From Thermoleophilia bacterium (GTDB lineage: Bacteria > Actinomycetota > Thermoleophilia > BMS3ABIN01), in NCBI GenBank assembly GCA_014874175.1, contig JACWAD010000048.1:61222-125221 (forward strand): a DNA stretch of 64,000 bases. Direction: 5' to 3'. Below, one piece after another: positions 1 through 64,000 of the stretch. The translations under genes were made by a program, and so were the position numbers. Under the pieces are notes generated by a model, which saw nothing but the letters and a program-made list of their open reading frames with translations, was not told the origin of the DNA and made no database searches. How positions within the stretch are numbered: the first letter of the stretch is position 1; each line of letters starts with the position of its first letter.

Positions 1-998
1 GTCTTCTGTCCTATCAATGTGCCGCGGCCGTCGTCCTTGACAGCTCCGGCGACTATCTCCGAGGCGCTGGCGGTATAGCCGTTGACCAGCACAACCAGCG
101 GTATAGACCCGTTGGCGCCTCCGCTGGCCGTATACGTATGCCTGTTGGAATCACGGTCCACGACCGAGACAATAGTGCCGCCGGGGATGAAGTCGCTGGC
201 CACGTTTACCGCCTCGTCCAGCAGGCCGCCGCCGTTGTCCCTCAGATCCAGAATGATTCCCTGGGCGCCTTGCCCCACCAGCTTGTCAAGGGAGCCTTTC
301 ACTTTGGCCCCTGCCTCGGATGAGAACTGCTCCAGCCGGATGTAGCCAATTTTCTTTCCCTTGTGCTCAAGAATTTTATCGGTGACAATTGGAAGCTCGA
401 GCTGTTTGCGCACCACTGACTTGTCCATCTCCTGGCTGCCGCGCTTTATGTGCAGAACCACGGTTGTGCCCGCGTTGCCTTTTATCAAAGCGGTTGCTTC
501 TTCCGGGGTCTTGCCGGCAAGGGACCGGCCGTTTACAGAAACAATCAGGTCGCCGCTTCTGACATCGGCCCCCTGAGCCGGAGAGCCGGAAATGACGCCG
601 ATTACCAGCAGCTGCCCGTTTTTCGGCTCCAGCGTGACGCCAATTCCAATAAACGTCCCTTGTGAATGTTCTTCAAACTGCCGGTATGCAGCTGGGTTTA
701 GGTACTCTGAATAGGGGTCGTTAAGGCTTGCCACCATTCCATTGATGGCGCTGTTTTCGAGGCTGTTTTTGTCAACAGGCTTGTAGTAGCCCTCTTCGAG
801 TACTGATTCGATCTGGCTCTCCAGCTGAAGCAGGCTGTCTCCGGGGAAGAAAAAAAAGCGGACGCCTTGAGGGGCCAGGCTGACAAGCGGCGCCACCTGG
901 TAATAATGGCCGCCTATCCAGACGCCCAGCATGGTTCCAGACAGGAAAGCAATCCAGACGGCGAACGCAATCAGAAATACCCTCAAACCACGCGGCAT
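1..998 (-). CDS. ctpA: C-terminal processing (tail-specific) protease, peptidase S41 with PDZ domain; 3' end cut by window edge
   Basis: Reverse-strand translation gives MPRGLRVFLIAF... with GIILDLRDNGGGLLDEAV and GYTASASE S41 signatures; TM/signal N-terminus; ATG at 998. Confidence 0.85.
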   Translation of the reverse strand, partial: MPRGLRVFLIAFAVWIAFLSGTMLGVWIGGHYYQVAPLVSLAPQGVRFFFFPGDSLLQLESQIESVLEEGYYKPVDKNSLENSAINGMVASLNDPYSEYLNPAAYRQFEEHSQGTFIGIGVTLEPKNGQLLVIGVISGSPAQGADVRSGDLIVSVNGRSLAGKTPEEATALIKGNAGTTVVLHIKRGSQEMDKSVVRKQLELPIVTDKILEHKGKKIGYIRLEQFSSEAGAKVKGSLDKLVGQGAQGIILDLRDNGGGLLDEAVNVASDFIPGGTIVSVVDRDSNRHTYTASGGANGSIPLVVLVNGYTASASEIVAGAVKDDGRGTLIGQK

Positions 999-1348
999 AG
1001 AGCAAAGGGTAGCTGCTTTGGCAAGGGAGTGCAAACGGTGGCGCGCCTTGACAACTCTCGGCGGCCGGGTATTAAATATTAATGCTGTCTTAAGGGTATA
1101 AAGCGCGCTTTTCTGAAGGTTTGTGCTGGCGGGGCCGCGGGGCGTCAGTCGGGTCTGGTTTTTTGACCTTCACGCCTTCTTTTCTGTTAGCGGCAGCGGG
1201 AAACGCAGCAAGGCTAAAAGTGCGCGGACAGGGCATGGAGAAGAGGTACACTCCCCCAATTTATCTCTTTTTTAACGGGTAGGATGCCGGCATATCGCAC
1301 CGGCTTACCCGAAAGCCTGTTGGCTCTGACACTAAAGGAGGATGGGAT

Positions 1349-2836
1349 ATGGCAGACGCGACCGCGAGTTCCAGACACAAGATTTACGCTATCGGCGTGT
1401 TTGGTTTTGTAGCAATCCTTTCGATTTTGTACTACCTTTCGGCGCCGGTGTATATTTACATCATTGCCTACATGTGGTTTGGATTCATTTACGGCATCCT
1501 GCAGCAGTACGGCCGTTTTTGTTTTGCTTCTGCTTTCCGCGACCTGATCATGGTCAAGGTGCCGCGCATGTTTGTCGGCATCATCATCGGCCTGATAATG
1601 CTGAGCATTGTCAACTCGTACATCGTTTCAGTTTATCCTGACAAATACATCATTGAATCGATCGGGTTCCACGGCCTTCTGGGCGGCGCCATATTCGGGC
1701 TGGGCATGGTTTTTGCCGGAGGCTGCGCCACCGGGAGCCTTTACAAGACCGGCGAAGGCAACATGATCTCCTTTACGGTGCTGATGGCCCTCGCCTTTTC
1801 CCAGGCCATCTTCCAGGCGACGGCGTTTGACTGGTTCAAGTCGCATTTCATTGACGGGAAGACGCTCAATGATGTCGGCTTGACAAAGGTTCTGTTCGGC
1901 GGCATTGGCAACCACACCGCCAAGTACTCGTTTATCCAGCACCTGCTTGGCGACACTTTGATAAATGCGGTCCTGGTGGGCCTGCTGCTGCTCATCGGCG
2001 TTTATGTCTTCGTGGTGCGCAAGCCCTTCCTTAAGCGCCGGGCCCGGCAGATTGCAGCCACCGCCGGCGCCACGGCCGACGGCGGCACGGCCAAGCCCGG
2101 CTTTAAAGATGAGCTGGCCGGTTTCTGGTCGATGATCAGCGCCTCCCGCCGCACCTCGATTGCCGCCATCCTGATCGGCATCGTAGCCGGCGCGCAGATC
2201 TTCACCCTTGCCTGGCTTCAGAATCGTTATGATTTCACCAATTTTGGCCAGGTGCTGGCCGGCAAGCCGGCGGCAGGAGCGCCGCTGCCCAACGGCAGCA
2301 AAGTCTCCCCCACGCCGCCCTCGAGCTGGCCCCAGACGCACGCCACCTACCCGGCAGTATCCCATAATAATACGGTTTTTGACCCCGGTTACTGGTACAT
2401 CACCACCCAGGAAGCAATGTTCGGCGGCTGGGTGCTTCACCACATTGGATTTTCAGTTACGAACAACAGTTACTTTGGCCAGGACAACGGCATTCCCAAC
2501 CCCTGGCTTAGCCCCGCCCTGCTGCTTTCGATCGGGCTCATCCTGGGGGCTTCATTCAAGGGCCTGATGGCGCGGGAGTTTAAGTGGAAATTCCCGCACT
2601 CAAAGGCGCAATGGGCCTATGCCGTCGGCGGCGGCACCCTGATGGGCGTCGGCGCCCGCATCGGCCTGGGCTGCAACATCGGCGCTTTTTACGGCCCCGC
2701 GGCTTTTGGCAATCCCAGCGCCTGGGTTTTCTTCGTCGGCTTGTTTATAGGGGCCGCCTTGGCAGCAAGGTATATTAACTTCTTTGCCAACCGCAAGATG
2801 GCCTCGGACGAAATGGATTTTGATATCCAGCTGTAA
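1349..2836 (+). CDS. yeeE: YeeE/YedE family sulfur-compound (thiosulfate) transporter
   Basis: 495-aa polytopic membrane protein with GGCATGSLYK motif typical of YeeE/YedE; GGAGG RBS 8 nt upstream of ATG; followed by TusA-like gene. Confidence 0.8.
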   Translation: MADATASSRHKIYAIGVFGFVAILSILYYLSAPVYIYIIAYMWFGFIYGILQQYGRFCFASAFRDLIMVKVPRMFVGIIIGLIMLSIVNSYIVSVYPDKYIIESIGFHGLLGGAIFGLGMVFAGGCATGSLYKTGEGNMISFTVLMALAFSQAIFQATAFDWFKSHFIDGKTLNDVGLTKVLFGGIGNHTAKYSFIQHLLGDTLINAVLVGLLLLIGVYVFVVRKPFLKRRARQIAATAGATADGGTAKPGFKDELAGFWSMISASRRTSIAAILIGIVAGAQIFTLAWLQNRYDFTNFGQVLAGKPAAGAPLPNGSKVSPTPPSSWPQTHATYPAVSHNNTVFDPGYWYITTQEAMFGGWVLHHIGFSVTNNSYFGQDNGIPNPWLSPALLLSIGLILGASFKGLMAREFKWKFPHSKAQWAYAVGGGTLMGVGARIGLGCNIGAFYGPAAFGNPSAWVFFVGLFIGAALAARYINFFANRKMASDEMDFDIQL

Positions 2837-2890
2837 CTGAACATTCTGGAAAGCTGGAAAGCATTTGTGACAAACGGGAGGTGAAACGGT

Positions 2891-3136
2891 TTGAAATTTA
2901 ACAAGCTTGAAGAGGGCAAGTACGAGCTGGACGTAACCGGCTACGTCTGCCCGCATCCGCAGCTCTATACTCTCAAGTGCATGGAAAAGCTGGAAGACGG
3001 CATGGAGCTGGATGTCCTTATTGACAATCCATCTTCGGTGGAGTCCGTGACCCAGGCCTGCAACGGCAAGGGTTATGCAATCCTCGAAAAGACAAATCCA
3101 AAGGCCGGCGTGACGGCCCTCAAGATTCAGAAATAG
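2891..3136 (+). CDS. tusA: TusA-like sulfurtransferase (YeeD/SirA family)
   Basis: 81 aa with YVCPHP (CPxP) active-site motif; TTG start preceded by GGGAGGTGA. Confidence 0.85.
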   Translation: MKFNKLEEGKYELDVTGYVCPHPQLYTLKCMEKLEDGMELDVLIDNPSSVESVTQACNGKGYAILEKTNPKAGVTALKIQK

Positions 3137-3158
3137 GGATTAACAGTTTCCGGTTTGA

Positions 3159-3226
3159 GCCTTGCAAGGCGCGGGAACTACAGGAATTAAAATCCTGTGG
3201 TGCCGCGCCTTGTGATTTCTTGTGTT
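3159..3226 (+). terminator. Nested stem-loop (12-bp palindrome GCCTTGCAAGGC plus 10-bp stem CAAGGCGCGG/CCGCGCCTTG) followed by U-rich tract after tusA
   Basis: Inverted repeats read directly from sequence; located 25-90 nt after tusA stop. Confidence 0.4.
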
Positions 3227-3345
3227 ATGACTATGGCAATAATATAATCACGCTCCAGACTGTCCTCCGCAAAGGAGCCCATTGCCGGGCCAGAGGGCGG
3301 GCATATAAAACCAACACGATGGAGGTAGCAAATGGAGGTCGCGAC

Positions 3346-3633
3346 ATGAGCAAACTGGGAATTCTCGTAAGTACCGACAAATACCTCGAGGATGTCGTCG
3401 GGCTCGCCGGGGCAGCCAAGGCCGCCGGTCACGATGTCACCATTTTCGGGATGGACGACGGCACACTGCTAATGGCCGACATCTGCAAGGAACTGGGCGA
3501 CGCCGCTCAAGTCTCATATTGCGAACACAGCGCCTCGCCGCGCGGCGTTTCCGATGTAGAAGGCGCTACTGCAGGCAGCCAGTACCAGAACGCGGTCATG
3601 ATGCATGAAGCAGACAAGGTGGTGGTCTTTTAA
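3346..3633 (+). CDS. DsrE/DsrF-like sulfur relay protein
   Basis: MSKLGILVSTDKY... ~96 aa; GGAGG RBS; conserved Cys in SYCEHSA; stop overlaps next start (TAATG). Confidence 0.65.
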   Translation: MSKLGILVSTDKYLEDVVGLAGAAKAAGHDVTIFGMDDGTLLMADICKELGDAAQVSYCEHSASPRGVSDVEGATAGSQYQNAVMMHEADKVVVF

Positions 3634-3914
3634 TGGGAGACGAAGCCAAAAAAATTGCCGTTATAATCCGGGACAGGCAGGACGAAGCGCTGCGCATGGC
3701 GGTAGGGCTGACGCTTGAGGGCGACGAGGTTGCTGTTTTTAATCTCGGCGAGCCCATCGATCGTCACGGCGACAACGATCTTAACGTGGAGACCCTGGGA
3801 GATCTTGATTGCGGCCGCTTCTCGGTTAATGCCGCCGATGAAGGCTTCGAGCAGATGACAATGCAGAACATTCCCCAGAAGCTGCTTGAGTTCGATCACG
3901 TCGTTCCTTATTAA
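3633..3914 (+). CDS. DsrE/DsrF/DsrH-family small sulfur relay protein
   Basis: 93 aa, IAVIIRDRQDEALRMAVGLTLEGDEVAVF pattern of DsrE/F fold; translationally coupled to upstream dsrE-like. Confidence 0.55.
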   Translation: MGDEAKKIAVIIRDRQDEALRMAVGLTLEGDEVAVFNLGEPIDRHGDNDLNVETLGDLDCGRFSVNAADEGFEQMTMQNIPQKLLEFDHVVPY

Positions 3915-3962
3915 AGACAGGGGTTATGTAAAAGAGCATCGCCCCGGTACTGCGAGGTAACC

Positions 3963-4136
3963 ATGAAGATACTGCACATCATCAAGGAATTTACCGAAAC
4001 CGGAAACGTGGACACGATAATTGAAGACCAGGAAGCTCCCGATAACGAGGTAACGGTTTTCCGCCTAAAGGAAAGCAAGGACTACGCCAGGCTGGTTGAC
4101 CTAATCTTTTCCAGCGACCAGGTTTACACCTGGTAA
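3963..4136 (+). CDS. Short DsrH/TusB-like ORF (57 aa), not in supplied ORF track
   Basis: ATG at 3963 preceded by GAGGT; N-terminus MKILHIIKE resembles DsrH/TusB MxILHxV start; ends 4134-4136 TAA. Confidence 0.35.
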   Translation: MKILHIIKEFTETGNVDTIIEDQEAPDNEVTVFRLKESKDYARLVDLIFSSDQVYTW

Positions 4137-4184
4137 GGGCTCGCCGGCGGCGATGCCGCCTCTGGGCGGCCCGACAGAACCAAG

Positions 4185-4214
4185 AAAAAGGCCCTCATGC
4201 GAGGGCCTTTTATT
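4185..4214. terminator. Bidirectional rho-independent terminator between dsrH-like ORF and cspA
   Basis: AAAAAGGCCCTCatgcGAGGGCCTTTTATT: 8-bp GC stem flanked by A-run and T-run. Confidence 0.7.
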
Positions 4215-4232
4215 GCAGTGCCAATCGTGAAA

Positions 4233-4433
4233 TTAGAGAACCCGCACGTTGGTTGCCTGCGGACCCTTTGGCCCCTCCGTTGGCTCGAAGCTCACCTTCT
4301 GTCCCTCGGTGAGGGTCTTAAACCCGTCGCCCTGGATCTCAGAAAAGTGAACGAACAAATCGCTGCCGTTCTCCTGCTCGATGAAGCCATACCCTTTCTG
4401 ATCGGAGAACCATTTGACTGTTCCTTCTGGCAA
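4233..4433 (-). CDS. cspA: Cold-shock protein CspA family
   Basis: [15 protein letters not shown] ... cold-shock domain; likely TTG start at 4433 with GGGAGG RBS (supplied ORF extends to alternative GTG at 4466). Confidence 0.9.
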
Positions 4434-4585
4434 GGTCTTCCTCCCTTCGTTTCCGTGGCAGTGCACTCGAACCTTGCCAAAAGCTTCAGTCCAGTACCAC
4501 TTACCTTTTTCATGCCCGCCCCGCGGACCTAATAATAATAAGCCAGGACAGGTTTTTTAGCAAACCAAACGGCAAACATTTGGTA

Positions 4586-5005
4586 TCAAGTTTTCGCAAC
4601 TGCCCCGGCAGGATTTCCCCCGCCGGAAGCTTCCCGCCGGCGCCAGCGGATAATGAGGATGGCAATTGCAACAATGACGGCGCCGGCAAAGTCGATGAAG
4701 ACATCTGAGACCTCGGCGCCGCGGCCGGGAACAAAGCTCTGGTGGTATTCATCCGAGGCGGCGTAGGCCAGCGTCAGAAAGCCGCTTAAGACAATTGCAG
4801 CCCGGTTCCGGGCCCAGGAGCCGGTTGCCAGCCACAGCAGAAAGAAGAGAATGCCAAACGCCGCCATGTGTGCGGACTTGCGCAAAATAAAATCGAGGGT
4901 CCCGTGGTGGGTGATTGTCAGATTGGGTTGGGCAGACAGATAAAAAATTAGCCCCGCCCAGGCCAGCACAGCCAGCCATGATGTCAAGCGCCAGCGCGCC
5001 GTCAA
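4586..5005 (-). CDS. VanZ-like family membrane protein
   Basis: 139 aa, 4 TM, RKSAHMAAFGILFFLL...DEYHQSFVPGR VanZ signature; TTG start overlaps ftsX stop. Confidence 0.75.
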   Translation of the reverse strand: MTARWRLTSWLAVLAWAGLIFYLSAQPNLTITHHGTLDFILRKSAHMAAFGILFFLLWLATGSWARNRAAIVLSGFLTLAYAASDEYHQSFVPGRGAEVSDVFIDFAGAVIVAIAILIIRWRRREASGGGNPAGAVAKT

Positions 5006-6099
5006 ATTTTCAGGAACCGCCTCAGGGCCAGCCCGCTTCCTAATGAGCCCAGCAGGCAGCCGCCGCCGACTATGAACAAAAGCAGCCAGAAAGTGGGCAC
5101 CGTGTCAGCGCCCAGGAACGGCATCTGGGAAATAATCTTGTCGACAAAGTAGTTTTGCACCAGCAGAAACATGACCATGGCGCCGGTTGCTCCCACCACC
5201 CCGGTGAACACGCCCTCCATGATAAACGGCCAGCGGATGAACCAGTTGGTGGCGCCCACGAGCCTCATGATTTCAACCTCGCGGCGGCGGGCGAAGATCG
5301 ACAGGCGGATAGTGTTGGAGATAAGCAGGATGGAAGCCACCGCCAAAAGGACCACAAAGCCTGCCCCACCCATGAGAATGTAGTGCGTGACCTGGATGAC
5401 GCGGTCGGTGGTCTCGCCGCCGGTCCTGACGCCATCGGTGTAGTAAATTTCAGAATTGGCGCTGTGCGCGGCTGCGGCCGTTCCCGCCTGCGCGCGGACG
5501 ACGGAGACATTATTCCCGGATGGATCCTGAGCGACCTTCATTACCTCATTGCCCACAGTCAGGTACATGTTTGCCGAAAACTTGGCTCTGTCATCGGTGG
5601 AAACAGCCATCGTGGTTGCATCGGGGCTCATGTTGGTTCCCAGGCGGGAAGCGGTATCGTTGTCTACGATGGGATTGTTGTAAAAACGGCTGGCTACGCT
5701 GTCTATCTGGCTCGGGTCTTTCAGGTAGATCTCATAGGAGGGTGGCAGCGGGTTACCCGACAAGGCCGCCAGCACGTCCTCGTGCCCCTTCATGCTCTCC
5801 CGCAGCCGGTTCATCGCCTCTTCCTTGCTGACAAAATTGACATCCTTGACTTCAGGCATGGCCCGGATCTGGTCGCCCAGCTGGGAGATCTGGCCAGGTG
5901 AGGCAATGCTCCTGATGAACACTTCGATCTCCAGCTTGCCGCGCACGCCGCTGGTGGCGTTCTGGAGGTTGACAAAAATAAAGCAGCCAATTCCAAGAAC
6001 AAACATGGAAACGAGCACGGTAACGATTGCCGCCACGCTCATCACCCAGTTGCGGACGAGCGAGTCGATGGCTTCGCTTAAAAAGAACCTGAGCTTCAT
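5002..6099 (-). CDS. ftsX: Cell-division ABC transporter permease FtsX (extended extracytoplasmic domain)
   Basis: MKLRFFLSEAIDSLVRNW... 4 TM, C-terminal FtsX-like permease domain; immediately downstream of ftsE. Confidence 0.85.
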   Translation of the reverse strand: MKLRFFLSEAIDSLVRNWVMSVAAIVTVLVSMFVLGIGCFIFVNLQNATSGVRGKLEIEVFIRSIASPGQISQLGDQIRAMPEVKDVNFVSKEEAMNRLRESMKGHEDVLAALSGNPLPPSYEIYLKDPSQIDSVASRFYNNPIVDNDTASRLGTNMSPDATTMAVSTDDRAKFSANMYLTVGNEVMKVAQDPSGNNVSVVRAQAGTAAAAHSANSEIYYTDGVRTGGETTDRVIQVTHYILMGGAGFVVLLAVASILLISNTIRLSIFARRREVEIMRLVGATNWFIRWPFIMEGVFTGVVGATGAMVMFLLVQNYFVDKIISQMPFLGADTVPTFWLLLFIVGGGCLLGSLGSGLALRRFLKI

Positions 6100-6776
6100 T
6101 ACCGGTACAGCCCTTTATCCTCGTCCCGGATAACGCTTCCCTCTTCGAGGGCGATGACGCGCTTGCGCATTTTGTCAACCATCTCCCGGTCGTGGGTAGC
6201 CATGAGAACCGTTGTGCCGGCCCGGTTTATACGGTAGAGGAGCTGCATGATGCCAACGGACGTGTCCGGGTCAAGATTGCCGGTCGGCTCGTCGGCCACA
6301 AGCAGTGATGGATGATTTACAAAGGCTCGGGCGACGCTGACGCGCTGCTGTTCGCCGGCGGAAAGCTCGTCAGGCAGGCTGTTCATCTTCTCACCCAGCC
6401 CCACCAGCTGCAGGATCTCGGGCACCTTTCTGCGGATGGAGCGGGCCGGCTGCCCGGTCACCCTGAGCGCATAGGCCACGTTCTCGGCGACGGAGCGGTT
6501 GGAAAGCAGCTTGAAGTCCTGAAAAACACAGCCGATGCTGCGCCTGTGGTGGGGAACGGCGGAGCGCCGCATGCGGCCAAGATTGCGGCCGGCGACGGTG
6601 ATGCTGCCTCTCGTCGGCTCGAACTCCTTCAGCAGCAGGCGGATGAAGGTTGACTTGCCCGAGCCGCTGTGCCCTACCAGAAAAGCGAACTCGCCGCGCT
6701 CAATATGAACGTTGACATCCTTAAGCCCGACGATGTTCGGGTTGTAGGCTTTGCTTACATTTTCAAAGCGGATCAA
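6099..6776 (-). CDS. ftsE: Cell-division ATP-binding protein FtsE
   Basis: MIRFENVSKAY..., Walker A GHSGSGKST, ABC signature LSAGEQQRVSVARA, Walker B LLVADEPT. Confidence 0.93.
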   Translation of the reverse strand: MIRFENVSKAYNPNIVGLKDVNVHIERGEFAFLVGHSGSGKSTFIRLLLKEFEPTRGSITVAGRNLGRMRRSAVPHHRRSIGCVFQDFKLLSNRSVAENVAYALRVTGQPARSIRRKVPEILQLVGLGEKMNSLPDELSAGEQQRVSVARAFVNHPSLLVADEPTGNLDPDTSVGIMQLLYRINRAGTTVLMATHDREMVDKMRKRVIALEEGSVIRDEDKGLYR

Positions 6777-6971
6777 ACGCCAGCTCCCAAAGGTCCAGCT
6801 GTCGGCTGTTACTATTGACTGTTTTCATGGCCTGTTACCTGCGGCCGTGAAAGCGCCGCGCCAGGAGAGCTCTCGGTTAAGGGATTATCGAAGGCGGCGG
6901 CTTCCAGGCGGGTAACCTAACGGCGGCAGTTTCCTGACGGCCGGATTAATCTTCCTTTGTGCCTTACTACT

Positions 6972-7928
6972 TTAACAACCCTTGCTTTGCAATACCAAAC
7001 CGGCCAGTTCCACGATGTGCTTCGCGGTCAGGTGAAACTCTTCCAGCAACTGGTCCGGGTGCCCCGATTTGCCAAAAACGTCCCTGATCCCAAGCCGGCC
7101 GATTCTGACCGGGATATGCTCGGCGGCTACCCGCGAGACAGCGTCGCCAAGCCCGCCGATTATGCTGTGCTCTTCGGCTGTGACGGCGCACCCTGTCCTG
7201 GAGAGGCTGGCCAGGACCGTCTCCGCGTCAATGGGCTTTATAACACTTACATTTACAACTTCGGCGCTTATATCCCTTTTCCCCAGCTCATCCGCAGCCG
7301 TCAGCGCCTTTGCCGCCATTATACCGCAGGCAAATATGGAAATGTCAGACCCCGGCCTGAGGATATCGGCGCCGTTGCCAAGTCCAGACGGTACGCGTTT
7401 GTACAGGGGGGGCACCGCCAGCCGGCCGGTGCGGATATACATCGGCCCCGGCAGCCCGTAGCTTTCCATTACTGCGGCAAACGCCTGATTGTAATCGGCG
7501 GGCACCACCACGCGCATGTTTGGAAGCATCCGCATCAGCCCGATGTCTTCCACCGACTGGTGCGAACAGCCGTCTTCTCCTACCGTGACGCCGCCGTGGC
7601 TGGCGCAGATCCGCACCGGCAGCTTCGGCTGGGCAATGCTCTGCCGCACCTGGTCAAACGCCCTGCCGGCGGCAAAAACGGCGAACGTGGAAGCATAGGG
7701 AATCTTGCCGCCGATGGCAAGGCCCGCCGACATGTTCATCATGTTGGCCTCGGCTACGCCGACGTTAAAGAAACGGCCGGGGAAAGCGGCGCCAAACTTG
7801 CCGCTCTTGGTTGAGCCCGCCAGGTCGGCGTCCAGCGCAACGACGTCCTCGTGCTGCTCGCCCAATTTGAGCAGGGCATCGCCATAGGCGTCCCTGGTTG
7901 CCCTTGGCTTGTCCGGCTCAGCAGCCAA
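6972..7928 (-). CDS. tktB: Transketolase, C-terminal (pyrimidine-binding) subunit
   Basis: ATRDAYGDALLKLGE...; true start probably TTG at 7928 after AGGAGG, overlapping upstream subunit stop by 11 nt; supplied 400-aa ORF is N-terminally over-extended. Confidence 0.85.
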   Translation of the reverse strand: MAAEPDKPRATRDAYGDALLKLGEQHEDVVALDADLAGSTKSGKFGAAFPGRFFNVGVAEANMMNMSAGLAIGGKIPYASTFAVFAAGRAFDQVRQSIAQPKLPVRICASHGGVTVGEDGCSHQSVEDIGLMRMLPNMRVVVPADYNQAFAAVMESYGLPGPMYIRTGRLAVPPLYKRVPSGLGNGADILRPGSDISIFACGIMAAKALTAADELGKRDISAEVVNVSVIKPIDAETVLASLSRTGCAVTAEEHSIIGGLGDAVSRVAAEHIPVRIGRLGIRDVFGKSGHPDQLLEEFHLTAKHIVELAGLVLQSKGC

Positions 7929-8706
7929 CAGGCTCCTCCTCACCGGCAACCTTTTCGCCGCCCAACTCCGCAAGCGCCAGCGCCGCCTCTCCTTTTGTGG
8001 GAGCCTTGCCATGCCAGCCGGCATTGTTCTCCATAAAGGAGACGCCTTTGCCCTTGACCGTTTTTGCAATGACAGCGGTTGGACCGGGGCCGGTGCGGCC
8101 CCACTCCAGGGCGTTGATGATTTCTTCCATGTCATGGCCGTCGATGGCGCGGCTACGCCAGCCGAAAGCCGCATACTTGTCAGCCAGAGGCTCCACGTTC
8201 ATGACATCCTTGGTAAATCCGTCAATCTGAAGGCCATTCACATCTATGATGGCCGTCAGGTTTTGCAGCTTAAAATGCGAGGCCGCCATGGCGGCCTCCC
8301 AAACCTCTCCTTCCTGCGACTCACCGTCGCCCAGAAGGGTGAAGATGTGGCCGGGCAGCCCGTCCAGCCCCATGGCCAGGGCCAGGCCAATCGAGACTGA
8401 AAGTCCCTGTCCCAGGGAACCGGAAGAGATCTCCACCCCCGGAGTCTTATGCATGTCCGGGTGCCCCTGCAGGTGACAGTCGATCTTGCGCAGGTTAGCA
8501 AGATCGCTGACGGGGAAATAGCCGCTTCGCGCCAGCGCGGCGTAAAGAGCGGGGGCGCCGTGCCCCTTGCTGAGGATAAACCGGTCCCGGCCGTGCCACC
8601 CGGGATCGCCGGGCTTGTGCCTTAGCACCCGGAAATAAAGCGCCGCAATTATATCGGCCGCCGACAGCGAGCCGCCGGGATGGCCGGAGCCCGCGGCGGC
8701 AACCAT
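7918..8706 (-). CDS. tktA: Transketolase, N-terminal (TPP-binding) subunit
   Basis: AAAGSGHPGGSLSAADII..., GDGESQEGEVWEA TPP motif; conserved N-terminal extension LDIEELEKKANLLRRDIIR lies in frame upstream of the annotated ATG with no canonical start (see findings). Confidence 0.85.
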   Translation of the reverse strand: MVAAAGSGHPGGSLSAADIIAALYFRVLRHKPGDPGWHGRDRFILSKGHGAPALYAALARSGYFPVSDLANLRKIDCHLQGHPDMHKTPGVEISSGSLGQGLSVSIGLALAMGLDGLPGHIFTLLGDGESQEGEVWEAAMAASHFKLQNLTAIIDVNGLQIDGFTKDVMNVEPLADKYAAFGWRSRAIDGHDMEEIINALEWGRTGPGPTAVIAKTVKGKGVSFMENNAGWHGKAPTKGEAALALAELGGEKVAGEEEPVGC

Positions 8707-8984
8707 TCGGATGATGTCCCGGCGCAGCAGGTTTGCTTTTTTTTCAAGTTCCTCGATGTCCAGCAGGCAGAGCCTTTCGGAAAAAGACGAAGAGCGGTCT
8801 GGCTCGGTTTGGTGATCAAATTTGCCGGCGACAACGCTCCGGCAGCTGATTATCTAATGAAACGGGTCCGGGTGCAAGATCATGACTTCGGCAGTCCGGC
8901 CAGTTGCCATTACAAGGAAGCATCCCCGGGTTTTTTGCCCTCTTCTTGCTGGTGGAAGTCCTCCCAGGACTCCGGCGCCGGCTG

Positions 8985-9325
8985 TCAGCAGCCGGGCTCG
9001 CCCGGATGGCCGCAGCAGGCCTGGCGCCTTCTGATCTTGATCCAGGTGTTGCGGCCGGCCAGCTTCAGTTTTTGTGCGAACGGGAGGTTCGAATTGCGCC
9101 AGTTTGCCCGGGCGGCGACGGGGCTGCCATGATGATGCCCATCGCTGCCACCGTGCGCGTGGCCATGACTATGGTCGTGCGGGTGGTTATGTTCCAATCC
9201 GGTTCACCGCGAATTCGTTGAATGACTGTTCGGGAGGAAAACGTCGTCTGCGCCAGGGAATAACCGGCCGTTTTCATCTCCCCGGTTATTTGTTCCACGC
9301 TGGCGTGATGTTTTAACATTTGCAC
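8985..9325 (-). CDS. Two overlapping small ORFs (86 aa and 70 aa, different frames), possibly one frameshifted gene; His-rich HNHPHDHSHGHAHGGSDGHHHG segment and C-terminal CCGHPGEPGC
   Basis: Frame A 9065-9325 MLKHHASVEQITGEMK...; frame B 8985-9197 (TTG) MEHNHPHDHSHGHAHGG...; no better gene on + strand. Confidence 0.25.
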
Positions 9326-9588
9326 GGATGTTCCTTATCGAAGGTCGTACCGGCACCAGGGTAAATTCAAGCCACCGGCTGGCCGCTCGCGGTTCATATG
9401 CCGGTGCGTGGCGCCGGCTAGGGGTCCTGGAGGCTGAAGCCGGGGGCGGCCGGGGGCTTCCCTATTTGCGGGCCGCCAGATTGTTCCGGCGAAAATTTTC
9501 GAAGCAGCGGCCAATCTTTTAAATCTTATATTATGTCCACCGGCGGCGACAGGCGTGAAGCTACCGTTCTCACACGGGGAAGGATGCG

Positions 9589-10209
9589 GTGACGAGCATG
9601 GATGTCCAGACACATCTCTTGAGACTTTTCCTGGCAGTCACTATTTTTATGACCGTCTCATTTATGCTGGTGGCGCTAAAGTATCAGACAGGAGTCTATT
9701 TCCGCCTGCCGGCTGCGGCAAGGACCGTGGCCTCGCTTCTGCACGCGCCGATCGTTTTTACCAACATATTCCTTTATGGTCTGTTGTGCGAATCCGATTA
9801 CCGCAGTGTTGACCTGCCGCTGGCGCTGCGGGTAGCGGGAGCGGTGCTGGCGCTTCCTGCCATCGGCCTCATTCTTTCCGGTGGGGCGGCCCTGAAAGCA
9901 AAGCTCTTCTTCCCTGCGGGGGGAGACCGGTTGGCGAGCGGCGGCCTCTACCAGCTGGTGAGGCACCCCATGTACCTGGGCGGGATCGTGGGGGCGCTGG
10001 GAATTGCGCTGGCGGCGTCATCGCAATTTGCGCTTTACTACACGGTTATCTTTGCCATTGTCCTTTATATTGTATCCCGGCTGGAGGAACGCGATCTTGT
10101 GACGCGGTTCGGTCCGGAGTTCGAAGATTGCCGCCGCAAAGTGCCAGCCCTGATCCCGACTCCGGCTTCGATATCCGTTTTCATCAGGGATTTTCGCGGC
10201 AAGGGATGA
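9589..10209 (+). CDS. Isoprenylcysteine carboxyl methyltransferase (ICMT)/phospholipid methyltransferase family membrane protein
   Basis: GGLYQLVRHPMYLGG and EERDLVTRFGPEFEDCRRKVP motifs; 5 predicted TM. Confidence 0.8.
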   Translation: MTSMDVQTHLLRLFLAVTIFMTVSFMLVALKYQTGVYFRLPAAARTVASLLHAPIVFTNIFLYGLLCESDYRSVDLPLALRVAGAVLALPAIGLILSGGAALKAKLFFPAGGDRLASGGLYQLVRHPMYLGGIVGALGIALAASSQFALYYTVIFAIVLYIVSRLEERDLVTRFGPEFEDCRRKVPALIPTPASISVFIRDFRGKG

Positions 10210-10216
10210 TGCGTTT

Positions 10217-10477
10217 CTAGCGACGACGCCTCGCCGGCCGGCCGGCGATGGCGTTGAGCACCAGCAGCAGCAGCACAGCTCCCACCGTCGCGGTGCCGAC
10301 CCAGCCCAGGAAGCTGACCGGCACGATGCCGATGAGCGATAGGAGGTAGCTGCCGATAACGGCGCCGATGATGCCAACAACAATGTCCATCAGGCAGCCG
10401 AGCCCGCCGGCGCGAGTGATAACCCCAGCCAGCCAGCCGGCGATCAGGCCGACGACTATAAACGCGAGCCAGCTCAT
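10217..10477 (-). CDS. GlsB/YeaQ/YmgE family stress-response membrane protein
   Basis: MSWLAFIVVGLIAGWLAG... 86 aa Gly-rich TM protein typical of transglycosylase-associated family. Confidence 0.85.
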   Translation of the reverse strand: MSWLAFIVVGLIAGWLAGVITRAGGLGCLMDIVVGIIGAVIGSYLLSLIGIVPVSFLGWVGTATVGAVLLLLVLNAIAGRPARRRR

Positions 10478-10532
10478 CTAGGGTTGTTTCGCCGGCCGCA
10501 GCCAGCTTCCTCCAGGCGCCGCCGGCATTTCT

Positions 10533-11420
10533 TTAGCGCACGATCTTGGAGATGTTCTGCTCCAGGATGTCCTCGGCCCCTTTGGCCTTCAGCCGGGGAA
10601 TTATGACATTGACAGAGCTCTTGTCAACAACGGTTGAGATTTCGAAGTAGTCGGAGTTGTACAGCGGCGCCACAGTGGGCCGCTTCATCGCCGGCAGCAC
10701 GCCAACGACGCCGTCAAGCTGGTCCTTGTGCACGTTCATCGAAAGCAGCACCCGGCCGCGGGCGTCGATTACGCCCAGCAGGAGGGTGCGGATTTCCTCT
10801 ATCGCCCTGCGCCGGTCCGGGTCTTCCCACGAAGCCTTGTTGGCGATCAGCCTGGTGGTCGATTCGAGGATCACGTCAATGACGCGCAGGCTGTTGCGCC
10901 TCAGCGTCGAGCCCGTCTCCGTCAGGTCGACGATGACGTCCATGATCTCCGGCACTTTGGCCTCGGTGGCGCCGTAGGAATAAAAGACATCAACGGGGAC
11001 GCCCAGATTCTCAAAATACTTCCTGGTGATGTTCGGAAACTCCGTCGTCACCCGACTGCCGGGCCTGATGTCGGCAGCCTGCCGGATGTCCGAGTCTTCC
11101 GGCACGGCGATCACCATCTTCATCACGCCGGCGCCGGTCTTGGCATATGGCATGTCGGCCACCTCGACAACATCGGCGCCGGCCTCGGTGATGCAGTCCA
11201 GCCCGGAGATGCCCAGGTCGAAATAACCCTCTTCGACGTATTTCGGTATCTCCTGCGGCCGCAGCATCTTCACGGCGCTGACGCGTGCGTCGTCGATGGA
11301 GACGCTATACTCGCGCGCGCTGCGGTTGACGGGCAGGTCGGCTTCGGCAAACAGCCTAAGCGTCTGCTCCTGCAGGCTGCCTTTAGGTAACGCGATTTTT
11401 AGCACGGACGCCCCGATCAA
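10533..11420 (-). CDS. hisG: ATP phosphoribosyltransferase, long form
   Basis: LKIALPKGSL ... DLTETGSTLRRN ... C-terminal regulatory domain; 295 aa. Confidence 0.9.
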   Translation of the reverse strand: MIGASVLKIALPKGSLQEQTLRLFAEADLPVNRSAREYSVSIDDARVSAVKMLRPQEIPKYVEEGYFDLGISGLDCITEAGADVVEVADMPYAKTGAGVMKMVIAVPEDSDIRQAADIRPGSRVTTEFPNITRKYFENLGVPVDVFYSYGATEAKVPEIMDVIVDLTETGSTLRRNSLRVIDVILESTTRLIANKASWEDPDRRRAIEEIRTLLLGVIDARGRVLLSMNVHKDQLDGVVGVLPAMKRPTVAPLYNSDYFEISTVVDKSSVNVIIPRLKAKGAEDILEQNISKIVR

Positions 11421-11535
11421 TCAATGCCCGGAATATAGCGGGCTTAATGGGAGATTTCACTTTACAAGTCAAAAGTTTATGGTATAACAGTTGCTATTAT
11501 ACACATCCGAGCAGTTCTTTAGAAAGGTCAAAGAT

Positions 11536-12682
<1,147 letters not shown>

Positions 12683-12750
12683 TGGAATTCCTGGTCGCAA
12701 TGATTATGTTACAGCAATGTGAAAAAGACAAACGCCCCGCCCGGCGAGCT

Positions 12751-14445
12751 TCAGGATGAGAACTTTACCCGGCAGTAATTGTCGTACGTGGAAAGGTCGT
12801 ATACCCTGTCGCCGGCATCCGAAAACTTAAGCACAGCCTTCGGGATCGTGCCGCCATGCATAACAAGGTAGCGGAAACCGTCCGCGCAAAGGCTGTCGTA
12901 GTTCCCGGCGCGGTACTCTGCGAAAGTGGCGGCGTCTTTTTTAACAACGCTTAGCGGACGGCGGGATATATATCCCCCATACACGGGGCGGTCATATGTC
13001 ATTTGCTGATAAAGCATCATCAACCAGAGGGGCCTTTGGCCGCCTTCGTACGTGTCGTCAAACACGGCCCCCTTGCCGGGGATGGCCTTCAAGGCAAGAG
13101 CGTAGGCTGAAGTTCGCGGTTTAGTGGTTTGGAATTGCTGGGCCGGCAGGTATTCCAGGAAGATCAACAAAGCCAGGCATCCCAGGGCCGCCGCAGCCAG
13201 GCGCCTGTTTTTCACGCCCGCCAATATTCTGGCCAGCGCCAAGGCCGAGATAACCGCGGCCGCCAGCACCACGATGACAAACATCCTGTTCGGCATTGCG
13301 GCGACGGAGAGCAGGGGGACAAGTTTTTGCAGCAGCAGGTAAGGCATGGCTACGTGCAGGTTTTTGTTGCCGACATGCAGCCAGGGTCCGAGGCTAAGCA
13401 GCCAGAAGACGACAAATACAAGCAGCCATCCATCCAGGAAGCGATTCCTGAGGCTCTTCCACCAGGATATCGCAAACGCTATCAGCGCCAGCACCGTGAG
13501 ACCGAGAAAGCTTTCGCCCACTCCTTCTCCGATCGCAAGCCCCTGGCCATGCCAGTCCTTGAGAAAGCCCGGCATCAGCGGCCCCAGCAGCTCTGTTGAG
13601 AACTTGACCGGATCGTGATTATCCTGGAAGGGATCGGCCTGGTTTGTTTTTATGAATGCAATTACAAATGGGCCAGTTGTCAAAATCATGATCAGAAAGA
13701 AAACGGCCAGCGACCGCAAGCTGGCGCCGCCGGCAAAGCGGCGCAGGCCGGCTTTTGCCGCCAGCACGATCAGGAAGAGGAGGCCGGCAACAGCAGCGTA
13801 GAGGAAGTAATAAAGCTCGGTGTAGAAGGTTAGCGTCAGGAAAACGGCGGCGGCGGCGCCAAGGCGGATGCTGGGCCGCGTCAACAATTTGTGCCAGAAA
13901 AGCAGAAACAGGGGCAGCCACTCCAGGGAATTAAGGTTGATATGGCTGCCAATATGAAGCATCTGGTAGCCGGAAAAGGCGTAAATAAAACCGGCGATGA
14001 TGCTGGGCCAGTATGAGCTGCAGAAATAGAAGGCGAGCAGGAAAGCACTGAGGCCGGAGGCGACAAAGGCAAAGATCACCAGGGCGTCGTAGGACTGGAA
14101 AGGCGAGAAGAAACTTTCCAGCGCCGCGCCGGCAATGGCGTTGGTGGGGCTAAGAGTATGGCCCAGGAGGGTCGTGCCTTCCGGAAAATGGATCTCCGGG
14201 GCGAAATAGGGCCAGCGCAAATGTTCGATTGACTGGCGCATGTGCCAGATATTCCACAGGTTCTGGACGCCGTCGCCTTCATCGCCGTAAAAATGGCTGC
14301 CAAACTGCGTGATCGCGGGGAAAGTGAGCAGGCAAAAGCAGACAAAGTAGATCAGCAGAGGAATAATGCCGAACCTGACCAGCCGCGGGCCGGAGGTGGA
14401 ATTCACGCCCCGCAGCACTTTTTGAATTTCCTGCCGGAGCCGCAC
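12751..14445 (-). CDS. Large polytopic membrane protein, GT-C superfamily glycosyltransferase-like (PMT/ArnT/YfhO-like)
   Basis: 564 aa, >10 [20 protein letters not shown] acidic loop motif near N-terminus, soluble C-terminal domain; annotated start overlaps secA stop by 43 nt so start uncertain. Confidence 0.5.
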
Positions 14446-16985
14446 GGGCAGGGCTCGTTGCGCCCTACTTTTTGCGACTTCAGCTGGGAAATTGCCGTGG
14501 CAGCGGACGCCCCGGCGGCCCCTGCCGACGCTGCCGCAGGCGCGGCCCCGGCGGCCATCGGCGCCGGCGTATAGCCGTCGTTATAGGTGTAACTGAGATC
14601 TTCCTGGCGCCGCTCCGGCATCTGCTCGGCGGGAATACGCCTCATATGGAAGATCGTTCTTGTGAAATCCTCCTTGATCGACGCCAGCAGTTCCTGGAAC
14701 ATGTTGAAGCCTTCGGTCTTGTACTCGGCCAGGGGATCCCGTTGCGACAGGCCCCGCCAGTGGATTCCCTCCCTGAGATAATCCATGTCGTACAGGTGTT
14801 CCCGCCAGCGGTTGTCAATCACGCCCAGCAGCACGAGCCGCTCCAGCTGGCGCATATGCTCGGAGCTGAACTCCTCCTCCTTGGCGGCGTACTGGGAGCG
14901 GGCGTCTTCGACGGCGCGCTCGACCATCTCTTCGGGCGTGGCGTTTTCGATATCGACGTCATCCTTGCCGAAGGAGATGTCGTAAAACCCGCCAAGGGCG
15001 GCAAACAAGGCCTCCCAGTCCCAGTCCTCCGGATAGGAATCCTTATCGGCATATTCCAGCACCGTTGTGCCCAGGACGTCCTCGATGATGTCATGAGCGT
15101 CCGCGCTGATGTCGCCCCCCTCAAGGATTTTAGTACGCTGCTCGTAAATGACCTCGCGCTGCTTGTTCATTACGTCGTCGTATTCCAGCACATGTTTGCG
15201 CGTCTCGAAGTTTTGCTGCTCAACCTTTCTTTGCGCGTTCTCCACGGTCTTGCTAAGCATCTTGTGCTCGATGGGCGTGTCCTCGTCCGGCCCCAGACGG
15301 TCCAGGATGTTGTAGATGCGGTCGCCGGCAAACAGGCGGATGAGATCGTCCTCGGCGGAGAGGTAGAAGCGCGAGGCGCCGGGATCCCCCTGGCGGCCGC
15401 AGCGGCCGCGCAGCTGATTGTCGATACGGCGGCTCTCGTGGCGCTCGGTGCCCAGCACGTAAAGGCCGCCCCGCTCCTTTACTCCCTCACCCAGCTTGAT
15501 ATCAACGCCGCGCCCTGCCATGTTCGTGGCTATGGTCACGGCTCCCCGCTGGCCGGCGTCCTTGATTATCTCCGCTTCCTTTTCGTGGTGCTTTGCATTG
15601 AGGACGTTGTGCTTGATGCCCTTGCGGGTCAGCTTGCCGCTCAGCTCCTCGCTGGTCTCAATGGAAATCGTGCCCACCAGCACCGGCTGGCCCCGCTTGT
15701 TGCAGCCGGCGATGTCATCGACGACGGCGTCGAACTTCCCCTTTGTTGTCTTGTATATAAAGTCATTGCGGTCGTCCCGGATCATCGGCATGTTAGTGGG
15801 GATCGTGACGACCTCGAGTTTGTAAATGTGCATGAACTCGTCCGCTTCCGTCGCGGCCGTGCCGGTCATGCCAGCCAGTTTCTCGTACATGCGGAAGTAA
15901 TTCTGCAGCGTGATGGTGGCCAGTGTCTGGTTCTCTTCCCGGATAGGCACTTTTTCCTTGGCCTCGATTGCCTGGTGCAGGCCTTCCGAATAGCGGCGGC
16001 CCTCCATGATGCGGCCGGTGAACTCGTCAACGATCAGGACCTCGCCATCCTTGACAACGTAATCAACATCTTTCTGGAAAAGGGCGTGGGCGCGGAGAGC
16101 CTGCATCAGGTGGTTTACGAGTAGACCGTTTTTTGATTCGTAAAGGTTCTCAATGCCCAGTTGTTTCTCCACCTTTGCCACGCCGGACTCCGTCACCGAG
16201 ACCGTGCGGTGTTTCTCGTCAACCTCGTAATCGTCTTCATCGCGCAGCAGGGGCACGATGGCCGCGAACTTGTAGTAAGTGGCGGCCGCCTGCTCCGGAG
16301 CTCCGGAGATGATGAGCGGGGTGCGCGCCTCGTCAATAAGGATGCTGTCCACCTCGTCGACAATGGCGAAGGCATGACCGCGCTGGACCCGGTCATCAAT
16401 GTGAAGCGCCATATTGTCGCGCAGGTAGTCAAAACCAAATTCGGAATTGGTTCCGTAGATGATGTCGCTGCCGTAAGCGGCCAAGCGCTCATCCGGAGGC
16501 ATCATGTTTCTGAGGGTGCCCGCTCTCAGCCCGAGAAAATTGTAAATGGGACTCATCCATTCGGCGTCGCGCCTGGCCAGGTAATCGTTGACAGTGACCA
16601 CATGAACCTGGTTGCCGCCGAGGGCATTCAGGTAGACGGGCAGCGTCGCTACCAGCGTTTTTCCCTCGCCGGTTTTCATCTCGGCGATCTTGCCTTCGTG
16701 AAGAACGATGCCTCCCATTAACTGGACATCGAAATGGCGCATGTCAAGGGTGCGGCCGGCCACCTCGCGCACTACCGCGAACGCCTCCGGCATGATGTCG
16801 TCGAGCGGGGCGCCATTTTCCAGGCGCTCTTTAAGCTCCGGCGTCTTGGCCTTAAGGTCCTCATCGCTCAAGGAACGAATCTCATCCCCAAAGGCGTTTA
16901 CGGACTCGACCTGCTGGGAGAGTTTTTTTAGCTTCTTTCCTTCACCGGCGCGAAGGACTTTGTCGATGAATTTAGGCATGGCCAA
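14403..16985 (-). CDS. secA: Preprotein translocase ATPase SecA
   Basis: 860 aa; DEAD-like motor, [11 protein letters not shown]... N-terminus, C-terminal zinc-binding [14 protein letters not shown]. Confidence 0.97.
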
Positions 16986-17064
16986 TGATTATTTTAACAA
17001 AAGGGAACGCGCCGGGAGCGCCGGCGCCGGCCACAAGCGGTGGCCCGTGTGCGTAAAGAATTAA

Positions 17065-17132
17065 GGACCTATCCCGGTAGGCACATTCTGCTGCAGCCGG
17101 CCTCGCTACGAATAACCTACCGGGACAGGTCC
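17065..17132 (-). terminator. Long hairpin (17-bp arms GGACCTATCCCGGTAGG / CCTACCGGGACAGGTCC, 34-nt loop) followed by U-rich tract downstream of hpf
   Basis: Inverted repeat read from sequence; sits between hpf stop and secA start. Confidence 0.45.
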
Positions 17133-17149
17133 CAAGAGATAATCGGGGC

Positions 17150-17704
17150 TTATTTTGGCTCGATCAGGCCGTAATTGCCGTCCCGGCGGCGGTAGATGAC
17201 GTTTGTGTCATTGGATTCCGAATTGCGGAAGACGAAGAAATCATGGCCGATCATCTCGAGTTGCAGCGCCGCCTCTTCGGCAGACATTGGCTTAACCGTA
17301 AAGGATTTGGTTTTGACGATCGTGGGGCCCTGCGTTTCCTCGGGCTCGTTTTCCAGCCCGGTTGCCGCCGGCTCCGGCGGCAGGGAGCCGCGCACGTGCG
17401 TATTATGGCTGATCAGCTTGCTACGGTATTTCTTCACCTGCCTGCTGAGTTTGTCGGCGACAAGGTCAATGGAGGCGTACATATCCGTGGAAGCACCTTT
17501 GGCGCGGATCACCGGCCCCTTGGTGAAGATGGTCGCTTCTGCGACCTGGTTATCGGCAATGCTCGGGTTTTTCTCACAGAAAAGCTCGACTTCCATCGTG
17601 CTGGCGCTGTTTAAATGCTTTCCCAGCCTGGCCAGCTTGTCGCTGGCATACGCGCGCAGAGCTTCGGTAACTGTGATGTTCCTGCCTTTGACCTGAAAGT
17701 TCAT
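17150..17704 (-). CDS. hpf: Ribosome hibernation-promoting factor, long form (HPF/YvyD)
   Basis: MNFQVKGRNITVTEALRAYASDKLARL...; GGAGG RBS 5 nt upstream of ATG at 17704; supplied ORF over-extended. Confidence 0.9.
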   Translation of the reverse strand: MNFQVKGRNITVTEALRAYASDKLARLGKHLNSASTMEVELFCEKNPSIADNQVAEATIFTKGPVIRAKGASTDMYASIDLVADKLSRQVKKYRSKLISHNTHVRGSLPPEPAATGLENEPEETQGPTIVKTKSFTVKPMSAEEAALQLEMIGHDFFVFRNSESNDTNVIYRRRDGNYGLIEPK

Positions 17705-17762
17705 TTGTTCCTCCACTGCCTGTTTGAAAAATCCTAAAGCACCCGCGCCGGCGTCCCTTAAA

Positions 17763-18551
17763 CTACTCCTTAACCGTCCTGGCAAAGGTCCAGACGTCGA
17801 CCCCTGCGCCCATACCCTCCTTCAGGACCCGGGCGCACTCGGCTGCAGTTGATCCAGTGGTATAAACGTCATCTATAAGAAGGATTCTGCCGCGGGCTGC
17901 CCTGGCCCGTTTGCGAAGGACAAAACTGCCCGCCAGATTTTTTCGGCGCTGCTTGGAGTTGAGCCGGTTTTGAGGCGGGGTTGGAGTTTGTTTCTCAAGG
18001 AGACCCATAAAAGGCAGGCCCAGAAGCCGGGAAAGAGCCCTGGCGTAAAGCTCTGCCTGGTTGTAGCCGCGGGTGGCCAGCTTTGATCTGTGCAGAGGCA
18101 CATATGTTAGAGTAGCTTCTTTCTCCGGCACAGTCAAACGGGCGGCGTCACAGGAAATCGCGGCCATCAGAGCGGCCAGGCGCTTCTGGCCGCCAAACTT
18201 TAGGGCGTGGACAAGACTGCGCGCCGGCCCTTCGAAATGGAAGGCGGCGCGGGCAAAACCAAAGGGAAGGCTGCGTCCCTTGCATTCCGGGCAGCCCGGC
18301 ACCCGGTGTAGGCCGGGCCTGCCGCAGCGGCTGCAATTTGCTGGCCCGACCGGAGTCAGAGCCGCGGCGCAGTCCCGGCAAAGCCAGTTTCCCGAAGCGC
18401 CGCAATGCACGCATTTTAGCGGGAAAAAAAGCGAAAACAGATTGTCGAAAATCCCCGGTTCGGGTAGTTGAAATGTTAACTTGCCATCGTCCACGGCAAC
18501 CGCGGCCACTTCCACCCGGATTGGCGGCGAGAGGGAACCAGATTTTTTCAA
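17763..18551 (-). CDS. comFC: ComF family protein (ComFC-like phosphoribosyltransferase with N-terminal zinc-finger)
   Basis: CVHCGASGNWLCRDCAAAL ... CSRCGRP zinc ribbon; PRTase motif LLIDDVYTTGSTAAECARVL; start uncertain. Confidence 0.75.
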   Translation of the reverse strand: MKKSGSLSPPIRVEVAAVAVDDGKLTFQLPEPGIFDNLFSLFFPLKCVHCGASGNWLCRDCAAALTPVGPANCSRCGRPGLHRVPGCPECKGRSLPFGFARAAFHFEGPARSLVHALKFGGQKRLAALMAAISCDAARLTVPEKEATLTYVPLHRSKLATRGYNQAELYARALSRLLGLPFMGLLEKQTPTPPQNRLNSKQRRKNLAGSFVLRKRARAARGRILLIDDVYTTGSTAAECARVLKEGMGAGVDVWTFARTVKE

Positions 18552-18628
18552 ACGGGCCGCTCAAATGCAAGAGGAGCACCGTTTTATATCGTTATACTTT
18601 TAACCAGCAGACAGAATCCAGGATCCGT

Positions 18629-19744
18629 TTACTTCATATGGCTTTCTGCCTCAACTACTGTAAACGGCTCCAGCTTGACTTTGGCGTCGATGACGCTGCC
18701 GGCGCCGATGACGCAACGGTCGCCAACCACGGCGCCCAGGCCAATGCGGACATCGTCTCTGATGTAGGCTCCCTTGCCAATGATGCCGCCCATCACTTTG
18801 GCGCCGGCGCCGGTTTGGGCCGCTCCCCATTTTATGACGCCTTCCAGCGAGGCCCCCGCCTCGATAACGCTGTGGTCGCCGATTATCAGGGGACCTGTGA
18901 GGCTCACATTTTCACCGACGCGGCAGTAGTCACCCAGAAGCACCGGCGGCTTTATCTTGGCCGATCCTGAAATGCGGGTGGCTTTGCCAACGTAAACTCC
19001 CGGCCACCGCTCTTTTCCCGGTATCTTCACCTTCACCTTCCCTGTGAGCGAATCGAAATTACCAATGCGGTACTGCTCCAGGCTGCCCACGTCATTCCAG
19101 TAGCCTTCAGACTCAAAGCCAAAAAAGGGAATGCCTTTGGCGGCCAGATCTGGAAAAACCTGTTTGCCAAAGTCATAAAATGTGCCACTGGGAATGTAAT
19201 CAAATATTGCGGACTCGAACAGGTAGATGCCGCAGTTGCAAAGCCTGCTCAGCTCTTCTCCCGGTTTTGGTTTTTCCTGGAAGCCTAAAATTCGCCTCTC
19301 TTTATCATGAATAACAACCCCGAAATGGCTGGGATCATCCACCTGCTTTAAAGCCAGGGAGGCAATCCCGCCAGCTTTCTTGTGCTGATGAAGAAATTTG
19401 GTCAAATCCATATCAGTGAGGGCGTCGCCGCTGATGACAAGAAAAGTCCCCTTGCCAAAAAATTTTTGCACATTCTTGACACCCCCGGCAGTGCCTAGCA
19501 GTTCCGGCTCCAGCGAGTAGCGAAGCTCGACGCCAATCTTCTGCCCGCGGCCAAAATAGTTGGTGATGGCGTGGGGATGATAGTGGAGGTTGGCGACAGC
19601 TTCTTCAAACCCGTGTTTTTTGATCAAACGGAGAATATGATACATCACCGGCCGGTTGACAATGGGGGCCATCGGCTTGGAAATGGAGCCGGTAAGCGGC
19701 CTTAAGCGGGTGCCCAGGCCCGCAGCCAGTACCATTGCTTTCAA
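18629..19744 (-). CDS. Sugar-phosphate nucleotidyltransferase (mannose-1-P guanylyl/glucose-1-P thymidylyl-transferase-like) with C-terminal left-handed beta-helix
   Basis: MKAMVLAAGLGTRLRPLT (G-x-G-T-R) signature; hexapeptide repeats in C-terminus. Confidence 0.8.
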   Translation of the reverse strand: MKAMVLAAGLGTRLRPLTGSISKPMAPIVNRPVMYHILRLIKKHGFEEAVANLHYHPHAITNYFGRGQKIGVELRYSLEPELLGTAGGVKNVQKFFGKGTFLVISGDALTDMDLTKFLHQHKKAGGIASLALKQVDDPSHFGVVIHDKERRILGFQEKPKPGEELSRLCNCGIYLFESAIFDYIPSGTFYDFGKQVFPDLAAKGIPFFGFESEGYWNDVGSLEQYRIGNFDSLTGKVKVKIPGKERWPGVYVGKATRISGSAKIKPPVLLGDYCRVGENVSLTGPLIIGDHSVIEAGASLEGVIKWGAAQTGAGAKVMGGIIGKGAYIRDDVRIGLGAVVGDRCVIGAGSVIDAKVKLEPFTVVEAESHMK

Positions 19745-20797
19745 TTAACTTCCTTTCTTGGCGGCCGCAAGGGTTTCAGCGAAGGGCTCCCGGTGCACTC
19801 CGGCTTCCGTAATGATGGCGGTCACGTTTTCGTGAGGCGTAACATCAAAGGCAGGGTTGCAGACAGGCGTCCCCGGCGCCGCGCACTCGCAATCACGAAA
19901 GCGTGTAACCTCGGCCGGCTCCCGCTCTTCAATGGGGATGTGGCTTCCATCAGGAAGGCTCAGGTCCACAGTCGAAGTAGGAGCGGCCACATAGAACGGG
20001 ACGCCATGCGCTTTTGCCAGGACGGAAACGGTATAAGTGCCGATCTTGTTTGCCACGTCGCCGTTGGCGGCGATGCGGTCCGAACCGACCACGACTGCGT
20101 TGATCTCCCCCTTTTTAAAGAAATATCCGGACATATTGTCGGTGATCAGGCAATAAGGAATGCCTTCCTGCTCAAGCTCCCAGGCTGTCAGGCGGGCTCC
20201 CTGCAAGAAGGGCCGCGTCTCGTCGACGTATACCTTGATGTTCCTGTCACGTTTAAATACCGAGCGGATGACGCCAAGAGCGGTGCCATAGCCTCCCGTG
20301 GCCAGCGCGCCGGCGTTGCAGTGCGTGAGGATGCGTGCGCCATCCGGAAACAGGGGGGCGCCGTGCTCACCGATGGCCACGCACATGGAGATGTCTTCCT
20401 CCAGAATCTCCTGCGAGCGCTGCCTGAGCAGGCGGCGGATCCGGGCCGGTTCGGCTTCTTTTTCATAGATCCGGGCCTGCTGCTGAAGCGCCCAGCCAAG
20501 ATTATAGGCGGTAGGCCTGGTTTCAAACAGGCCTTTTGCGGCCAAATCAAGGTCTTTCTTCAGGCCGGCGTAGGTTTCCGCAGGCGATTGCTGCGCCGCC
20601 AGGGCCATGCCCATGGCTGCCGCCACTCCGATGGCGGGGGCGCCGCGGATAACCATCGTTTTGATTGAACTTGCCACCTCCTGCCAGGTTTGATGGCGAA
20701 TGTACTTTTCCTTGAGTGGCAGCAGCCGCTGGTCGATCATAACGACCTCGTCTCCCTGCCACTCGATTGTTTTGATATTGTAACCTGTTTTTGCCAT
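19745..20797 (-). CDS. mtnA: eIF-2B alpha/beta/delta-family isomerase: S-methyl-5-thioribose-1-phosphate isomerase (MtnA) or ribose-1,5-bisphosphate isomerase
   Basis: 350 aa, IRGAPAIGVAAAMG ... GSDRIAANGDVANKIGTY motifs of e2b2/MtnA family. Confidence 0.8.
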   Translation of the reverse strand: MAKTGYNIKTIEWQGDEVVMIDQRLLPLKEKYIRHQTWQEVASSIKTMVIRGAPAIGVAAAMGMALAAQQSPAETYAGLKKDLDLAAKGLFETRPTAYNLGWALQQQARIYEKEAEPARIRRLLRQRSQEILEEDISMCVAIGEHGAPLFPDGARILTHCNAGALATGGYGTALGVIRSVFKRDRNIKVYVDETRPFLQGARLTAWELEQEGIPYCLITDNMSGYFFKKGEINAVVVGSDRIAANGDVANKIGTYTVSVLAKAHGVPFYVAAPTSTVDLSLPDGSHIPIEEREPAEVTRFRDCECAAPGTPVCNPAFDVTPHENVTAIITEAGVHREPFAETLAAAKKGS

Positions 20798-20798
20798 A

Positions 20799-20835
20799 TC
20801 AGTTCCAGGTTCAAAGTTTTAAGTTCCAAGCTGCG
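20799..20835. repeat. Copy of intergenic repeat family AAGTTCCARGTTCAAAGTT (direct repeats AGTTCCA x2) immediately upstream of mtnA
   Basis: 15-mer AGTTCCAGGTTCAAA identical to 57996-58010; see findings. Confidence 0.5.
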
Positions 20836-20876
20836 GGAGCTTTTCACTCCAAACCCGGTGTTGGTTTTGGGTTAAT

Positions 20877-20904
20877 CCAGCATCCAGCATCCAGAATCCG
20901 GCAT
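20877..20904. repeat. Degenerate heptamer tandem repeat CCAGCAT CCAGCAT CCAGAAT CCGGCAT just downstream of ahcY
   Basis: Four tandem 7-mers read directly; preceded by hairpin CCAAACCCGG/TTGGTTTTGG. Confidence 0.5.
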
Positions 20905-20912
20905 CTGTTTTA

Positions 20913-22178
20913 CTACGTTCCCTCCTGCCAAGACGCCAGGTACTTCTCCTGTTCCGCCGTCAGCTTGTCGATCACGATGCCCATTGTTTCCAGCTTCAGG
21001 GCGGCGATTTTCTCATCAATGTCGAGCGGCACCGGATATACCCTGTGTTCGAGCGAGCCTGAGTTTTCCACGATAAATTCGGCGGCCAGCGCCTGGTTGG
21101 CGAAGCTCATGTCCATTACCTGGCCGGGGTGACCTTCCGCCGCCGAGAGGTTCACCAGTCGGCCTTCGGCCAGCAGGTAGATGATGCGTCCATCCTTGGT
21201 GGTGTACTCCTCCATGAAATCGCGAACGGTTCGATGGCCAGTTGACATGGCCTCAAGCGCCGGGATGTCTATTTCCACGTTAAAATGACCGGTGTTGCAG
21301 ATAATGGCGCCGTCTTTCATGGCCTCCATGTGCTCGGCGCGGATAACGTGTTTGTCTCCGGTTGCCGTCACAAACAGATCGCCGAACGCGGCCGCCCGGG
21401 CTACAGGCATGACCTCATAGCCGTCCATGACGGCCTCCAGGGCGCGCAGCGGGTCGACCTCCACAACAGTGACGCGGGCGCCCATTCCCTTGGCGCGCAT
21501 GGCGACGCCGCGGCCGCACCAGCCGTAGCCGCAGACGACTACCTGCGAGCCGGCCAGGAGGAAATTGGTGGCTCTCAGGATGCCGTCGATCGTTGACTGG
21601 CCGGTGCCGTAGCGGTTGTCAAAAAGATGCTTTGTGTTAGCTTCATTCACGGCGACGACAGGGAATTTAAGAGCGCCGTCAGCCTCCATCGCCCGCAGGC
21701 GGATGACGCCGGTGGTGGTCTCCTCGGTGCCGCCCAGGATTTCCACTGCCTGGTCGGGATGCTCGGCATGGACGACACTGATCACGTCGGCGCCGTCGTC
21801 CATGGTCACATGGGGGTGATGCGCAACCGCTGCCTTGATGTGTTGATAATATGTATCGTTGTCTTCACCCTTGATGGCGTAGACGCTGATGCCGTACTCG
21901 GCCACAAGCGCCGCCGCTGTATCATCCTGCGTGCTTAAGGGGTTGGAGGCGCACAGCACCACGTCGGCGCCGCCCGCCTTCAGGCATCGGACAAGATTGG
22001 CTGTCTCGGTTGTGACGTGGAGGCAAGCGGAAAGGCGCTTGCCTTCAAGGGGCTTGTCTCTCTCGAATCGCTCGCGGATCGAAGCCACCACCGGCATTCT
22101 TTTTTCAATCAGCTCAATTTTGAGCCTGCCTCTGGCAGCAAGGCCAAGGTCTCTTACGTCATGATCAATTTCGGGCAC
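20913..22178 (-). CDS. ahcY: Adenosylhomocysteinase (S-adenosyl-L-homocysteine hydrolase), short type
   Basis: 421 aa; NAD-binding [20 protein letters not shown], catalytic HFNVEID; GTG start. Confidence 0.93.
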
Positions 22179-22360
22179 TTATTTGCTCCTTTTCCGTTCC
22201 AAACTGCCGGTCGGCCGCCCCGCGGCAGCCTGATTTATTTTTATTCGCCTCCGGGGGATGCGGCCGGCAGTTTCCGCCTGCGCGACTATTTGAAAAAAAG
22301 CTGCGGCCAAGTGCTTCTGTCAAAGGTCTGGCAGGCAGAGGGACATTTGCGCGTTGAAGT

Positions 22361-22392
22361 ATACTAAAAGCCGCCGCATTAGTGTAGGCGGC
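22361..22392 (-). terminator. Rho-independent terminator after pgi/pmi operon (GGCGGC stem)
   Basis: GCCGCC-gcattagtgta-GGCGGC on + strand; on - strand followed by CUUUUAGUAU. Confidence 0.55.
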
Positions 22393-22420
22393 CCGGGACA
22401 ATACATTTTTCTTTGGCTGG

Positions 22421-23479
22421 TCAGGCGAGTTGGTTTTTTAGCTCCTCGATTCTGGCAACCGGGGACGGATCGAGCCCGTTCAGAAAAGCAAGGTAGAGGG
22501 AGACATAGTCACCCATGGAAATGCCGGAAAACAGGCGGGCCAGGCGGCTGCGTCCGGAAGTGTGCCACTGTAGCGTCTCGGTGACGAAATCCTTAAGAAG
22601 GTCCGCTGTTATCTCCATGCGTTTTTTGTTCTGGTCGTGCAGGTACTCGTCCTTCAAGTAAATCATGCGGAATTTTTCGATAAGCGCCGCCGGATGCTGC
22701 CAGCCTACAATCTCGTTATGGTCCAGCTCTGGGAACTCGTTTGCGAACGCCATCATTTTTGAATTTTCATTGATCTGCGTTTTCCAGCGCCTGGCGGCGA
22801 CTGCGGTCACCTCAGACCCGTAAATCACGGGTACCTTGTCAACCAGGTTTGCCGCCATCTGCTTGGCAGGGTTGCTGGCCAGCGGCGTTCCAGGGTCATA
22901 CAGCTCTGCCAGTAGTGAGAGCACGCCTGCGGTTTCCTCGACGTCGGCCTCCACATCTCCAGCCAGGCCCAGGCTTTCCAGGCAGGCAGCAATCGGGATG
23001 GACAGGTAACCGCAGGCCGCCCGCGGCTGCAGACCGGCGGGGATTCTGATCAGGGGCAGCTCTTCGCCGGCGGCGATGTCCGAGATCATGCCGCCCGAGC
23101 TGATGCAGACAATGCGGCAGCCTCGCTCCAGCGCTTCTTTCAGGCAACTGATGGTTTCTTCCGTGTTTCCGGAGTAACTGACGGCAAAAACCAGGCTGCG
23201 GCTGGTTATCCATCTTGGCAGGTGGTAGCCGCGGACTGTGACCATGGGGCTGGGTATGGAAGCCTCGTGGGCACTGGCGACAATATCGCCGCCGATGGCT
23301 GAGCCGCCCATGCCCGCAACGGCAATGCCCCCGACTTCGCAGCTGCCGTCTTCGATAACATCGCGGCCGGCGCCGTAGGCTTCACGCACCTGCTGCGCCA
23401 GGCCGGCGACCATGTCCAACTGGTTCTGGCTGTCCAGCTTCCTCATCTCTTCAAAATTGTCAAGCAAACCAAAAGTCAC
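22421..23479 (-). CDS. Bifunctional phosphoglucose/phosphomannose isomerase (archaeal-type PGI/PMI, SIS domains)
   Basis: 352 aa; tandem SIS domain GGSAIGGD ... SYSGNTEETI; family-conserved C-terminal region. Confidence 0.8.
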   Translation of the reverse strand: MTFGLLDNFEEMRKLDSQNQLDMVAGLAQQVREAYGAGRDVIEDGSCEVGGIAVAGMGGSAIGGDIVASAHEASIPSPMVTVRGYHLPRWITSRSLVFAVSYSGNTEETISCLKEALERGCRIVCISSGGMISDIAAGEELPLIRIPAGLQPRAACGYLSIPIAACLESLGLAGDVEADVEETAGVLSLLAELYDPGTPLASNPAKQMAANLVDKVPVIYGSEVTAVAARRWKTQINENSKMMAFANEFPELDHNEIVGWQHPAALIEKFRMIYLKDEYLHDQNKKRMEITADLLKDFVTETLQWHTSGRSRLARLFSGISMGDYVSLYLAFLNGLDPSPVARIEELKNQLA

Positions 23480-23499
23480 TTCACCCCTGTCTGCCGTTG

Positions 23500-25095
23500 T
23501 TACATATAACCCAGGTCTTTAAGCATCCGCCTCACCTCTAGCTCGTCCGGGAAATCGTCTTCATTTGGCTGCGGTTCCTCGCCGGCCTTGCGCTTGAAGA
23601 TTTTTTCCGTCCTGACCGCTTGGGAATTCATTTCCTTCATTTTTTCAACCATGGCCAGGTCTCCACCCGCCAGATCAGTTCTGGGATGTTCTTCCCCTGG
23701 ATCGCTGGAAAGATCATACCGGAATGGAACCCTGTTCTTGTACTGCTCCATCTCAGCAAAATGGGCCACCAGTTGCTCGCGTGACATGCTGCCGTCCTCC
23801 AATAGACCCAGGTATGGCTCAATCTCGGCGGATCCGGCGGGCCAGCCGAGCAGCTCGGCGAATACCGCACTGATGAATTCCTTGTTTGACAGGCCGCTGG
23901 AAGAATCAAGCAGGGCCGCCGCATCTCCCCGGTGCCAGACTGCCACTTTTGACTCCTCCGTCCTGAATGCCATTTGCGACAAGGCGCAGACCGGAAGTTC
24001 ATCAACCTCGGTCACAAGGGTGTGATCGTTAATCAGGTTTTTTTCAAGCTGGTCAATGGAGACCCAAGTCTCCGCGTAGCAGGAATCCCTTGTTTCTGAC
24101 AGGCAGTTAATACCATCAAACTCTGACGGGTGGATGTCCAGGCCGAGCAATGCCAGCGCCATGGGGGCAATGTCGGCAACGCTTGTCAGCCGGTCAGACA
24201 CCCCCGGTTTTAGGTCCGGGCAAGAGATCATCAGAGGCACCCTGATGACGTTGTCAAACAGGGCGCCGGCGTGGCCAAAATAGGCTTTATTGCTCTGGGC
24301 GCATTTGCCTTCCCCATGATCTGAGAAGATCAGTCGGAGACAGTCTTCAAGGAAGCCAATCTGGTCCAGGCCGTCCATGAAAACGGCAAAGCGCCCGGCG
24401 TCGAACTTGGAGACTCCCTTGACGTAGACAGGCAGCAGCTCATCGATGCGCCTGTCGCTGAGTGGACCTGTCCTTACCAACCGGTTCCATATCTGTGTCG
24501 GGTTGCCACCGGCGTCAAAATTCCCGGGCGCGCCATAGCTTTCAAAGAGCTTCTTCATTTCCTCAAGGTAGTCATCATTGCTGTCCTGCCGGTAATTGTT
24601 GGTGTTATGCATAAACGGCTCATGGACGTCGAACACATGCGCGAACAGGAAGACCTTTTCTTCCTGGAGGTCTTCGAGAAGCCCCAAAAGTCCTGCATCA
24701 TCGCTTGTTTCACAGAAGTCGAAGCCGCGGTCAAGGCCGATATACTTCTGGAACAGCCAGCGCGTATCGGTGTAGAGGATGGTGCGGTAGCCATTCTTTT
24801 TGAGAATCTCCGCCATTGTGGTCGCTTTTGGGTTGAGCGAGGTGTTGAAAAAGGCTCTGACGCCGTGCCGGGGAGGGTAAAGCCCGGTCAGCATGCTTGC
24901 ATGGGCAGCGGTCGTGTAAGTGTTGGTGCTGATGCATTGTGTAAAACACAGACTCTTTTCAGCAATTGCGTCAAGGGTCGGAGTTTTTAGAAGCTCAAGA
25001 GCGTCATACTCTTCCAGCTCGCGCTTGTCAGGTTGAAATCCGACGCAGTCAAAGCGAAGATTGTCGATTGAGAACATAAGGATATTTTTTGTCAT
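23500..25095 (-). CDS. Alkaline-phosphatase superfamily protein (sulfatase-like hydrolase/transferase)
   Basis: MFSIDNLRFD N-terminus, TNTYTTAAHASMLTGLYPPRHG resembles sulfatase C/S-x-P-x-R region; 531 aa. Confidence 0.55.
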   Translation of the reverse strand: MTKNILMFSIDNLRFDCVGFQPDKRELEEYDALELLKTPTLDAIAEKSLCFTQCISTNTYTTAAHASMLTGLYPPRHGVRAFFNTSLNPKATTMAEILKKNGYRTILYTDTRWLFQKYIGLDRGFDFCETSDDAGLLGLLEDLQEEKVFLFAHVFDVHEPFMHNTNNYRQDSNDDYLEEMKKLFESYGAPGNFDAGGNPTQIWNRLVRTGPLSDRRIDELLPVYVKGVSKFDAGRFAVFMDGLDQIGFLEDCLRLIFSDHGEGKCAQSNKAYFGHAGALFDNVIRVPLMISCPDLKPGVSDRLTSVADIAPMALALLGLDIHPSEFDGINCLSETRDSCYAETWVSIDQLEKNLINDHTLVTEVDELPVCALSQMAFRTEESKVAVWHRGDAAALLDSSSGLSNKEFISAVFAELLGWPAGSAEIEPYLGLLEDGSMSREQLVAHFAEMEQYKNRVPFRYDLSSDPGEEHPRTDLAGGDLAMVEKMKEMNSQAVRTEKIFKRKAGEEPQPNEDDFPDELEVRRMLKDLGYM

Positions 25096-25138
25096 GGATG
25101 CAGCCTTATTTTCAAGCGTTTGCGGCGAGCGCTGTTTC

Positions 25139-26518
25139 TCAGGATTCCAGGCCAGCTTCTACCGACGGGAACCGCTTAAGCTTTGACATGATAAGATCCC
25201 TGATCTCGTCGCGCCGCTCGGGCGTCCTGGCTTCGCAGCGGACGACAACCACCGGCGAGGTATTAGAGGCGCGCACCAGCCCCCAGCCGTCGGGGAAGAC
25301 CACCCGGGCGCCGTCGATATCTATCACTTCAAAGTCGCGGGAGAACTCCCTTTTTACTTGATCGACAATCCGCCACTTCTCTTCCTCGCTTGACGCGATC
25401 CGCAGTTCCGGGGTGGCGTAGTAGACCGGGATGCCAGCCAGTAACTGCGAGAGCTTTTGCCCGCTGCGGCTCAAGTACTCGACCAGGCGGCAGGCCGAGT
25501 AAATGGCGTCGTCATAGCCGAGGTAACGGTCGGCGAAATAGATGTGGCCGCTCATCTCCCCGGCCAGCAGCGCTTTTTCTTCGCGGATCTTGGCCTCGAT
25601 CAAGGAATGTCCTGTTTTCCACATCAGCGGACGGCCGCCGTGGGCCTTGATGTCGTCGACGAGCGCCTGCGAGCACTTTACCTCGAAGACGATGGTGCCG
25701 CCGGGGTGTCGCTCGAGGATGTCACGTGAGAAAATTATCAGCAGCTGATCCCCCCAGATAATGGCGCCGTCGTCGGCGATGGCGACGATGCGGTCGGCGT
25801 CGCCGTCAAAAGCAACGCCCAGGTCCGCGCCCGAGTCAGCCACCGCTGCCTGAAGATCCTTGAGATTGGCCGGGACGGTTGGATCGGGAAAGTGGTTGGG
25901 AAAATTGCCATCGGAATCGCAGTAGAGTTCAATTACCTCGCAGCCGAGCCTCCTGAGCAGCTCGGGCGCAACCTTGCCGCCAACTCCGTTTCCGGCATCG
26001 ATCACCACTTTAAGCGGCCGTTGGACCTTGACGCTTTTCCTGACGTATTCAAGGTAATCCGGGGCCGGATCAATTTGCGAAACGCTGCCTTTTCCTGACG
26101 GGAACCCGCCTGCGTCTATTATTTTTTTTACTTTTTGGATCTCCTCGCCATAGATGGTTCCATGGCCGCGGCAGAGCTTAAACCCGTTGTACTCGGGGGG
26201 ATTGTGGCTGCCGGTGATCATGACCCCGGCCTTCCTGCCGTACTGGTGAAGGGCGAAGTAAAAAACGGGAGTGGGCACTTCGCCGGCGTCAATGACGTTG
26301 CAGCCGGTGGAGGTCATCCCCGCGGCGATCGCGTCGCGGTATGGCTTTGAGCTGGGCCGGTTGTCGCGGGCGACGATGGCTTCACTAATGCCAAAAGAGC
26401 GGATATAGGCGCCGTAAGCCTTTCCTAACAGCTCGACCGCCTCCTCGCTTAAGTCCTGACCCACGATGCCGCGTACGTCATACTCGCGAAAAATGCGGGG
26501 GTTGATCTTGACTGTCAA
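25139..26518 (-). CDS. manB: Phosphomannomutase/phosphoglucomutase (alpha-D-phosphohexomutase)
   Basis: GVMITGSHNPPEYNGFKL active-site Ser loop, GEMSGHIYFA sugar-binding loop; TTG start with GGAGG RBS. Confidence 0.9.
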   Translation of the reverse strand: MTVKINPRIFREYDVRGIVGQDLSEEAVELLGKAYGAYIRSFGISEAIVARDNRPSSKPYRDAIAAGMTSTGCNVIDAGEVPTPVFYFALHQYGRKAGVMITGSHNPPEYNGFKLCRGHGTIYGEEIQKVKKIIDAGGFPSGKGSVSQIDPAPDYLEYVRKSVKVQRPLKVVIDAGNGVGGKVAPELLRRLGCEVIELYCDSDGNFPNHFPDPTVPANLKDLQAAVADSGADLGVAFDGDADRIVAIADDGAIIWGDQLLIIFSRDILERHPGGTIVFEVKCSQALVDDIKAHGGRPLMWKTGHSLIEAKIREEKALLAGEMSGHIYFADRYLGYDDAIYSACRLVEYLSRSGQKLSQLLAGIPVYYATPELRIASSEEEKWRIVDQVKREFSRDFEVIDIDGARVVFPDGWGLVRASNTSPVVVVRCEARTPERRDEIRDLIMSKLKRFPSVEAGLES

Positions 26519-26670
26519 ACACTCCTCCTGCTGGCTGAAAAAGACCTGCGTACAAGGAATCTGTCACAAAAAAGCTGCGCCGTACTATAGCCGAGATTGC
26601 CATCAAAAGACAATCGGCATCCAGAGTCCGCTTGCAAAATTTACAGATTTCTTAAGAGCTTGCGGCACGT

Positions 26671-27426
26671 TCAGTTGCCGGAGATTTTCCTTCTGATCAA
26701 GGCTCCGCTGCGGGCTGCCGCGATGCGGGCGCCGTTTGCCTTCAAGTGATAGCGAAGTCTGCTTAGATAGTAGAGAAAGCCCCGTCGTGGCTCCGGGGCC
26801 GGCATCTTCGCCTGGTTATAAACCGTGCCGCGGTCGCGGGCGAAACAGGGAGAAGAGCAAAACCGCTTCAGCGGCTTCAGCCCCGGGGCTGCGCTTGCCC
26901 GCCGGATCTGGTTCATGCCCGCCTGCGCCTGCGGCAAAATCACTACGTCGATCAGCCGCCTTAGCTCACCGTCGCTTTTCCGGGTATGAGAATTTATGCG
27001 CCCGAATTGATTTAACGCCGCAAGCCAGATTTTACGGGAGTTCTCATCCGAGCAGAAGAAAAAATCAGCCATTAGGGCAGACTCCATTGCGGCTCCGGGA
27101 AGCTCCCGTTGCCGGAGGGAGGCAGAAGCAGCTCCCAGATCGACCGCAACCGGCGCGCCCGTGTTTATGATGAAAGGATGAGCTTTAATAACATCAGGAT
27201 CACAAACAACTGCATCCGAATCGCGAGCGATCATGCCAATGTTGCGGCGATTGTAGAAAACAACGGCAAAACCCGCATGAGACAGGCCGGTAAGCTCTGG
27301 CACTGCCAGGATTATATCTGCCACCCGGCTCAGCAACTCGGCCAGGCGCCAGCTACGGTTTGCGAGGTCGCTTTCCGGGACTGCCGTGCCGCTGATTACA
27401 AGCACTCTGTTCCTCCCTTTTTTCAT
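26671..27426 (-). CDS. Hypothetical protein; weak resemblance to C-terminal half of GT-B (GT4) glycosyltransferases, lacks N-terminal half
   Basis: 251 aa ORF, no competing gene; KAHPFIINTGAPVAVDLGAASASL resembles E-x7-E region; low confidence. Confidence 0.35.
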   Translation of the reverse strand: MKKGRNRVLVISGTAVPESDLANRSWRLAELLSRVADIILAVPELTGLSHAGFAVVFYNRRNIGMIARDSDAVVCDPDVIKAHPFIINTGAPVAVDLGAASASLRQRELPGAAMESALMADFFFCSDENSRKIWLAALNQFGRINSHTRKSDGELRRLIDVVILPQAQAGMNQIRRASAAPGLKPLKRFCSSPCFARDRGTVYNQAKMPAPEPRRGFLYYLSRLRYHLKANGARIAAARSGALIRRKISGN

Positions 27427-27531
27427 GATTCTTAGAGTTTACGCCTCTGTGCCCCTGAAATCGAACAAAGACCCAAACTGTCAGTAAATTTGTCTGACTT
27501 CCGCCGTTTTCTTTTCTGACAATTCTTATCC

Positions 27532-27578
27532 TTGACGTAGACTAAAACTTCGTGTGATAATTAATACCCGTCCGGGTA
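27532..27578 (+). promoter_or_regulatory. csoR promoter (TTGACG -35, GATAAT -10) with CsoR-type operator TACCC-gtcc-GGGTA immediately downstream
   Basis: -35 27532-27537, -10 27556-27561, palindrome TACCCGTCCGGGTA 27565-27578, ~90 nt upstream of csoR. Confidence 0.5.
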
Positions 27579-27672
27579 AGATGTGCTGCCCATAGGGCCG
27601 CATTCCTGCCAAAGTATCGGGCAGTTTACGCGGCCACTCGGTGAGATGTTGCCCGGTTGCGCTTAGTTGCTT

Positions 27673-27954
27673 ATGGTTGCCAAAACAGATACGGAAAAAG
27701 TGATTAACAGGCTTCGCCGGGTTGAAGGCCAGGTTCGCGGGCTGCAAAGGATGATCTCCGAGAGCAAGCCGTGTGAAGACGTACTCACCCAGCTGGCTGC
27801 CACCAGGGCTGCGCTTGACCGGGTCGGGGTTTTTCTGATCAGCAACCGGATGAAAGAATGCCTGCGAAACAGCACTGAAGAGATGGGCCTGGACGATATT
27901 GCAGTCGAAGAGGCCTTCGAGGTTTTTATGAAATATATTCAGCATGTAAAGTAA
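27673..27954 (+). CDS. csoR: CsoR/RcnR/FrmR-family metal-sensing transcriptional repressor
   Basis: INRLRRVEGQVRGLQRMISESKPCEDVLTQLAATRAALDRV - DUF156 core; second ligand position is N not H (LISNRMKEC). Confidence 0.8.
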   Translation: MVAKTDTEKVINRLRRVEGQVRGLQRMISESKPCEDVLTQLAATRAALDRVGVFLISNRMKECLRNSTEEMGLDDIAVEEAFEVFMKYIQHVK

Positions 27955-27996
27955 CGCAAACAAATTACCAGGCCTGGCCGTACAAGCGCCTTTTTT

Positions 27997-28019
27997 GCCG
28001 CCGCGAGCGGCCTTTTTTT
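27997..28019 (+). terminator. Rho-independent terminator after csoR
   Basis: GCCGC-cgcga-GCGGC followed by CTTTTTTTG; a second weaker hairpin+T6 at 27971-27996. Confidence 0.7.
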
Positions 28020-28292
28020 GTCCTGGTTTTCAAGCAAGCCCGTTTTCGTAATTCGCCGTCCGGCGCCGCGCAACCGGCGGCAGAACATATGCAAACCCAG
28101 GCAAGCCTCATTCCTGAACGAGTTGGATGACCAGTTTTCAGAAAGAGCAGCGGTCCGCCGGCTCATAATCCAAGCAAAGAAAAGGCGAAGCAGGCTGCAA
28201 GACCAAGGGCAACTGTGCTATGATTCGTGACTGTCAAACTTGCATTTGCCCGCTGGCCCCGGCAGGCCTCCTAAAGGCAGCAAACCCTCCAG

Positions 28293-30299
28293 ATGCCACG
28301 TCGGCGAAAATACAAAAGGCGCAGAAAAAGACAATCTTTACGGACAATTGGGATTGCCGTTTTTGCTGCCGGGCTGTTGTTTGCTTCGCTGATTGGAATT
28401 CAAACGGTTAAGGCTGTCGTCCACGACCTGCCCAAGCTGGACCAGGAGAATTACCTTGACCTGGGACAGACCTCCATGATTTACGCCGCCGACGGCAGCC
28501 TGCTTGCCGAGATTCACGGCAATGAAAACCGCACTGTCGTCCCCCTGTCTTCCATTCCTGCTTACCTGAAAGAGGCAACCATTGCTATTGAAGACGAGCG
28601 TTTTTACCAGCACGGCGGAGTCGATTATGAGGCTATCCTGCGCGCCCTGGCGACGGATATCAAAGAAGGACGTCTGGCGGAAGGCGGTAGTACTATAACT
28701 CAACAACTTGTCAAACAAGTTTACATTTCTGATGAACATTCATTTACGCGCAAGATTGTGGAGGCTGTGCTGGCCACTGAACTGGAACAAATCACCACCA
28801 AGGACGCGATCCTGGAGCGGTACCTGAACACGGTTTATTACGGCGCCAACGCCTATGGCGTTGAAGCCGCTGCCAGAACTTATTTCGGCAAGAGCGTGAC
28901 CCAGCTGGACCTGTCCGAGTGCGCAACCCTGGCAGGCCTGCCACAGGCCCCCTCGGCTTTTTCGCCCAAGTATGATCTTAAGGCTGCGACCGCCCGCCGC
29001 AACGCCGTCCTGCAGAAGATGGCCGATCTGGGCAACATAAGGCAAACAGAAGCTCATTACGCGGCCTCCATCCCCATTGACGTCACCAGGTCCGGCACCA
29101 CGCCCACTGCCGATTCTTACTTTGTCGAGTATGTCAAACAACAGTTAATTGACAAGTACGGTGACAAGAAAGTCATGGAGGGCGGGCTGCGTGTGTATAC
29201 AACCATCGACCCCCGCCTGCAGAGCGCCGGCCAGGAGGCGATTAACAACACGCTCGGTGAAGATGGCGACCCGGCTGCCGCCCTCGTCTCGATTGACCCC
29301 GGCAATGGTTATATCAAGGCAATGGTTTCCAGTCAGGATTTTAAGAAGTCCCAGTTTAATCTTGCCGTGCAGGGACTGCGGCAGCCAGGCTCATGTTTTA
29401 AGCCATTTGTTCTTGCAGCCGCAGTGAAAGAAGGCGTCGACCCCAAAAAGACTTATTACATGTCAAAGGAAATTGACATTCCGCTTCCCGGCGGCGGCCC
29501 TCCCTGGCATGTAGCCACCTGGGATCACAAGTACTATGGCGTCTCCAACCTGGAAGATGCGATGATACGATCGGATAACACTGTTTATGCTCAGTTGATA
29601 ATGGATATTGGGCCCGACAAGGTTCGCGACACTGCCGAAAAGCTGGGGATAAAAAGCTATATTCCGTCGAATCCATCTATCGCGCTGGGCGGCCTCGATC
29701 AGGGCGTTTCGCCGCTGGACATGGCTTCCGCCTACGCGACACTGGCCGCAGACGGCTCGTATAATAAACCGATAGCCATCACCAAGGTAGAGTTGCCGGG
29801 CGGCACAGTTGACTACCAGGCCAGCCCGCAGCCGAAGCGGGTGATCAGTGACGCGGTCGCCTATACCGTGACCCAGGTAATGGCCGAGGACATCAAGCGC
29901 GGCACCTCTTCCAGAGCCAAGATCAACAGGCCTGCCGCCGGGAAGACGGGATCGACGGAAAATCTCCAGGATGCCTGGTTTGTTGGCTATACGCCTGATT
30001 TTTCCACGTCAGTTTGGATCGGTTATCCTGACAAGCAAATCCCGATGACGGACGTGCATGGAACCAGCGTCTGGGGAAGCGGATTCCCGGTTGACATCTG
30101 GAAGAGTTTTATGATTGCCGCCGAGCAGGGCCTGCCCATTAAGGATTTCCTCAAGCCAAAGGATCAGGTCGCATTTAAAAAACTGTCCGGCCAGTACGTG
30201 CTTTTTTCTGGAGGCGAGAATCCCAGCGCCCGGCAGGATGCATACGGTCCCTCAGGGCGGACGACGCCTGAGGCAGCCGCCCCCGGCCAGAATCGATGA
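28293..30299 (+). CDS. Class A penicillin-binding protein (PBP1A, transglycosylase + transpeptidase)
   Basis: 668 aa; GT51 motif IAIEDERFYQHGGVD, transpeptidase SxxK/SxN/KTG-like motifs, N-terminal TM. Confidence 0.9.
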   Translation: MPRRRKYKRRRKRQSLRTIGIAVFAAGLLFASLIGIQTVKAVVHDLPKLDQENYLDLGQTSMIYAADGSLLAEIHGNENRTVVPLSSIPAYLKEATIAIEDERFYQHGGVDYEAILRALATDIKEGRLAEGGSTITQQLVKQVYISDEHSFTRKIVEAVLATELEQITTKDAILERYLNTVYYGANAYGVEAAARTYFGKSVTQLDLSECATLAGLPQAPSAFSPKYDLKAATARRNAVLQKMADLGNIRQTEAHYAASIPIDVTRSGTTPTADSYFVEYVKQQLIDKYGDKKVMEGGLRVYTTIDPRLQSAGQEAINNTLGEDGDPAAALVSIDPGNGYIKAMVSSQDFKKSQFNLAVQGLRQPGSCFKPFVLAAAVKEGVDPKKTYYMSKEIDIPLPGGGPPWHVATWDHKYYGVSNLEDAMIRSDNTVYAQLIMDIGPDKVRDTAEKLGIKSYIPSNPSIALGGLDQGVSPLDMASAYATLAADGSYNKPIAITKVELPGGTVDYQASPQPKRVISDAVAYTVTQVMAEDIKRGTSSRAKINRPAAGKTGSTENLQDAWFVGYTPDFSTSVWIGYPDKQIPMTDVHGTSVWGSGFPVDIWKSFMIAAEQGLPIKDFLKPKDQVAFKKLSGQYVLFSGGENPSARQDAYGPSGRTTPEAAAPGQNR

Positions 30300-30339
30300 A
30301 AGGCAAATGTGGGTAAGGCCCGACAGCCGTGCAGCCGGC

Positions 30340-30660
30340 TTAACGGTTCAGTGACAGGATGGAACGGTTCCCCGCCAGGGCAAGAAAAACTTCCTGAGTT
30401 AGCGGGGCCAGGATCAACCCGTGACTGCCCGTCTCGAGTGAAAGAATCCGGGGCGGGCCGCCAAGCTCTGCAGCCAGGGCCCCCGTGGCGGCCAGGGCCG
30501 AGGCGGAGTGAGCGGCCAGGGCTTCCATGTCGATGCCGCTGCCTGCTGAAACCACCAGCAGGCCGTCCCACGATACCAGTGCCGCCGCAGTGACAGATTC
30601 AATGTCGAGGTAGGGAGTAATAATTTCCGCCAATGAACGTTGTTTTTCCATGCCTGCCAT
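30340..30660 (-). CDS. Roadblock/LC7 (MglB-like) domain protein, translationally coupled to parB
   Basis: 106 aa; VTAAALVSWDGLLVVSAG ... ILSLETGSHGLILAPL pattern of Roadblock/LC7 fold; ATG overlaps parB TAA (TAATG). Confidence 0.7.
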   Translation of the reverse strand: MAGMEKQRSLAEIITPYLDIESVTAAALVSWDGLLVVSAGSGIDMEALAAHSASALAATGALAAELGGPPRILSLETGSHGLILAPLTQEVFLALAGNRSILSLNR

Positions 30661-31552
30661 TAACGGTTGTCTTCAAGAGAATCGATTATGCGGCGCAGTT
30701 CTTCATTGTTTCTGAACTCCATCTCAATGCGGCCCCCTCTGGCGCTCCAGCGGACTTTGACTGGCAGGCGAAAAGCTGAATAGAGAGCATCGGTTGCCTC
30801 ATCCATCAGTTCCTGGCCGGCAGGTATCGGGCTCGCCTCCCTGGCAGACTTGCGCTGCGGGGCCTCGCGTTTTACCCGTGCTTCCAGCTGCCGCACGGAC
30901 ATGTTGGCGGCAGCGGCTTTCGCAGCCAGGCGGCGCTGCCGGAGGCGATCCGGCACTGAAAGGAGGGCGCGCCCGTGACCTTCAGACAATCTGCCATGCT
31001 CGATAAGGGTTTGCACATCGTCCGGGAGGTCAAGCAACCGCAGGGTATTGGCTACTGCTGAGCGGCTGCGGCCCAGCTTGGCGGCCAGCTCTTCCTGCGT
31101 GATGCCGAAATCTTCCTGCAGGTTTGCGTAAGCCCGCGCCGCATCAATCGGATTTAAATCTTCCCGGCTCAGGTTTTCAATCAGGGCCAATTCCACGGAT
31201 TCGGCGTCGCCTGCGTCCCTGATCACGGCCGGGACTGTTTTCAGGCCGGCCATGCGCGCGGCGCGCCAGCGCCTCTCGCCGGCGATAATCTCAAAACTGC
31301 CGCCGGCGCGGCGCACGACTACCGGCTGCACAATGCCTACAGCCTTGATTGACGCCGCTAGTTCGGCGAGAGCCTCATCGCCGAAAGTCCGGCGCGGCTG
31401 CCCCGGATTTGAAACTATTTTATCGACAGCGATTTCCTGATATTGACCTGCAAGTTGCAAGTTGCCATTGTGGTTATTCACTTGTTGATTTTTATTCTGA
31501 TTTGTGCCAATCAAGGCCTCAAGTCCCCGGCCCAATCCCTTGCTGCTATTCA
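30660..31552 (-). CDS. parB: Chromosome partitioning protein ParB (Spo0J)
   Basis: GLGRGLEALI, ParB box IIAGERRWRAA, HTH ITQEELAAKLGRSRSAVANTLRLL; GTG start at 31552 after GGAGGTG, overlapping parA stop. Confidence 0.9.
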
Positions 31553-32337
31553 CGCTCGACCACCTCCGTGGCGAGATCGAAGTAAGCATCCGAACCGGCA
31601 CAGGTGGGATCATACCGCGATATCGGCTTGCCGTGGCTCGGAGCTTCGCTTAACCTGACATTGCGGGGAATGACTGTCTTGTAAATTAACTGCGGAAAAT
31701 GGGAACGGACCTGACTTACCACCTGGCTGGACAGATTGGTGCGGGCATCAAACATGGTCATCAGCAGGCCGGCGATCCTGAGGTTCGGGTTAAAGTTGCT
31801 CTGAACTGCAGATACAGTGGAAAGCAACTGTCCCAGTCCTTCCAAGGCGTAATATTCGCATTGGACCGGGATAATGATTTTGTCGGCTGCCACAAGGCCA
31901 TTCAGCGTGAGCAGGCTGAGAGAAGGCGGACAATCGATAAAGAGGTAATCAAAATCAGAAGAAATGCCCATGAGCGCCTTTGCTACGACAAATTCACGGT
32001 CTTCGCGGAGGGGAAGCTCAACCTCGGCGCCGGCGAGATGAGGCGTTGACGGGACCAGGAACAAGTGGGGCACTTGGGTGCCAATGATTGCTGATTCCAC
32101 GGGGGCGCCGACAGAGATGACATCATAGACAGTACGTGCGGTGCTTTCATGTATGCCTAGGCCGTGTGTTGCATTGCACTGAGCGTCGAGGTCGATGAGC
32201 AAAACGGTCGCACCTGCCTCGGCAAGACAAACGGCGGTGTTAATACAGGTTGTTGTCTTGCCTACGCCGCCTTTTTGGTTGGCAACTGCGTAGGTTTTAC
32301 CTAGACCCGCCCTCTCCCGAAATGAATTCGCCTGCAC
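31546..32337 (-). CDS. parA: Chromosome partitioning ATPase ParA (Soj)
   Basis: Deviant Walker A ANQKGGVGKTTT; 263 aa. Confidence 0.92.
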   Translation of the reverse strand: MQANSFRERAGLGKTYAVANQKGGVGKTTTCINTAVCLAEAGATVLLIDLDAQCNATHGLGIHESTARTVYDVISVGAPVESAIIGTQVPHLFLVPSTPHLAGAEVELPLREDREFVVAKALMGISSDFDYLFIDCPPSLSLLTLNGLVAADKIIIPVQCEYYALEGLGQLLSTVSAVQSNFNPNLRIAGLLMTMFDARTNLSSQVVSQVRSHFPQLIYKTVIPRNVRLSEAPSHGKPISRYDPTCAGSDAYFDLATEVVERE

Positions 32338-32391
32338 GAAGCAAATTTTATCAGATGAGCAGGATAGTGACCAGACAGAATTAACCAGGGA

Positions 32392-33084
32392 TTATGCGAG
32401 CGGCCTTTTTTTAGCCATGCCAGGCTTGCGTGGGAAGCGCGCCGGAGTCGGCCCTTCCTTTTTTATTAGCCAGACGTGCATGTTTCTGGCCTGATCGTAT
32501 GGATTTACAAGGGCAATGCGCTCGACGGACCCGTTCAGAGCCTGCGCCGCCAGCTGCGCCTTTTCCTCATCGCCCGGCTCTCTCTTGCCTCTCATCAGCA
32601 GGGCAAACCCCCCTGGGCGCGCCAGCGGTAGTGAATACTCGGTCGAAGCCGCAAGCTGCGCCACTGCCCTCGCCATTGAAAGGTCAAAAGAATCTCGCAT
32701 GTAAGAAGAGGCGGCATCTTCAGCGCGCATCCAAAGAACAGTGGCATTCTTAAGACCGAGTTCCCGGATGGCCCTTAACATAAAACCGCATTTCTTCCTG
32801 CTGGAGTCGATTAAGGTAAGATCAAGGCTGGGCCTGGCAATGGCAAGAGGAATTCCGGGAATCCCGGCGCCGCTGCCGATATCAACGGCATTGCCTGCAT
32901 TCACGACTTCAGGAAGGTCGAGAAGGACAAGACTGCTGCAAAGGAGAACATCCACGATTTCTGATTTGTCTTTGATAGAAGTGACGTTGGCATCACCCGC
33001 CGAATGCAGAAGGGACAAATATCTTTCCAGAAGCAGAAGCTTTTCGTCATTGAGGCCAAACCTAAGGAAGAGACGCCGCCACAT
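32392..33084 (-). CDS. rsmG: 16S rRNA (guanine527-N7)-methyltransferase RsmG (GidB)
   Basis: SAM motif DIGSGAGIPGIPLAIARP; position between mnmG and parA. Confidence 0.9.
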   Translation of the reverse strand: MWRRLFLRFGLNDEKLLLLERYLSLLHSAGDANVTSIKDKSEIVDVLLCSSLVLLDLPEVVNAGNAVDIGSGAGIPGIPLAIARPSLDLTLIDSSRKKCGFMLRAIRELGLKNATVLWMRAEDAASSYMRDSFDLSMARAVAQLAASTEYSLPLARPGGFALLMRGKREPGDEEKAQLAAQALNGSVERIALVNPYDQARNMHVWLIKKEGPTPARFPRKPGMAKKRPLA

Positions 33085-33085
33085 T

Positions 33086-35005
33086 TTATCTTTCCGGTCT
33101 TAAATAAAGAGAAAGAACGGAAATATCTGCGGGGGAAACGCCGGCTATACGTGAAGCCTGGCCCAGGTTGGAAGGGCGGAAGCGGGCCAGTTTTTCCCGG
33201 GCTTCTATCGTAATGCCCTGGAGATGCTCGAATATCATGTTTGTCGGTATTGGTGTTTTTTCGAGGGCGTTTGTGCGCCCGATTTCTGCCAGCTGGCGGT
33301 TAATGTATCCAGAGTACTTAATTTCAATTTCGGCCCGCCTGAGAATCCGGCTGTGCTCTGTCAGGGGGTGGTCCAGCAAGGGCAGAATATCGGCCATGGA
33401 GATCTCGGGACGTTTCAGCAATTGAGCCGCCGGTTGGGGTTCTGATAATGGGGCCGAGCCAATGGCGGCAAGTCGACGGTTTACATATTCGTCGGCAGGG
33501 ACCACCGTTTCTGATAAATTCGAAATCAGTTTTTCAAGATGAGCCTGGTCATTTGAAATTAAGGAAAGATCCTTATCTGCCACAAGGCCGAGGCGGTGGC
33601 CAAGAGATCCAAGCCTCGCATGCGCATTGTCGTGTCTGAGCATGAGGCGGTATTCGGCCCGGGACGTAAAAATGCGGTAGGGCTCATCCACTTCCTTTGT
33701 AACAAGGTCATCAATCAGCACGCCTATGTAGGCCTGGCTGCGCTTGAGGGTAAATGGAGAGTTGCCTTTGACAAAAAGGGCTGCGTTGATGCCAGCTATC
33801 AACCCTTGGGCTGCGGCCTCTTCATACCCCGAAGTGCCATTAATCTGGCCGGCTAGGAAAAGACCCGCAATTTTCTTGTTTTCCAGGGATAATTTCATTT
33901 GATTCGGAAAAATGTAGTCATATTCGACCGCATACCCGGGGCGAGTCAGGCGGGCTTGCTCAAGGCCCGGCGTTGCCCGGACAATTTTTTCCTGGACCCA
34001 GACCGGAAGGCTCGTCGTAAGGCCCTGTAAATACATCTCTTTCGTGTGACGTCCTTCAGGTTCAACAAAGACCGGGTGCCGGCTCCTGTCTGGAAAATTC
34101 ATAACCTTGCGGTCAATGGATGGACAGTAACGGGGGCCTTTACCGCTGACGGAGCCGCTTTTAATCGGGGAAAGATGGAGGTACTTTCGCACGACCTCAT
34201 GTGTTTTCTCCGTCGTGTAGGTGAGGTAACAGGGCATCTGAGGATGCCGATTTGGTTTTGAGAAGGGAGAAAATGTTGCGGGATTCTTGTCCCCGGGATC
34301 GATCTGCATTCTATCGGTCCGCAAGGACCGGGCATCAACGCGGGGAGGCGTTGCCGACTGGAACCTGCCGAGCTCAAGTCCTGCTTCAATCAGGCTTGAA
34401 GATAGCCCGCCCGCTGGCGGCTCCCCCATTCTGCCGGCCGGGAAAGAAAGAGCGCCGATCACAATTTTCCCCCGGAGAAAGGTGCCACAAGCGAGAATTA
34501 CAGTTTTTGCAGGGATAATACTGCCATCTATTAATTTGATGCCGTTAATTGTTTCACGTGAAACAATTATTTCCGTGGCGGTTGACTCCAGGATTTGCAG
34601 TAAGGGCTCCGAGATGAGAGCCCTTCTCATGTTGTCTTCATAAAGCTTTTTGTCTGTTTGCGCCCTCAGGGCCTGCACCGCGGGTCCCTTTCCCGTGTTC
34701 AGCATCTTCATCTGAATAAACGAACTGTCGGCATTCTTGCCCTGCTGGCCGCCGAGCGCGTCAATCTCGCGGGTTAGCTGGCCTTTTCCAATTCCACCCA
34801 CGGCTGGGTTGCAGGGCATAAGGGCGATCTTGTCAAGGTTAAGGGTAAGAAGAAGGGTCGGGCAGCCCATACGGGCGGCAGCCAGTGCTGCTTCACAGCC
34901 GGCGTGCCCGCCGCCCACAACCGCCACGTCAAACCGGGGTAACGCATTTGATTTGGTTTTACTGCTCATCCATTCACGTTCAGGAATCTGAACTCGGGCT
35001 TGCAT
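33086..35005 (-). CDS. mnmG: tRNA uridine 5-carboxymethylaminomethyl modification enzyme MnmG (GidA)
   Basis: FDVAVVGGGHAGCEAALAAARMG, CNPAVGGIGKG, GPRYCPSID, LTRPGYAVEYD, C-terminal MnmE-binding domain; start could be internal ATG at 34969. Confidence 0.95.
   Translation of the reverse strand: MQARVQIPEREWMSSKTKSNALPRFDVAVVGGGHAGCEAALAAARMGCPTLLLTLNLDKIALMPCNPAVGGIGKGQLTREIDALGGQQGKNADSSFIQMKMLNTGKGPAVQALRAQTDKKLYEDNMRRALISEPLLQILESTATEIIVSRETINGIKLIDGSIIPAKTVILACGTFLRGKIVIGALSFPAGRMGEPPAGGLSSSLIEAGLELGRFQSATPPRVDARSLRTDRMQIDPGDKNPATFSPFSKPNRHPQMPCYLTYTTEKTHEVVRKYLHLSPIKSGSVSGKGPRYCPSIDRKVMNFPDRSRHPVFVEPEGRHTKEMYLQGLTTSLPVWVQEKIVRATPGLEQARLTRPGYAVEYDYIFPNQMKLSLENKKIAGLFLAGQINGTSGYEEAAAQGLIAGINAALFVKGNSPFTLKRSQAYIGVLIDDLVTKEVDEPYRIFTSRAEYRLMLRHDNAHARLGSLGHRLGLVADKDLSLISNDQAHLEKLISNLSETVVPADEYVNRRLAAIGSAPLSEPQPAAQLLKRPEISMADILPLLDHPLTEHSRILRRAEIEIKYSGYINRQLAEIGRTNALEKTPIPTNMIFEHLQGITIEAREKLARFRPSNLGQASRIAGVSPADISVLSLYLRPER
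34547..34568. promoter_or_regulatory. parS centromere site (perfect 22-bp palindrome AATTGTTTCACGTGAAACAATT; core TGTTTCACGTGAAACA) inside mnmG
   Basis: Exact match to the Firmicutes/actinobacterial parS consensus tGTTtCAcGTGAAACa. Confidence 0.8.
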
Positions 35006-35079
35006 GCTTCTTGCCCCGTTTCGGCTTCCCGAAGGCCAGATCTCGACAAGCCCCTAGCAGTATTAACATTTCTGCTGAC

Positions 35080-35099
35080 CATCCTGGGTGAATCGGATG
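35080..35099. promoter_or_regulatory. 20-bp palindromic site CATCC-N10-GGATG (copy 1) upstream of mnmG
   Basis: CATCCTGGGTGAATCGGATG; second copy exactly 200 bp away. Confidence 0.35.
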
Positions 35100-35279
35100 A
35101 TCGCCGGTATTTTAACTGGCCGTCCAATTCTCAGTTTTATATATGTCATCCCGTTCGCTCCGCTCAGGGCAAGCTCTGAGGCGAAGCCGAATGATCCCGG
35201 TTAAAAAACCCGGATTCTTCGTCGCCGGAGCTTGCCTGGGTGAAGCTGAAGGGGCGGCTCAGAATGACAAATCATTGCT

Positions 35280-35299
35280 CATCCTGAGTAAATTGGATG
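35280..35299. promoter_or_regulatory. 20-bp palindromic site CATCC-N10-GGATG (copy 2), followed by 35-nt AT-rich tract
   Basis: CATCCTGAGTAAATTGGATG; flanking ~33 nt also ~80% identical to copy 1. Confidence 0.35.
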
Positions 35300-35333
35300 A
35301 TCAGTGTATTTTATCATTGTTTTTATTTTGGTA

Positions 35334-36398
35334 TTAAAATTTGGTTGTACAGGCAATGGTCACCGGCCTTGTTTTTCCGCAGGCAACGGCACGGCACAGC
35401 CTGGCGGCAATACTGTCAGGCTCAACCCTTGTGGCCGTCCTTGACTTGCCGGCCCGTAGTGAGGCATTCTTCCCTGCTATGGCTCCCAGGACGGCTGCTT
35501 CCGCAAAATAGCTGCAGCCGGCAGCCCTGCCGGCAAAAAAGAGCCCCGGGAGGCGCCCGGCTTCAAGGCTGGCGCCGACCTGCTTGACGGACAGGATCTG
35601 ATGATGGACGGCGTAGCCAGGCCGCGTCAACCATGGCTGCGGAAATTCGGAGCTGAGATTGCTCAGGGCAGACGCCCGGTTTCCGGCGAGCCTCGTACTT
35701 GTACCGTAAAGCTCACCCGGCACGACTTCAGGCAGCCATCGATCAGCGCCGGGGCCGCTTTTTGCTAAGCTTCTGGAGTCGAGATGAGGAGAGGAAACCG
35801 CCCGTACCCTCTCGGTGTTCACGCCAAGACCATCCAGGCAGCGGGCCAGGGCCTTGGCGGGAATCTCACTCCGGCGCCCGCCTGGGGAAAAAGAACCGCC
35901 TTCTTCTACGATCCCGCGCAAGAAGGTGCCAGCGGCTAGAACGATAGATGTTGCCATGAAGCTTTCGCCAAGGTTGGTGCCAGCAGTCCAGAATTTACCT
36001 GCCGGCTTGAGAGATGTGACAAGCGCCTGCCTGATTTCAACGTCTTCGGATTGCAGCGCCTCCTGATAGGCAAGACTGAGCTGGCGCCGGTCGGCTACCA
36101 GGGCCCCGGCGAAAGATCCGGGCGGGCATAATTCTTTTGTGCGAAGGATCCTGGGCAGCATGCCACCCATTTTGCCCAACTCTTCGATAAGCAGGTAACG
36201 AGGGTCGTCTTCACCCTCGGCCAGGACCGGGCTGCCCGGGTTAAGTCCGACGGTGTCGATGTTGATGCTTATACATAAGGATGAAGCGCCTGACCGCGCG
36301 GCTGCTGCCGACGCTTCACACCCCGCAGGTCCGCCACCGATGACCAGGACGTCGTAAACATTGTCACAATCGTTCTTATTTGCCAACACAGAATTCAC
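35334..36398 (-). CDS. Truncated MnmG/GidA-like FAD-binding protein (354 aa) lacking the insertion/catalytic-Cys region and C-terminal MnmE-binding domain
   Basis: YDVLVIGGGPAGCEASAAAARSG, AAGTFLRG, LTRPGYAVHHQ, LFFAGRAAGCSYFAEAAVLGAIAG align to MnmG motifs; CNPAIGG and RYCPS motifs absent; start overlaps mnmE stop. Confidence 0.7.
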   Translation of the reverse strand: MNSVLANKNDCDNVYDVLVIGGGPAGCEASAAAARSGASSLCISINIDTVGLNPGSPVLAEGEDDPRYLLIEELGKMGGMLPRILRTKELCPPGSFAGALVADRRQLSLAYQEALQSEDVEIRQALVTSLKPAGKFWTAGTNLGESFMATSIVLAAGTFLRGIVEEGGSFSPGGRRSEIPAKALARCLDGLGVNTERVRAVSSPHLDSRSLAKSGPGADRWLPEVVPGELYGTSTRLAGNRASALSNLSSEFPQPWLTRPGYAVHHQILSVKQVGASLEAGRLPGLFFAGRAAGCSYFAEAAVLGAIAGKNASLRAGKSRTATRVEPDSIAARLCRAVACGKTRPVTIACTTKF

Positions 36399-37752
36399 GG
36401 AAAATTTCGTCCAGCAGGTCTTCCATCATTTCCTCGCCCGTGATCTCACCCAGCGCCGTCAGCGCCGCGCGCAGCTCCTCTGAAATAATTTCTTCTCCCA
36501 GCCCCACCCGCAGGCCTTGCTGCGCCTTGAGGAGGCGCTCCGAAGCAGAGGCGAGCAGACGCTGATGGCGTTCCAGGGTTACCACGGGGCTTAAAGTGTG
36601 AGAGAAGGCTTCTCCTAAAACGAGGCGGGATATTTTTTCCTTCAGCTCGTTAAGTCCTTGACGCGTCAGGGCGGAAATTAGGACCGGCTGCGCCGGAAGC
36701 AGTCCCCGGTTAAATGATGGCGCGCGGCCGCGAAACAGGTCACATTTGTTAATTATGTAAATGGTCTTTTCCGGCAGGACCGAGGTAAGCAGGGCGCGGT
36801 CATGATCATCTTCCCGCCTGCTGCCGTCAAAAAGGCAGAGGATCAGATCTGCTTCCTTCAGCGCTTTGCGGCTGCGCTCAACGCCTATCTGTTCAACAAT
36901 GTCATCCGCAGGCGCCATGCCGGCTGTGTCAGTCAGTTGCAGGGGCACGCCGCCGACGTTGATGATCTCCTCAATGGTGTCGCGGGTAGTGCCAGGAATT
37001 TCCGTCACAATTGCCCTTTCACGCATCAGCATCGCATTGAGCAGGCTTGATTTGCCCACGTTCGGTTTGCCTACAATGGCGGTGCGGACACCCTGGCTCA
37101 GTATGCGGCCGGCAAAGGCAGACTCCGCCAGTTCCTCCAGGCACTTCTTGATCTGGGACAGGCGGGTTTCGGCTTCTTCCCGGTTGAGTTCTTCAATATC
37201 TTCATCGGAAAAATCCAGGCCAGCTTCCAGGGCGCCAAGCACAGACAGGACGCCGCGGCGAAGCGATTTTATCTCGGCAGAAAGAGACCCCTCCAGCTGT
37301 GACATTGCCAGCTTAAGCGCTGCCTCTGTCTTGGCGGATACAATCTGGGCGACGCTCTCGGCCTGGGCCAGGTCGATTCTGCCGTTTAAAAAAGCCCTGC
37401 GCGTGAATTCTCCCGGCGGCGCCAGTTCAGCGCCATGGTCCAAAAGCAGCGCCAGAATTTTTTTCTGGGCCACAGGTCCACCATGGCAGTTAACTTCCAC
37501 CATGTCTTCCCGCGTATATGTCCCGGGAGCCTTCATGACTGAAACCAGGACTTCGTCAATCACCTCCCCCGCCTCTGGGCTTACAATTCTGCCGTAGTGA
37601 AGGGTATGGGAGCCGGCTTGCTCAAGCCCGCACTTTCCCTGGAAAACGCCGCCACAAATAGTAATCGCCTCCTGGCCGGTCATGCGAACGATGCCAATGG
37701 CGCCGGCTCCCAGAGGTGTGGAGATTGCCGCTATTGTCGGGTAGTTCCGCAT
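36376..37752 (-). CDS. mnmE: tRNA modification GTPase MnmE (TrmE)
   Basis: MRNYPTIAAISTPLGAGAIGIVRMTG, G1 GKPNVGKSSLLN, G2 TTRD, C-terminal CVGK; supplied 741-aa ORF has spurious 283-aa N-terminal extension. Confidence 0.93.
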   Translation of the reverse strand: MRNYPTIAAISTPLGAGAIGIVRMTGQEAITICGGVFQGKCGLEQAGSHTLHYGRIVSPEAGEVIDEVLVSVMKAPGTYTREDMVEVNCHGGPVAQKKILALLLDHGAELAPPGEFTRRAFLNGRIDLAQAESVAQIVSAKTEAALKLAMSQLEGSLSAEIKSLRRGVLSVLGALEAGLDFSDEDIEELNREEAETRLSQIKKCLEELAESAFAGRILSQGVRTAIVGKPNVGKSSLLNAMLMRERAIVTEIPGTTRDTIEEIINVGGVPLQLTDTAGMAPADDIVEQIGVERSRKALKEADLILCLFDGSRREDDHDRALLTSVLPEKTIYIINKCDLFRGRAPSFNRGLLPAQPVLISALTRQGLNELKEKISRLVLGEAFSHTLSPVVTLERHQRLLASASERLLKAQQGLRVGLGEEIISEELRAALTALGEITGEEMMEDLLDEIFREFCVGK

Positions 37753-37774
37753 GGTGTGTATTATAACAACGGAT

Positions 37775-37802
37775 TTTGGACATTGGGCTTTGGATATTGG
37801 GC
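37775..37802. repeat. Tandem 14-nt direct repeat TTTGGAYATTGGGC x2 in mnmE/yyaL divergent promoter region
   Basis: Read directly: TTTGGACATTGGGC TTTGGATATTGGGC. Confidence 0.4.
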
Positions 37803-38061
37803 AAAAACCAAACCCATTTTTACTGAACATATAGTTATTCGGGAGAGGCTTGCCCTGAGTTTGCCTGTTTCCCCTTTCAAACAGGATGGTCAGCCTGGAT
37901 GTCGTTTGGCGCCTGGATTGTTTAAAATGTCCGGGTTGCGGCAAGCGAATGCTGGAGATCCGGCGATTATGAAAAAAGCGATGCTCTGCTTCAGCCTCCG
38001 GCGGCCGGATCTCGACAGCCCTTCGAGTTACTATATTTCTCAGGCTTCCCGGGAGAGTTGG

Positions 38062-39909
38062 ATGACTGGTAAAGGAAAGGAAAAGTTTATTTTCTCGCCC
38101 CGCCCAAACCAGGCGGCGCAAATCAGGTGGCGAGGGTGGAGCAGCCAGGCGCTGCGGCTGTCTCGCGAGCAGGGAAAACCAATCTTGCTGGTGATATCGG
38201 CCTCGTGGTGCCACTGGTGCCATGTTATGGACGAAACCTGTTTTTCTGACCCGGAGGTGATACAGTTGATCAACAGCAGATTCATACCCGTGCGTGTTGA
38301 CAGCGGTAGGAGGCCTGATATTAACAGCCGCTACAATCAGAGCGGCTGGCCAACGCTGGCATTTCTTACCCATGAAGGCGAGGTAGTTGCGAGCACCACG
38401 TATATTCCAACTGAGCAATTGAAGCGGCTGTTGACTGATATTGCCGATCTTTGCGGATCCAGCGCCAACAAGGTTAAGGAGGCCGTCCGGGAGATCCAGC
38501 GCCTGCGCCAGGAGCGCCCGCAGGCGCGGCCGGAGGAGCCGGGCCCGCAAGTCATATCCGACGTGCTCGAGGTTATGCGGCCGGAGGAGCCGGGCCCGCA
38601 AGTCATATCCGACGTGCTCGAGGTTATCGGGGAAAGTTATGACCGGGAATATGGCGGATTTGGCTGGGAGTCAAAATTCCCGTACGCCGACGCACTTGCC
38701 TTCCTGCTGACGACGCTTGCGGACGGCTATTTAGAGGCTGTTGACAATATGTTAAGAACAACGCTTGACGCCATGTCTGCCGGCGGCATGTACGACCGCG
38801 TGGAAGGGGGCTTTTTCCGGTATTCAACTGCAAGGGACTGGTCAGTTCCTCATTATGAAAAAATGCTGGCAGACAACGCCGCCTTGATGGCTGTTTACGC
38901 TAACGCATTTCTTTTAACCGGTGAGGAGGGCTACAAAAGTGTGGCCAAGGACGTCTGCTCTTATTTGCGCGCGGTGCTGCTTGACCGGCAAACGGGCGCT
39001 TTTGCCGGCAGCCAGGATGCGGATGAGCATGAGCATTATTATTCACTTGGCGCCGCAAAGCGGGCGAATAACAAAGCGCCGCGGCTGGACCGCGCGGTTT
39101 ATACGGATCAGAATGCGGCGGCCGCTTCGGCCCTGCTTCGGATGTTCCAGATATTTGACGATCCGGAGTATCGCAGTATGGCCGCAGCAGCGCTTGATTT
39201 TGTCTGGTGGCGGCTCTGGGACAGCGAATCGGGACCAAGCCATTATTATGAAGACGCAAAACCACGCTTAAGCGGGCAACTGGCCGATGCTTCCTCCCTC
39301 CTGTCGGCCTGCATGGATTCTTTCTTATGAGAGCGGCGCCGGCGAACTCTGGCTGGACAGGGCCATCCAGGCCGCGAAATGGCTGCTGGCAAGCCTTGAG
39401 GACAAGGAGAGCGGCGGCTTTTTTGATTGCTATAAGCCATTGGGCAATACCGGACTTCTGTCCGAGCGGGACAAACCAATAACAGAAAACAGCAATGCGG
39501 CCTCTGCCCTTATCCGCCTGGCCCAGTCAACCAGCATGCCAGTTTTTGGCGAGGCAGCGCGCCGGGCGCTGGCTTTTTTTGGCTCTACTTACAAGGGAAA
39601 GGCATAATAGCCGCCGGATATGCGGCTGCTGTACAACGCCTTCTGGAGCCGCCAGTGCGGGTGACGATTGTTGGTCCGGAAAGTTCCAAATCAACCAGGA
39701 TGATGATCGGCGCGGCGCACCGGGCCCGCATCCCCTTCCGTTCAGTGGAAGTGCTTGATCCGCGAACGCATGCCGAGGACCTGGAAGCTTCAGGTTTCGG
39801 ATATGCCGGCGAACCGGTGGCTTACATCTGTATCGGAACAAGCTGCCAGGCACCGGTAACCGACCCTGTTGTTCTCCCGGAACGGCTGGAAGGGAGCCGG
39901 CACCGGTAG
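38062..39909 (+). pseudogene. yyaL: Thioredoxin-domain protein YyaL/DUF255 (SPATA20-like) interrupted by two frameshifts (near 39320 and 39595)
   Basis: Three consecutive ORFs in different frames (38062-39330, 39287-39607, 39655-39909) all matching one family: ASWCHWCHVMDETCF thioredoxin motif, GGFFD..., C-terminal ICIGTSCQAPVTDP. Confidence 0.65.
38527..38628 (+). repeat. Perfect in-frame 51-bp tandem duplication (RPEEPGPQVISDVLEVM/I x2) inside yyaL-like gene
   Basis: Two adjacent 51-nt copies differing at 1 nt. Confidence 0.85.
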
Positions 39910-40121
39910 CCGGTGTTCTTTCTACTACCATAAGGCTCAACTTTAGGCTTATCCTCCTTACGGGCGAATTTTTGCAATTTGCGCAATAAACTTTATTCTC
40001 TGGCTCTTTACCGGTCAGCACCATAGTTATAGCATTCAGAAATGCAGGAAAAAAGTCAAAAGACACGAAATGTTGTATATTCAAATTTATTAAGCCCAAT
40101 ATCTTGTTGACAGCAGGCTAT

Positions 40122-40568
40122 CTTGTGAAGTGCCCATTTTGTGAGTCTCAAGAAACGAAAGTAGTGGATTCCCGCGACAACGAAGTTCGGGATGCTATAC
40201 GGCGGCGGCGGGAGTGCCTTAATTGCGGGCGCCGCTTTACCACATACGAGCGGGTTGAAGAAATCCCCCTGTCTGTAATCAAGCGGGGAGGCGAGCGGGA
40301 AGTATTTTCCCGCTCCAAGCTTCTGGAAGGGTTGATGAGGGCCTGCGAAAAACGCCCCGTTGAGGCCGGCATGCTGGAGAAATTCGTTGACGCAATTGAA
40401 GCTGACTTGCGCAATGAATTCAAGACCGAAGTGCCTTCCGCAGAGATTGGAGAAAGAACTTTGGCGAAATTAAAAAATCAGGACAAGGTCGCATATGTGC
40501 GTTTTGCATCGGTATACCGGCATTTTGAGAACGTGGAAGAGTTTCAGAAGGAGCTCTTGGAATTGTGA
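40122..40568 (+). CDS. nrdR: Transcriptional repressor NrdR
   Basis: GTG start MKCPFCESQETKVVDSRD... zinc ribbon + ATP-cone; supplied ORF starts 18 nt earlier at TTG. Confidence 0.9.
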   Translation, partial: LVKCPFCESQETKVVDSRDNEVRDAIRRRRECLNCGRRFTTYERVEEIPLSVIKRGGEREVFSRSKLLEGLMRACEKRPVEAGMLEKFVDAIEADLRNEFKTEVPSAEIGERTLAKLKNQDKVAYVRFASVYRHFENVEEFQKELLEL

Positions 40569-40676
40569 CATAATCATGATTCCGTGGTGGGGACCCATGG
40601 AAGCAGCCGCGCCGCGCCTTCCGTCCGGCGGGCGGCATATAATATTTCACCGGCGGTAGCTGAAAGGGGAAGAAAA

Positions 40677-42962
40677 ATGTTAGTCAACCAGCGTCAAGGA
40701 GTTGCCGGCAAGGGTCCCCGCGTCTCTGCCCTGCCACTTCAGCCCCAGCTTTCTCCAAACGCGGTAAAAGTACTGGAAAAACGGTATTTGAAGAAGGATG
40801 AGGAAGGCAGGCCCATTGAGACTCCGGCGGAGATGTTCCGGCGCGTGGCGCGCACCATCGCCGGGGCCGATCTGCTTCACAATCCGGATGCTGACGTGGA
40901 GGCCGCCGAGGAGGAATTTTACCGCATGATGACCAGGCTGGAATTTCTTCCCAACTCGCCCACCCTGATGAACGCCGGCCGGGAGCTGGGCCAGCTGTCC
41001 GCCTGTTTTGTACTGCCTGTTGGCGATTCCATGGAAAGCATTTTCACTGCTATCAAGCATACCGCCCTGATTCACAAAAGCGGCGGCGGCACCGGCTTCT
41101 CGTTTTCCCGCATCCGGCCCAGCAAAGATGTGGTGCTGTCAACTAAAGGAGTCTCTAGCGGACCAATCTCTTTTATGACGGTCTTCGATGCCGCCACAGA
41201 GACCATCAAGCAGGGCGGCACCCGCCGCGGCGCCAACATGGGCATTCTGCGTGTGGATCATCCTGACATCCTCGGTTTCATCACGGCCAAGCAAAGCAAT
41301 GACCGTCTTAACAATTTCAATATCTCAGTGGCCCTGACCGAGAATTTTATGGAGGCGGTGGAGCTTGACAGCGAGTATGACCTCATCAACCCGCGCACAG
41401 GCGAGAAAGCAAATACGCTCAAGGCGCGGCGGGTCTTTGAAATGATCGTAAATATGGCCTGGAAAAATGGCGACCCGGGCATCATTTTCATTGACCGGGT
41501 AAACCGCGACAATCCTACACCCCACATAGGTGAGATTGAGAGCACCAATCCCTGCGGCGAGCAGCCTCTGCTGCCTTATGAATCTTGCAATCTGGGCTCG
41601 ATTAACCTCGCCCGGGTAGTTGATTCATCAGGTGAGGTTGACTACGGACATCTGGGCCGTCTCGTGGATAGCGCTGTGCATTTCCTGGACAATGTCATTG
41701 ATGTCAACAAATATCCGCTCGCTGAGATCGAGAAGATGACCAGGGGAAACCGCAAGATCGGCCTGGGACTAATGGGGTTTGCCGACATGCTCATTGAACT
41801 CGGCATTCCCTACAGCTCGGACCAGGCAGTGGAGGTGGCGGAGGAGGTCATGGCTTTTATCCAGGAGGAGGCGCGCAAGAGCTCGGAGCGCCTGGCGCGC
41901 GAACGGGGAGCTTTCCCTAACTTCAGCGGCAGCGTTTTTAGTTCCAATGGCAGGCCCGAAGTGCGCAACGCCACCACTACCACAATTGCTCCCACGGGCA
42001 CGCTCAGCATTATCGCGGGCTGCTCAAGCGGCATTGAGCCCCTGTTTGCCGTTTCCTATATCAGGAACGTGCTTGATAACACGGAAATGGTTGAGGTGCA
42101 TCGCGCTTTTGAACAGGCGGCAAAGGACGGCGGTTTTTACAATGAAGAATTAATGAAAGAGATCGCAAGGAAAGGCAGCATCCAGGATTTGCCTGAGGTT
42201 CCGGACGAAATCAAGTCATTATTTGTGACTGCTCATGACGTTACCCCCGAATGGCACGTTCGCATGCAGGCGGCTTTTCAGAAGTACACTGACAATGCTG
42301 TTTCAAAAACGGTGAATTTTGCCCACGGCGCCACAACTGCAGACGTTGAACAGGTTTACAAACTTGCCTACAGGACCGGTTGCAAGGGGGTCACCATCTA
42401 CAGGGACGGCAGCCGCGAGGTGCAGGTGCTAAATATCGGCGGAGTTAAGGGGAAAGAGGCGGTGGCTGTGCCAGGGCAGGTTAAGCCGCGGCCCCGCCCC
42501 GGTTTTATAACGGGCGGTACCCATAAACTCGCTTCCGGTTGTGGCAACATCTACGTAACCATCAACCAAGATGAGCACGGCTTGTTTGAGGTCTTCTCTT
42601 CCATGGGGCTGGCCGGCGGCTGCAAGGGGGCCCAGTCGGAGGCGATCGCCAGGCTGATATCTCTGGCTCTCAGATCAGGAGTTGCCGTTGATGCGGTGAT
42701 AAAGTCCGTCAAGGGAATTCGCTGTCCGACACCTGGGTTCGGCGAGGGGGTCAAGGTAAATTCTTGCCCGGACGCGATCGCGCAGGCCCTGCTGGCGCAT
42801 TTGAAAAAAATGCCGCATCTGGCAGACGGCGCAGTGGCGGGATTGCCATCATCAGCCGAGTTGGCCCACTGCCCTGAGTGCCCCGAATGCGGCAGCACAG
42901 GCCTCGAGTTTGGTGAAGGGTGTGTTTTTTGCCGTTCCTGTGGATTTTCACGCTGCGGCTAG
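40677..42962 (+). CDS. nrdJ: Adenosylcobalamin-dependent ribonucleoside-diphosphate reductase (class II, NrdJ) with C-terminal zinc ribbon
   Basis: [37 protein letters not shown] active-site region, C-terminal CPECPECGS...CVFCRSCG; ATG at 40677 after AAAGGGGA. Confidence 0.9.
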
Positions 42963-42973
42963 AACAAGCCCGG

Positions 42974-43016
42974 TTTAACCAGGAGTTTAACCAGGAGTTT
43001 AGCTATGATTATAGCT
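42974..43016. repeat. 12-nt tandem repeat TTTAACCAGGAG x2.3 followed by 16-bp palindrome AGCTATGATTATAGCT downstream of nrdJ
   Basis: Read directly from sequence. Confidence 0.5.
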
Positions 43017-43131
43017 GGGATTTAGCCGGGCTTTGGCTCTAAAATTGCAGACGGCCCTTACCGCTCTCGAAGGAAAAGGGTTCAGAAGAGAGTAATAAGA
43101 AGTTGTTTAGCTGAACAGGTTTTTTGCTCGA

Positions 43132-44139
43132 ATGGCCAGTGGGGACGAAATGCGCTCAACAGATCACCGGCGCCTGGCAGCAAAAGCTGCTGGTGCGGGT
43201 TGCCGGCGGCTAAACGCGAAAAGAAGCCGCTCCTCAAGAAACCCTTTCAAGAGACAGCCGGCCACAGGCAGGTTGAAATCCCTTGCCCACCACGCCGGGA
43301 TCGGCGGCAGTCCCAAAGTCCGCCGCATAAAGGTACTGCTCGTCATCAGCGCTGCATTTTTCTTTCTCTGGGTCGGGCTTAAGGCAATGGACCAGGCAGA
43401 CCTCTGGCCCCTTCTGGCTGCGCCGATTTTGTTGTCGGCCTGGTTTTTCTATGAGGCGGGCGTGCTGGTGGCGGTGGTTTTAGCCGCGCTCCTCCTCGTG
43501 CAGACGTCTTTTGAAAAAAGCCCCGCGCTGATCATCGCCCTGGCAACCTTTACCGCCACCGGCATAGGACTGGGATGGGGCCAGCGGCAGCAAAAGCTTG
43601 CGCACCGGCACACTCTTCGCTCATCAATAACAGATTCCCTTACCGGCCTTTACAATTACGGGCATTTTATGCAGTGCCTTGACCGCGAGATTCACCGGGC
43701 AGGAAGGTATGGCGGCGCTGTTACGCTTGTCATGTTTGATGTTGATCATTTCAAGCAGTTTAACGATCGTTTCGGACACCAGGCCGGCAATGATGCTTTA
43801 AGGGCCGTCGCCGACATTCTGAGGAGCGAGAAGCGGGAATCTGATATTGCCGCCCGGTTTGGCGGGGAAGAGTTCGTGCTGCTGATTCCGGGCGACGAGT
43901 CGGCGGGCATCGAGACAGCCGGGCGTCTGCGCCGGGCAATATCCCAGACAATAGTGCCTGTTGGCGGCGGGGCTTCCAGCGGGATTACCGTCAGCGCCGG
44001 CGTGGCCAGCTATCCCCTGGGAGCGTCATCCCGTGAAGAGCTGCTTGACAGGGTTGACCAGCTTCTCTACGTTTCAAAAAATGCCGGCCGCAACAGGGTA
44101 AGCATAGCCCATAACAGGCAGCGCCTTGCGGTTTCCTGA
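43132..44139 (+). CDS. Membrane-anchored GGDEF-domain diguanylate cyclase
   Basis: LTGLYNYGHF ... RFGGEEFVLL active site (GGEEF), N-terminal TM helices; start codon uncertain (43132/43150). Confidence 0.85.
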   Translation: MASGDEMRSTDHRRLAAKAAGAGCRRLNAKRSRSSRNPFKRQPATGRLKSLAHHAGIGGSPKVRRIKVLLVISAAFFFLWVGLKAMDQADLWPLLAAPILLSAWFFYEAGVLVAVVLAALLLVQTSFEKSPALIIALATFTATGIGLGWGQRQQKLAHRHTLRSSITDSLTGLYNYGHFMQCLDREIHRAGRYGGAVTLVMFDVDHFKQFNDRFGHQAGNDALRAVADILRSEKRESDIAARFGGEEFVLLIPGDESAGIETAGRLRRAISQTIVPVGGGASSGITVSAGVASYPLGASSREELLDRVDQLLYVSKNAGRNRVSIAHNRQRLAVS

Positions 44140-44195
44140 AGTGCCGGCCTCAGCTTCCCTGCCGGCGTTTGAGAGCTAATGCTTTTTGTTAGGTA

Positions 44196-44453
44196 ATGGT
44201 CAAATTAAAAACAGAGAGCATCAAGGCAAGAATTGAAACTGACCGCCACGTCATCGTCGGCACGGTGCATCCGCCTTCAATAGCCTACCGCAGCCGCCTC
44301 TCCGATCTGATCAATCAAAAGGACATCTCTTTTCTTTCGGTTACCGGAGCCGATATTTACGGGGCCGGCCAGCTCGAAGCGCCGATCATTTCCGCCGCTT
44401 TTCTGGCTGTGAACTTGAGAAAGGTCGAAATGATTACACCGGTTGAAGAATAA
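44196..44453 (+). CDS. Small hypothetical protein (85 aa) directly downstream of diguanylate cyclase
   Basis: ORF with no competing frame, 56 nt after DGC stop; no family recognised. Confidence 0.35.
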   Translation: MVKLKTESIKARIETDRHVIVGTVHPPSIAYRSRLSDLINQKDISFLSVTGADIYGAGQLEAPIISAAFLAVNLRKVEMITPVEE

Positions 44454-44553
44454 TAATGCACACCGCGGGGTTATTCGAAAAAATGATTATCCTGTTTGGT
44501 CAGGACAAGCGGGGAAATAAATAGTCGCGAGGCTGTCAATCAGTTTTGGAAAT

Positions 44554-45120
44554 TTAGAAAATGAAGATGCTGATTGACGGGAGAGGCCGCTGGGCCAGAG
44601 CCTGCGGATGCAAAAGCAGGAATGCCACGTAGGCCAGGAAGGCAATCTCGACGGCAGTCAGCGCGGCCGTCAGCCAGATGAGGAAACGGGCGGCGCCGGT
44701 CCTGGTTGACCCGCGTGAAAGCCTCTTTTTTTCCAGGCGGCTTGCAGCCAGGTAGCCGATATGAATTACCCCAAATGCGAATCCTCCGTAGAATAATTGC
44801 CAGCCGGGCCCGCCAAAACCCAGCAGCAGATAGTAGTAAAAGATCTCGGTAAGCAGAAGGAAAAAATTGACACGGTAGCCTGCCTCTACCATGGCCTCAA
44901 ATGTGACCGCTGGCGCTTCTTGCCGCAGGCGCTGGCGCTCCTGCCCCAGGTCTTTTAAGGCGCGTGGGGCCAGTCCCAGCGTCAGGGCGCTGATTGCCAG
45001 CATGTAAAACGTGTAGATAAACAAGAAAATTCGCAATTTTTTTGGCTGTATCTTTCCCAGTGCCGAAGCCAGGGCCAGTTCATCAGGCTGCGCCGTGTTT
45101 ACGCGAGTGGCATCTGTCAA
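44554..45120 (-). CDS. Hypothetical integral membrane protein (4-5 TM), downstream partner of 45117-45761
   Basis: 188 aa hydrophobic ORF, start overlaps upstream gene stop (ATGA). Confidence 0.45.
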   Translation of the reverse strand: MTDATRVNTAQPDELALASALGKIQPKKLRIFLFIYTFYMLAISALTLGLAPRALKDLGQERQRLRQEAPAVTFEAMVEAGYRVNFFLLLTEIFYYYLLLGFGGPGWQLFYGGFAFGVIHIGYLAASRLEKKRLSRGSTRTGAARFLIWLTAALTAVEIAFLAYVAFLLLHPQALAQRPLPSISIFIF

Positions 45121-45761
45121 TGCGTTTTTCTATCTGCATTTTTCTCTGTCATGAACCGTTGATAAAGCAAGTCTGCATTTGCCAGGATGAAAGACACAGA
45201 AAGCAGCGGCAGCGCGGGCACACCTTTGCCTAAAGCTACACCCGCGATCATGGTGCCGACGAATGAAGCCGCCATTGTCAGCACAGTAATAGTACGGCGC
45301 AGCCTGTACGTCAAGGCGGCGGCAGTGAAGAGGGAAAAAAAGATCATGTCACTAATGCCCAGCCTCGAGACGGCCGGCTCGCCGAACACGGGCAGATTGA
45401 TGGTCAGGTAATTTATCCAGTTACTGCTACTCTCAACAAGCTTTTTTGTCGGCCCCAGAAAAACGCTGTAAAAATCAACAATTATAATCAGCCCGCTGAT
45501 CAGCAGGACCTGGCTGATAGAAGTTAGCATTAGCCCGATCCACAAACCGGTGCAGACGGCAAAAACGAGCTTGGCAAGCATTTCAGCCGTCCCCCAGCCG
45601 GCGGCAGTCGCTCCCGCAGAAGCAAGGCCGGCCAGGAGGGCCAAAAGCAGCAGCCGGTGTCCCAGGCTTGCCAGGAAGGACAGGCTGGAGGACAAGCCGC
45701 ATGCAATCAGCAAACCCAGCGCAAAGACGAGCACCAGGCCGGTGTCGCCATCGGCCGCCAC
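45117..45761 (-). CDS. Polytopic membrane protein; candidate presenilin/signal-peptide-peptidase-like (A22) intramembrane aspartyl protease
   Basis: 214 aa, ~7 TM; ordered motifs D (IIIVDFYSVF), G-x-x-D (RLGISDMIFF) and PAL (GKGVPALPLL) with presenilin-like spacing. Confidence 0.45.
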   Translation of the reverse strand: MAADGDTGLVLVFALGLLIACGLSSSLSFLASLGHRLLLLALLAGLASAGATAAGWGTAEMLAKLVFAVCTGLWIGLMLTSISQVLLISGLIIIVDFYSVFLGPTKKLVESSSNWINYLTINLPVFGEPAVSRLGISDMIFFSLFTAAALTYRLRRTITVLTMAASFVGTMIAGVALGKGVPALPLLSVSFILANADLLYQRFMTEKNADRKTH

Positions 45762-45911
45762 CGTTCCCGTCCTCGTCAGGATAAGGTCGGCGGCTGCAGA
45801 TAGAATAATTAGGCAGACGAACAGGAGTGCAGTGGCCAGCTCCTTTTTTAAATCGAGGTTTGCCTTTCGGATCGTGCTTCCTTCCGGATTGGCCTGGGGG
45901 CGGGAATTCGC

Positions 45912-46517
45912 CTAATACGGCGGGAGCGATTCGTACCACTCGCCGAGAACCTTGAAGGCCTTCCAAAAGCTTGTTTTCTGGCGCTGGCCGCTTAAGGAGG
46001 AGTCAATTTCCGGAGTGACCAGAACTTCAGAAGTCGGAGTAAGCGGCTGAATTTTGCCCGGACTGAATTCAATTTCCTGCGCCAATGGAAAATTCAACCG
46101 GTTGAACGCCGCTACCGCCTTCTCACCCATGACCACCACCAGCTTTGGCTGGACGATCATCAATTCCCTGACCAGGTAAAGCGGGCAATGCGCAAGCGCC
46201 TTTTCTTCCGGCACGCCGGCGCATTTGATGATGTCGGTGCCGTAAAGAATCAGTGAGTCGATGCCAAGTTTCTGGCAGCTTTTCATTATCGCTTCGCCAG
46301 AGCGGCCGAAAAAAGCCACCCCTTCGGATGTTTCACTTGGTATGGGGCGGTACTTAACGAGGAAAATATCCGCAAGAGGATGGCCGGACCCAATCACCGG
46401 CACCTCCGGGCCATGAGCGCATTTCTGGCAATGAGTCAGCTCGCGGCAAAGTTCATTGATTTCGGAGATGGCGCGGGAAAGCTGCTTGTCATACAAATTG
46501 TCTTCTGGTCTTGACAA
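45912..46517 (-). CDS. Uracil-DNA glycosylase, family 4 (Fe-S type)
   Basis: CQKCAHGPEVPV ... GEAIMKSCQKLGID...; 201 aa. Confidence 0.75.
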   Translation of the reverse strand: MSRPEDNLYDKQLSRAISEINELCRELTHCQKCAHGPEVPVIGSGHPLADIFLVKYRPIPSETSEGVAFFGRSGEAIMKSCQKLGIDSLILYGTDIIKCAGVPEEKALAHCPLYLVRELMIVQPKLVVVMGEKAVAAFNRLNFPLAQEIEFSPGKIQPLTPTSEVLVTPEIDSSLSGQRQKTSFWKAFKVLGEWYESLPPY

Positions 46518-46714
46518 ACCGAACCTCGATTAAAGTCTGGGGAACACTCCCACAAGGCTTAATCGCCCCAGGAATTGTGCGCAGGGCTTTCTGCCCCCAA
46601 CATGTCGGTGTGCGCAAAGCTGAAACAAGGCTTGCGGCGCCATGCCCCGGCAAGGTAGTTATTTGCCGCTTGCAGGGGGAATCCTTCCATTTCTCCTTCT
46701 TTACGCCGCGCAAT

Positions 46715-48079
46715 TCATGATCTGTCAAATCTGGCGACCGCCTCAATGTGTGGCGTGTTCGGAAACATGTCAACGGCGCCCACGCGCGCCAGCCTGTAGC
46801 CGCCTTCGGCAAGCCGGGCGGCGCCCGCTGCCATGGTGGCAGCGTTGCATGAGACGTAGATAATCCTCGCTGCCCCCAGTTTTATTATGCGATCAATCTC
46901 TTTTTTGCTGGCGCCCGCCCGGGGAGGATCAAGCACAATCAGATCCGGCGGGTCTTCCCCTATTAGCCCGTTTTCAAGTATTTGCCTGAGAACGCGCCTT
47001 GCCTTGCCAGCCTCAAAAGAAGCATTGCCCATTCCGTTCAGCCGGGCATTTTCCACGGCCTCCAGGCTGGCCTGCTCATTAATCTCTATGCCATAGGCGC
47101 GGCGGCAGCGTCCGGCCAGCAGAAGGGTAATTGAGCCGATACCTGAGTAAAGATCAAAGGCTAGCTCATCAGCCGCGGGATTTGCATAATCGAGCACCTT
47201 CCTGTAGAGGCGCTCGGCCATTTTCGTATTTGTTTGCATAAATGACGGCGGCGAAACTTTCAACTTCAGGCCGCACATTTCCTCGTAGATGTGGCCGCGC
47301 CCGGCCAGGATTTTGAATGGAAGGCCTGTAGCAACCTGGGCGCTAGTGGCGTTGAAGCTTAAGGCCAGCGACTTCACTTGTGGGAAAGCGCCCAGAAGCC
47401 CGGCTGTGAACTTCTCCTCATCAGGAAACTGGCCCGGTGCGGTCACCACATTTACCATTATCTCTCCGGTGTTTATTGCCTCGCGCAAGACGAGGTGGCG
47501 CCAAAACCCGGCGCCGCTTTCCTGGTCATAAGCCCGCGCGCCGCGTGAGCGGGCAAAATCGCGAATGTAGTTGCGGATCCTGTTGGTTAGCGGCGAATGG
47601 AGGAGGCAGTCCTCGACATTGAAGACGCGGCGCCACTGCCCCGGCAGGTGAAATCCCAGAATGGTTCCATTACCATCATCGGCAAAAGAGAATTCCACCT
47701 TGTTGCGGTAACGCCAAAGCCCGGCAGCGGCGACGGGCTCGTCATTCCTTACAGCAGGCAGCCCGCCAATATGCGACAGGCACTCGGCGACCTGGCGCTG
47801 CTTGAACTCAAGCTGCGCTTTGTATGTGAGGGTTTGCCAGGCGCATCCGCCACATGCATCGGCGTGCCGGCAAGCGGGAGGGATTCTGGAGTTTGAAGAA
47901 TCAAGCAGCTCAACAATTCTGGCTTCGGCAAATGAGCGCCTGGTCCTGGTCACTCTGGCGCGAACCAGATCTCCCGGCAGGGCGCCATCAACAAAGATGA
48001 CAAATCCGTCCAGGCGGGCTACGCCCTTGCCGCCGAAGGCGAGGTTATCGATTTTTAAAACCAGCTCGTCTGCAGGCAT
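46715..48079 (-). CDS. rlmD: 23S rRNA (uracil-5-)-methyltransferase RlmD/RumA (TRAM + SAM MTase, 4Fe-4S)
   Basis: TRAM domain N-terminus, Cys cluster CRHADACGGCAWQ, SAM motif LDLYSGIGSITL, DPPRAG, catalytic CN. Confidence 0.88.
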   Translation of the reverse strand: MPADELVLKIDNLAFGGKGVARLDGFVIFVDGALPGDLVRARVTRTRRSFAEARIVELLDSSNSRIPPACRHADACGGCAWQTLTYKAQLEFKQRQVAECLSHIGGLPAVRNDEPVAAAGLWRYRNKVEFSFADDGNGTILGFHLPGQWRRVFNVEDCLLHSPLTNRIRNYIRDFARSRGARAYDQESGAGFWRHLVLREAINTGEIMVNVVTAPGQFPDEEKFTAGLLGAFPQVKSLALSFNATSAQVATGLPFKILAGRGHIYEEMCGLKLKVSPPSFMQTNTKMAERLYRKVLDYANPAADELAFDLYSGIGSITLLLAGRCRRAYGIEINEQASLEAVENARLNGMGNASFEAGKARRVLRQILENGLIGEDPPDLIVLDPPRAGASKKEIDRIIKLGAARIIYVSCNAATMAAGAARLAEGGYRLARVGAVDMFPNTPHIEAVARFDRS

Positions 48080-48151
48080 CTTTTTTGTTCTCCCTTTTTA
48101 TAATTTACTATATTTGCAGGGAAAAGGTTTGCCGGTGAAGTGGACTTAAAA

Positions 48152-48180
48152 TTGACATGCCTGTAATGCTGATCTAGAAT
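48152..48180 (+). promoter_or_regulatory. Sigma-70-type promoter for tatC: TTGACA-17 nt-TAGAAT
   Basis: Consensus -35 and near-consensus -10 with 17-nt spacer, ~90 nt upstream of tatC. Confidence 0.5.
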
Positions 48181-48272
48181 GACTCTAGGCTGTCGCAAAG
48201 ATTACTCGTTGTAGCCGGCCTTCTGTTTGGACTTTCGCTCACGCCCCTCAAGCGGCCTAACGGTTTCAGCCA

Positions 48273-49037
48273 TTGTCAGATTACCGAAATTTCCGGATGA
48301 CCATTGTGGAACATCTGGAAGAGTTGCGCAAAAGAATAGTGATCTCGATGGTGGCCCTCGCTGTGGGCGCAGCCGCCTGCTTCATTTTCAAGGGCTATCT
48401 GCTTGCGTTTCTGGTCACGCCGCTTAAAGGCAAAAAGCTGATTACCCTTTCGCCGGCAGAGTCTTTCATGACGGCTTTCAAAGTCTCGATCTACGTCGGC
48501 ATTTTGCTGTCCTCGCCGGTAATTATCTATCAGATCTGGGCTTTCGTTGCCCCCGGGCTGAAAACGAAGGAAAAGCGCGTCGTCCTTTACGCAACAATTT
48601 TTACATCGCTGCTGTTCTTGGGGGGGGTCGCGTTTGCCTGGTGGCTGGTTTTGCCCCGCGGCCTCAATTTTCTCCTAAGCTATGAAAACAGCTATTTCCA
48701 TGCGCAGATACAGGCTTCCCGCTATTTTTCTTTTGTGGCCATGTTTATGCTGGGTTTCGGCATTGTTTTTGAACTGCCGGCTCTGATTCTGACGCTGGCG
48801 CGGCTGGGGCTGGTTAACTCGAAACAGCTGGCTCACAACCGCCGCTATGCAATTCTGGCCGGAGCTATCATCAGCGCGGCCCTGACGCCTTCTCAGGACG
48901 CTGTCTCCATGATTGCCATGGCAGTTCCCTTTGTGCTTTTGTACGAGATCAGCGTTCAGCTGAGCCGCGTAATCCAAAAGCCAAGACGAAAAGGGGCGGT
49001 TGCCTCTGACGGCACCGAAGGGGAAGCAGCAGGCTGA
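48273..49037 (+). CDS. tatC: Sec-independent protein translocase TatC
   Basis: LEELRKRIVISMVAL..., 6 TM, typical TatC length; no tatA adjacent. Confidence 0.9.
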   Translation: MSDYRNFRMTIVEHLEELRKRIVISMVALAVGAAACFIFKGYLLAFLVTPLKGKKLITLSPAESFMTAFKVSIYVGILLSSPVIIYQIWAFVAPGLKTKEKRVVLYATIFTSLLFLGGVAFAWWLVLPRGLNFLLSYENSYFHAQIQASRYFSFVAMFMLGFGIVFELPALILTLARLGLVNSKQLAHNRRYAILAGAIISAALTPSQDAVSMIAMAVPFVLLYEISVQLSRVIQKPRRKGAVASDGTEGEAAG

Positions 49038-49106
49038 TCATAAAGGTTTACAAAAAACAGAAAAGCCGAATGACCCTAAAACAGCAGTCTGAAACTGCTT
49101 TTCATG

Positions 49107-50033
49107 TCACGAAGACCGCAGTATATCCTTGAATCCTTCCAGGCCGGTGCTGTTTCTGATTCTGTAGCGCGAGAGCTCCAGGGGGGCGCTGCTGCTTTGC
49201 CGGTCGCCCCATTTTTCCGTTGTTGCAAGCAGGTAACCGTCTGCTTTCTCGGCCTGAAGAACCCTGGCGTTGAACTTGCCGGAGGGGTAGCAAAACCAGT
49301 AGACAGGATGGCCGAGATGGGCGCTTAAGGCGCCGGCCGAATCAACCAGTTCATGTTCCAGATCAGCCGTTGAGACAATGGACAGGTCTTCGTGGTTGAC
49401 AGTATGAGAGCCTATATCCATGCCGTCTATTGCCATTACTCCAATCTGTTCCCAATTTAAATAACCCGGCTGTCCAACCTTGCCGGTAATGATGTAAAAA
49501 GTGGCGGGGAAATCGTATTTGACAAGAACCGGCAGCGCCTGCGTGAAATTGTCAAGATAGCCATCGTCAAAAGTAATCAGCACCGGCCTGCCAGGCAGCG
49601 CCCTTCCCATAAAAAGGGCATCAGACAGCTGAGTCTGGGTTATGGGGTGCCAACCGGCAGATTGCAGGTAGTTTAGTTGCCCGTCCAGATCGGCTGCAGA
49701 AACCGTCAGGTCACGCCGAATGGCATCGGCGCCGGCAGGCGCTTCGCCGACGTGATGAAACATAAATATAGGCACCGTCACCGTTCTGGGAGGTTGCGGA
49801 GCGGTCAGTGGAATTACAAACGCCTGGAAATGATTGACAGGCGTCCTGGGGGGAATGGGGGCCACCGGCAGCAAATATGGATTCATTAGAAAACCGCCCG
49901 TAGCAGTTATGTCTGACAGCTTGTTTTGTTTTTGTGCCCCGGAAAGGGAGGCTGTCAGGAATAGCAGCAAAAAAGCCAGGCCCAGCTTTAGTGCCGGACG
50001 CCTCAATTTTGTCATCGCTGGCAATTGCGGCAT
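49107..50033 (-). CDS. Polysaccharide deacetylase (NodB/CE4 family), secreted/lipoprotein
   Basis: Signal peptide; ITFDDGY, HTVNHEDL CE4 motifs. Confidence 0.85.
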   Translation of the reverse strand: MPQLPAMTKLRRPALKLGLAFLLLFLTASLSGAQKQNKLSDITATGGFLMNPYLLPVAPIPPRTPVNHFQAFVIPLTAPQPPRTVTVPIFMFHHVGEAPAGADAIRRDLTVSAADLDGQLNYLQSAGWHPITQTQLSDALFMGRALPGRPVLITFDDGYLDNFTQALPVLVKYDFPATFYIITGKVGQPGYLNWEQIGVMAIDGMDIGSHTVNHEDLSIVSTADLEHELVDSAGALSAHLGHPVYWFCYPSGKFNARVLQAEKADGYLLATTEKWGDRQSSSAPLELSRYRIRNSTGLEGFKDILRSS

Positions 50034-50041
50034 GGTTTCCT

Positions 50042-50932
50042 TTATTGCCGGGGCGCCGGCTGCCTTGCGTTTTTAAGTATTGGAATCAGCATGTCCGCAG
50101 TTGGCTTGATGCCATAAGTTCCGTGCTCGCCTGCGAGCGCATATACCACAGAAATCTCTCCGATAAAGCTGTCGAGATTGTCAACCGAGGATATCTCCGA
50201 GCTCTGGAAGAGCGGGATTTCAGAGACTGGCGCGTCGGCAGGCTCGCAGCCAACTGCCGTTACGCCCATCGACTTCAGATTGAGCGCAATCTGCTTTTCC
50301 AGTTCTGAGTATGAGGCAGTTTGCTGGTCATCAGCCCTGGAAATGATAACAACGCCTTGCACAGGCATGTTGAAGCTGCCGCTGGTTGAATCTGCGAGCG
50401 TGCCCTCCAGCGAGGAAAGCAAAACCGTACTTCCCCCCTTGCTTATTTCCCGGCTTAATTCCTGAGCGATTGGCGCGATCAGTGCGTTATCATTGGCTGC
50501 GGCAAACGCTGGATTGTTTTTCATGTCGGCTCTTGCCTTTACCGCTGCGGCGTGCAGGTCAAACCTGGAGTTCAGGATGGTCGTGCTCGCCACTTCTGCT
50601 CCAGCCGCATGAAGCGCCGTTTCAAGTTTTCGCTGAATATCTCCTCCCGTGGCCGCTGCTGCTATTATTGCGATCTTCTTGCCCTGCAGCTGGGCTCCCA
50701 CAATAAAAGGGAAAGAGTCTTCCTGAAAACTCACATTCGTTGCATTCTCCTTGCTAAGCTGGTTGTTTTGACTGCGCAAACTGTTTAGATCGTGCTGAAG
50801 GCTTCCCACCAGGTCCTTCCGGCTGGTGTCAACAGCGCCGCTGTCTGTCAATCCGACTCCTATTAGCACCCCAAGGGACAGCGCCAGGAAGACGGCGGCC
50901 AGGCTGAGCAGGTGGTATCGCCAGGTTAACAT
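50042..50932 (-). CDS. MctB-like (copper transport/channel-forming protein family) membrane-anchored protein
   Basis: N-terminus MLTWRYHLLSLAAVFLALSLGVLIGVG closely parallels MctB N-terminus; coiled-coil then Ala-rich domain; 296 aa. Confidence 0.6.
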   Translation of the reverse strand: MLTWRYHLLSLAAVFLALSLGVLIGVGLTDSGAVDTSRKDLVGSLQHDLNSLRSQNNQLSKENATNVSFQEDSFPFIVGAQLQGKKIAIIAAAATGGDIQRKLETALHAAGAEVASTTILNSRFDLHAAAVKARADMKNNPAFAAANDNALIAPIAQELSREISKGGSTVLLSSLEGTLADSTSGSFNMPVQGVVIISRADDQQTASYSELEKQIALNLKSMGVTAVGCEPADAPVSEIPLFQSSEISSVDNLDSFIGEISVVYALAGEHGTYGIKPTADMLIPILKNARQPAPRQ

Positions 50933-50933
50933 G

Positions 50934-52649
50934 TCAGAAATTTATCAGCGACTGAAATTTAAGGCCGACCAGCGTAACCAGCTCTCTTAAGTGTGGAGAA
51001 TAGGAAACAACAATGGCCAACGGCGCCAGCGCCGCGACAAACAAGGCGGTCAGTTCTAGCGATAGCCTTCCAAAGCCGGGATCACCGGCTCGCTTGACTT
51101 CTCTTCCGGTTCTGCTATTTTCCAGGGACCAGTTAATCAGGCGCTTCCAGACTTTAGGCAGAATCTCGTTTCCCTTGCTCCAGACCAGCAGGGCAACGGG
51201 AGGTCCAAACACGACCAGCACCCGCAGCGTTTCCTGCACGTCCATGGACAGCGGGGAATGCCACCAGAAGCTGTCAAAAAACATAACTGTGAACGAAAAC
51301 AGCAGCGCGCACTTATAGATAAGACGCCAGGGCCTGAGAGCGATCAGACCCAGCGCCATCGTCAGATACCATGGCTGGAACCACAGCAGGGCCAGCGGCA
51401 TTAAAAAGGCTATGCCGGCGGACGCCGAAACAAGAGCGGCCCTGTTCTTGACGCCAAGGGCATGCCAGGTCAAATAAACAACCAGCGCTGCCGCTAGCGC
51501 CAGCTGGACTACTGTGATTGATAGCGGCAGTTGCAACTGTCCCACGGAAACGTCATGAATCAGCTGAGGGATGGTGAAATTGACTTTTTCGCCCACAGCA
51601 GTCAAATAGCTGAAAGTTCCGCGGCCCTCCCACAGGGGGGCGTAACTGGCCAGAATTGTTGCAACAGCAACTGCAAGAGACCCCGCCCCCGTCAACAGAC
51701 GCCATTTCAGCTTGGCCTGCTTGCGAATTGACAGAGCGATGTAAACCAGCAGGATCGGCAGAGCAATGAACTTGACCAGAACCGCCAGCGTAATAAAAAA
51801 AGCACCCAGGATCAGGCGCCGGTTGAGATAGCACAAGATGCCGGCCAGCACAAAAACAAGCATGAAGATGTCATTGTGGGCGCTCGCCACCACCAGAGCC
51901 AGGATGAATGGGTTCCAGCCATAAAAAAGCATTGCCTTTTTCTCCAGCCCGGGGCGCAGGCGGGCGGCAATGCTTCCGATGAGGATCACGTTGGCAAGAT
52001 CAAGGCAGACGAAGAAGCTTTTGAAGACAAGGAAATTTGCTCCAATGCCGTTGCCGGCGATTACCGCCAGGAACCCGGCGGCGTAAACGTGGAGCGGCCC
52101 GTAAACAGAGCCGGTTCCCACCCAGCCGCCCATGTTAAAGAAAGGATCGTGAGGAAAATATGTGGCCGGCACGACCAGCGGGTTCTCGCCGTAGATGGCG
52201 AATATGCGTCCGTGGCGAATGTAGTCAAAAAGATCGGTTGACAAAAGGAACGGCGTTAACAGCATCACCAGGTGGAAGAGAACCGTCATGCCGAAGATAT
52301 AGTTTGTCATGCTGTCGCGCCGCCAGGGATGGAGAGGCGCCGGCGCCGACGGCAGGACAGCTCCCGAACGGAGATTGCTTACCGCTCTTAGGGCAATGAA
52401 ATACAAGCCAAACAGGAGCAGGGCATTGATGCAAATTAATATGTATAACAGGTAATAGTCTGTTAACCCTAAACCGCCATCCGGCAGGGCCAGATAGGGA
52501 GGAAAGTGGCTGAAGTCAGCCCGGGGGATAAACAGGGGCAGGATGGCAAACAGCAAATATGAAAACAGGCAGGCGCCCCCCGCCGTCATGATCATGACCC
52601 GGGGGCTGGCCAGTTTTCCGTTGTTGATTTTATCGAGCCTTTGCCACAT
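50934..52649 (-). CDS. GT-C superfamily membrane glycosyltransferase (DUF2029/GT87-like mannosyltransferase candidate)
   Basis: 571 aa, >11 TM, DLFDYIRHGRIFAIYGENPLVVP loop motif near N-terminus; operon with MctB-like and deacetylase. Confidence 0.5.
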   Translation of the reverse strand: MWQRLDKINNGKLASPRVMIMTAGGACLFSYLLFAILPLFIPRADFSHFPPYLALPDGGLGLTDYYLLYILICINALLLFGLYFIALRAVSNLRSGAVLPSAPAPLHPWRRDSMTNYIFGMTVLFHLVMLLTPFLLSTDLFDYIRHGRIFAIYGENPLVVPATYFPHDPFFNMGGWVGTGSVYGPLHVYAAGFLAVIAGNGIGANFLVFKSFFVCLDLANVILIGSIAARLRPGLEKKAMLFYGWNPFILALVVASAHNDIFMLVFVLAGILCYLNRRLILGAFFITLAVLVKFIALPILLVYIALSIRKQAKLKWRLLTGAGSLAVAVATILASYAPLWEGRGTFSYLTAVGEKVNFTIPQLIHDVSVGQLQLPLSITVVQLALAAALVVYLTWHALGVKNRAALVSASAGIAFLMPLALLWFQPWYLTMALGLIALRPWRLIYKCALLFSFTVMFFDSFWWHSPLSMDVQETLRVLVVFGPPVALLVWSKGNEILPKVWKRLINWSLENSRTGREVKRAGDPGFGRLSLELTALFVAALAPLAIVVSYSPHLRELVTLVGLKFQSLINF

Positions 52650-52870
52650 TGGCCGAATATGTCATCGAAAAGGGGTTATTGGCCGGGAGGCCGGGCTCAT
52701 CAAGCTCCCGGGAAGGAAATTCCTTTGGACCGCAATATCCTATAGAAAGATGCAATAATGCTCAAGGAACCATGCTGGCGCCCGCCGGCCACGACCACCG
52801 GTTGGCGGTTAATATATGCTATCCGCTTTGAAAACAGGAAAGGCCAGGGCGGACTTGATGGAGGGACTTT

Positions 52871-54247
52871 ATGATTGATAGCGGACAAAGGGATGCAGGC
52901 ACGACTATTTACCGCGCCGAATGGGTGCTGCCGGTTTCATCAGATCCTGTGCGCGACGGAGCCGTGGCAGTCTCGGGGGGCAGCATAAAAGCGGCCGGCC
53001 CTGCGCCCGATATCATAAAATCTTTCCCCGCGGCGACACTGGTTGACTTCCATCACGCCATTATTTTACCGGGGTTTGTCAATTGTCACAGCCATTTTGA
53101 ATACTCGGTTTTCCGGGGTTTTCTCGACAACCTCAATTTTGGCCGCTGGCTTCTGGAGTTTATTGATTTCCGGTCGCGGCTGTCGGCAGAAGATTATGCC
53201 ATCAGTTCCAGGCTGGGCGCGTCTGAAAGCGTTGCGGCCGGCATTACAACTGTTGCGGAATCCATGTACAGCGGCCAGAGCGTTTACGCCCTCAAGGAGG
53301 CCGGCCTCAGGGCGGTTGCTTTCCAGGAAACTTTTGGCATGGATGACAGCCGGTTAAGTGAGACAATCGCGGCGCTTGAAGTGCGCCTGGATGAGCTTGA
53401 TGAACAGCAGGACCAGCTTCTTGAAATAGGAATTTTCCCCCATGCGACCTATACGGTTAGCGCCGCCATGTACAGGGCTGTTGCCGAAATGGCGCGGCGG
53501 AGAAAAAAAAAGCTGGCGACACATCTTGCCGAGAGCAAGGCGGAGTCGGCCTACATCCGCTCCGGCTCAGGCGTGCTGGCGATGGATCTACGGGAAAAAG
53601 TGGGCTGGGAAAATCTCATGCGCGAGCCATTTGGCGTCACGCCGGTAAAATACCTGCAACAATGGGATGTATATGGACCGGATTTTCTTGCCGTCCACTG
53701 CGTGCAGGTCGGCAGCCCGGATGTTGAGGTGCTGGCTAAGGGCGGCGTTGCCATCGCCCACTGCCCCAAAAGCAACGCCAAGCTTGGTTGCGGCATTGCC
53801 CCATTGCATTCATTCCTGGAGGCGGGAATCAGGGTCGGCCTGGGTACCGACAGCCCCGCCAGCAGCAATGTCATGGACATGTTCGGTGAAATGAGGACCG
53901 CGATTTTTCTGCACCGGGGGGCGCAGCGCGATGCAGCCGTCCTGGACGCTGCCGAATGCGTCCAGATTGCCACGCTTGGCGGCGCCAGGGCCCTGGGAAT
54001 GGATGACAGAATTGGATCCCTGGAGCCCGGCAAACAGGCGGATCTCATTGCAGTTGACATGGAGCACAGCCATTTCACTCCCATTTACAACCCTTATTCG
54101 GCGCTGGTTTACGGCGCCAGCCAGGAGGATGTTTTCTTTGTCATGGTTGCCGGCCGGCCCCTGTATGAAAAGAAGGTTCTGCTGATGATGGACGAGGAGA
54201 AAATTTCAGACCAGGCAAAGGCGGTTAAAGAAAAGCTGTGGGGGTAG
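52871..54247 (+). CDS. Metal-dependent amidohydrolase (MtaD/SsnA/guanine-deaminase-like chlorohydrolase family)
   Basis: PGFVNCHSHFEYS HxH motif, HATYTVS, HLAESK, HCPKSNAKLG, GTDSPASSN motifs. Confidence 0.75.
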   Translation: MIDSGQRDAGTTIYRAEWVLPVSSDPVRDGAVAVSGGSIKAAGPAPDIIKSFPAATLVDFHHAIILPGFVNCHSHFEYSVFRGFLDNLNFGRWLLEFIDFRSRLSAEDYAISSRLGASESVAAGITTVAESMYSGQSVYALKEAGLRAVAFQETFGMDDSRLSETIAALEVRLDELDEQQDQLLEIGIFPHATYTVSAAMYRAVAEMARRRKKKLATHLAESKAESAYIRSGSGVLAMDLREKVGWENLMREPFGVTPVKYLQQWDVYGPDFLAVHCVQVGSPDVEVLAKGGVAIAHCPKSNAKLGCGIAPLHSFLEAGIRVGLGTDSPASSNVMDMFGEMRTAIFLHRGAQRDAAVLDAAECVQIATLGGARALGMDDRIGSLEPGKQADLIAVDMEHSHFTPIYNPYSALVYGASQEDVFFVMVAGRPLYEKKVLLMMDEEKISDQAKAVKEKLWG

Positions 54248-54396
54248 AGGGCCTATGGGATTTAAGCCGGGCTCGGGCCTTCCTGGGCAAGGCCTACTGA
54301 CGGTCAGAGCGTGGCACCCGGCCTGGGTTTGACATGTTACCGCTTCCGCTTTCAGCTATAATATTTCAGGTTCTGTTACTTGTTATTTTTTAAATT

Positions 54397-55029
54397 ATGC
54401 TGCTTAACCGCAAAAAAATTAATCGCATCGCCAAATGGTTCGCCATCATGCTGGCTCTTATTTTTGCACTCAGTGGCGTCGTGCTGGGGGTCGGGTCCAA
54501 GACCGGGAACGTGTTTGCCGGCTGTGCCCAGAGTTCTTCCAGCGTGTCGGCGTCCGGCGCCGTCAAGGACCGGGAGAGTTTTCTGCTTGGTCAGATAAAG
54601 AAAAATCCCAAGGATGCGGATTCCATCATGCAACTGGCCACCTTGTACGCCGGCGAAGACGTCAAGCGTTACCAGGACGCCATTAGCTGGTTTAATAAAT
54701 ATCTGGCGCTTGTTCCCAAGGATATAAATGTGCGCCTTGAGATGGGCAGCATATATCTGAACGATCTCAACGATCCAGCCTCGGCTGCCAAGATCCTGAC
54801 GCAGGCAACCACGATTGATCCTACCAACGCCAATGCCTTCCTGCAGTTGGGCTTGGCCGAGAAGGACGCGCTGCAAAACCAGGCAGCGATTCAGGCCTGG
54901 ACCAGGTACCTGCAGCTCGCTCCGGGAAGCAGCTATGCTTCCCAGATCAGGGATCAGATCAACCAGCTGGCTCACCCGGCGCAGACCGCACCGCCAACGA
55001 CCCCCGCCGCCCCGGCGCCTTCTCACTAG
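54397..55029 (+). CDS. Secreted/membrane-anchored tetratricopeptide-repeat protein with Pro/Thr/Ala-rich tail
   Basis: N-terminal TM/signal, three TPR-like repeats, C-terminal PAQTAPPTTPAAPAPSH. Confidence 0.7.
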   Translation: MLLNRKKINRIAKWFAIMLALIFALSGVVLGVGSKTGNVFAGCAQSSSSVSASGAVKDRESFLLGQIKKNPKDADSIMQLATLYAGEDVKRYQDAISWFNKYLALVPKDINVRLEMGSIYLNDLNDPASAAKILTQATTIDPTNANAFLQLGLAEKDALQNQAAIQAWTRYLQLAPGSSYASQIRDQINQLAHPAQTAPPTTPAAPAPSH

Positions 55030-55270
55030 CAAGGGAGCCGGGATATTTATGCCCCCCGGCTGCGGCTGCCAATTTTCCCCTGCCCCGGTTTTTGTGCTAT
55101 AAAGCCTATTTGCACCAAGGTTTTATCCAATATCTGATGTCCAGCGTCTAAATCAGGTTATTAAGCTTTTTCTGACCGTGTCGAAAAAAGCCATGTTTAG
55201 GAAATCGAAAAAAGCAGTCATTAATGAAAACTAAGATGGCATTTTGTTTAGTATTGGGAATCAGTAAGCC

Positions 55271-57337
55271 ATGAAATTAATTGTCACCGAAAAAAATACT
55301 GCCGCAAAAAAAATTGCCGAAATACTCGGAGCCGGCAAGGTGAAGGCGGAATCCTACTACAAGATCCCCTTTTATGTATTCGCGAACGGCGGCGGGGAAG
55401 AGTTTGTCTCGATTGGACTGAAGGGACATATTCTGCAGCTTGAATATCCGCCTGAGTACTCCGACTGGCGCAAGGTGGAGCCGCGCGAGCTTATCGATGC
55501 CGACCTGGTCAAGTCACCTTCAGCCAAGTCGGTGGTAAATGCCCTTCAGAAGGCCGCCCGGCAGGCCAGCCGCATCATCATCGCCACCGACTATGACCGT
55601 GAGGGTGAGCTCATCGGGCTGGAAGCCCTGGAGCTGGCGCTTCAGGCCAACCCCAAGCTGGCCGAGCACGTGAAGCGGGCCCGCTACTCGGCGCTTACGG
55701 CAGAGGAAATCCGCAACGCATTTACCAATACAGTTGAGCTCTCGGTGCCGCTGGCGCAAGCCGGTGAGGCCCGGCAGGACATAGATTTAATCTGGGGAGC
55801 TACTCTGACCCGCTACATTTCGCTTGCGACTTCACGGCTGGGAAGCCAATTCCTTTCCGTTGGCAGGGTGCAGAGTCCTACGTTAAAGCTGATTGTGGAA
55901 CGGGAGCTGGAAAGAAGGGCGTTTGTGCCGGTTCCCTACTGGCAAATTTTCGCTGACCTGGCGGCGGAGCCGGGACCGTTTACCGCCCGGCACAAGACCG
56001 AGCGGTTTCAGGACAAGGGCGCCGCAGAGACGGCCCTGGGCAGGGCCAGGGCCGCGGAGACCGGGCTTGTCACGGGAGTAAAGACGACGCAGAAGCAGCT
56101 TCCGCCTCCGCCTCCCTTCAACACGACTTCCTATACAAAAGCGGCCACGGCGCTGGGCTTTTCGGCCGCCCGTGCCGTGCGGCTGGCGGAGGATCTTTAC
56201 CTGGCCGGTTACATCAGCTATCCTCGCACCGATAATACCGTTTATCCGGAGTCTCTTGGCCTCAAAGAAATTCTCGGGCAACTCAGCCATAGCAGGGAGC
56301 TGAAAAGCCATGCTGATGAGCTGCTTGAGCGGGGGGAGTTAAAACCATCGCGGGGCAAGAAGCAAACGACGGATCACCCCCCGATTTATCCCGTCGATGT
56401 GCCCAAGGTGGGTGATATCGATGAGGCCCAGTGGAAGATATGGCACCTGGTGGCGCGGCGCTTCCTGGCTACGCTCGGAGATAGCGCCGTTTCGGAGACG
56501 GGCCGCATCGACCTGGAGATTGGTGGCGAGCCGTTCATGCTGTCGGGCTCGCGCATTCTGGAAGAAGGCTGGCTGGCGTACTATCCCTACGGGCGCAGCA
56601 AGGACGACGAGATGCCAAAACTAAAGCAGGGGGAGCAGGTACAGGTAGTCAAGGTCTCCCTGGAATCGAAAGAGACCCAGCCGCCGGGCCGCTATGGCCA
56701 GGGGCGGCTGATTGAGCTGATGGAACAGAACGGACTTGGAACCAAGGCGACGCGCCACAGCATCCTGCAGACGCTTTACGACCGGGGATACATCCGCAAC
56801 ACTCCCGTAGAGCCAACTGAGACAGGCATATCCATGATCAGGGCACTCGATACCTACGCCAACCTGATCACCAGGCCCGAGATGACAGCCCGGCTGGAAA
56901 CAGAAATGAGCGACATTGCCGAGTCCAAGATCACCAGGGAAGAAGTGGTGCAAAGGTCGCGGGCGCTGCTGCACGATGCCTACAAAATGATGGAGAACAA
57001 CAAGGAGGCATTGGCCGGAGAGATCGTCAAGGGAATCCAGGAGGACAAGCTGGTGGGCGCCTGCCCCAACTGTGGCAAGCAGCTCAGGGTTATCCGCTCA
57101 AAAAGGACAAAGAAGCGATTCGTCGGCTGCGAGGGCTACCCGGAGTGTTCAACAACCTATCCTCTGCCCCAGCGGGGCAGCATAATGCCCACCTATAAAA
57201 CATGCCCCGAATGCGGTTCTCCCAAGATCAAGGTGCTTAACAAGGGCCGCCGCCCCTGGGAGCTCTGCATCGATCCCGACTGCCCGACCAAGGAGGAGTA
57301 CAAGCTAAAGAGAGCCCAAAAAGAGGGAGCTTCCTAG
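55271..57337 (+). CDS. topA: Type IA DNA topoisomerase (topoisomerase I, archaeal/topo III-like N-terminus) with two C-terminal zinc ribbons
   Basis: Toprim MKLIVTEKNTAAKKIAEIL / TDYDREGE, active-site GYISYPRTDN, CPNCG...CEGYPEC and CPECGS...CIDPDCP. Confidence 0.9.
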   Translation: MKLIVTEKNTAAKKIAEILGAGKVKAESYYKIPFYVFANGGGEEFVSIGLKGHILQLEYPPEYSDWRKVEPRELIDADLVKSPSAKSVVNALQKAARQASRIIIATDYDREGELIGLEALELALQANPKLAEHVKRARYSALTAEEIRNAFTNTVELSVPLAQAGEARQDIDLIWGATLTRYISLATSRLGSQFLSVGRVQSPTLKLIVERELERRAFVPVPYWQIFADLAAEPGPFTARHKTERFQDKGAAETALGRARAAETGLVTGVKTTQKQLPPPPPFNTTSYTKAATALGFSAARAVRLAEDLYLAGYISYPRTDNTVYPESLGLKEILGQLSHSRELKSHADELLERGELKPSRGKKQTTDHPPIYPVDVPKVGDIDEAQWKIWHLVARRFLATLGDSAVSETGRIDLEIGGEPFMLSGSRILEEGWLAYYPYGRSKDDEMPKLKQGEQVQVVKVSLESKETQPPGRYGQGRLIELMEQNGLGTKATRHSILQTLYDRGYIRNTPVEPTETGISMIRALDTYANLITRPEMTARLETEMSDIAESKITREEVVQRSRALLHDAYKMMENNKEALAGEIVKGIQEDKLVGACPNCGKQLRVIRSKRTKKRFVGCEGYPECSTTYPLPQRGSIMPTYKTCPECGSPKIKVLNKGRRPWELCIDPDCPTKEEYKLKRAQKEGAS

Positions 57338-57342
57338 GGTCA

Positions 57343-57969
57343 ATGTTTTTCATCACGTTTGAGGGAATCGACCAAAGCGGCAAATCCACCCAGCTCGATC
57401 TTCTTGCCCGCGCCCTTCAGTCGGCCGGGCTTTCTGTTTTAAGCGTGCGCGAACCGGGCGGCACAGCGCTGGGCGAGGCGATCAGAAAGCTTCTGCTGGG
57501 GCCGGAGCATGCCGGCATGGGCCCTTGGGCCGAGACTCTCCTTTACGCGGCGGCGCGGGCCCAACTGGTCAAGGAGGTAATCAGGCCGGCGCTGGCCGGT
57601 GGCAAGCTTGTACTGTCGGACCGTTACATTGATTCCTCGCTTGTTTATCAGGGGATAGCCCGGGAGCTGGGAGTTGAGCCGGTGCTGGACCTTAATATGG
57701 GGGCAACCGGCGGTTTGATGCCGGATCTTACCCTTGTTTTTCATCTTGATGTTTATTCGTCGCGGCGGCGGCTGGCCGGGCGCAGAGACGGGCGCGACCG
57801 TATCGAGGGCGAGCCGCTTGAGTTTCATCGCCGGGTTGAAGCCGGTTACAGGCAGCTGGAGGATTTGTATTCCGGGCGGGTAGTCGGCATTGACGCCAGC
57901 TTGGCGGTTAGCGAGGTGCATGCGCGCGTGCTGGCCGAGTGCCGCCAGCGGCTCGGCCTTAAAGTTTAG
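57343..57969 (+). CDS. tmk: Thymidylate kinase
   Basis: MFFITFEGIDQSGKSTQ P-loop, DRY motif region SDRYIDSSLVYQG. Confidence 0.92.
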   Translation: MFFITFEGIDQSGKSTQLDLLARALQSAGLSVLSVREPGGTALGEAIRKLLLGPEHAGMGPWAETLLYAAARAQLVKEVIRPALAGGKLVLSDRYIDSSLVYQGIARELGVEPVLDLNMGATGGLMPDLTLVFHLDVYSSRRRLAGRRDGRDRIEGEPLEFHRRVEAGYRQLEDLYSGRVVGIDASLAVSEVHARVLAECRQRLGLKV

Positions 57970-57990
57970 TTCGGAGTTTAAAGCGCTAGG

Positions 57991-58086
57991 CTCAAAGTTC
58001 CAGGTTCAAACTGGTTAGAAAGCTTGGCTTTCTGGTGCTAAAGTTAGGCAGTTGTTTTTCAACTTTGAACTTGGAACTTGGAACTT
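57991..58086. repeat. Imperfect inverted repeat built from AAGTTCCARGTTCAAAGTT family units (forward 57993-58010, reverse 58060-58085) flanking a central palindrome AGAAAGCTTGGCTTTCT
   Basis: Arms CAAAGTTCCAGGTTCAAA vs TTTGAACTTGGAACTTGGAACTTTG; between tmk and holB. Confidence 0.5.
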
Positions 58087-59174
58087 TGTTTGATGATTTA
58101 ATCGGCCAGCCCCATGCCGCCCGTCTGCTGACGGCAGCCATCCATAACAAGCAGCCCAGCCACGCCTATTTATTCGCCGGGCCGCAGGGCAGCGGCAAGA
58201 GAATGGCGGCGCTCAAGTTTGCCGCTGCCATCTGCTGTGGGCAGGGTGGTTGCGGCTCATGCTCCACCTGTCAGAAGGCGGCCAAGGAAATCCATCCCGA
58301 CGTCATTACGATCAAACCGGACGGCTCAATAATCAAAGTTGAGCAGATTCGCGAGGTGAACCGCTCGCTCAGGCTGAGTCCGCATGAATCGCAGGCGCGG
58401 GTGTTCATCATCGGTGACGCAGCGGCGTTTAATGATGAGAGCGCCAACGCTTTCCTCAAGTCTCTCGAGGAGCCGCCTGCCTTTGTTTTTTTTCTGCTGC
58501 TGGCGTCAAGGCTGCAGGCGGTTCTGCCTACAATTGCCTCCCGCTGCCAGATCGTCCGCTTCAGCCAGGTGCCTGCAGCCGATATTGAGTCTTATCTTTC
58601 TGCCAGGTTCCAGATCACTGCTTTAAAAAGGGAGGCATTTGCCAGGGTTTGCGGCGGCAACCTCAGGCTGGCGGAGGCTTTGTGCGTTGACGCCGGACTT
58701 GCCGGACGGCGGGAATTGTATCTTGACGTCGCGGCCAGGCTGGCTCAGGACGGGAACGAAAATGCCGCCGGCATGGCGGCCGAAATTGAGACAGCCATTC
58801 TTGATGTGCCTGCGCCGGCAGGCGGCGACGAAGAACTGCCGGAAGGGTTTAAGGCCAGCCAGAAACAGAGGCAGCAGGACGCCCGCCGCCGCGAAAGAGC
58901 GGCCCGGAAACGGGAGCTGTCCCTGGCGCTGGATTTGCTTGCATCCTGGTACCGTGATATGACGGCAGTCGCGGCCGGGGCCAGGGACGTAATCGTAAAC
59001 AGGGACTATGAGCTGGAGCTGGAGGACCAGGCGCTGCCCTCCCGGCTTGATAATTATCTGAGGGCTGTTGGCGTCATCGAGAATACGCGCAAAAAACTAG
59101 GCTATAATATTGACTTGGGACTTGCTCTTACGGCCATGTTTTACGAACTTACGGAGGTTTTGCAGGTTGCCTGA
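58086..59174 (+). CDS. holB: DNA polymerase III delta-prime subunit (HolB)
   Basis: FDDLIGQPHAARLL, GPQGSGKRMAALKFAAAICC, zinc-module CGSCSTCQ, SRC motif; TTG at 58086 preferred over upstream GTG 58035 that would translate the repeat element. Confidence 0.8.
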   Translation: MFDDLIGQPHAARLLTAAIHNKQPSHAYLFAGPQGSGKRMAALKFAAAICCGQGGCGSCSTCQKAAKEIHPDVITIKPDGSIIKVEQIREVNRSLRLSPHESQARVFIIGDAAAFNDESANAFLKSLEEPPAFVFFLLLASRLQAVLPTIASRCQIVRFSQVPAADIESYLSARFQITALKREAFARVCGGNLRLAEALCVDAGLAGRRELYLDVAARLAQDGNENAAGMAAEIETAILDVPAPAGGDEELPEGFKASQKQRQQDARRRERAARKRELSLALDLLASWYRDMTAVAAGARDVIVNRDYELELEDQALPSRLDNYLRAVGVIENTRKKLGYNIDLGLALTAMFYELTEVLQVA

Positions 59175-60027
59175 GCTGGCTGAAATCGTGTTTAGTTGCG
59201 GTGGCAGGGTTTATTCTTTTGATCCTGCCGGGTTAAGCTTGGACGTCGGCGACCAGGTGATTGTCCGCACTAGCCGGGGCATTGAGCTGGGAAAGGTGGT
59301 CGCCGCCAGCCACGAAGTCCCCGAGAGTGAAATTGTTGCGCCTTTGGAGAAAGTTATCCGCATTGCCAGCCCCGGCGATCTTGACGCGGCCGAACGCAAT
59401 CAGAAGCTGGCGGGCCGGGCGGCGCAGGTTTGCGAGGAAAAGATCCGGGAATATGGCCTGGATATGAGGCTGATCAGCGCCGAGGTTGTTTTCGACGGCA
59501 GCAAGATTATCCTCTCGTTTTTATCTGAGGAACGGGTCGATTTCCGCCAACTGGTTGAGGACCTGGCCAAGAAATTTCGCACCAGGGTTGAGTTCCGGCA
59601 GGTGGGCGTGCGCGACGAGGCAAGGCTTATCGGCGGCTACGGTCCCTGTGGCCGCAAGATGTGCTGCACCATGTTTGCCGGCGACCAGCAGCCCGTTTCT
59701 ATCAAAATGGCAAAGGATCAGAACCTGCCGCTAAATCCGATGAAGATTTCAGGCATCTGCGGCCGCCTGATGTGCTGCCTTAAATATGAGCATCAGTGCT
59801 ACCGGGATTTCAAAGAGAGGGCTCCCCGCAAAGGAGCTCCGGTCAGGACCGCCCAGGGCGAGGGCACCGTCGCTGACTATTGCGTCCCCCGGGAAACGGT
59901 GAGGATAGATGTTGGCGAGGGCAGGCAGATCGAGGCTTCTTTGGACCAGATATTGCCTCCACAGCAGGAGCAGGAGAAGGACGGAGCCGGCAGCCGCCGC
60001 GGCCGTGAGCGCCGGCCGAGGCGGTAG
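59168..60027 (+). CDS. ricT: PSP1-domain protein RicT (YaaT)
   Basis: PSP1 C-terminal domain with CGRKMCC ... CGRLMCCLKYEHQCY; TTG start overlapping holB stop; conserved tmk-holB-yaaT order. Confidence 0.85.
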
Positions 60028-60030
60028 GGT

Positions 60031-60855
60031 TTGGACCCGCGGCCAATTGGCATGTTCGACTCCGGCGTCGGCGGCCTGACGGTGCTGCATGAGTGCCTTG
60101 TGACGTTGCCGGAAGAGGACTTCATCTACCTTGGCGACAACGGCCGCTTCCCCTACGGGTCAAGAACTGCAGGCGAAATCAGGGATTTTGCCGGCCAGAT
60201 TGCCTCTCATCTCTTGGCCCTGGACGTCAAGCTGCTGGTAGTGGCGTGCAATTCAGCCACGGCGGCGGCGCTGCCCTGGCTGCAGGAGCGGCTGGACGCC
60301 GCCATTGTCGGGGCTGTTTTCCCTGAGTCCGAGGCGGCCGTGCAGATTACCAGGAACCGGCGCGTGGGCGTGATGGCCACCGAGGCGACCATTGCCAGCG
60401 GCAGCTACAGGCGGGCGCTGACGGATCTGGACGCAGGTCTTGACGTATTCTCGCAGCCGTGTCCGCGTCTGGCCTCCATGATCCAGAACGGCGACGTCTC
60501 TTCGCCGGCAATGATAGAAATTGTCAAAGGATACGCGGCGCCGCTGAAGGCGGCCGGGGTGGACACGGTCATCCTCGGCTGCACCCATTATCCTCTGGTG
60601 ACGCCGATGCTGAAGCGGATTCTGGGCAGGGACGTGACACTGGTCAGTCCGGCACAGGAGATTGCCCGGCTGGTTGCCGCGACACTGCGGCGCAAGGGCG
60701 CTCAAAACCGGACCGGGCGCGAGGGAAGATATTCGTTCCTTTGCACCGGCGATGTGGAATCGTTCGTAGAGGTGGGGGCGCGCTTTTTGCAGATGCCCTT
60801 TGAGAACGTCAGCAAGGTTGAGATTTCCGGACTGGAAAGGATGGGTGTGGCGTGA
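60031..60855 (+). CDS. murI: Glutamate racemase
   Basis: IGMFDSGVGGLTV, VVACNSATA, GCTHYPLV active-site motifs. Confidence 0.92.
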   Translation: MDPRPIGMFDSGVGGLTVLHECLVTLPEEDFIYLGDNGRFPYGSRTAGEIRDFAGQIASHLLALDVKLLVVACNSATAAALPWLQERLDAAIVGAVFPESEAAVQITRNRRVGVMATEATIASGSYRRALTDLDAGLDVFSQPCPRLASMIQNGDVSSPAMIEIVKGYAAPLKAAGVDTVILGCTHYPLVTPMLKRILGRDVTLVSPAQEIARLVAATLRRKGAQNRTGREGRYSFLCTGDVESFVEVGARFLQMPFENVSKVEISGLERMGVA

Positions 60856-60880
60856 ACTTTTCCCCCGGGAGGCAATCATA

Positions 60881-61612
60881 ATGGCCCTTAAAAGGCCGGA
60901 CGGCCGCCCCGCCGACGGCATCAGGCCGCTCAGGTTTACCCCCGGCTTTATTGAGTGGGCCGACGGCTCGGTGCTGATTGAAGCAGGCAAGACAAAGGTG
61001 ATTTGCGCCGCAACCATTCAGGACGGCGTCCCTCCCTGGCTGAGAGGACACGGCAGCGGCTGGGTTACGGCTGAGTACAGCATGCTGCCGGCGGCCACGC
61101 CGGGGCGCAAGATCCGCGAAGCCGTCAGGGGAAAACAGGAAGGGCGCACGGTTGAGATCCAGCGGCTGGTCGGGCGCAGCCTGCGCGCCGTTGTGGATAT
61201 GCGCGCCCTGGGCGACCGCACCGCCTGGATCGACTGCGACGTCATCCAGGCCGACGGCGGCACCCGCTGCGCCTCGGTCTCCGGCGCTTACGTGGCTCTT
61301 TACCTGGCGCTGGCGGGACTTGTGGACAGGGATTTCATCAAGGAGCTGCCGCTTAAGGATTCCATTGCCGCCGTCAGCGTCGGCGTGCGGGGGGGCGAGC
61401 CGGTGCTGGACCTTGATTACGTGGAGGACAGCAGCGCCGAAGTTGACATGAACGTCATCATGACCGGCTCCGGCAGGCTGGTGGAAGTTCAGGCAACTGC
61501 GGAGAAAGAGGCCTTCTCCCGCGAACTCCTTGCCCGCCTGCTTGACCTCGCCGCAGAGGGGATCCGGCAGATCGGGGCAGAGCAGTTGAAAGTGACGGCA
61601 AACAGATCCTAG
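60881..61612 (+). CDS. rph: Ribonuclease PH
   Basis: MALKRPDGRPADGIRPLRF..., GSGWVTAEYSMLP, DCDVIQADGGTR; ATG at 60881 after GGGAGG; supplied ORF over-extended upstream. Confidence 0.92.
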   Translation: MALKRPDGRPADGIRPLRFTPGFIEWADGSVLIEAGKTKVICAATIQDGVPPWLRGHGSGWVTAEYSMLPAATPGRKIREAVRGKQEGRTVEIQRLVGRSLRAVVDMRALGDRTAWIDCDVIQADGGTRCASVSGAYVALYLALAGLVDRDFIKELPLKDSIAAVSVGVRGGEPVLDLDYVEDSSAEVDMNVIMTGSGRLVEVQATAEKEAFSRELLARLLDLAAEGIRQIGAEQLKVTANRS

Positions 61613-61675
61613 GAGAATCCGGGCAGGCGCCGCCGCTTTCTTTTACTGCCCGGTTTGCCTCGTCTGACCGCGGTT

Positions 61676-64000
61676 CTAAAGCCCCGGCACGGTCCCCTGC
61701 ACTTCGTTGAAATACCCGCTCCAGAGCACCCGCTGCGAGGCCAGAATGTTTTGCGGAGTGCCGCCGCCTGGCGAGTGGGCCCGCACTTCGACCAGGCCTC
61801 CCATAACGCCCGGGAAGCGGGGATACGCCATCGAGCCGGGCATCCCCTTTGGCGCCAGGGTGTATGAGCTTCTGAATGCCCCTCCGATATAGACATCTGC
61901 GGTGACGTACTGGTTTTCCGTATTGGCGAGCAGGACCCAGTTCAGTGAGCCTGGGGACAGGTTGTCGTACCAGGTCCAGTCGTACGAGGACGACAGCGCC
62001 GTAGCGCGGTAGCCCGGCACTTCCTCGAACGAAGGGCCCCATATGCTCCTCTGGGAAGCGATCACGCTGGCCGGCTGGCTGCCGCCAACCGCGTCCGACC
62101 AGGCCTGAACTTCCACCGGCCCGCCCATGACGCCCGGGAAAGTGGGAGTCGCTTCCCGGCCGCCGGCAAGCACGCCGGCCGCGCAGCGGCGGGCGTCGCC
62201 ATTCTGGCAGCCGCCGGCGATGCTGATCTGGTAATAGACTGCCGAGGCGCCGGGATTGGCCACCAGCACCCAGTTTTTGGCGCCGGCGGACTGCATGTCG
62301 TACCAGGTCCAGTAATACTGGCTGGAAAGCTCCGAATAGCTCCCGGCCGGGATCCCGCCGACTTCATTGAAGGCGGTGCCGCCGCCGGTCGTCACGCGCT
62401 GGGAAGCGATCACATGCTCCGGGGTTCCGGGGGAGCCCTGTTTCCATGCGTTTACCAGAACGGGACCGCCCATCCGGCCGGGAAAGTCAGGCGTAACCCT
62501 CTGGCCAGGGGCCAGGTTATACGTTCCGGTGATCTGTGTTTTTGACACTACGTCAAAGAAAGATACCTGGGTTGTAACGGCGTCCGTCGTGCTGGGGTTG
62601 CCCACCAGCACCCAGTTTTTAAAGCCGGGACTGAATTCATCGTACCAGGTCCAGTAGTACTGGCTGGAAAGCTTGCTTTCGTCAATCGCCGGCGTCTCCT
62701 CGAGCGAGTTGCCGAAGAGCACCCGCTGGGAGATCACCGCCGGCAGCCCCGACAGCTTGTTGACGGTCAGCGGGCCGCCCATCCTGCCCGGCCAGGTCGT
62801 AAAGGCAGACTTGCCGTGCCTGGAGTCCAGGTAGGCCGCAGCCAGGGGCGGATTGCCCAGCTGGGCCCAGAAGTGGGCCTCGCCGCCGAATTCGCTGGGG
62901 TCGGCGGCCAGCAGCCAGTCCTTCATCCCCGGGCTCTGCTGGTCGTACCAGGTGAAGAAGGAGCGGGTGCCGAAGGTGAGCGTCCAGTCAAGCAGCATAG
63001 GACTTTTCCGGCAGGGATAACATAGCGACCTGAATGCCGCCATCAGCTGCAGCTGGGGATACTTGTTCGGGTCCAGGCCGGAAAGGACGATGGAATTGCC
63101 GCGGAAGCCCCGGGAGTTCCCGGGCAGATCCGAGTCCGGCACCAGGCCGACGCCCGGCTGGAACACCTGCACGTAAAGGTCTTGGCCGTTTAAGGCCGCG
63201 GTTGTCAGCACCTCGCCCCACTTGATGCCGGGATATTTGCCGGTGTAATTTGTGATGTCAATCACCGGCGACAGCGTGTAGCCGGATTGGTCGAAGTCCA
63301 TCCTAATAAACTGGTCTGTTGAAAGCTGCAGGTAATCACACTGGTTATATGTGCCGCAGTTCTGGCCAAACGCAGGGTCTGCATTAACATTCCAGAGTAC
63401 GGGCTGGTCCATCAGGTTGACATGGGTGGTGTTGCTGAACAGGTTGTAGTAGCCGTTTACCTTTACTGTCTTAAAATCGGTCAGTACCCCATAGGGAGTG
63501 TCGTTGGGCGTATTCCAGGCATTTGGATCGTTTAGCTCAACCGAGAGCAGAAAGATGTCGGGGTTCGAGTCCAGGGGGAGGGTGCTGTTGGTCCAGAGCA
63601 GGTTTCCGTTTACCCAGTACTGGGTGTTTCCCTGGCCGTCGTATACCAGCCGCAGATCGTAAAAAACGGGATTTCCCTGGCTGTCCTTCTCTGGCAGATT
63701 TTGATTTGTAAAGCCGCCAACGGACGGAAGCGTCTTCGACTGGTCATGGGCGGGTCCGCCGGCGTCCCACATAGCAACCGCCCTGAGGCCGCCGCCGTTG
63801 CCGTCATCCTGCAGGGCTATCTCCTCGTAACCGCTCTCGCCGTCGTAGATGGTGACGCCGCCAAAGCACGTGGTGGTTTGCGGCCGACTCGGATCAGGCC
63901 GGGTGTTGACCTGGGTTTCGACGTCGATCGGTGTGTCCTTATTGAAGGCCTGCTTTGACTCGATCCCCCAGCTGACGCCCTGCATCTGCAGGTACTCGTC
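61676..64000 (-). CDS. Large secreted-type protein with four C-terminal ~110-aa tandem repeats (WTWYD ... NWVLVANP ... FPGVMGGPVEV ... VIASQRV ... FNEV); N-terminus beyond window
   Basis: 769+ aa ORF, no stop upstream to window edge; internal repeats evident in translation; Asn/Gly/Trp/Tyr-rich. Confidence 0.6.
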   Translation of the reverse strand, partial: DEYLQMQGVSWGIESKQAFNKDTPIDVETQVNTRPDPSRPQTTTCFGGVTIYDGESGYEEIALQDDGNGGGLRAVAMWDAGGPAHDQSKTLPSVGGFTNQNLPEKDSQGNPVFYDLRLVYDGQGNTQYWVNGNLLWTNSTLPLDSNPDIFLLSVELNDPNAWNTPNDTPYGVLTDFKTVKVNGYYNLFSNTTHVNLMDQPVLWNVNADPAFGQNCGTYNQCDYLQLSTDQFIRMDFDQSGYTLSPVIDITNYTGKYPGIKWGEVLTTAALNGQDLYVQVFQPGVGLVPDSDLPGNSRGFRGNSIVLSGLDPNKYPQLQLMAAFRSLCYPCRKSPMLLDWTLTFGTRSFFTWYDQQSPGMKDWLLAADPSEFGGEAHFWAQLGNPPLAAAYLDSRHGKSAFTTWPGRMGGPLTVNKLSGLPAVISQRVLFGNSLEETPAIDESKLSSQYYWTWYDEFSPGFKNWVLVGNPSTTDAVTTQVSFFDVVSKTQITGTYNLAPGQRVTPDFPGRMGGPVLVNAWKQGSPGTPEHVIASQRVTTGGGTAFNEVGGIPAGSYSELSSQYYWTWYDMQSAGAKNWVLVANPGASAVYYQISIAGGCQNGDARRCAAGVLAGGREATPTFPGVMGGPVEVQAWSDAVGGSQPASVIASQRSIWGPSFEEVPGYRATALSSSYDWTWYDNLSPGSLNWVLLANTENQYVTADVYIGGAFRSSYTLAPKGMPGSMAYPRFPGVMGGLVEVRAHSPGGGTPQNILASQRVLWSGYFNEVQGTVPGL

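What the first reader, a model, noticed from the sequence alone, without database searches (positions are those of the whole stretch)
35334..36398. Domain-minimised MnmG/GidA paralog sandwiched between mnmE and mnmG
The 354-aa ORF retains the N-terminal FAD-binding GxGxxG (YDVLVIGGGPAGCEA) and the AGTFLRG, LTRPGYAV and LFFAGRAAG segments that align along MnmG. It lacks the CNPAIGG loop, the GPRYCPS catalytic-cysteine insertion region and the whole C-terminal MnmE-interaction domain. Its start overlaps the mnmE stop and it sits directly upstream of a full-length mnmG, so the locus reads mnmE - gidA-like - mnmG. It could be a regulatory pseudo-enzyme or an FAD-binding partner of the MnmEG tRNA-modification complex. 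It could also be a remnant of a tandem duplication that has been kept under selection, since its ORF is intact.
Basis: partly seen in the sequence, partly recalled or inferred. Interest (0 to 1): 0.7.

Follow-up and report, generated by a model that had tools for sequence, protein, structure and literature searches.

The report
Short MnmG paralog inside mnmE–mnmG operon
Between the two genes for a universal tRNA-modifying enzyme pair (MnmE and MnmG) lies an intact, conserved gene for a stripped-down copy of MnmG that keeps the flavin-binding core but has lost the catalytic cysteines and the MnmE-docking domain. It is found only in some uncultured deep-branching Actinomycetota, and nobody has characterised it.

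Summary
Window 35334-36398 (minus strand) encodes a 354-aa protein. Its only significant family match is MnmG/GidA, split into two pieces. Its predicted fold matches solved MnmG structures (TM 0.80-0.84), not TrmFO (0.56). It keeps the FAD-binding motifs. It lacks Cys47, E. coli residues about 214-288 (the GPRYCPS motif with Cys277), and the C-terminal helical domain.

It is not a relic. In 16 GTDB species genomes plus metagenome contigs, every ortholog complete in its contig is an intact ORF, always mnmE–short gene–mnmG–rsmG–parA–parB. dN/dS is 0.18-0.19, against 0.06-0.14 for mnmE and mnmG. The family forms its own clade (bootstrap 200/200) and never groups with the adjacent mnmG, so the duplication is old or fast-diverging. 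Former active-site positions carry new, near-invariant residues.

More distant short forms sit after mnmE in four other contigs. One of these lineages is Humimicrobia/Hydromicrobia-like.

Function is untested. My best inference is a flavin-binding accessory partner of MnmG that cannot make cmnm5U itself. A separate flavoenzyme acting on the same tRNA pathway is a serious rival. No specific family model or paper was found. I rate it a new variant of a known kind, of moderate-to-good interest.

The parts
36376..37752 (-). mnmE (458 aa). Canonical tRNA-modification GTPase ending in the FC(V/I/L)GK motif (REFCVGK).
   Evidence: The translation is. The start was set by alignment to orthologs, which are 66-82% identical over residues 1-458. 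The start codon was checked. Orthologs carry the Pfam domains TrmE_N, MnmE_helical and MMR_HSR1. The C-terminal motif is described in PMC12397908.
35334..36398 (-). The short MnmG-like gene (354 aa): an FAD-binding core plus remnants of the two insertion domains. Its start overlaps the mnmE stop by 23 nt.
   Evidence: The AF2 model has pLDDT 85.2 and pTM 0.87. Its best structural matches are MnmG chains, at TM 0.80-0.84 normalised to the query.
36312..36356 (-). Residues 15-29, YDVLVIGGGPAGCEA: the dinucleotide (FAD) binding motif GxGxxGxEA.
   Evidence: G21, G23, P24, G26, E28 and A29 are invariant in the 23-member family alignment. They correspond to E. coli G13, G15 and E20.
36210..36245 (-). 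Residues 52-63, LNPGSPVLAEGE: the counterpart of the MnmG loop M(P/S)CNPA(I/V)GG, with Cys47 changed to Gly, Asn48 to Ser and the GG pair lost.
   Evidence: Cys47 is C in 40 of 40 MnmG sequences, and A or G in 31 of 31 members of the window's family.
35859..35936 (-). Residues 155-180: AAGTFLRG and PGGRRSEIP, which are retained MnmG motifs (E. coli G156/T157 and G173/R174).
   Evidence: G157, T158, F159, G173 and G174 are invariant in the 23-member alignment, and R175 is nearly invariant (R in 30 of 31).
35721..35777 (-). Residues 208-226: the junction where E. coli MnmG residues about 214-288 are missing. The lost part belongs to insertion domain 2 and includes MnmG-specific motif 1 (GPRYCPS) with Cys277, Lys283 and Arg286.
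   Evidence: The family profile aligns to E. coli MnmG 5-213 and 289-417 only. See also the alignment and the residue table. Domain limits come from PMC12397908.
35493..35633 (-). Residues 256-302: WLTRPGYAVHH and LFFAGRAAGCSYFAEAA. These are the MnmG motifs VRPGYAIEYD and FFAGQINGTxGYEEAAAQG in remodelled form (Tyr345 to His, Gln370 to Arg, Asn372 to Ala, Thr375 to Cys or Ser).
   Evidence: In the window's family the counts are R at the Gln370 position in 31 of 31, H at Tyr345 in 28 of 31, A at Asn372 in 29 of 31, and C at Thr375 in 22 of 31. W256 and R259 are invariant.
35337..35372 (-). Residues 343-354, TRPVTIACTTKF: a C-terminal tail that aligns with the MnmG segment EPYRMFTSR (Arg427 is kept). 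Most relatives end in RPVTVRxxxxGC instead.
35006..35333 (-). A 328-bp spacer between the short gene and mnmG. It is much longer than in any ortholog and contains a 23-nt direct repeat 200 bp apart.
   Evidence: There is no Rfam match.
33086..35005 (-). Full-length canonical mnmG (639 aa) with Cys47, GPRYCPS and both C-terminal helical domains.
   Evidence: TIGR00136 scores 789 bits against a cut-off of 525. PF01134, PF21680 and PF13932 all match. Motifs were checked.
30660..33084 (-). rsmG (32392..33084), parA (31546..32337) and parB (30660..31613): the conserved downstream part of the gene cluster.

Best explanation
The ORF is a real, expressed-looking gene for an old, fast-evolving paralog of MnmG that has been kept as a third gene of the mnmE–mnmG cluster in some deep-branching, uncultured Actinomycetota.

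**What the protein is.** It is the FAD-binding core of MnmG with trimmed insertion domains. It most likely still binds a flavin. It cannot carry out the MnmG reaction (cmnm5U34 synthesis), because it lacks both essential cysteines, the motif that receives the MnmE C-terminal helix, and the helical domain that docks MnmE and holds the tRNA.

**How it most likely works (inferred).** I propose it is made together with MnmE and MnmG through translational coupling. I further propose it acts as an accessory partner of MnmG, pairing with an MnmG protomer through the conserved core. This would resemble the truncated, inactive paralog TsaB pairing with TsaD. The result would fix or tune the asymmetry that the MnmG dimer already shows: one FAD, one MnmE and one tRNA per dimer.

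**Shown here:** gene integrity, synteny, selection, the pattern of domains and residues, and the fold.
**Inferred:** FAD binding, association with MnmG, and the role.
For: - **Identity and fold.** The only significant family is GIDA/MnmG. The family profile hits solved MnmG chains at E about 1e-55. The AF2 model (pLDDT 85) superposes on MnmG at TM 0.80-0.84.
- **Real gene.** 16 GTDB species genomes plus metagenome contigs carry it. Every ortholog complete in its contig is an intact ORF of 330-466 aa.
- **Selection.** dN/dS is 0.18-0.19 where dS is 0.57-0.67, against 0.06-0.14 for mnmE and mnmG.
- **Link to MnmEG.** In every locus mnmE lies directly upstream, with overlapping or abutting stop and start codons. 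Where the contig allows, mnmG–rsmG–parA–parB follow downstream. More distant short forms (314-365 aa) also follow mnmE in four further contigs, and in three of those mnmG comes next.
- **Cannot be an MnmG.** Cys47 is A or G, and Cys277, Lys283 and Arg286 are deleted. PF21680 and PF13932 are absent. E. coli C47A and C277A variants make no cmnm5U, although they still reduce FAD (PMC10723064).
- **FAD binding plausible.** G13, G15, E20, G156/T157, A368/G369, G373 and E379 equivalents are invariant or nearly so.
- **Partner rather than tRNA enzyme.** Most family members are acidic (pI 4.7-6), whereas the MnmG core is basic (pI 9.4-9.5). The MnmE-contact patch at E. coli R82-V92 is shortened by about 10 residues.
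- **MnmG asymmetry.** The MnmG dimer binds one FAD and one MnmE in the α2β2 complex, and a single tRNA (PMC12397908 and PMC4027165).
Against: - No test of protein-protein contact could be run.
- The residues of the MnmG dimer interface could not be obtained, so their conservation was not checked.
- Former active-site positions are not drifting. They carry new near-invariant residues: Arg for Gln370, His for Tyr345, Ala for Asn372, Cys for Thr375, plus invariant Trp256 and Glu229. That is more typical of a working ligand or catalytic site than of a passive scaffold.
- Arg174, Arg338 and Arg427 equivalents are kept, which could mean it still handles a nucleotide substrate.
- The window's own protein is basic (pI 8.9), lacks the C-terminal GC of most relatives, and deviates at 15 of 111 strongly conserved family positions.
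- In one locus (L056) no mnmG follows the short gene.
Confidence: 0.4

Rival explanations
1. It is an independent flavoenzyme that has taken on a new reaction in the same pathway. It would use the retained flavin pocket and uridine-side residues of MnmG but different catalytic residues. Candidate reactions are:
- oxidative removal of the glycine-derived part of cmnm5U to give nm5U, which is the job of the MnmC oxidase domain in E. coli;
- another C5 side-chain conversion;
- supplying reduced FAD.
For: - New, near-invariant residues sit at former active-site positions: Arg291, His266, Ala293, Cys295/296, Trp256, Glu229 and Asp224.
- Arg174, Tyr308 (partly), Arg338, Tyr341 and Arg427 equivalents are retained.
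- Many members carry a Cys next to the flavin motif and a C-terminal ...GC, which could replace the lost cysteine pair.
- MnmG cysteine mutants still reduce FAD with NADH (PMC10723064).
- Tight operon linkage with mnmE and mnmG.
- Non-orthologous replacements of MnmC steps are known in other bacteria (titles and abstracts listed).
Against: - The domain that binds tRNA in MnmG is missing, and most members are acidic.
- The region once proposed to bind NADH (motif 1) is deleted.
- The C-terminal Cys is not conserved in the window's own subclade.
- The gene evolves 2-3 times faster than mnmG at the protein level.
- No methyltransferase or other xm5U-pathway gene was seen in the 20 window ORFs scanned.
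Confidence: 0.3
2. It is a negative regulator. By pairing with MnmG, or by capturing MnmE or FAD, the catalytically dead copy would lower or gate MnmEG activity, acting as a dominant-negative protomer.
For: The structural facts are the same as for the partner model: core kept, catalytic residues and MnmE-docking parts lost. The acidic surface is opposite in charge to the MnmG core.
Against: The gene is co-oriented and translationally coupled with the enzyme genes it would inhibit. That gives fixed co-production rather than conditional control. No regulatory element was found.
Confidence: 0.1
3. It is a decaying duplicate of mnmG with no function, whose ORF happens still to be open.
For: It evolves faster than its neighbours: 59-61% identity where mnmE and mnmG are 79-82%. 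dN/dS is 0.26-0.33 in the window's own subclade, though dS there is about 1. That subclade also deviates at more of the conserved family positions.
Against: - Across the family, which reaches down to 37% identity to the window protein, every ortholog complete in its contig has an open frame of 330-466 aa.
- dN/dS is 0.18-0.19 in unsaturated pairs.
- 35 columns are invariant across 23 members.
- The position and the start overlap with mnmE are conserved.
- The confident fold prediction is compact.
Confidence: 0.04
4. It belongs to a different, already known FAD enzyme family: TrmFO, the 232-aa Thermus 'GidA-related protein' (PDB 2CUL), a halogenase, or an amine oxidase.
For: There are weak partial hits. 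TrmFO NF003739 scores 26 bits over residues 274-330. DAO PF01266 scores 27.9 bits. 2CUL matches over the first 40 residues.
Against: - All these hits are far below the family cut-offs (26 against 262 bits for TrmFO).
- Structural matches are TM 0.56 for TrmFO, 0.52 for 2CUL and 0.5 or less for oxidases, against 0.80-0.84 for MnmG.
- The family profile hits MnmG at about 1e-55, TrmFO at 3e-10 and 2CUL at 9e-8.
Confidence: 0.02

Closest known systems
MnmG / GidA (tRNA uridine-5-carboxymethylaminomethyl(34) synthesis enzyme; Pfam PF01134, NCBIfam TIGR00136; PDB 3CES, 2ZXI, 3CP8, 9HIP)
   Same: - The Rossmann-type FAD-binding domain and the topology of both insertion domains are shared (TM 0.80-0.84).
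- The motifs GxGxxGxEA, GTFL, GGRxGE, PEG/PDG...E.Y, TRxxY and FxAG...G..Y.EAA..G are shared.
- It is encoded next to mnmE.
   Different: - 354 aa instead of about 620-640.
- Cys47, Asn48, G52/G53 and T199-P202 are replaced.
- E. coli residues 214-288, with GPRYCPS, Cys277, Lys283 and Arg286, are deleted.
- There is a deletion of about 10 residues in the MnmE-contact patch of insertion domain 1.
- The whole C-terminal helical domain after about residue 432 is missing.
- Gln370 is Arg, Asn372 is Ala and Tyr345 is His.
- It scores 109 bits against the 525-bit equivalog cut-off.
TrmFO (small 'Gid' protein; folate/FAD-dependent tRNA m5U54 methyltransferase; PDB 3G5Q)
   Same: It is a shorter relative of MnmG that lacks the MnmE-docking domain. 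It shares the FAD core and the C-terminal FAD motif region.
   Different: Sequence and fold similarity are far weaker than to MnmG (26 bits against a 262-bit cut-off; TM 0.56). TrmFO has its own folate-binding insertion domain and catalytic cysteines, and is not encoded between mnmE and mnmG.
GidA-related protein TTHA1897 of Thermus thermophilus (PDB 2CUL, 232 aa, function unknown)
   Same: It is another naturally minimised GidA-like FAD-binding protein.
   Different: Only the first 40 residues or so match by sequence (E = 9e-8), and TM is 0.52 normalised to the query. 2CUL lacks the insertion-domain remnants that the window protein keeps.
TsaB–TsaD (truncated inactive paralog paired with the catalytic subunit in t6A tRNA modification): an analogy of mechanism only, from general knowledge
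   Same: A shortened, catalytically dead paralog of a tRNA-modification enzyme, encoded in the same genome. It serves as the dimer partner of the active paralog.
   Different: The protein family is unrelated. For the window protein the pairing is only a hypothesis, and no interaction was tested.
MnmC oxidase domain (FAD-dependent conversion of cmnm5s2U to nm5s2U): a functional analogy only
   Same: It is a flavoprotein of the same broad two-dinucleotide-binding-domain fold class, and it acts on the product of MnmEG.
   Different: The Pfam DAO match sits exactly at its cut-off (27.9 bits over residues 53-163). No activity is known, so this is a lead and not a classification.

Membership tests
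MnmG (NCBIfam TIGR00136 equivalog) | Whole-protein score at or above the curated cut-off (524.85 bits). | tested here: not met
   It scores 108.8 bits. The neighbouring true mnmG scores 789.1 bits.
MnmG (NCBIfam TIGR00136 equivalog) | Pfam GIDA domain (PF01134) present. | tested here: met
   It scores 129.6 bits against a cut-off of 22.1. The match is in two pieces: profile positions 1-203, then the C-terminal part. The middle of the profile is not matched.
MnmG (NCBIfam TIGR00136 equivalog) | N-terminal FAD dinucleotide-binding motif (E. coli G13, G15, E20). | tested here: met
   The sequence is GGGPAGCEA, and the motif is invariant across the family.
MnmG (NCBIfam TIGR00136 equivalog) | Essential Cys47 and Asn48 in the CNP loop. 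| tested here: not met
   The window protein has Gly55 and Ser56. The family has A or G at the Cys47 position in 31 of 31 members, while 40 of 40 MnmG sequences have C and N. The essentiality of Cys47 comes from PMC12397908 Table S3 and PMC10723064.
MnmG (NCBIfam TIGR00136 equivalog) | MnmG-specific motif 1 (GPRYCPS, E. coli 273-287) with essential Cys277. | tested here: not met
   The region is deleted in all 31 members of the window's family and all 16 of the more distant short forms.
MnmG (NCBIfam TIGR00136 equivalog) | C-terminal helical domain that docks MnmE and binds tRNA (PF21680 and PF13932). | tested here: not met
   Neither Pfam family matches. The alignment ends at about E. coli residue 432.
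MnmG (NCBIfam TIGR00136 equivalog) | Three-dimensional fold of the FAD and insertion domains. | tested here: met
   Foldseek gives E = 1.6e-28 and TM 0.80-0.84 (normalised to the query) against 9HIP, 9HIQ, 3CP8, 2ZXH and 3CES.
MnmG (NCBIfam TIGR00136 equivalog) | Binds FAD, forms a complex with MnmE and makes cmnm5U34. | not testable with these tools
   These are biochemical properties. Only motif-level inference is possible.
TrmFO (NF003739 / TIGR00137) | Whole-protein score above the cut-off (262 / 428.65 bits) and a full-length alignment. | tested here: not met
   It scores 26.1 and 15.7 bits, over residues 270-330 only. TM to 3G5Q/3G5R/3G5S is 0.56.
Thermus GidA-related protein (PDB 2CUL) | Sequence and fold similarity over the whole protein. 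| tested here: not met
   The profile match covers only query positions 11-50 (E = 8.6e-8). TM is 0.52 normalised to the query.
Short MnmG-like family of deep Actinomycetota (unnamed; defined here) | 330-466 aa; FAD core kept; Cys47, motif 1 and the helical domain lost; R-A-A-G in place of Q-I-N-G; encoded directly after mnmE. | tested here: met
   The window protein is 37-61% identical to 22 cluster representatives, at 182-426 bits, with a sharp drop to 118 bits or less for true MnmG. About 17 clusters at 50% identity were found among 1.84 billion representatives. Synteny is shown. The family is monophyletic in 200 of 200 bootstraps.

The most novel reading that the evidence does not exclude
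The mnmE–mnmG system of some deep-branching Actinomycetota is a three-protein machine. In one version, the short paralog replaces one protomer of the MnmG dimer, giving a built-in asymmetric MnmG–MnmG′ pair in which one side does the chemistry with MnmE and the other has a different task. In the other version, it is a new flavoenzyme that uses relocated cysteines (next to the flavin motif and at the C-terminus) to perform a different reaction on the wobble uridine. Either would be a previously undescribed component of a universally conserved tRNA-modification pathway.
Probability: 0.3. Interest if true: 0.75.

Novelty: new variant of a known kind. Interest (0 to 1): 0.55.

Why it matters
MnmE–MnmG (GTPBP3–MTO1 in human mitochondria) has been treated as a two-protein system. 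How the two MnmG protomers divide the work is an open question raised again by the 2025 cryo-EM structures, which show one FAD, one MnmE and one tRNA per dimer.

A naturally occurring half-MnmG, kept under selection and co-encoded with both partners, is a ready-made probe of that asymmetry. If it pairs with MnmG, it shows which parts of the second protomer are dispensable. If it is an enzyme, it adds a new step or a new chemistry to wobble-uridine modification.

It also matters for annotation. JGI names such proteins as MnmG and NCBI calls them a generic 'FAD-dependent oxidoreductase'. Neither is adequate.

Tried and rejected
- **Co-folding test.** I built 10 ortholog pairs of the short protein, a linker and the MnmG core (alignment A3) to see whether AF2 docks them.
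- **AlphaFold database search.** The afdb50 fold library was not available.
- **MnmG dimer interface.** I looked for its residues in the held literature, to check whether they are conserved. Shi 2009 is not held and the held papers give no residue list.
- **Apparent truncated ortholog in L030.** It is a 100-N assembly gap, not decay.
- **The 230-aa ORF after the short gene in L056.** I tested whether it is a detached MnmG helical domain. It has no Pfam hit and no similarity to MnmG.
- **Co-evolution clue.** The neighbouring MnmG has (S/T)ATPPR instead of TGTPPR. All 120 Actinomycetota-type MnmGs sampled have TATPPR, so this is a lineage trait and not evidence of co-adaptation.
- **The spacer.** Rfam and promoter/terminator scans of the 328-bp spacer and the gene found nothing meaningful.
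- **Literature.** Searches for MnmG paralogs, MnmG-like or GidA-like short proteins found no description of this family.
- **Other pathway genes.** A scan of 20 other window ORFs found only housekeeping genes and no xm5U-pathway genes.
- **Single or multiple origin.** The neighbour-joining tree cannot decide whether the window's family and the more distant short forms share one origin (97/200 bootstraps). Long-branch attraction is likely.
Full report
**1.

All genes discussed are on the minus strand. The order is mnmE (36376..37752, 458 aa, ending in the canonical FCVGK), the 354-aa ORF (35334..36398), a 328-bp spacer, full-length mnmG (33086..35005, 639 aa), rsmG, parA and parB. The ORF finder lists mnmE as 741 aa, but alignment to orthologs puts its start at 37752.

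The 354-aa ORF starts with GTG at 36398 and overlaps the mnmE stop codon by 23 nt.

- Its only significant Pfam family is GIDA (PF01134, 129.6 bits), matched in two pieces.
- Against NCBIfam's MnmG equivalog it reaches 109 bits, where the cut-off is 525. The neighbouring mnmG scores 789.
- BLASTP against that neighbour gives 31% identity over residues 15-211 and 49% over 254-314.

**2. Anatomy relative to MnmG**

I took the E. coli domain limits and the list of functionally important residues from the 2025 cryo-EM paper and its Table S3 (PMC12397908). I then aligned E. coli MnmG, 40 other MnmGs, 31 members of the window's family and 16 more distant short forms.

Kept:
- the FAD motif (G13, G15, E20);
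- K56 (as invariant Arg), G67 and G68;
- G156/T157/F158, G173/R174;
- E306, Y308 (partly), R338 and Y341;
- A368/G369, G373, Y377 and E379;
- R427 (invariant), within a roughly 35-residue tail that aligns with E. coli 405-432.

Lost:
- Cys47 (A or G in 31 of 31), Asn48, G52/G53 and T199-P202;
- the whole stretch E. coli 214-288, with motif 1 (GPRYCPS), Cys277, Lys283 and Arg286;
- about 10 residues of the R82-V92 patch that touches MnmE;
- everything after about residue 432, that is, the helical domain that docks MnmE and binds tRNA.

Cys47 and Cys277 are each required for cmnm5U formation. The Cys-to-Ala variants still reduce FAD (PMC10723064). The protein therefore cannot be a second MnmG.

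Several former active-site positions are not drifting. They have new, near-invariant residues: Arg for Gln370 (31/31), Ala for Asn372 (29/31), His for Tyr345 (28/31), Cys for Thr375 (22/31) and Asp for Glu300 (30/31). Trp256 and Glu229 are invariant.

**3. Fold**

An AF2 model built from the 23-member family alignment is confident (pLDDT 85.2, pTM 0.87). Foldseek against the PDB puts MnmG chains first (E = 1.6e-28, TM 0.80-0.84 normalised to the query). Well below come the 232-aa Thermus GidA-related protein 2CUL (0.52), TrmFO (0.56) and amine oxidases (0.5 or less). A family-profile search of PDB sequences gives the same order: MnmG about 1e-55, TrmFO 3e-10, 2CUL 9e-8.

**4. It is a conserved gene, not a relic**

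- **Family size.** A search of 5.8 billion proteins found 22 related clusters of 280-466 aa (one, P0023 at 280 aa, is a fragment), at 37-61% identity and 182-426 bits. True MnmGs follow after a sharp drop, at 118 bits or less. A profile search of 1.84 billion representatives found about 17 clusters of this family at the 50% identity level.
- **Distribution.** A scan of GTDB species genomes found it in 16 genomes. All are MAGs labelled Actinomycetes, Thermoleophilia, Gaiellales or Actinomycetota.
- **Synteny.** In every locus mnmE lies immediately upstream, with stop and start codons overlapping or abutting in most loci. Wherever the contig continues, mnmG, rsmG, parA and parB follow.
- **Integrity.** Every ORF complete in its contig is intact, at 330-466 aa. 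The single apparent truncation (L030) is a 100-N gap. The second refutation test, disabling mutations in orthologs, is therefore also negative.
- **Selection.** By Nei-Gojobori, dN/dS is 0.18-0.19 in the three least saturated pairs (dS 0.57-0.67). In the same genome pairs it is 0.07-0.11 for mnmE, 0.06-0.14 for mnmG, 0.18 for rsmG in the one of these pairs where it could be computed (0.10-0.20 more widely) and 0.03-0.05 for parA. For the window against its two nearest relatives it is 0.26-0.33, with dS about 1.
- **Rate.** The protein evolves two to three times faster than MnmG: 59-61% identity where MnmE and MnmG are 79-82%.

Selection is therefore purifying but relaxed.

**5. Origin**

In a neighbour-joining tree of 349 shared columns, the window's family is monophyletic in 200 of 200 bootstraps. 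It never groups with its neighbouring MnmGs (0/200). All full-length MnmGs form a clade that excludes the short forms in 156 of 200. This is not a recent tandem duplicate. It is either an old paralog or one that diverged very fast, and long-branch effects prevent a firmer statement.

**6. A wider pattern**

The representative search also returned more distant short forms of 314-365 aa, plus two 453/454-aa intermediates that keep the length of insertion domain 2 but have a degenerate motif 1. They too lack Cys47, motif 1 and the helical domain.

Of the four contexts I could fetch:
- three read (yidC–jag–)mnmE–short gene–mnmG (L009, L010, L055);
- one reads mnmE–short gene–unrelated genes (L056).

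The MnmG of L055 is closest to MnmGs named Actinomycetota, Candidatus Humimicrobia and Candidatus Hydromicrobia. At least that lineage is therefore also a deep-branching actinomycetotal group. Whether these short forms share one origin with the window's family is unresolved (97/200).

**7. Mechanism**

What is shown:
- The gene is linked to mnmE and mnmG as tightly as two genes can be.
- It keeps the flavin-binding core.
- It lacks what MnmG needs for catalysis, for MnmE docking and for holding tRNA.

What I infer as most likely (confidence 0.4): it is a flavin-binding accessory partner of MnmG, in the way truncated, inactive TsaB partners TsaD. The points in favour are:
- the MnmG dimer is already functionally asymmetric, with one FAD and one MnmE in the α2β2 complex and one tRNA per dimer (PMC12397908, PMC4027165);
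- the dimerising core is what the short protein retains;
- most family members are acidic (pI 4.7-6) while the MnmG core is basic (9.4-9.5).

The main rival (0.3) is an independent flavoenzyme with a new reaction in the same pathway, such as an MnmC-oxidase-like step or flavin reduction. It is favoured by the newly conserved residues in the old active site, by the retained Arg174, Arg338 and Arg427 equivalents, and by the cysteines that many members carry beside the flavin motif and at the extreme C-terminus (...RPVTVRxxxxGC).

That C-terminal Cys is absent from the window's own subclade. This subclade also deviates at 15-21 of about 110 strongly conserved positions, so it may be under somewhat different constraint. 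A negative-regulator role (0.1), a decaying duplicate (0.04) and membership of another known family (0.02) are less likely.

I also could not obtain the MnmG dimer-interface residues from the held literature.

**8. Comparison with what is known, and novelty**

The protein works within, and descends from, the MnmG family, but it fails four defining features of MnmG: the equivalog score, Cys47, motif 1 with Cys277, and the helical domain. It should not be filed as MnmG.
- It is not TrmFO, and it is not the Thermus 2CUL protein.
- No NCBIfam or Pfam model is specific for it.
- Sources label it 'FAD-dependent oxidoreductase' or, wrongly, MnmG.
- Full-text searches found no paper describing a short MnmG paralog in the mnmE–mnmG cluster.

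I rate it a new variant of a known kind, with interest 0.55. It is a clear, reproducible and uncharacterised third gene in a universally conserved pathway. It bears directly on the open question of MnmG dimer asymmetry. Its distribution is narrow, however, and its function is still inferred.

Noticed in passing
window 38086-39906 (+): The DsbH-like thioredoxin-domain gene that diverges from mnmE is 58% identical to the 604-aa homolog in L001. It is broken into three ORFs (37597..39330, 39287..39607, 39655..39909) by two frameshifts about 300 nt apart. This is either a pseudogene or an assembly error.
   Followed up: partly
window 38527-38625 (+): Inside the same gene there is an exact 16-aa duplication, RPEEPGPQVISDVLEV twice, with the two copies separated by one residue.
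   Followed up: no
window 35006-35333: The spacer between the short gene and mnmG is 328 bp here. In all the other loci of this family the gap is far shorter (roughly 10-120 bp, estimated) or the two genes overlap. It holds a 23-nt direct repeat 200 bp apart (35080-35102 and 35280-35302, 87% identical), which suggests a small insertion or duplication. There is no Rfam hit.
   Followed up: partly
family alignment A1; P0006-P0022: 16 of 24 members of the window's family end in ...RPVTVRxxxxGC, with the Cys as the last residue. The window's subclade (P0001-P0003) has lost this ending. Many members also have Cys in place of MnmG Thr375, next to the flavin motif.
   Followed up: partly
P0276 and P0279 (453 and 454 aa): These are intermediate MnmG-like forms. 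They keep the full length of insertion domain 2 but have a degenerate motif 1 (ADFLPI / INFLPI instead of GPRYCPS), lack Cys47, and stop early in the helical domain. They may be a snapshot of stepwise reduction.
   Followed up: no
L056 5023-6781 (GCA_964609495.1): In this locus a 348-aa short MnmG-like gene follows mnmE, but no mnmG comes next. Instead there is a 230-aa protein with no family match, followed by a protein kinase. Whether that genome has an mnmG elsewhere is unknown.
   Followed up: partly
L005 6001-7401 (P0022, 466 aa); also P0021 and P0020: These orthologs carry a low-complexity repeated insertion (GGFDTDAVARDGSAQ-like units, EGRVLV repeats) in the insertion-domain-1 region of the short protein. 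They also have a proline- and glutamine-rich N-terminal extension.
   Followed up: no
window 33086-35005 and loci L001-L030: All Actinomycetota-type MnmGs sampled have (S/T)ATPPR, where other sampled bacteria mostly have TGTPPR (90 of the 110 where the motif was found). T199 and G200 are reported as functionally important in E. coli. This is a lineage trait, seen in 120 of 120.
   Followed up: yes
window 36376-38601 (-): The ORF finder reports a 741-aa ORF for mnmE because the frame is open far upstream. The real gene is the last 458 codons, starting at 37752.
   Followed up: yes

What the first reader, a model, noticed from the sequence alone, without database searches (positions are those of the whole stretch)
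38062..39909. yyaL-like thioredoxin-domain gene broken by two frameshifts and carrying a perfect 51-bp tandem duplication
Three successive ORFs in different frames all belong to the one DUF255/YyaL family: the thioredoxin CHWCH motif, a middle alpha-toroid region, and the C-terminal ...ICIGTSCQAPVTDP end. Frame switches occur at short homopolymer runs (TTCTTTCTT near 39320, GGGAAAGG near 39595). In addition, 38527-38577 is duplicated head-to-tail at 38578-38628 (50/51 nt identical), adding 17 in-frame residues. Either this is a decaying pseudogene at an otherwise well-conserved origin-proximal locus, or the window carries homopolymer sequencing errors. The exact duplication argues for a recent real event or an assembly artefact.
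Basis: seen in the sequence. Interest (0 to 1): 0.55.

Follow-up and report, generated by a model that had tools for sequence, protein, structure and literature searches.

The report
Recently broken YyaL-family thioredoxin-domain gene
A conserved gene of unknown function (DUF255/YyaL family) has recently been knocked out in this uncultured bacterium by small duplications and a one-base deletion that appear to be real mutations, not sequencing errors; this is an ordinary young pseudogene.

Summary
Window 38062-39909 (+) is one DUF255/YyaL-family gene. Intact orthologs (74% and 71% aa identity) sit at the same place, between mnmE and nrdR-nrdJ, in two related metagenomic contigs.

Against those orthologs the window carries four lineage-specific indels:
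- an unnoticed 6-bp tandem duplication (GAGCAT x2, 39025-39036), adding EH;
- a 4-bp tandem duplication (TTCT x2, 39318-39326), which shifts the frame and gives a TGA at 39328. It is not a homopolymer slip;
- a 1-nt deletion at about 39596-39600, which returns reading to the original frame.

About 45 other genes in the 64 kb show no frameshift. T6, T7 and A6 runs inside the gene are in frame. Two per-run Logan assemblies reproduce the +6, +4 and -1 lesions without a gap. One of them starts exactly at the first non-repeated 31-mer after the duplication, as a k=31 graph would if the reads carry it.

Conserved residues are as well kept as in the intact orthologs, so inactivation is recent. Verdict: a real, young pseudogene. 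Low novelty.

The parts
38062..39909 (+). Whole disrupted DUF255/YyaL-family gene. The conceptual product is about 614 aa with the duplication and about 597 aa without it.
   Evidence: Pfam PF03190. Repaired protein hits 5291 homologs, best intact ones 74% and 71% identical over 99% of length. Codon-level DNA alignment to orthologs L081 and L083.
38051..38064 (+). Shine-Dalgarno-like GGGAGAG, a 4-nt spacer, then the ATG start.
   Evidence: Read directly from the sequence. The start aligns with the ortholog starts.
38062..39330 (+). ORF1: thioredoxin-like domain plus about 8 of the expected 12 barrel helices. 422 codons, ending at a premature TGA (39328-39330).
   Evidence: AlphaFold2 model with mean pLDDT 90.4.
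38206..38223 (+). WCHWCH (CxxC) motif of the thioredoxin domain, intact.
   Evidence: Sequence. These are invariant columns W49 C50 H51 W52 C53 H54 in the 44-sequence alignment.
38526..38576 (+). Copy 1 of the perfect 51-bp tandem duplication.
   Evidence: TRF 100% match. 51/51 identity. Absent from both orthologs and from 116 homologs.
38577..38627 (+). Copy 2 of the 51-bp tandem duplication.
   Evidence: As for copy 1. In addition, Logan contig L085 starts at 38598, the first non-repeated 31-mer after the repeat.
39025..39036 (+). In-frame 6-bp tandem duplication GAGCAT-GAGCAT, adding Glu-His.
   Evidence: DNA alignment. 0 of 116 homologs occupy these columns. Present in L085 and L087.
39318..39326 (+). 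Frameshift 1: 4-bp tandem duplication TTCT-TTCT-T, a +4 insertion relative to the orthologs' GAY GCT TAT GAG.
   Evidence: DNA alignment. Present without gaps in L085 and L087.
39327..39601 (+). Middle segment of the gene (barrel helices), homologous only in the +1 frame. It lies within ORF 39287-39607.
   Evidence: tblastn of the L001 ortholog: residues 410-507 match window 39308-39601 in frame 2 at 62% identity. Alignment.
39595..39601 (+). Frameshift 2: site of the 1-nt deletion. The sequence now reads G GGA AAG, and the frame-2 stop TAA is at 39605-39607.
   Evidence: DNA alignment. Present in L085 and L087.
39598..39909 (+). C-terminal segment, back in the original frame, with the conserved ...ICIGTSCQAPVTDP... 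end and the TAG stop.
   Evidence: Translation. Alignment to orthologs.
39899..39917 (+). Terminator-like hairpin overlapping the stop codon.
   Evidence: Consensus scan only. This is weak evidence.

Best explanation
This is a recently inactivated copy (young pseudogene) of a DUF255/YyaL-family gene. The family has an N-terminal CxxC thioredoxin-like domain followed by an (alpha/alpha)6-barrel. The gene sits at its ancestral locus between mnmE and nrdR-nrdJ in an uncultured bacterium whose best-matching relatives are labelled Thermoleophilia or Actinomycetota (labels from hit titles only).

Shown: in this lineage the gene acquired four indels that no ortholog has. Three are perfect tandem duplications of 51, 6 and 4 bp. 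One is a single-base deletion. The 4-bp duplication shifts the frame and ends translation at TGA 39328-39330, after 422 codons. That leaves the thioredoxin domain and about 8 of the expected 12 barrel helices. The deletion 275 nt downstream happens to restore the frame, but four stop codons lie between the two sites in that frame.

Inferred:
- The duplications arose by replication slippage or unequal pairing.
- The truncated product is non-functional.
- The events are recent, because the two 51-bp copies are identical and conserved residues are undisturbed.
- Several indels accumulated in this one gene because selection on it had been lost.
For: Family and orthology:
- PF03190 at 110 bits.
- Intact orthologs P0001 (588 aa) and P0002 (604 aa) lie in the same gene order, mnmE <- yyaL -> nrdR -> nrdJ -> GGDEF.

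Lesions located base by base against the two orthologs. Both in-frame insertions are absent from 116 homologs.

Not a general error problem:
- 15 neighbouring genes give single-frame, full-length tblastn matches to orthologs.
- 30 further ORFs have full Pfam domain coverage.
- The A6, T6 and T7 runs inside the gene are in frame.

Reproduced from reads by another assembler:
- Logan contig L085 (SRR12217123) equals window 38598-41250 with 0 gaps and 2 mismatches, both in nrdJ.
- L087 (SRR12217122) equals window 38788-40587 at 100% identity.
- Logan drops k-mers seen only once and keeps every 31-mer distinct within an accession (PMC12424806).
- L085 starts exactly at the first non-repeated 31-mer after the duplication. 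The preceding 30-mer has two successors, G and C. A k=31 graph branches there if the reads carry the duplication.

Indel excess:
- The gene has 4 window-specific indels in 594 aligned codons.
- The 15 neighbours have about 3 genuine ones, all in frame, in 5274 codons.
- Post hoc Poisson P is about 5e-4.

Recency:
- The window deviates at 5 of 113 columns that are at least 95% conserved, the same as P0001 (5) and P0002 (5).
- Lineage-unique substitutions are 26 against 20 and 21 in this gene, and 134 against 139 and 146 in the neighbours.
Against: - No raw reads were inspected.
- The Logan runs are probably the same libraries from which the genome was assembled. They rule out assembler or polishing artefacts but not a library-level artefact. 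They also say nothing about whether an intact allele coexists in the population.
- No contig spanning the duplication junction itself was recovered. Support for the duplication is the exact position of a contig end, which is indirect.
- There is no significant excess of amino-acid substitutions, so relaxed constraint rests on the indel count alone, which is small and was tested post hoc.
- Loss of function was not measured.
Confidence: 0.82

Rival explanations
1. Sequencing or assembly artefact. The gene is intact in the organism, and the frameshifts and duplication were introduced by read errors (homopolymer indels), polishing or mis-assembly.
For: - The source appears to be a draft or metagenome-derived contig of 128,599 bp.
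- Frameshift 2 lies next to G3 and A3 runs.
- A perfect tandem duplication can be an assembly error.
Against: - The same +6, +4 and -1 lesions appear without gaps in two per-run k=31 assemblies built only from k-mers seen at least twice.
- The contig end at 38598 matches the branch point the duplication would create.
- Frameshift 1 is a 4-bp duplication, not a homopolymer change.
- A6, T6 and T7 runs in the gene are correct.
- None of about 45 other checked genes is frameshifted.
Confidence: 0.07
2. Population heterogeneity. The assembled sequence is the consensus of a dominant mutant strain, while strains with an intact gene coexist. On this reading the species has not lost the gene.
For: The Logan contigs differ from the window at 2-3 SNPs in nrdJ, so there is microdiversity among the runs. 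Contig breaks at 38788 and 39793 may reflect variants or low coverage.
Against: Only the broken allele was recovered in contigs from two runs. No near-identical intact or duplication-free protein exists in the 5.8-billion-protein collection. Absence of evidence is weak here.
Confidence: 0.2
3. The gene is still functional. Either it works as separately translated fragments (ORF1, ORF2, ORF3), or full-length protein is made through ribosomal recoding: +1 at UUA-UGA (39325-39330) and -1 at the slippery heptamer G GGA AAG (39595-39601).
For: - The 1-nt deletion created a canonical X XXY YYZ heptamer three nucleotides before a stop.
- A predicted hairpin (-14.9 kcal/mol) starts 6-7 nt downstream.
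- A -1 slip there would give YKGKGIIAAGYA, matching the orthologs' YK[EQ]KGI[MI]AA.
- ORF2 has an ATG at 39287.
Against: - The orthologs are single uninterrupted ORFs without either site, so no recoding is conserved.
- The first site offers no good re-pairing for a +1 shift (own knowledge of +1 frameshift sites such as prfB's CUU UGA).
- ORF3's first start (GTG 39655) lies after 19 conserved residues.
- An incomplete (alpha/alpha)6 barrel is unlikely to fold (inference from the model).
Confidence: 0.03

Closest known systems
DUF255 / YyaL / SSP411 (SPATA20-like) thioredoxin-domain proteins (Pfam PF03190 Thioredox_DsbH; closest solved full-length structure PDB 7TKV)
   Same: - N-terminal thioredoxin-like domain with the invariant WCHWCH motif.
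- Following helical barrel with the GGFG, FRY and HYEKML motifs.
- Conserved C-terminal CxGxxC end.
- Same locus as intact orthologs.
   Different: - The reading frame is broken twice.
- There are unique insertions of 17 aa and 2 aa.
- The clade's intact proteins (about 590-600 aa) are shorter than 7TKV (668 aa).
- To my knowledge the biochemical function of the bacterial family is unknown.
Young bacterial pseudogenes created by small frameshifting indels and slippage-type tandem duplications
   Same: - Lineage-specific indels in an otherwise conserved, syntenic gene.
- The insertions are perfect tandem copies of the adjacent sequence.
- Substitutions have not yet accumulated.
   Different: Nothing essential differs. 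Three insertions against one deletion runs against the usual deletion bias, but with four events that carries no weight.
Programmed ribosomal frameshifting genes (prfB +1; dnaX and IS3-family -1)
   Same: A stop codon follows each shift site closely. The second site is a canonical X XXY YYZ heptamer with a downstream hairpin.
   Different: The sites are absent from all orthologs, and two opposite shifts would be needed. The features follow directly from the mutations themselves.

Membership tests
DUF255/YyaL (PF03190) family | N-terminal thioredoxin-like DUF255 domain scoring above Pfam's gathering threshold | tested here: met
   PF03190: 110 bits against a cutoff of 27, profile positions 18-158 of 163.
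DUF255/YyaL (PF03190) family | Conserved CxxC (WCHWCH) motif | tested here: met
   Window 38206-38223. These columns are invariant in the 44-sequence alignment.
DUF255/YyaL (PF03190) family | C-terminal (alpha/alpha)-barrel region and conserved C-terminal end, homologous over the full length | tested here: met
   The repaired protein aligns over 99% of its length with P0001 and P0002. The pieces match orthologs in frames 1, 2 and 1. The AlphaFold2 model of ORF1 shows paired helices after the thioredoxin domain.
DUF255/YyaL (PF03190) family | Single uninterrupted ORF of about 590-690 codons, i.e. a functional member | tested here: not met
   Premature TGA at 39328-39330 after the +4 insertion. 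A second shift lies at about 39596.
DUF255/YyaL (PF03190) family | Orthology: same genomic context as intact relatives | tested here: met
   The order mnmE <- gene -> nrdR -> nrdJ -> GGDEF is found in L081 and L083.
Pseudogene | Disabling lesions relative to intact orthologs | tested here: met
   +4 and -1 indels with four stop codons in the original frame between them.
Pseudogene | Lesions are real in the DNA, not errors | tested here: met
   Two per-run Logan assemblies reproduce them. No other frameshift was found in about 45 genes. Read pile-ups could not be inspected, and the duplication is supported only indirectly, by a contig-end position.
Pseudogene | Signature of relaxed selection | tested here: inconclusive
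   Indel excess: 4 in 594 codons against about 3 in 5274. No excess of changes at conserved sites (5, 5 and 5). No significant rise in unique substitutions.
Pseudogene | Loss of expression or function | not testable with these tools
   Needs transcript, protein or phenotype data.
Programmed ribosomal frameshift gene | Shift site and split frames conserved among orthologs | tested here: not met
   All orthologs are single ORFs, and the sites arise from window-specific indels.

The most novel reading that the evidence does not exclude
The locus is not dead. The 1-nt deletion created a canonical -1 slippery heptamer, G GGA AAG, 3 nt before a stop and 6-7 nt before a hairpin. Slippage there would fuse the middle and C-terminal segments in the ancestral reading. 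Together with ORF1, this could give a two-piece, or with rare +1 slippage a full-length, YyaL protein. Separately, three perfect tandem duplications (4, 6 and 51 bp) within 800 bp, plus a 12-bp one in the next intergenic spacer, might mark an unusual local slippage-prone mutational regime rather than plain decay.
Probability: 0.04. Interest if true: 0.4.

Novelty: already known. Interest (0 to 1): 0.1.

Why it matters
It matters little beyond annotation. The gene should be marked as a pseudogene (frameshifted DUF255/YyaL) and not as three hypothetical proteins.

It shows that this widely conserved protein of unknown function is dispensable in at least one lineage under its natural conditions. 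It is also a tidy example of slippage-type tandem duplications caught soon after they happened.

One practical point: the start position of an independent k=31 contig can serve as indirect read-level evidence for a short tandem duplication.

Tried and rejected
- Exact look-up of the window's own ORF1 product (P0003) on contigs: not on record.
- Exact look-up of MnmE with two alternative starts, to recover a Logan contig reaching the duplication from upstream: none on record.
- Second protein search with the N-terminal 273 aa including the duplication, looking for near-identical fragments or a duplication-free allele: only the window's own protein came back.
- Two exact or gapped DNA scans of JGI metagenome contigs, one with the flank upstream of the duplication and one accepting either allele at frameshift 1: no match.
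- The genome-contig scan did not return the source genome or the two closest relatives.
- Literature search for the run and assembly accessions, to learn the environment: nothing.
- Rfam and tRNA scans of the window: nothing.
- Homopolymer-error hypothesis: rejected. See the rival explanations.
- Conserved programmed frameshifting: rejected, because the orthologs are uninterrupted.
- Split transketolase at 6972-8706 considered as a second frameshift: rejected. The domain boundaries fit the two-gene (N- and C-subunit) transketolases I know from other prokaryotes; that comparison is from memory and was not tested here.

Full report
**What is there**

Window 38062-39909 (+) holds three consecutive ORFs: 38062-39330, 39287-39607 and 39655-39909. 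The first hits Pfam PF03190 (Thioredox_DsbH/DUF255) at 110 bits and carries the WCHWCH motif at 38206-38223.

I joined the three pieces at the points suggested by homology and removed one copy of the duplication. The resulting 597-598 aa protein matched 5291 proteins. The best intact ones, P0001 (588 aa) and P0002 (604 aa), are 74% and 71% identical over 99% of the query. P0003 in that search is the window's own ORF1, from an NCBI contig of 128,599 bp.

P0001 and P0002 lie in contigs with the same gene order as the window: parB-parA-rsmG-mnmG-(GIDA-like)-mnmE on the minus strand, then the YyaL-like gene, nrdR, nrdJ and a GGDEF gene on the plus strand. The three ORFs are therefore one orthologous gene, and it is intact in the nearest relatives.

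**The lesions, base by base**

A DNA alignment of the window gene with the two orthologs shows four window-specific indels.

1. A 51-bp insertion that is a perfect tandem duplication.
   - TRF reports period 51, 2.0 copies and 100% match at 38526-38627.
   - The copies at 38526-38576 and 38577-38627 are identical, and the identity does not extend on either side.
   - It adds RPEEPGPQVISDVLEVM.
2. A 6-bp insertion, GAGCAT-GAGCAT at 39025-39036, adding Glu-His.
3. A 4-bp insertion at 39318-39326.
   - The orthologs read GAY GCT TAT GAG (D A Y E). The window reads GAT TCT T|TCT T|AT GAG, a tandem duplication of TTCT.
   - The frame shifts, and a TGA follows at 39328-39330.
   - This is not a homopolymer event.
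4. A 1-nt deletion in TACAAGG-GAAAGGC at 39590-39603.
   - The orthologs have TAC AAG GAG AAG GGC and TAC AAA CAG AAA GGT.
   - It returns reading to the original frame.
   - Depending on the unknown ancestral codon, it may or may not have occurred in a 4-nt G or A run.

Net change is +4 -1 = +3, so ORF1 and ORF3 share a frame. The 275 nt between the two sites contain four stops in that frame. They are homologous to the family only in the other frame: 62% identity to the L001 ortholog.

In a 117-sequence alignment, none of 116 full-length homologs has residues in the core of the columns of the 17-aa insertion, or in the columns of the 2-aa insertion.

**Real mutations or errors?**

Four lines of evidence bear on this.

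First, errors should be spread across the window.
- Fifteen neighbouring genes between 28.2 and 48.1 kb give single-frame, full-length tblastn matches to their orthologs. Only the YyaL-like gene splits between frames.
- Thirty more ORFs across the window have essentially complete Pfam domain coverage in one frame.
- The two-gene transketolase at 6972-8706 looks like the natural split form.

Second, the longest homopolymers inside the gene are in frame relative to the orthologs: A6 at 38858, T6 at 39419 and T7 at 39574.

Third, other assemblies of the same DNA exist.
- Exact look-up of the window's NrdR product found Logan contigs from three SRA runs.
- L085 (SRR12217123) equals window 38598-41250 with no gap and two mismatches, both in nrdJ.
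- L087 (SRR12217122) equals window 38788-40587 at 100% identity.
- Both contain the +6, +4 and -1 lesions. The same 106-aa and 84-aa ORFs were called on them.
- Logan assembles each accession on its own with 31-mers, discards k-mers seen once, and keeps every 31-mer distinct within an accession (PMC12424806).

Fourth, the position of one contig end supports the duplication.
- Distinct 31-mers mean a 51-bp perfect duplication cannot lie inside one Logan contig.
- The only repeated 31-mers in the whole window start at 38526-38546 and at 38577-38597, 21 distinct 31-mers in all.
- L085 begins at 38598, the first non-repeated 31-mer after them.
- The 30-mer at 38598-38627 occurs twice and is followed once by G and once by C.
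- That is the branch point expected if the reads carry the duplication. A single-copy sequence would give no branch there.

Caveats: these runs are probably the libraries behind the assembly itself. They therefore exclude assembler and polishing artefacts but are not independent biological samples. I saw no reads and no contig crossing the copy-to-copy junction.

**How old, and under what selection?**

At columns where at least 95% of 114 more distant homologs agree (113 columns), the window deviates at 5. The intact P0001 and P0002 also deviate at 5 each. The pattern is the same at other thresholds.

Amino-acid changes unique to one lineage (four-taxon alignments with L001):

| Gene set | Window | L081 | L083 |
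|---|---|---|---|
| YyaL-like gene | 26 | 20 | 21 |
| 15 neighbouring genes | 134 | 139 | 146 |

This is a slight rise that is not significant by my rough estimate.

Window-specific indels do stand out.
- This gene has four in 594 aligned codons.
- The neighbours have five apparent ones in 5274 codons. Two of those fall in upstream ORF extensions and are artefacts. The other three are small and in frame.
- A post hoc Poisson P is about 5e-4, or 3e-3 if all five are counted.

The two 51-bp copies are still identical. Taken together, function was lost very recently. The concentration of indels in one gene fits lost selection better than evenly spread error.

**Consequences for the protein**

An AlphaFold2 model of ORF1, built with 43 homologs, has mean pLDDT 90.4. 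It shows the thioredoxin fold, a helical extension (H117-151) and then paired helices of the barrel.

Confidence falls to 51-63 only over residues 151-180. That stretch is the first copy of the 17-aa duplication (residues 156-172). It is modelled as an extra loop and a short helix between the thioredoxin domain and the first barrel helix. On its own this might be tolerated (inference).

ORF1 ends inside helix 407-421, after about eight barrel helices. An (alpha/alpha)6 barrel, the fold I expect for this family from memory, would have twelve, so the last four helices and the conserved C-terminal region are missing. I infer the product is non-functional.

The closest solved structure by sequence is 7TKV, a 668-aa Thioredox_DsbH-domain protein (E = 1e-37). 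No NCBIfam model reaches its cutoff. As far as I know, the biochemical role of the family is unknown.

**Alternatives**

A functional, recoded gene cannot be strictly excluded.
- The deletion produced G GGA AAG (39595-39601), a canonical -1 slippery heptamer. It lies 3 nt before the frame-2 stop, and a predicted hairpin (-14.9 kcal/mol) starts 6-7 nt downstream.
- A -1 slip there would restore the ancestral reading.
- However, neither site exists in the orthologs, the first site has no plausible +1 mechanism, and two opposite shifts would be needed.
- I treat it as coincidence (about 3%).

Coexistence of intact alleles in the population is untested. It is compatible with the main explanation.

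**Context**

The cumulative GC skew has its minimum near 28-32 kb, beside parAB. This fits an origin-proximal position, but dnaA is not in the window.

The names of the best-matching genomes, Thermoleophilia and Actinomycetota MAGs, suggest an uncultured actinobacterial lineage. That rests on hit labels only.

**Verdict**

It is best explained as a real, very young pseudogene made by slippage-type tandem duplications plus a one-base deletion. It is ordinary biology and mainly an annotation matter. Interest is low.

Noticed in passing
window 42973-43034: Perfect 12-bp tandem repeat GTTTAACCAGGA x2.4 (42973-43001), followed by a related GATTTAGCCGG x2.5 (43007-43034). Both lie in the spacer between nrdJ and the GGDEF gene. 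The 12-mer is absent from loci L081, L083, L001 and L002. This is another recent-looking tandem duplication in this genome.
   Followed up: partly
window 6972-8706 (-): Transketolase is encoded as two adjacent genes. The N-terminal subunit is at 7918-8706. The C-terminal pyrimidine-binding and C domains lie within 6972-8174. The Pfam boundaries fit the natural split form, not a frameshift.
   Followed up: partly
window 27676-27951 (+): A small CsoR-like metal-sensing repressor gene (PF02583 in the orthologous loci) is 96.7% identical in protein to its L083 ortholog. Neighbouring genes are only about 60-90% identical. This could reflect strong constraint or recent exchange.
   Followed up: no
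window ~28000-32000: The cumulative GC skew has its minimum here, next to parA/parB and a divergently transcribed PBP gene. This suggests a nearby replication origin, yet no dnaA or dnaN lies in the window.
   Followed up: no
window 37775-37802: A 14-bp direct repeat, TTTGGACATTGGGC x2 (92% match), lies just upstream of the likely mnmE start (ATG at 37752 on the minus strand), in the divergent mnmE/yyaL spacer. A TATAAT-like box sits directly before that ATG, which hints at a leaderless mnmE.
   Followed up: no
window 12751-14445 (-), 50934-52649 (-), 61676-63985 (-), 26671-27426 (-): Long uninterrupted ORFs of 251-769 aa with no Pfam match at E <= 1e-4.
   Followed up: no
window 40060-40121: The spacer before nrdR contains AT-rich, partly palindromic stretches (ACACGAAATGTTGTAT, CCCAATATCTTGTTG). 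From memory they loosely resemble NrdR boxes. This was judged by eye only, with no scan.
   Followed up: no
P0002 / L083 10001-11815: The intact ortholog P0002 has Arg in place of the otherwise nearly invariant second Cys of the C-terminal CIGxSC motif.
   Followed up: no

What the first reader, a model, noticed from the sequence alone, without database searches (positions are those of the whole stretch)
61676..64000. Large surface-type protein with four ~110-aa tandem repeats of an unrecognised WTWYD / NWVLVANP / FPGVMGGPVEV / VIASQRV module
The C-terminal half of this ORF of at least 769 aa consists of four consecutive repeats of about 110 aa. Each begins with S-S-Q-Y-Y-W-T-W-Y-D, then (N/D)WVL(V/L)ANP, F-P-G-x-M-G-G-P-V-x-V, V-I-A-S-Q-R-V and FxEV. 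The N-terminal half is Asn/Gly/Trp-rich and looks like a beta-rich glycan-binding or adhesin region. I cannot place the repeat in any family I know (not SLH, not choline-binding, not CWB2, not LGFP). It is a candidate novel cell-surface repeat domain. The gene start lies beyond the window.
Basis: seen in the sequence. Interest (0 to 1): 0.6.

Follow-up and report, generated by a model that had tools for sequence, protein, structure and literature searches.

The report
Four-repeat ASRT-like cell-surface anchoring module
The four repeats are real and form a conserved C-terminal module, absent from Pfam and NCBIfam, whose units fold like the sugar-binding ASRT/TM1070 domain; an uncultured group of actinobacteria attaches it to hundreds of different secreted proteins, most likely to hold them on the cell wall.

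Summary
The minus-strand ORF 61676 to beyond 64000 encodes residues 102-875 of an 875-aa secreted protein. It ends in four tandem repeats of about 105 aa (pairwise z 11-41 against shuffles). Pfam, NCBIfam and PDB sequence searches find nothing.

The repeats are not a private feature of this gene. A repeat profile finds 1175 protein clusters. Of 185 members examined, 173 have exactly four repeats, almost always at the extreme C-terminus. They sit behind signal-peptide-like N-termini and very different passenger domains:
- peptidoglycan hydrolases (Amidase_2, CHAP, M23, SLT);
- proteases;
- beta-helix and propeller domains.

Single genomes carry up to at least 11 copies, all in about 20 uncultured Actinomycetota/Thermoleophilia MAGs.

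Best reading: an ASRAH-like tetrad that binds a wall glycan non-covalently and so anchors exoproteins. Here the passenger is a ConA-like jelly-roll domain. The ligand and the anchoring are inferred, not shown. I rate it a new variant of a known kind, of moderate interest.

The parts
61676..64000 (-). 3' portion of the gene: codons for aa 102-875 of the 875-aa protein P0001, plus the stop codon at 61676-61678. The signal peptide and the first ~57 mature residues lie beyond the window.
63449..64000 (-). In-window part of the passenger domain 1 (P0001 aa ~44-285), a concanavalin-A-like beta jelly roll. No GH16 ExDxxE motif is present.
62972..63448 (-). Passenger domain 2 (P0001 aa ~286-444), a beta-rich region modelled with lower confidence and not assigned to a fold.
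62669..62971 (-). Repeat 1 of the tetrad (aa 445-545). This is the divergent position, with signature ftWYD..nWvLmanP..gGPV..vSQR.Lw.GnSlEEV.
62327..62668 (-). Repeat 2 (aa 546-659), with signature yyWtWYD..NWvlvaNP..mGGPVEV.Aw..ASQRVLs..AFNEvpGiP.
61994..62326 (-). Repeat 3 (aa 660-770), with signature WTWYD..ANP..GGPVeV..IASQR..wGpSFeEvpG. A loop carries the Cys pair GGCxxGDxxRC, which is conserved among orthologues.
61679..61993 (-). Repeat 4 (aa 771-875), with signature YhWTWYDq..NWVlvaNp..GGPVeV..aSQRVLwnGyFNEv.Gtv. It ends the protein.

Best explanation
The gene encodes a Sec-exported protein. Its C-terminal ~430 residues are a fixed tetrad of ASRT/TM1070-like (ASRAH-type) eight-stranded beta-sandwich units, packed into one compact body. 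In its lineage the tetrad is a portable module that holds exoproteins on the cell envelope without a covalent bond. It would do so by binding a wall glycan, either peptidoglycan or a wall-associated polymer, through up to four sites. This works like the SLH or CWB2 triplets of Firmicutes. In this protein the displayed passenger is a ConA-like jelly-roll domain (lectin or glycanase type) plus a second beta domain.

Shown: the repeats; the family and its fixed four-unit organisation; the C-terminal position; the signal peptides; the range of passengers, including peptidoglycan hydrolases; the high paralogue number per genome; and the fold similarity.

Inferred: glycan binding, the wall as target, which conserved residues (W8, Y9, D10, W19, N24, S91-Q92-R93, E102) form the site, and the resemblance of the four-domain packing to the TM1070 homotetramer.
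For: (1) Repeats score z 11-41 over shuffles.

(2) The repeat profile finds 1175 representative clusters at E <= 1e-3 and 453 at E <= 1e-30. Nearly all of the top 150 have 4 or 8 matched stretches.

(3) Of 185 members, 173 have exactly 4 repeats and 4 have 8. In 168 the module ends within 15 aa of the C-terminus. A crude hydrophobicity test (one 12-residue segment with mean Kyte-Doolittle hydropathy of at least 2.0 near the N-terminus) is met by 132 of the 172 that start with Met.

(4) Held-out repeats are assigned to their own position in 334 of 348 cases, so the tetrad is inherited as a differentiated unit (signatures).

(5) Passenger domains are diverse and extracytoplasmic. They include the wall hydrolases Amidase_2, CHAP, M23, SLT and SpoIID/LytB, and the proteases M4, S8, sedolisin, A4 and C14. 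They also include NosD/beta-helix, PD40/TolB, YCF48/BNR, LVIVD and Ig-like domains. No Pfam family covers the module itself.

(6) The genome scan gave 98 confirmed loci. The 79 kept come from about 20 uncultured Actinomycetota, Thermoleophilia or Gaiellales MAGs, with up to 11 loci in one MAG. Adjacent module-bearing genes occur.

(7) The AlphaFold model of the tetrad has pLDDT 94 and pTM 0.91, is all-beta, and shows about 8 strands per unit.

(9) The ASRAH paper gives two hallmark residues: a Trp at the start of strand 1, after a polar residue, and a near-invariant Asn at the end of strand 2. It also predicts sugar binding in a cleft partly formed by subunit interfaces, and reports tetrads on secreted N-acetylmuramoyl-L-alanine amidases (PMC2739507). 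Both hallmark residues are present here (W8 and N24, each at least 90% conserved; N ends strand 2 in the DSSP trace).

(10) hhalign of the position-specific profiles R2-R4 against an ASRT-family alignment is collinear over 84 columns, with W~W, N~N and R~R aligned, at P 0.02-0.04.

(11) P0001 has a signal peptide with an AHA|G site. The AxA motif is conserved among orthologues.
Against: - No binding data exist, and no ligand is identified.
- Sequence-level homology to ASRT is not significant: no Pfam PF07100 hit, no PDB hit for the repeat profile at E <= 10, and hhalign E 0.12 to P 0.02 only.
- Model coordinates could not be inspected. The pseudo-tetramer geometry and the pocket residues are untested.
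- 13 of 185 members carry the module internally or near the N-terminus.
- The envelope chemistry of the host lineage is unknown.
- The signal-peptide count is a heuristic.
Confidence: 0.62

Rival explanations
1. The tetrad is a carbohydrate-binding module for environmental substrates. It would target enzymes to external polysaccharides rather than to the cell's own wall.
Against: Most passengers are not CAZymes: TolB-like propellers, proteases, NosD beta-helices and YCF48. Several act on the cell's own peptidoglycan: Amidase_2, CHAP, M23, SLT and SpoIID. One invariant module used on at least 11 unrelated proteins per genome is the pattern of wall-anchoring modules, not of substrate-specific CBMs.
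Confidence: 0.14
2. The tetrad is a self-assembly or oligomerisation scaffold, for example a surface-layer lattice or sheath component. Passengers would be displayed by protein-protein contacts, not glycan contacts.
For: TM1070 and ASRT are homotetramers, so the fold has protein-protein interfaces. Proteins that consist of only a signal peptide plus the tetrad exist (P0041, P0042). There are conserved gene pairs in which a short tetrad protein sits next to a large tetrad protein.
Against: The high pTM of 0.91 for a single chain suggests the interfaces are satisfied within the chain. The polar and aromatic residues that are invariant in all four positions (D10, W19, R93, E102) look more like a ligand site than a lattice contact. 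Fusion to wall hydrolases favours wall targeting.
Confidence: 0.1
3. The tetrad is a C-terminal secretion or sorting signal, recognised by an export or attachment machinery and possibly removed, like the T9SS C-terminal domain or sortase and exosortase signals.
For: It sits at the extreme C-terminus in 168 of 185 members. The terminal tail VLWNGYFNEVxGTVL is conserved. Each genome has many paralogues with unrelated passengers.
Against: At about 430 aa it is several times larger than any known sorting domain. It occurs duplicated (8 repeats) and internally. There is no hydrophobic or charged tail and no LPXTG-like motif. No Pfam sorting-domain model hits it. No dedicated machinery gene is linked in the window or in the syntenic locus.
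Confidence: 0.06

Closest known systems
ASRAH superfamily (De Souza, Iyer & Aravind 2009, PMC2739507): ASRT / TM1070 (Pfam PF07100), the amidase-fused tetrads of Chloroflexi, and the lipoprotein dyads of actinobacteria
   Same: - A Trp at the start of strand 1 and an Asn at the end of strand 2.
- Tetrad organisation.
- Extracellular versions, and some members fused to N-acetylmuramoyl-L-alanine amidase.
- A predicted glycan-binding role.
   Different: - No significant sequence or profile match to PF07100, TM1070 or ASRT.
- Strand 2 reads (K/R)(N/D)W(V/I)L(V/M)(A/S)N, not SHEshChhN.
- It is not restricted to amidases. It is attached to dozens of passenger types, with up to at least 11 copies per genome.
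- The hosts are uncultured Thermoleophilia-like actinobacteria, not Chloroflexi.
- I could not obtain a Chloroflexi tetrad sequence, so identity with that family is untested.
SLH-domain triplets and CWB2 triplets (cell-wall-binding modules of Firmicutes S-layer and wall proteins)
   Same: It works alike as a concept: a fixed number of tandem repeats forms one compact pseudo-oligomeric module. That module is placed at a protein terminus and reused on many secreted proteins, including autolysins, to hold them non-covalently on a wall polymer. This rests on established knowledge of those families; the parallel is an inference.
   Different: The fold is unrelated (all-beta sandwich here; SLH is helical and CWB2 is alpha/beta). 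There are four units rather than three. No Pfam SLH or CWB2 match was found. The ligand is unknown.
Concanavalin-A-like lectin/glucanase superfamily (GH16, PL7, CBM66, DUF1080, legume-lectin-like), for the N-terminal passenger only
   Different: No Pfam family is matched. The GH16 catalytic motif ExDxxE is absent. Whether it is an enzyme or a lectin is undetermined. The model confidence is moderate (pLDDT 75).

Membership tests
ASRAH superfamily (ASRT/TM1070-like beta-sandwich) | Eight-stranded beta-sandwich with the TM1070 fold | tested here: met
   [not shown]
ASRAH superfamily (ASRT/TM1070-like beta-sandwich) | Conserved Trp at the start of strand 1, usually after a polar residue | tested here: met
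   W8 of the WTWYD motif is at least 90% conserved across 40 repeats and is preceded by T or P. It lies in the first strand of each unit and is aligned to the ASRT Trp by hhalign.
ASRAH superfamily (ASRT/TM1070-like beta-sandwich) | Near-invariant Asn at the end of strand 2 | tested here: met
   N24 of the (A/S)NP motif is at least 90% conserved. It directly follows strand 2 in the DSSP trace and is aligned to the invariant ASRT Asn.
ASRAH superfamily (ASRT/TM1070-like beta-sandwich) | Statistically significant sequence or profile similarity to established members | tested here: inconclusive
   Pfam PF07100 gives no hit at E <= 1. hmmsearch of the PDB with the repeat profile finds nothing at E <= 10. 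hhalign gives E 0.12 and P 0.02-0.04 for the R2-R4 profiles, collinear over 84 columns. The ASRT alignment held only 10 sequences.
ASRAH superfamily (ASRT/TM1070-like beta-sandwich) | Occurrence as solo tetramers, dyads or tetrads | tested here: met
   173 of 185 members have exactly four units and 4 have eight.
ASRAH family 1 (ASRT-like, Pfam PF07100) | SHEshChhN signature in strand 2; stand-alone intracellular protein | tested here: not met
   Strand 2 is (K/R)(N/D)WVLVANP. The protein is secreted and multidomain.
ASRAH family 2 (secreted tetrads of Chloroflexi) | Always fused to an N-acetylmuramoyl-L-alanine amidase domain | tested here: not met
   This protein has no amidase domain. Only a minority of the family does: Amidase_2 in 2 of 51 members, plus P0058/P0252. 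Sequence identity with the Roseiflexus repeats could not be tested because no sequence was obtainable.
Known wall-binding repeats (SLH, CWB2, choline-binding, LysM, SH3b, PG_binding) | Match to the family's Pfam model | tested here: not met
   No such family was found at E <= 1 in this protein. None appears among the 25 most frequent families shown for each of the two sets of 51 members; those scans found 45 and 43 families in all.
Concanavalin-A-like lectin/glucanase (N-terminal passenger) | Beta jelly-roll fold; for GH16, the catalytic ExDxxE motif | tested here: inconclusive
   [not shown]

The most novel reading that the evidence does not exclude
The tetrad is the main, so far unrecognised wall-anchoring system of a whole uncultured actinobacterial lineage. 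It would be a single-chain pseudo-tetramer of ASRT-like domains that recognises a lineage-specific wall glycopolymer and displays most of the cell's exoproteome, including its autolysins. That would make it a fourth kind of general anchoring module, independent of SLH, CWB2 and choline-binding repeats. It would also give the first functional handle on the extracellular branch of the ASRAH superfamily.
Probability: 0.4. Interest if true: 0.6.

Novelty: new variant of a known kind. Interest (0 to 1): 0.5.

Why it matters
The module defines a large protein family that no curated library covers: at least 1175 clusters at 50% identity. In a lineage known only from metagenomes, it marks which proteins are probably displayed on the cell surface. 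A profile of it would annotate about 430 residues in each of hundreds of 'hypothetical' proteins and would flag the surface proteome of these MAGs.

It also offers a testable case for the 2009 prediction that extracellular ASRAH tetrads bind wall glycans. A well-predicted single-chain tetrad, fused to autolysins, is a good target for expression, glycan-binding assays and crystallography. If the binding is specific, the module could serve as a probe for the unknown wall polymer of this lineage.

Tried and rejected
- Pfam and NCBIfam scans of the protein and of about 110 relatives found nothing covering the module.
- phmmer and hmmsearch against PDB sequences gave only chance antibody hits, or nothing.
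- hhalign of the repeat profile against single TM1070 and ASRT sequences, and against a 10-sequence ASRT alignment, was not significant. Position-specific profiles gave only P 0.02-0.04.
- The supplement of the ASRAH paper holds no sequences, so the Chloroflexi amidase tetrads could not be compared.
- The search for homologous proteins with the repeat alignment returned only short fragments.
- tblastn against cultured phages and plasmids, and a scan of IMG/VR viral contigs, found no copies.
- The look-up of encoding contigs did not hold P0001, so the upstream context comes only from the orthologue locus L001.
- The genome scan with the repeat alignment A2 failed for lack of a conserved stretch. 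It was redone with A1.
- Only one copy of the module exists in this window.
- Rejected idea, beta-propeller: the units are about 105 aa sandwiches, not ~45-aa blades.
- Rejected idea, GH16 enzyme: the catalytic motif is absent.
- Overlapping ORFs inside the gene (for example 61458-62042 and 62062-62367) are treated as by-products of the high G+C content.
Full report
**What is in the sequence.** The finding lies on the minus strand. The reading frame ends with a stop at 61676-61678 and is still open at the window edge at 64000. The listed ATG at 63985 is internal. The database holds a protein, P0001, of 875 aa that is 100% identical over all 774 in-window residues. P0001 starts MTYNPPIKADRLFPEHTFCRVAALISALAATILVFAVMAAPAHA|GALWEE. 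This is a basic stretch, a hydrophobic core and an AxA cleavage site, and the AxA is conserved among orthologues. The protein is therefore exported.

The C-terminal 431 residues split into four tandem units: aa 445-545, 546-659, 660-770 and 771-875. On the window's minus strand these are 62669-62971, 62327-62668, 61994-62326 and 61679-61993. Pairwise local alignment scores are 11 to 41 standard deviations above shuffles, at 32-49% identity. Unit 1 is a degenerate copy.

**No curated family matches it.** Pfam and NCBIfam give no hit at E <= 1 for this protein. Pfam also has no family covering the module in about 110 relatives. In two sets of 51 members, the most frequent family was matched by only 8 and 12 members, and it was always a passenger domain. 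PDB sequence searches with the protein and with a 40-repeat profile find nothing meaningful.

**The repeats are a fixed, portable module.**
- The first homology search showed that only about 14 proteins match over the full length. More than 30 others match only the C-terminal 55%, behind unrelated N-terminal domains.
- Motif positions showed four units at the C-terminus in nearly every hit, and two sets of four in P0009.
- A profile of single repeats (A2) searched against 1.84 billion representatives found 1175 proteins at E <= 1e-3 and 453 at E <= 1e-30. Nearly all of the top 150 have 4 or 8 matched stretches.
- In a census of 185 members, 173 have exactly four units and 4 have eight. In 168 the module ends within 15 residues of the C-terminus, and in 13 it is internal or N-terminal. 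A crude hydrophobicity test for a signal peptide is met by 132 of the 172 that start with Met.
- Each of the four positions has its own conserved signature. Profiles trained on half of the proteins assign held-out repeats to their own position in 334 of 348 cases.

So the tetrad arose once, its four units have become non-equivalent, and it moves between genes as a whole.

**What the module is attached to, and where it occurs.** Passenger domains found by Pfam include:
- peptidoglycan hydrolases: Amidase_2, CHAP, M23 and SLT, plus source names 'N-acetylmuramoyl-L-alanine amidase' and 'SpoIID/LytB domain-containing protein';
- proteases: thermolysin M4, subtilase S8, sedolisin, A4 and caspase-like C14;
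- NosD/right-handed beta-helix, the most common type;
- PD40/TolB-like and DPPIV propellers, YCF48/BNR, LVIVD, CAP, GH26, GH114 and many Ig-like spacers.

A scan of one genome per GTDB species confirmed 98 loci. The 79 kept come from about 20 metagenome-assembled genomes labelled Actinomycetes, Actinomycetota, Thermoleophilia or Gaiellales. Two short contigs are labelled Geobacter and archaeon; these are probably binning errors. Counts reach 11 loci in DBS2-1.bin96, 9 in bin122, 7 in bin123, and 5-6 in several others. Some loci have two module-bearing genes side by side. No copy was found in cultured phages, plasmids or IMG/VR viral contigs. The window itself has only this one copy.

**Fold.** AlphaFold2, run on a 36-sequence alignment of the module, gives a very confident, compact all-beta model: mean pLDDT 94 and pTM 0.91 for 434 residues. 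Each unit has about eight strands. The high pTM implies a defined packing of the four units. I could not access the coordinates, so the geometry itself is unverified.

**Link to the literature.** De Souza, Iyer and Aravind (Biol Direct 2009, PMC2739507) showed that ASRT and TM1070 found a superfamily they named ASRAH. They described three families:
- solo intracellular proteins that form tetramers;
- secreted tetrads always fused to N-acetylmuramoyl-L-alanine amidase in Roseiflexus, Chloroflexus and Herpetosiphon;
- dyads in an actinobacterial lipoprotein.

They named two hallmark residues: a Trp at the start of strand 1, after a polar residue, and a near-invariant Asn that ends strand 2. They argued for sugar binding in a cleft lined by strand 2, with walls partly made by the subunit interface. 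This explains why the domain occurs as tetramers, dyads or tetrads.

The repeats here have both hallmarks. W8 of (T/P)-W-Y-D and N24 of (A/S)-N-P are each at least 90% conserved, and N24 directly follows strand 2 in the model. They also form a tetrad, and some members are fused to the same amidase type.

**Sequence-level homology is not established.** I recovered the true ASRT and TM1070 sequences and a small ASRT-family alignment. hhalign of the repeat profile against them is not significant. Position-specific profiles R2-R4 give P 0.02-0.04. That alignment is collinear over 84 columns and pairs the Trp, the Asn and the invariant Arg of strand 7 (SQR here, SR in ASRT). I read this as probable remote homology, about 0.75, resting on structure plus hallmark residues. 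I could not obtain a Chloroflexi tetrad sequence to test whether this family is simply the 2009 'family 2' in a new host.

**Genomic context.** The gene converges on rph (RNase PH, 60800-61612), with about 60 bp between the two stops. Further along come murI, a PSP1-domain gene, holB, tmk and topA. The 84%-identical orthologue P0002 sits in the same arrangement in MAG DBS2-1.bin96. No sortase, S-layer or dedicated secretion gene is adjacent. The window also encodes SecA and a class A penicillin-binding protein, so Sec export and peptidoglycan are present in this organism.

**Mechanism, and how sure I am.** The most likely reading (0.62) is as follows. After Sec export, the C-terminal tetrad folds into one compact body of four ASRAH-like sandwiches. 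It binds a wall glycan, either peptidoglycan or a wall-associated polymer, at up to four sites. This holds the N-terminal passenger on the cell surface.

The supporting pattern is the one that defines wall-anchoring modules such as SLH and CWB2 triplets. A single invariant terminal module is reused on many unrelated exoproteins in each genome, including the cell's own autolysins. In addition, the fold's closest relatives are predicted sugar binders. The residues invariant in all four positions (D10, W19, R93, E102, plus W8, Y9, N24, S91 and Q92) are the polar and aromatic types typical of glycan sites. By strand register, W19 faces the same side as the TM1070 cleft residues H25 and C29. That last point is an inference from sequence position, not from coordinates.

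The rivals are a CBM for external substrates (0.14), a self-assembling surface-layer scaffold (0.10) and a sorting signal (0.06). None of the rivals is excluded, because no binding experiment exists.

**Novelty and score.** The fold, the tetrad idea and the predicted glycan-binding role were published in 2009. Terminal wall-anchoring repeat modules are also a familiar kind of system, so this is not categorically new. Three things are new:
- a large sequence family invisible to Pfam and NCBIfam;
- its use as a general display module on dozens of passenger types, rather than only on amidases;
- its restriction to, and expansion in, an uncultured actinobacterial lineage.

I rate it a new variant of a known kind, with interest 0.5.

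Noticed in passing
L009:1801-3483, L031:1709-3487, L037:3025-4791, L041:1659-3404: In four MAGs there is a ~560-590 aa protein made of a signal peptide, a divergent tetrad (module score ~300 against ~550 for typical members) and an extra ~110-aa C-terminal beta domain. In each case it sits immediately upstream of a large gene that also ends in a tetrad. This looks like a conserved gene pair of unknown meaning.
   Followed up: partly
window 62180-62230 (repeat 3 loop, P0001 aa ~699-707): A Cys pair (GGCQNGDARRC) lies in an inserted loop of repeat 3 and is conserved among orthologues (consensus GGCxxGxxxxC). Other members have similar Cys pairs in loops. This fits a disulfide bond and an extracytoplasmic location.
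   Followed up: no
L001:1-9800 (orthologue locus in MAG DBS2-1.bin96): Directly upstream of the orthologous gene lies a mobile-element-like block: a phage-type integrase, HTH proteins, Gp49 and a DnaB-like helicase/AAA_25. The window ends before the equivalent region, so I do not know whether this genome has the same block.
   Followed up: no
window 50934-52649 (-): This 571-aa ORF has no Pfam hit at E <= 1e-5 in my scan. The syntenic gene in L001 carries a precomputed PF26314 MptA_B_family (mannosyltransferase-like) hit. A polysaccharide deacetylase gene lies next to it at 49107-50033. These could be envelope-glycan genes.
   Followed up: no
window 1-64000: No Rfam family reaches its gathering score anywhere in the 64 kb. 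The scanned large ORFs are housekeeping genes: secA 14403-16985, a class A PBP 28293-30299, mnmG 33086-35005, mnmE 36376-38601, ribonucleotide reductase 40584-42962 and topA 55271-57337.
   Followed up: partly
window 36376-38601 (-): The MnmE/TrmE ORF as listed is 741 aa, but the TrmE_N domain only starts at residue 289. Either the listed start codon is too far upstream or there is an unusual N-terminal extension.
   Followed up: no
window 61613-61675: The ~60-bp spacer between the convergent rph and the tetrad gene holds one weak terminator-like hairpin on the plus strand (61625-61638). This is no more than shuffled sequence gives.
   Followed up: yes
L011 (contig labelled Geobacter sp.) and L028 (contig labelled uncultured archaeon): Two short contigs (6.9 kb and 2.6 kb) from bins of unrelated taxa encode typical tetrads at 46-48% identity. 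Mis-binning is more likely than lateral transfer.
   Followed up: no
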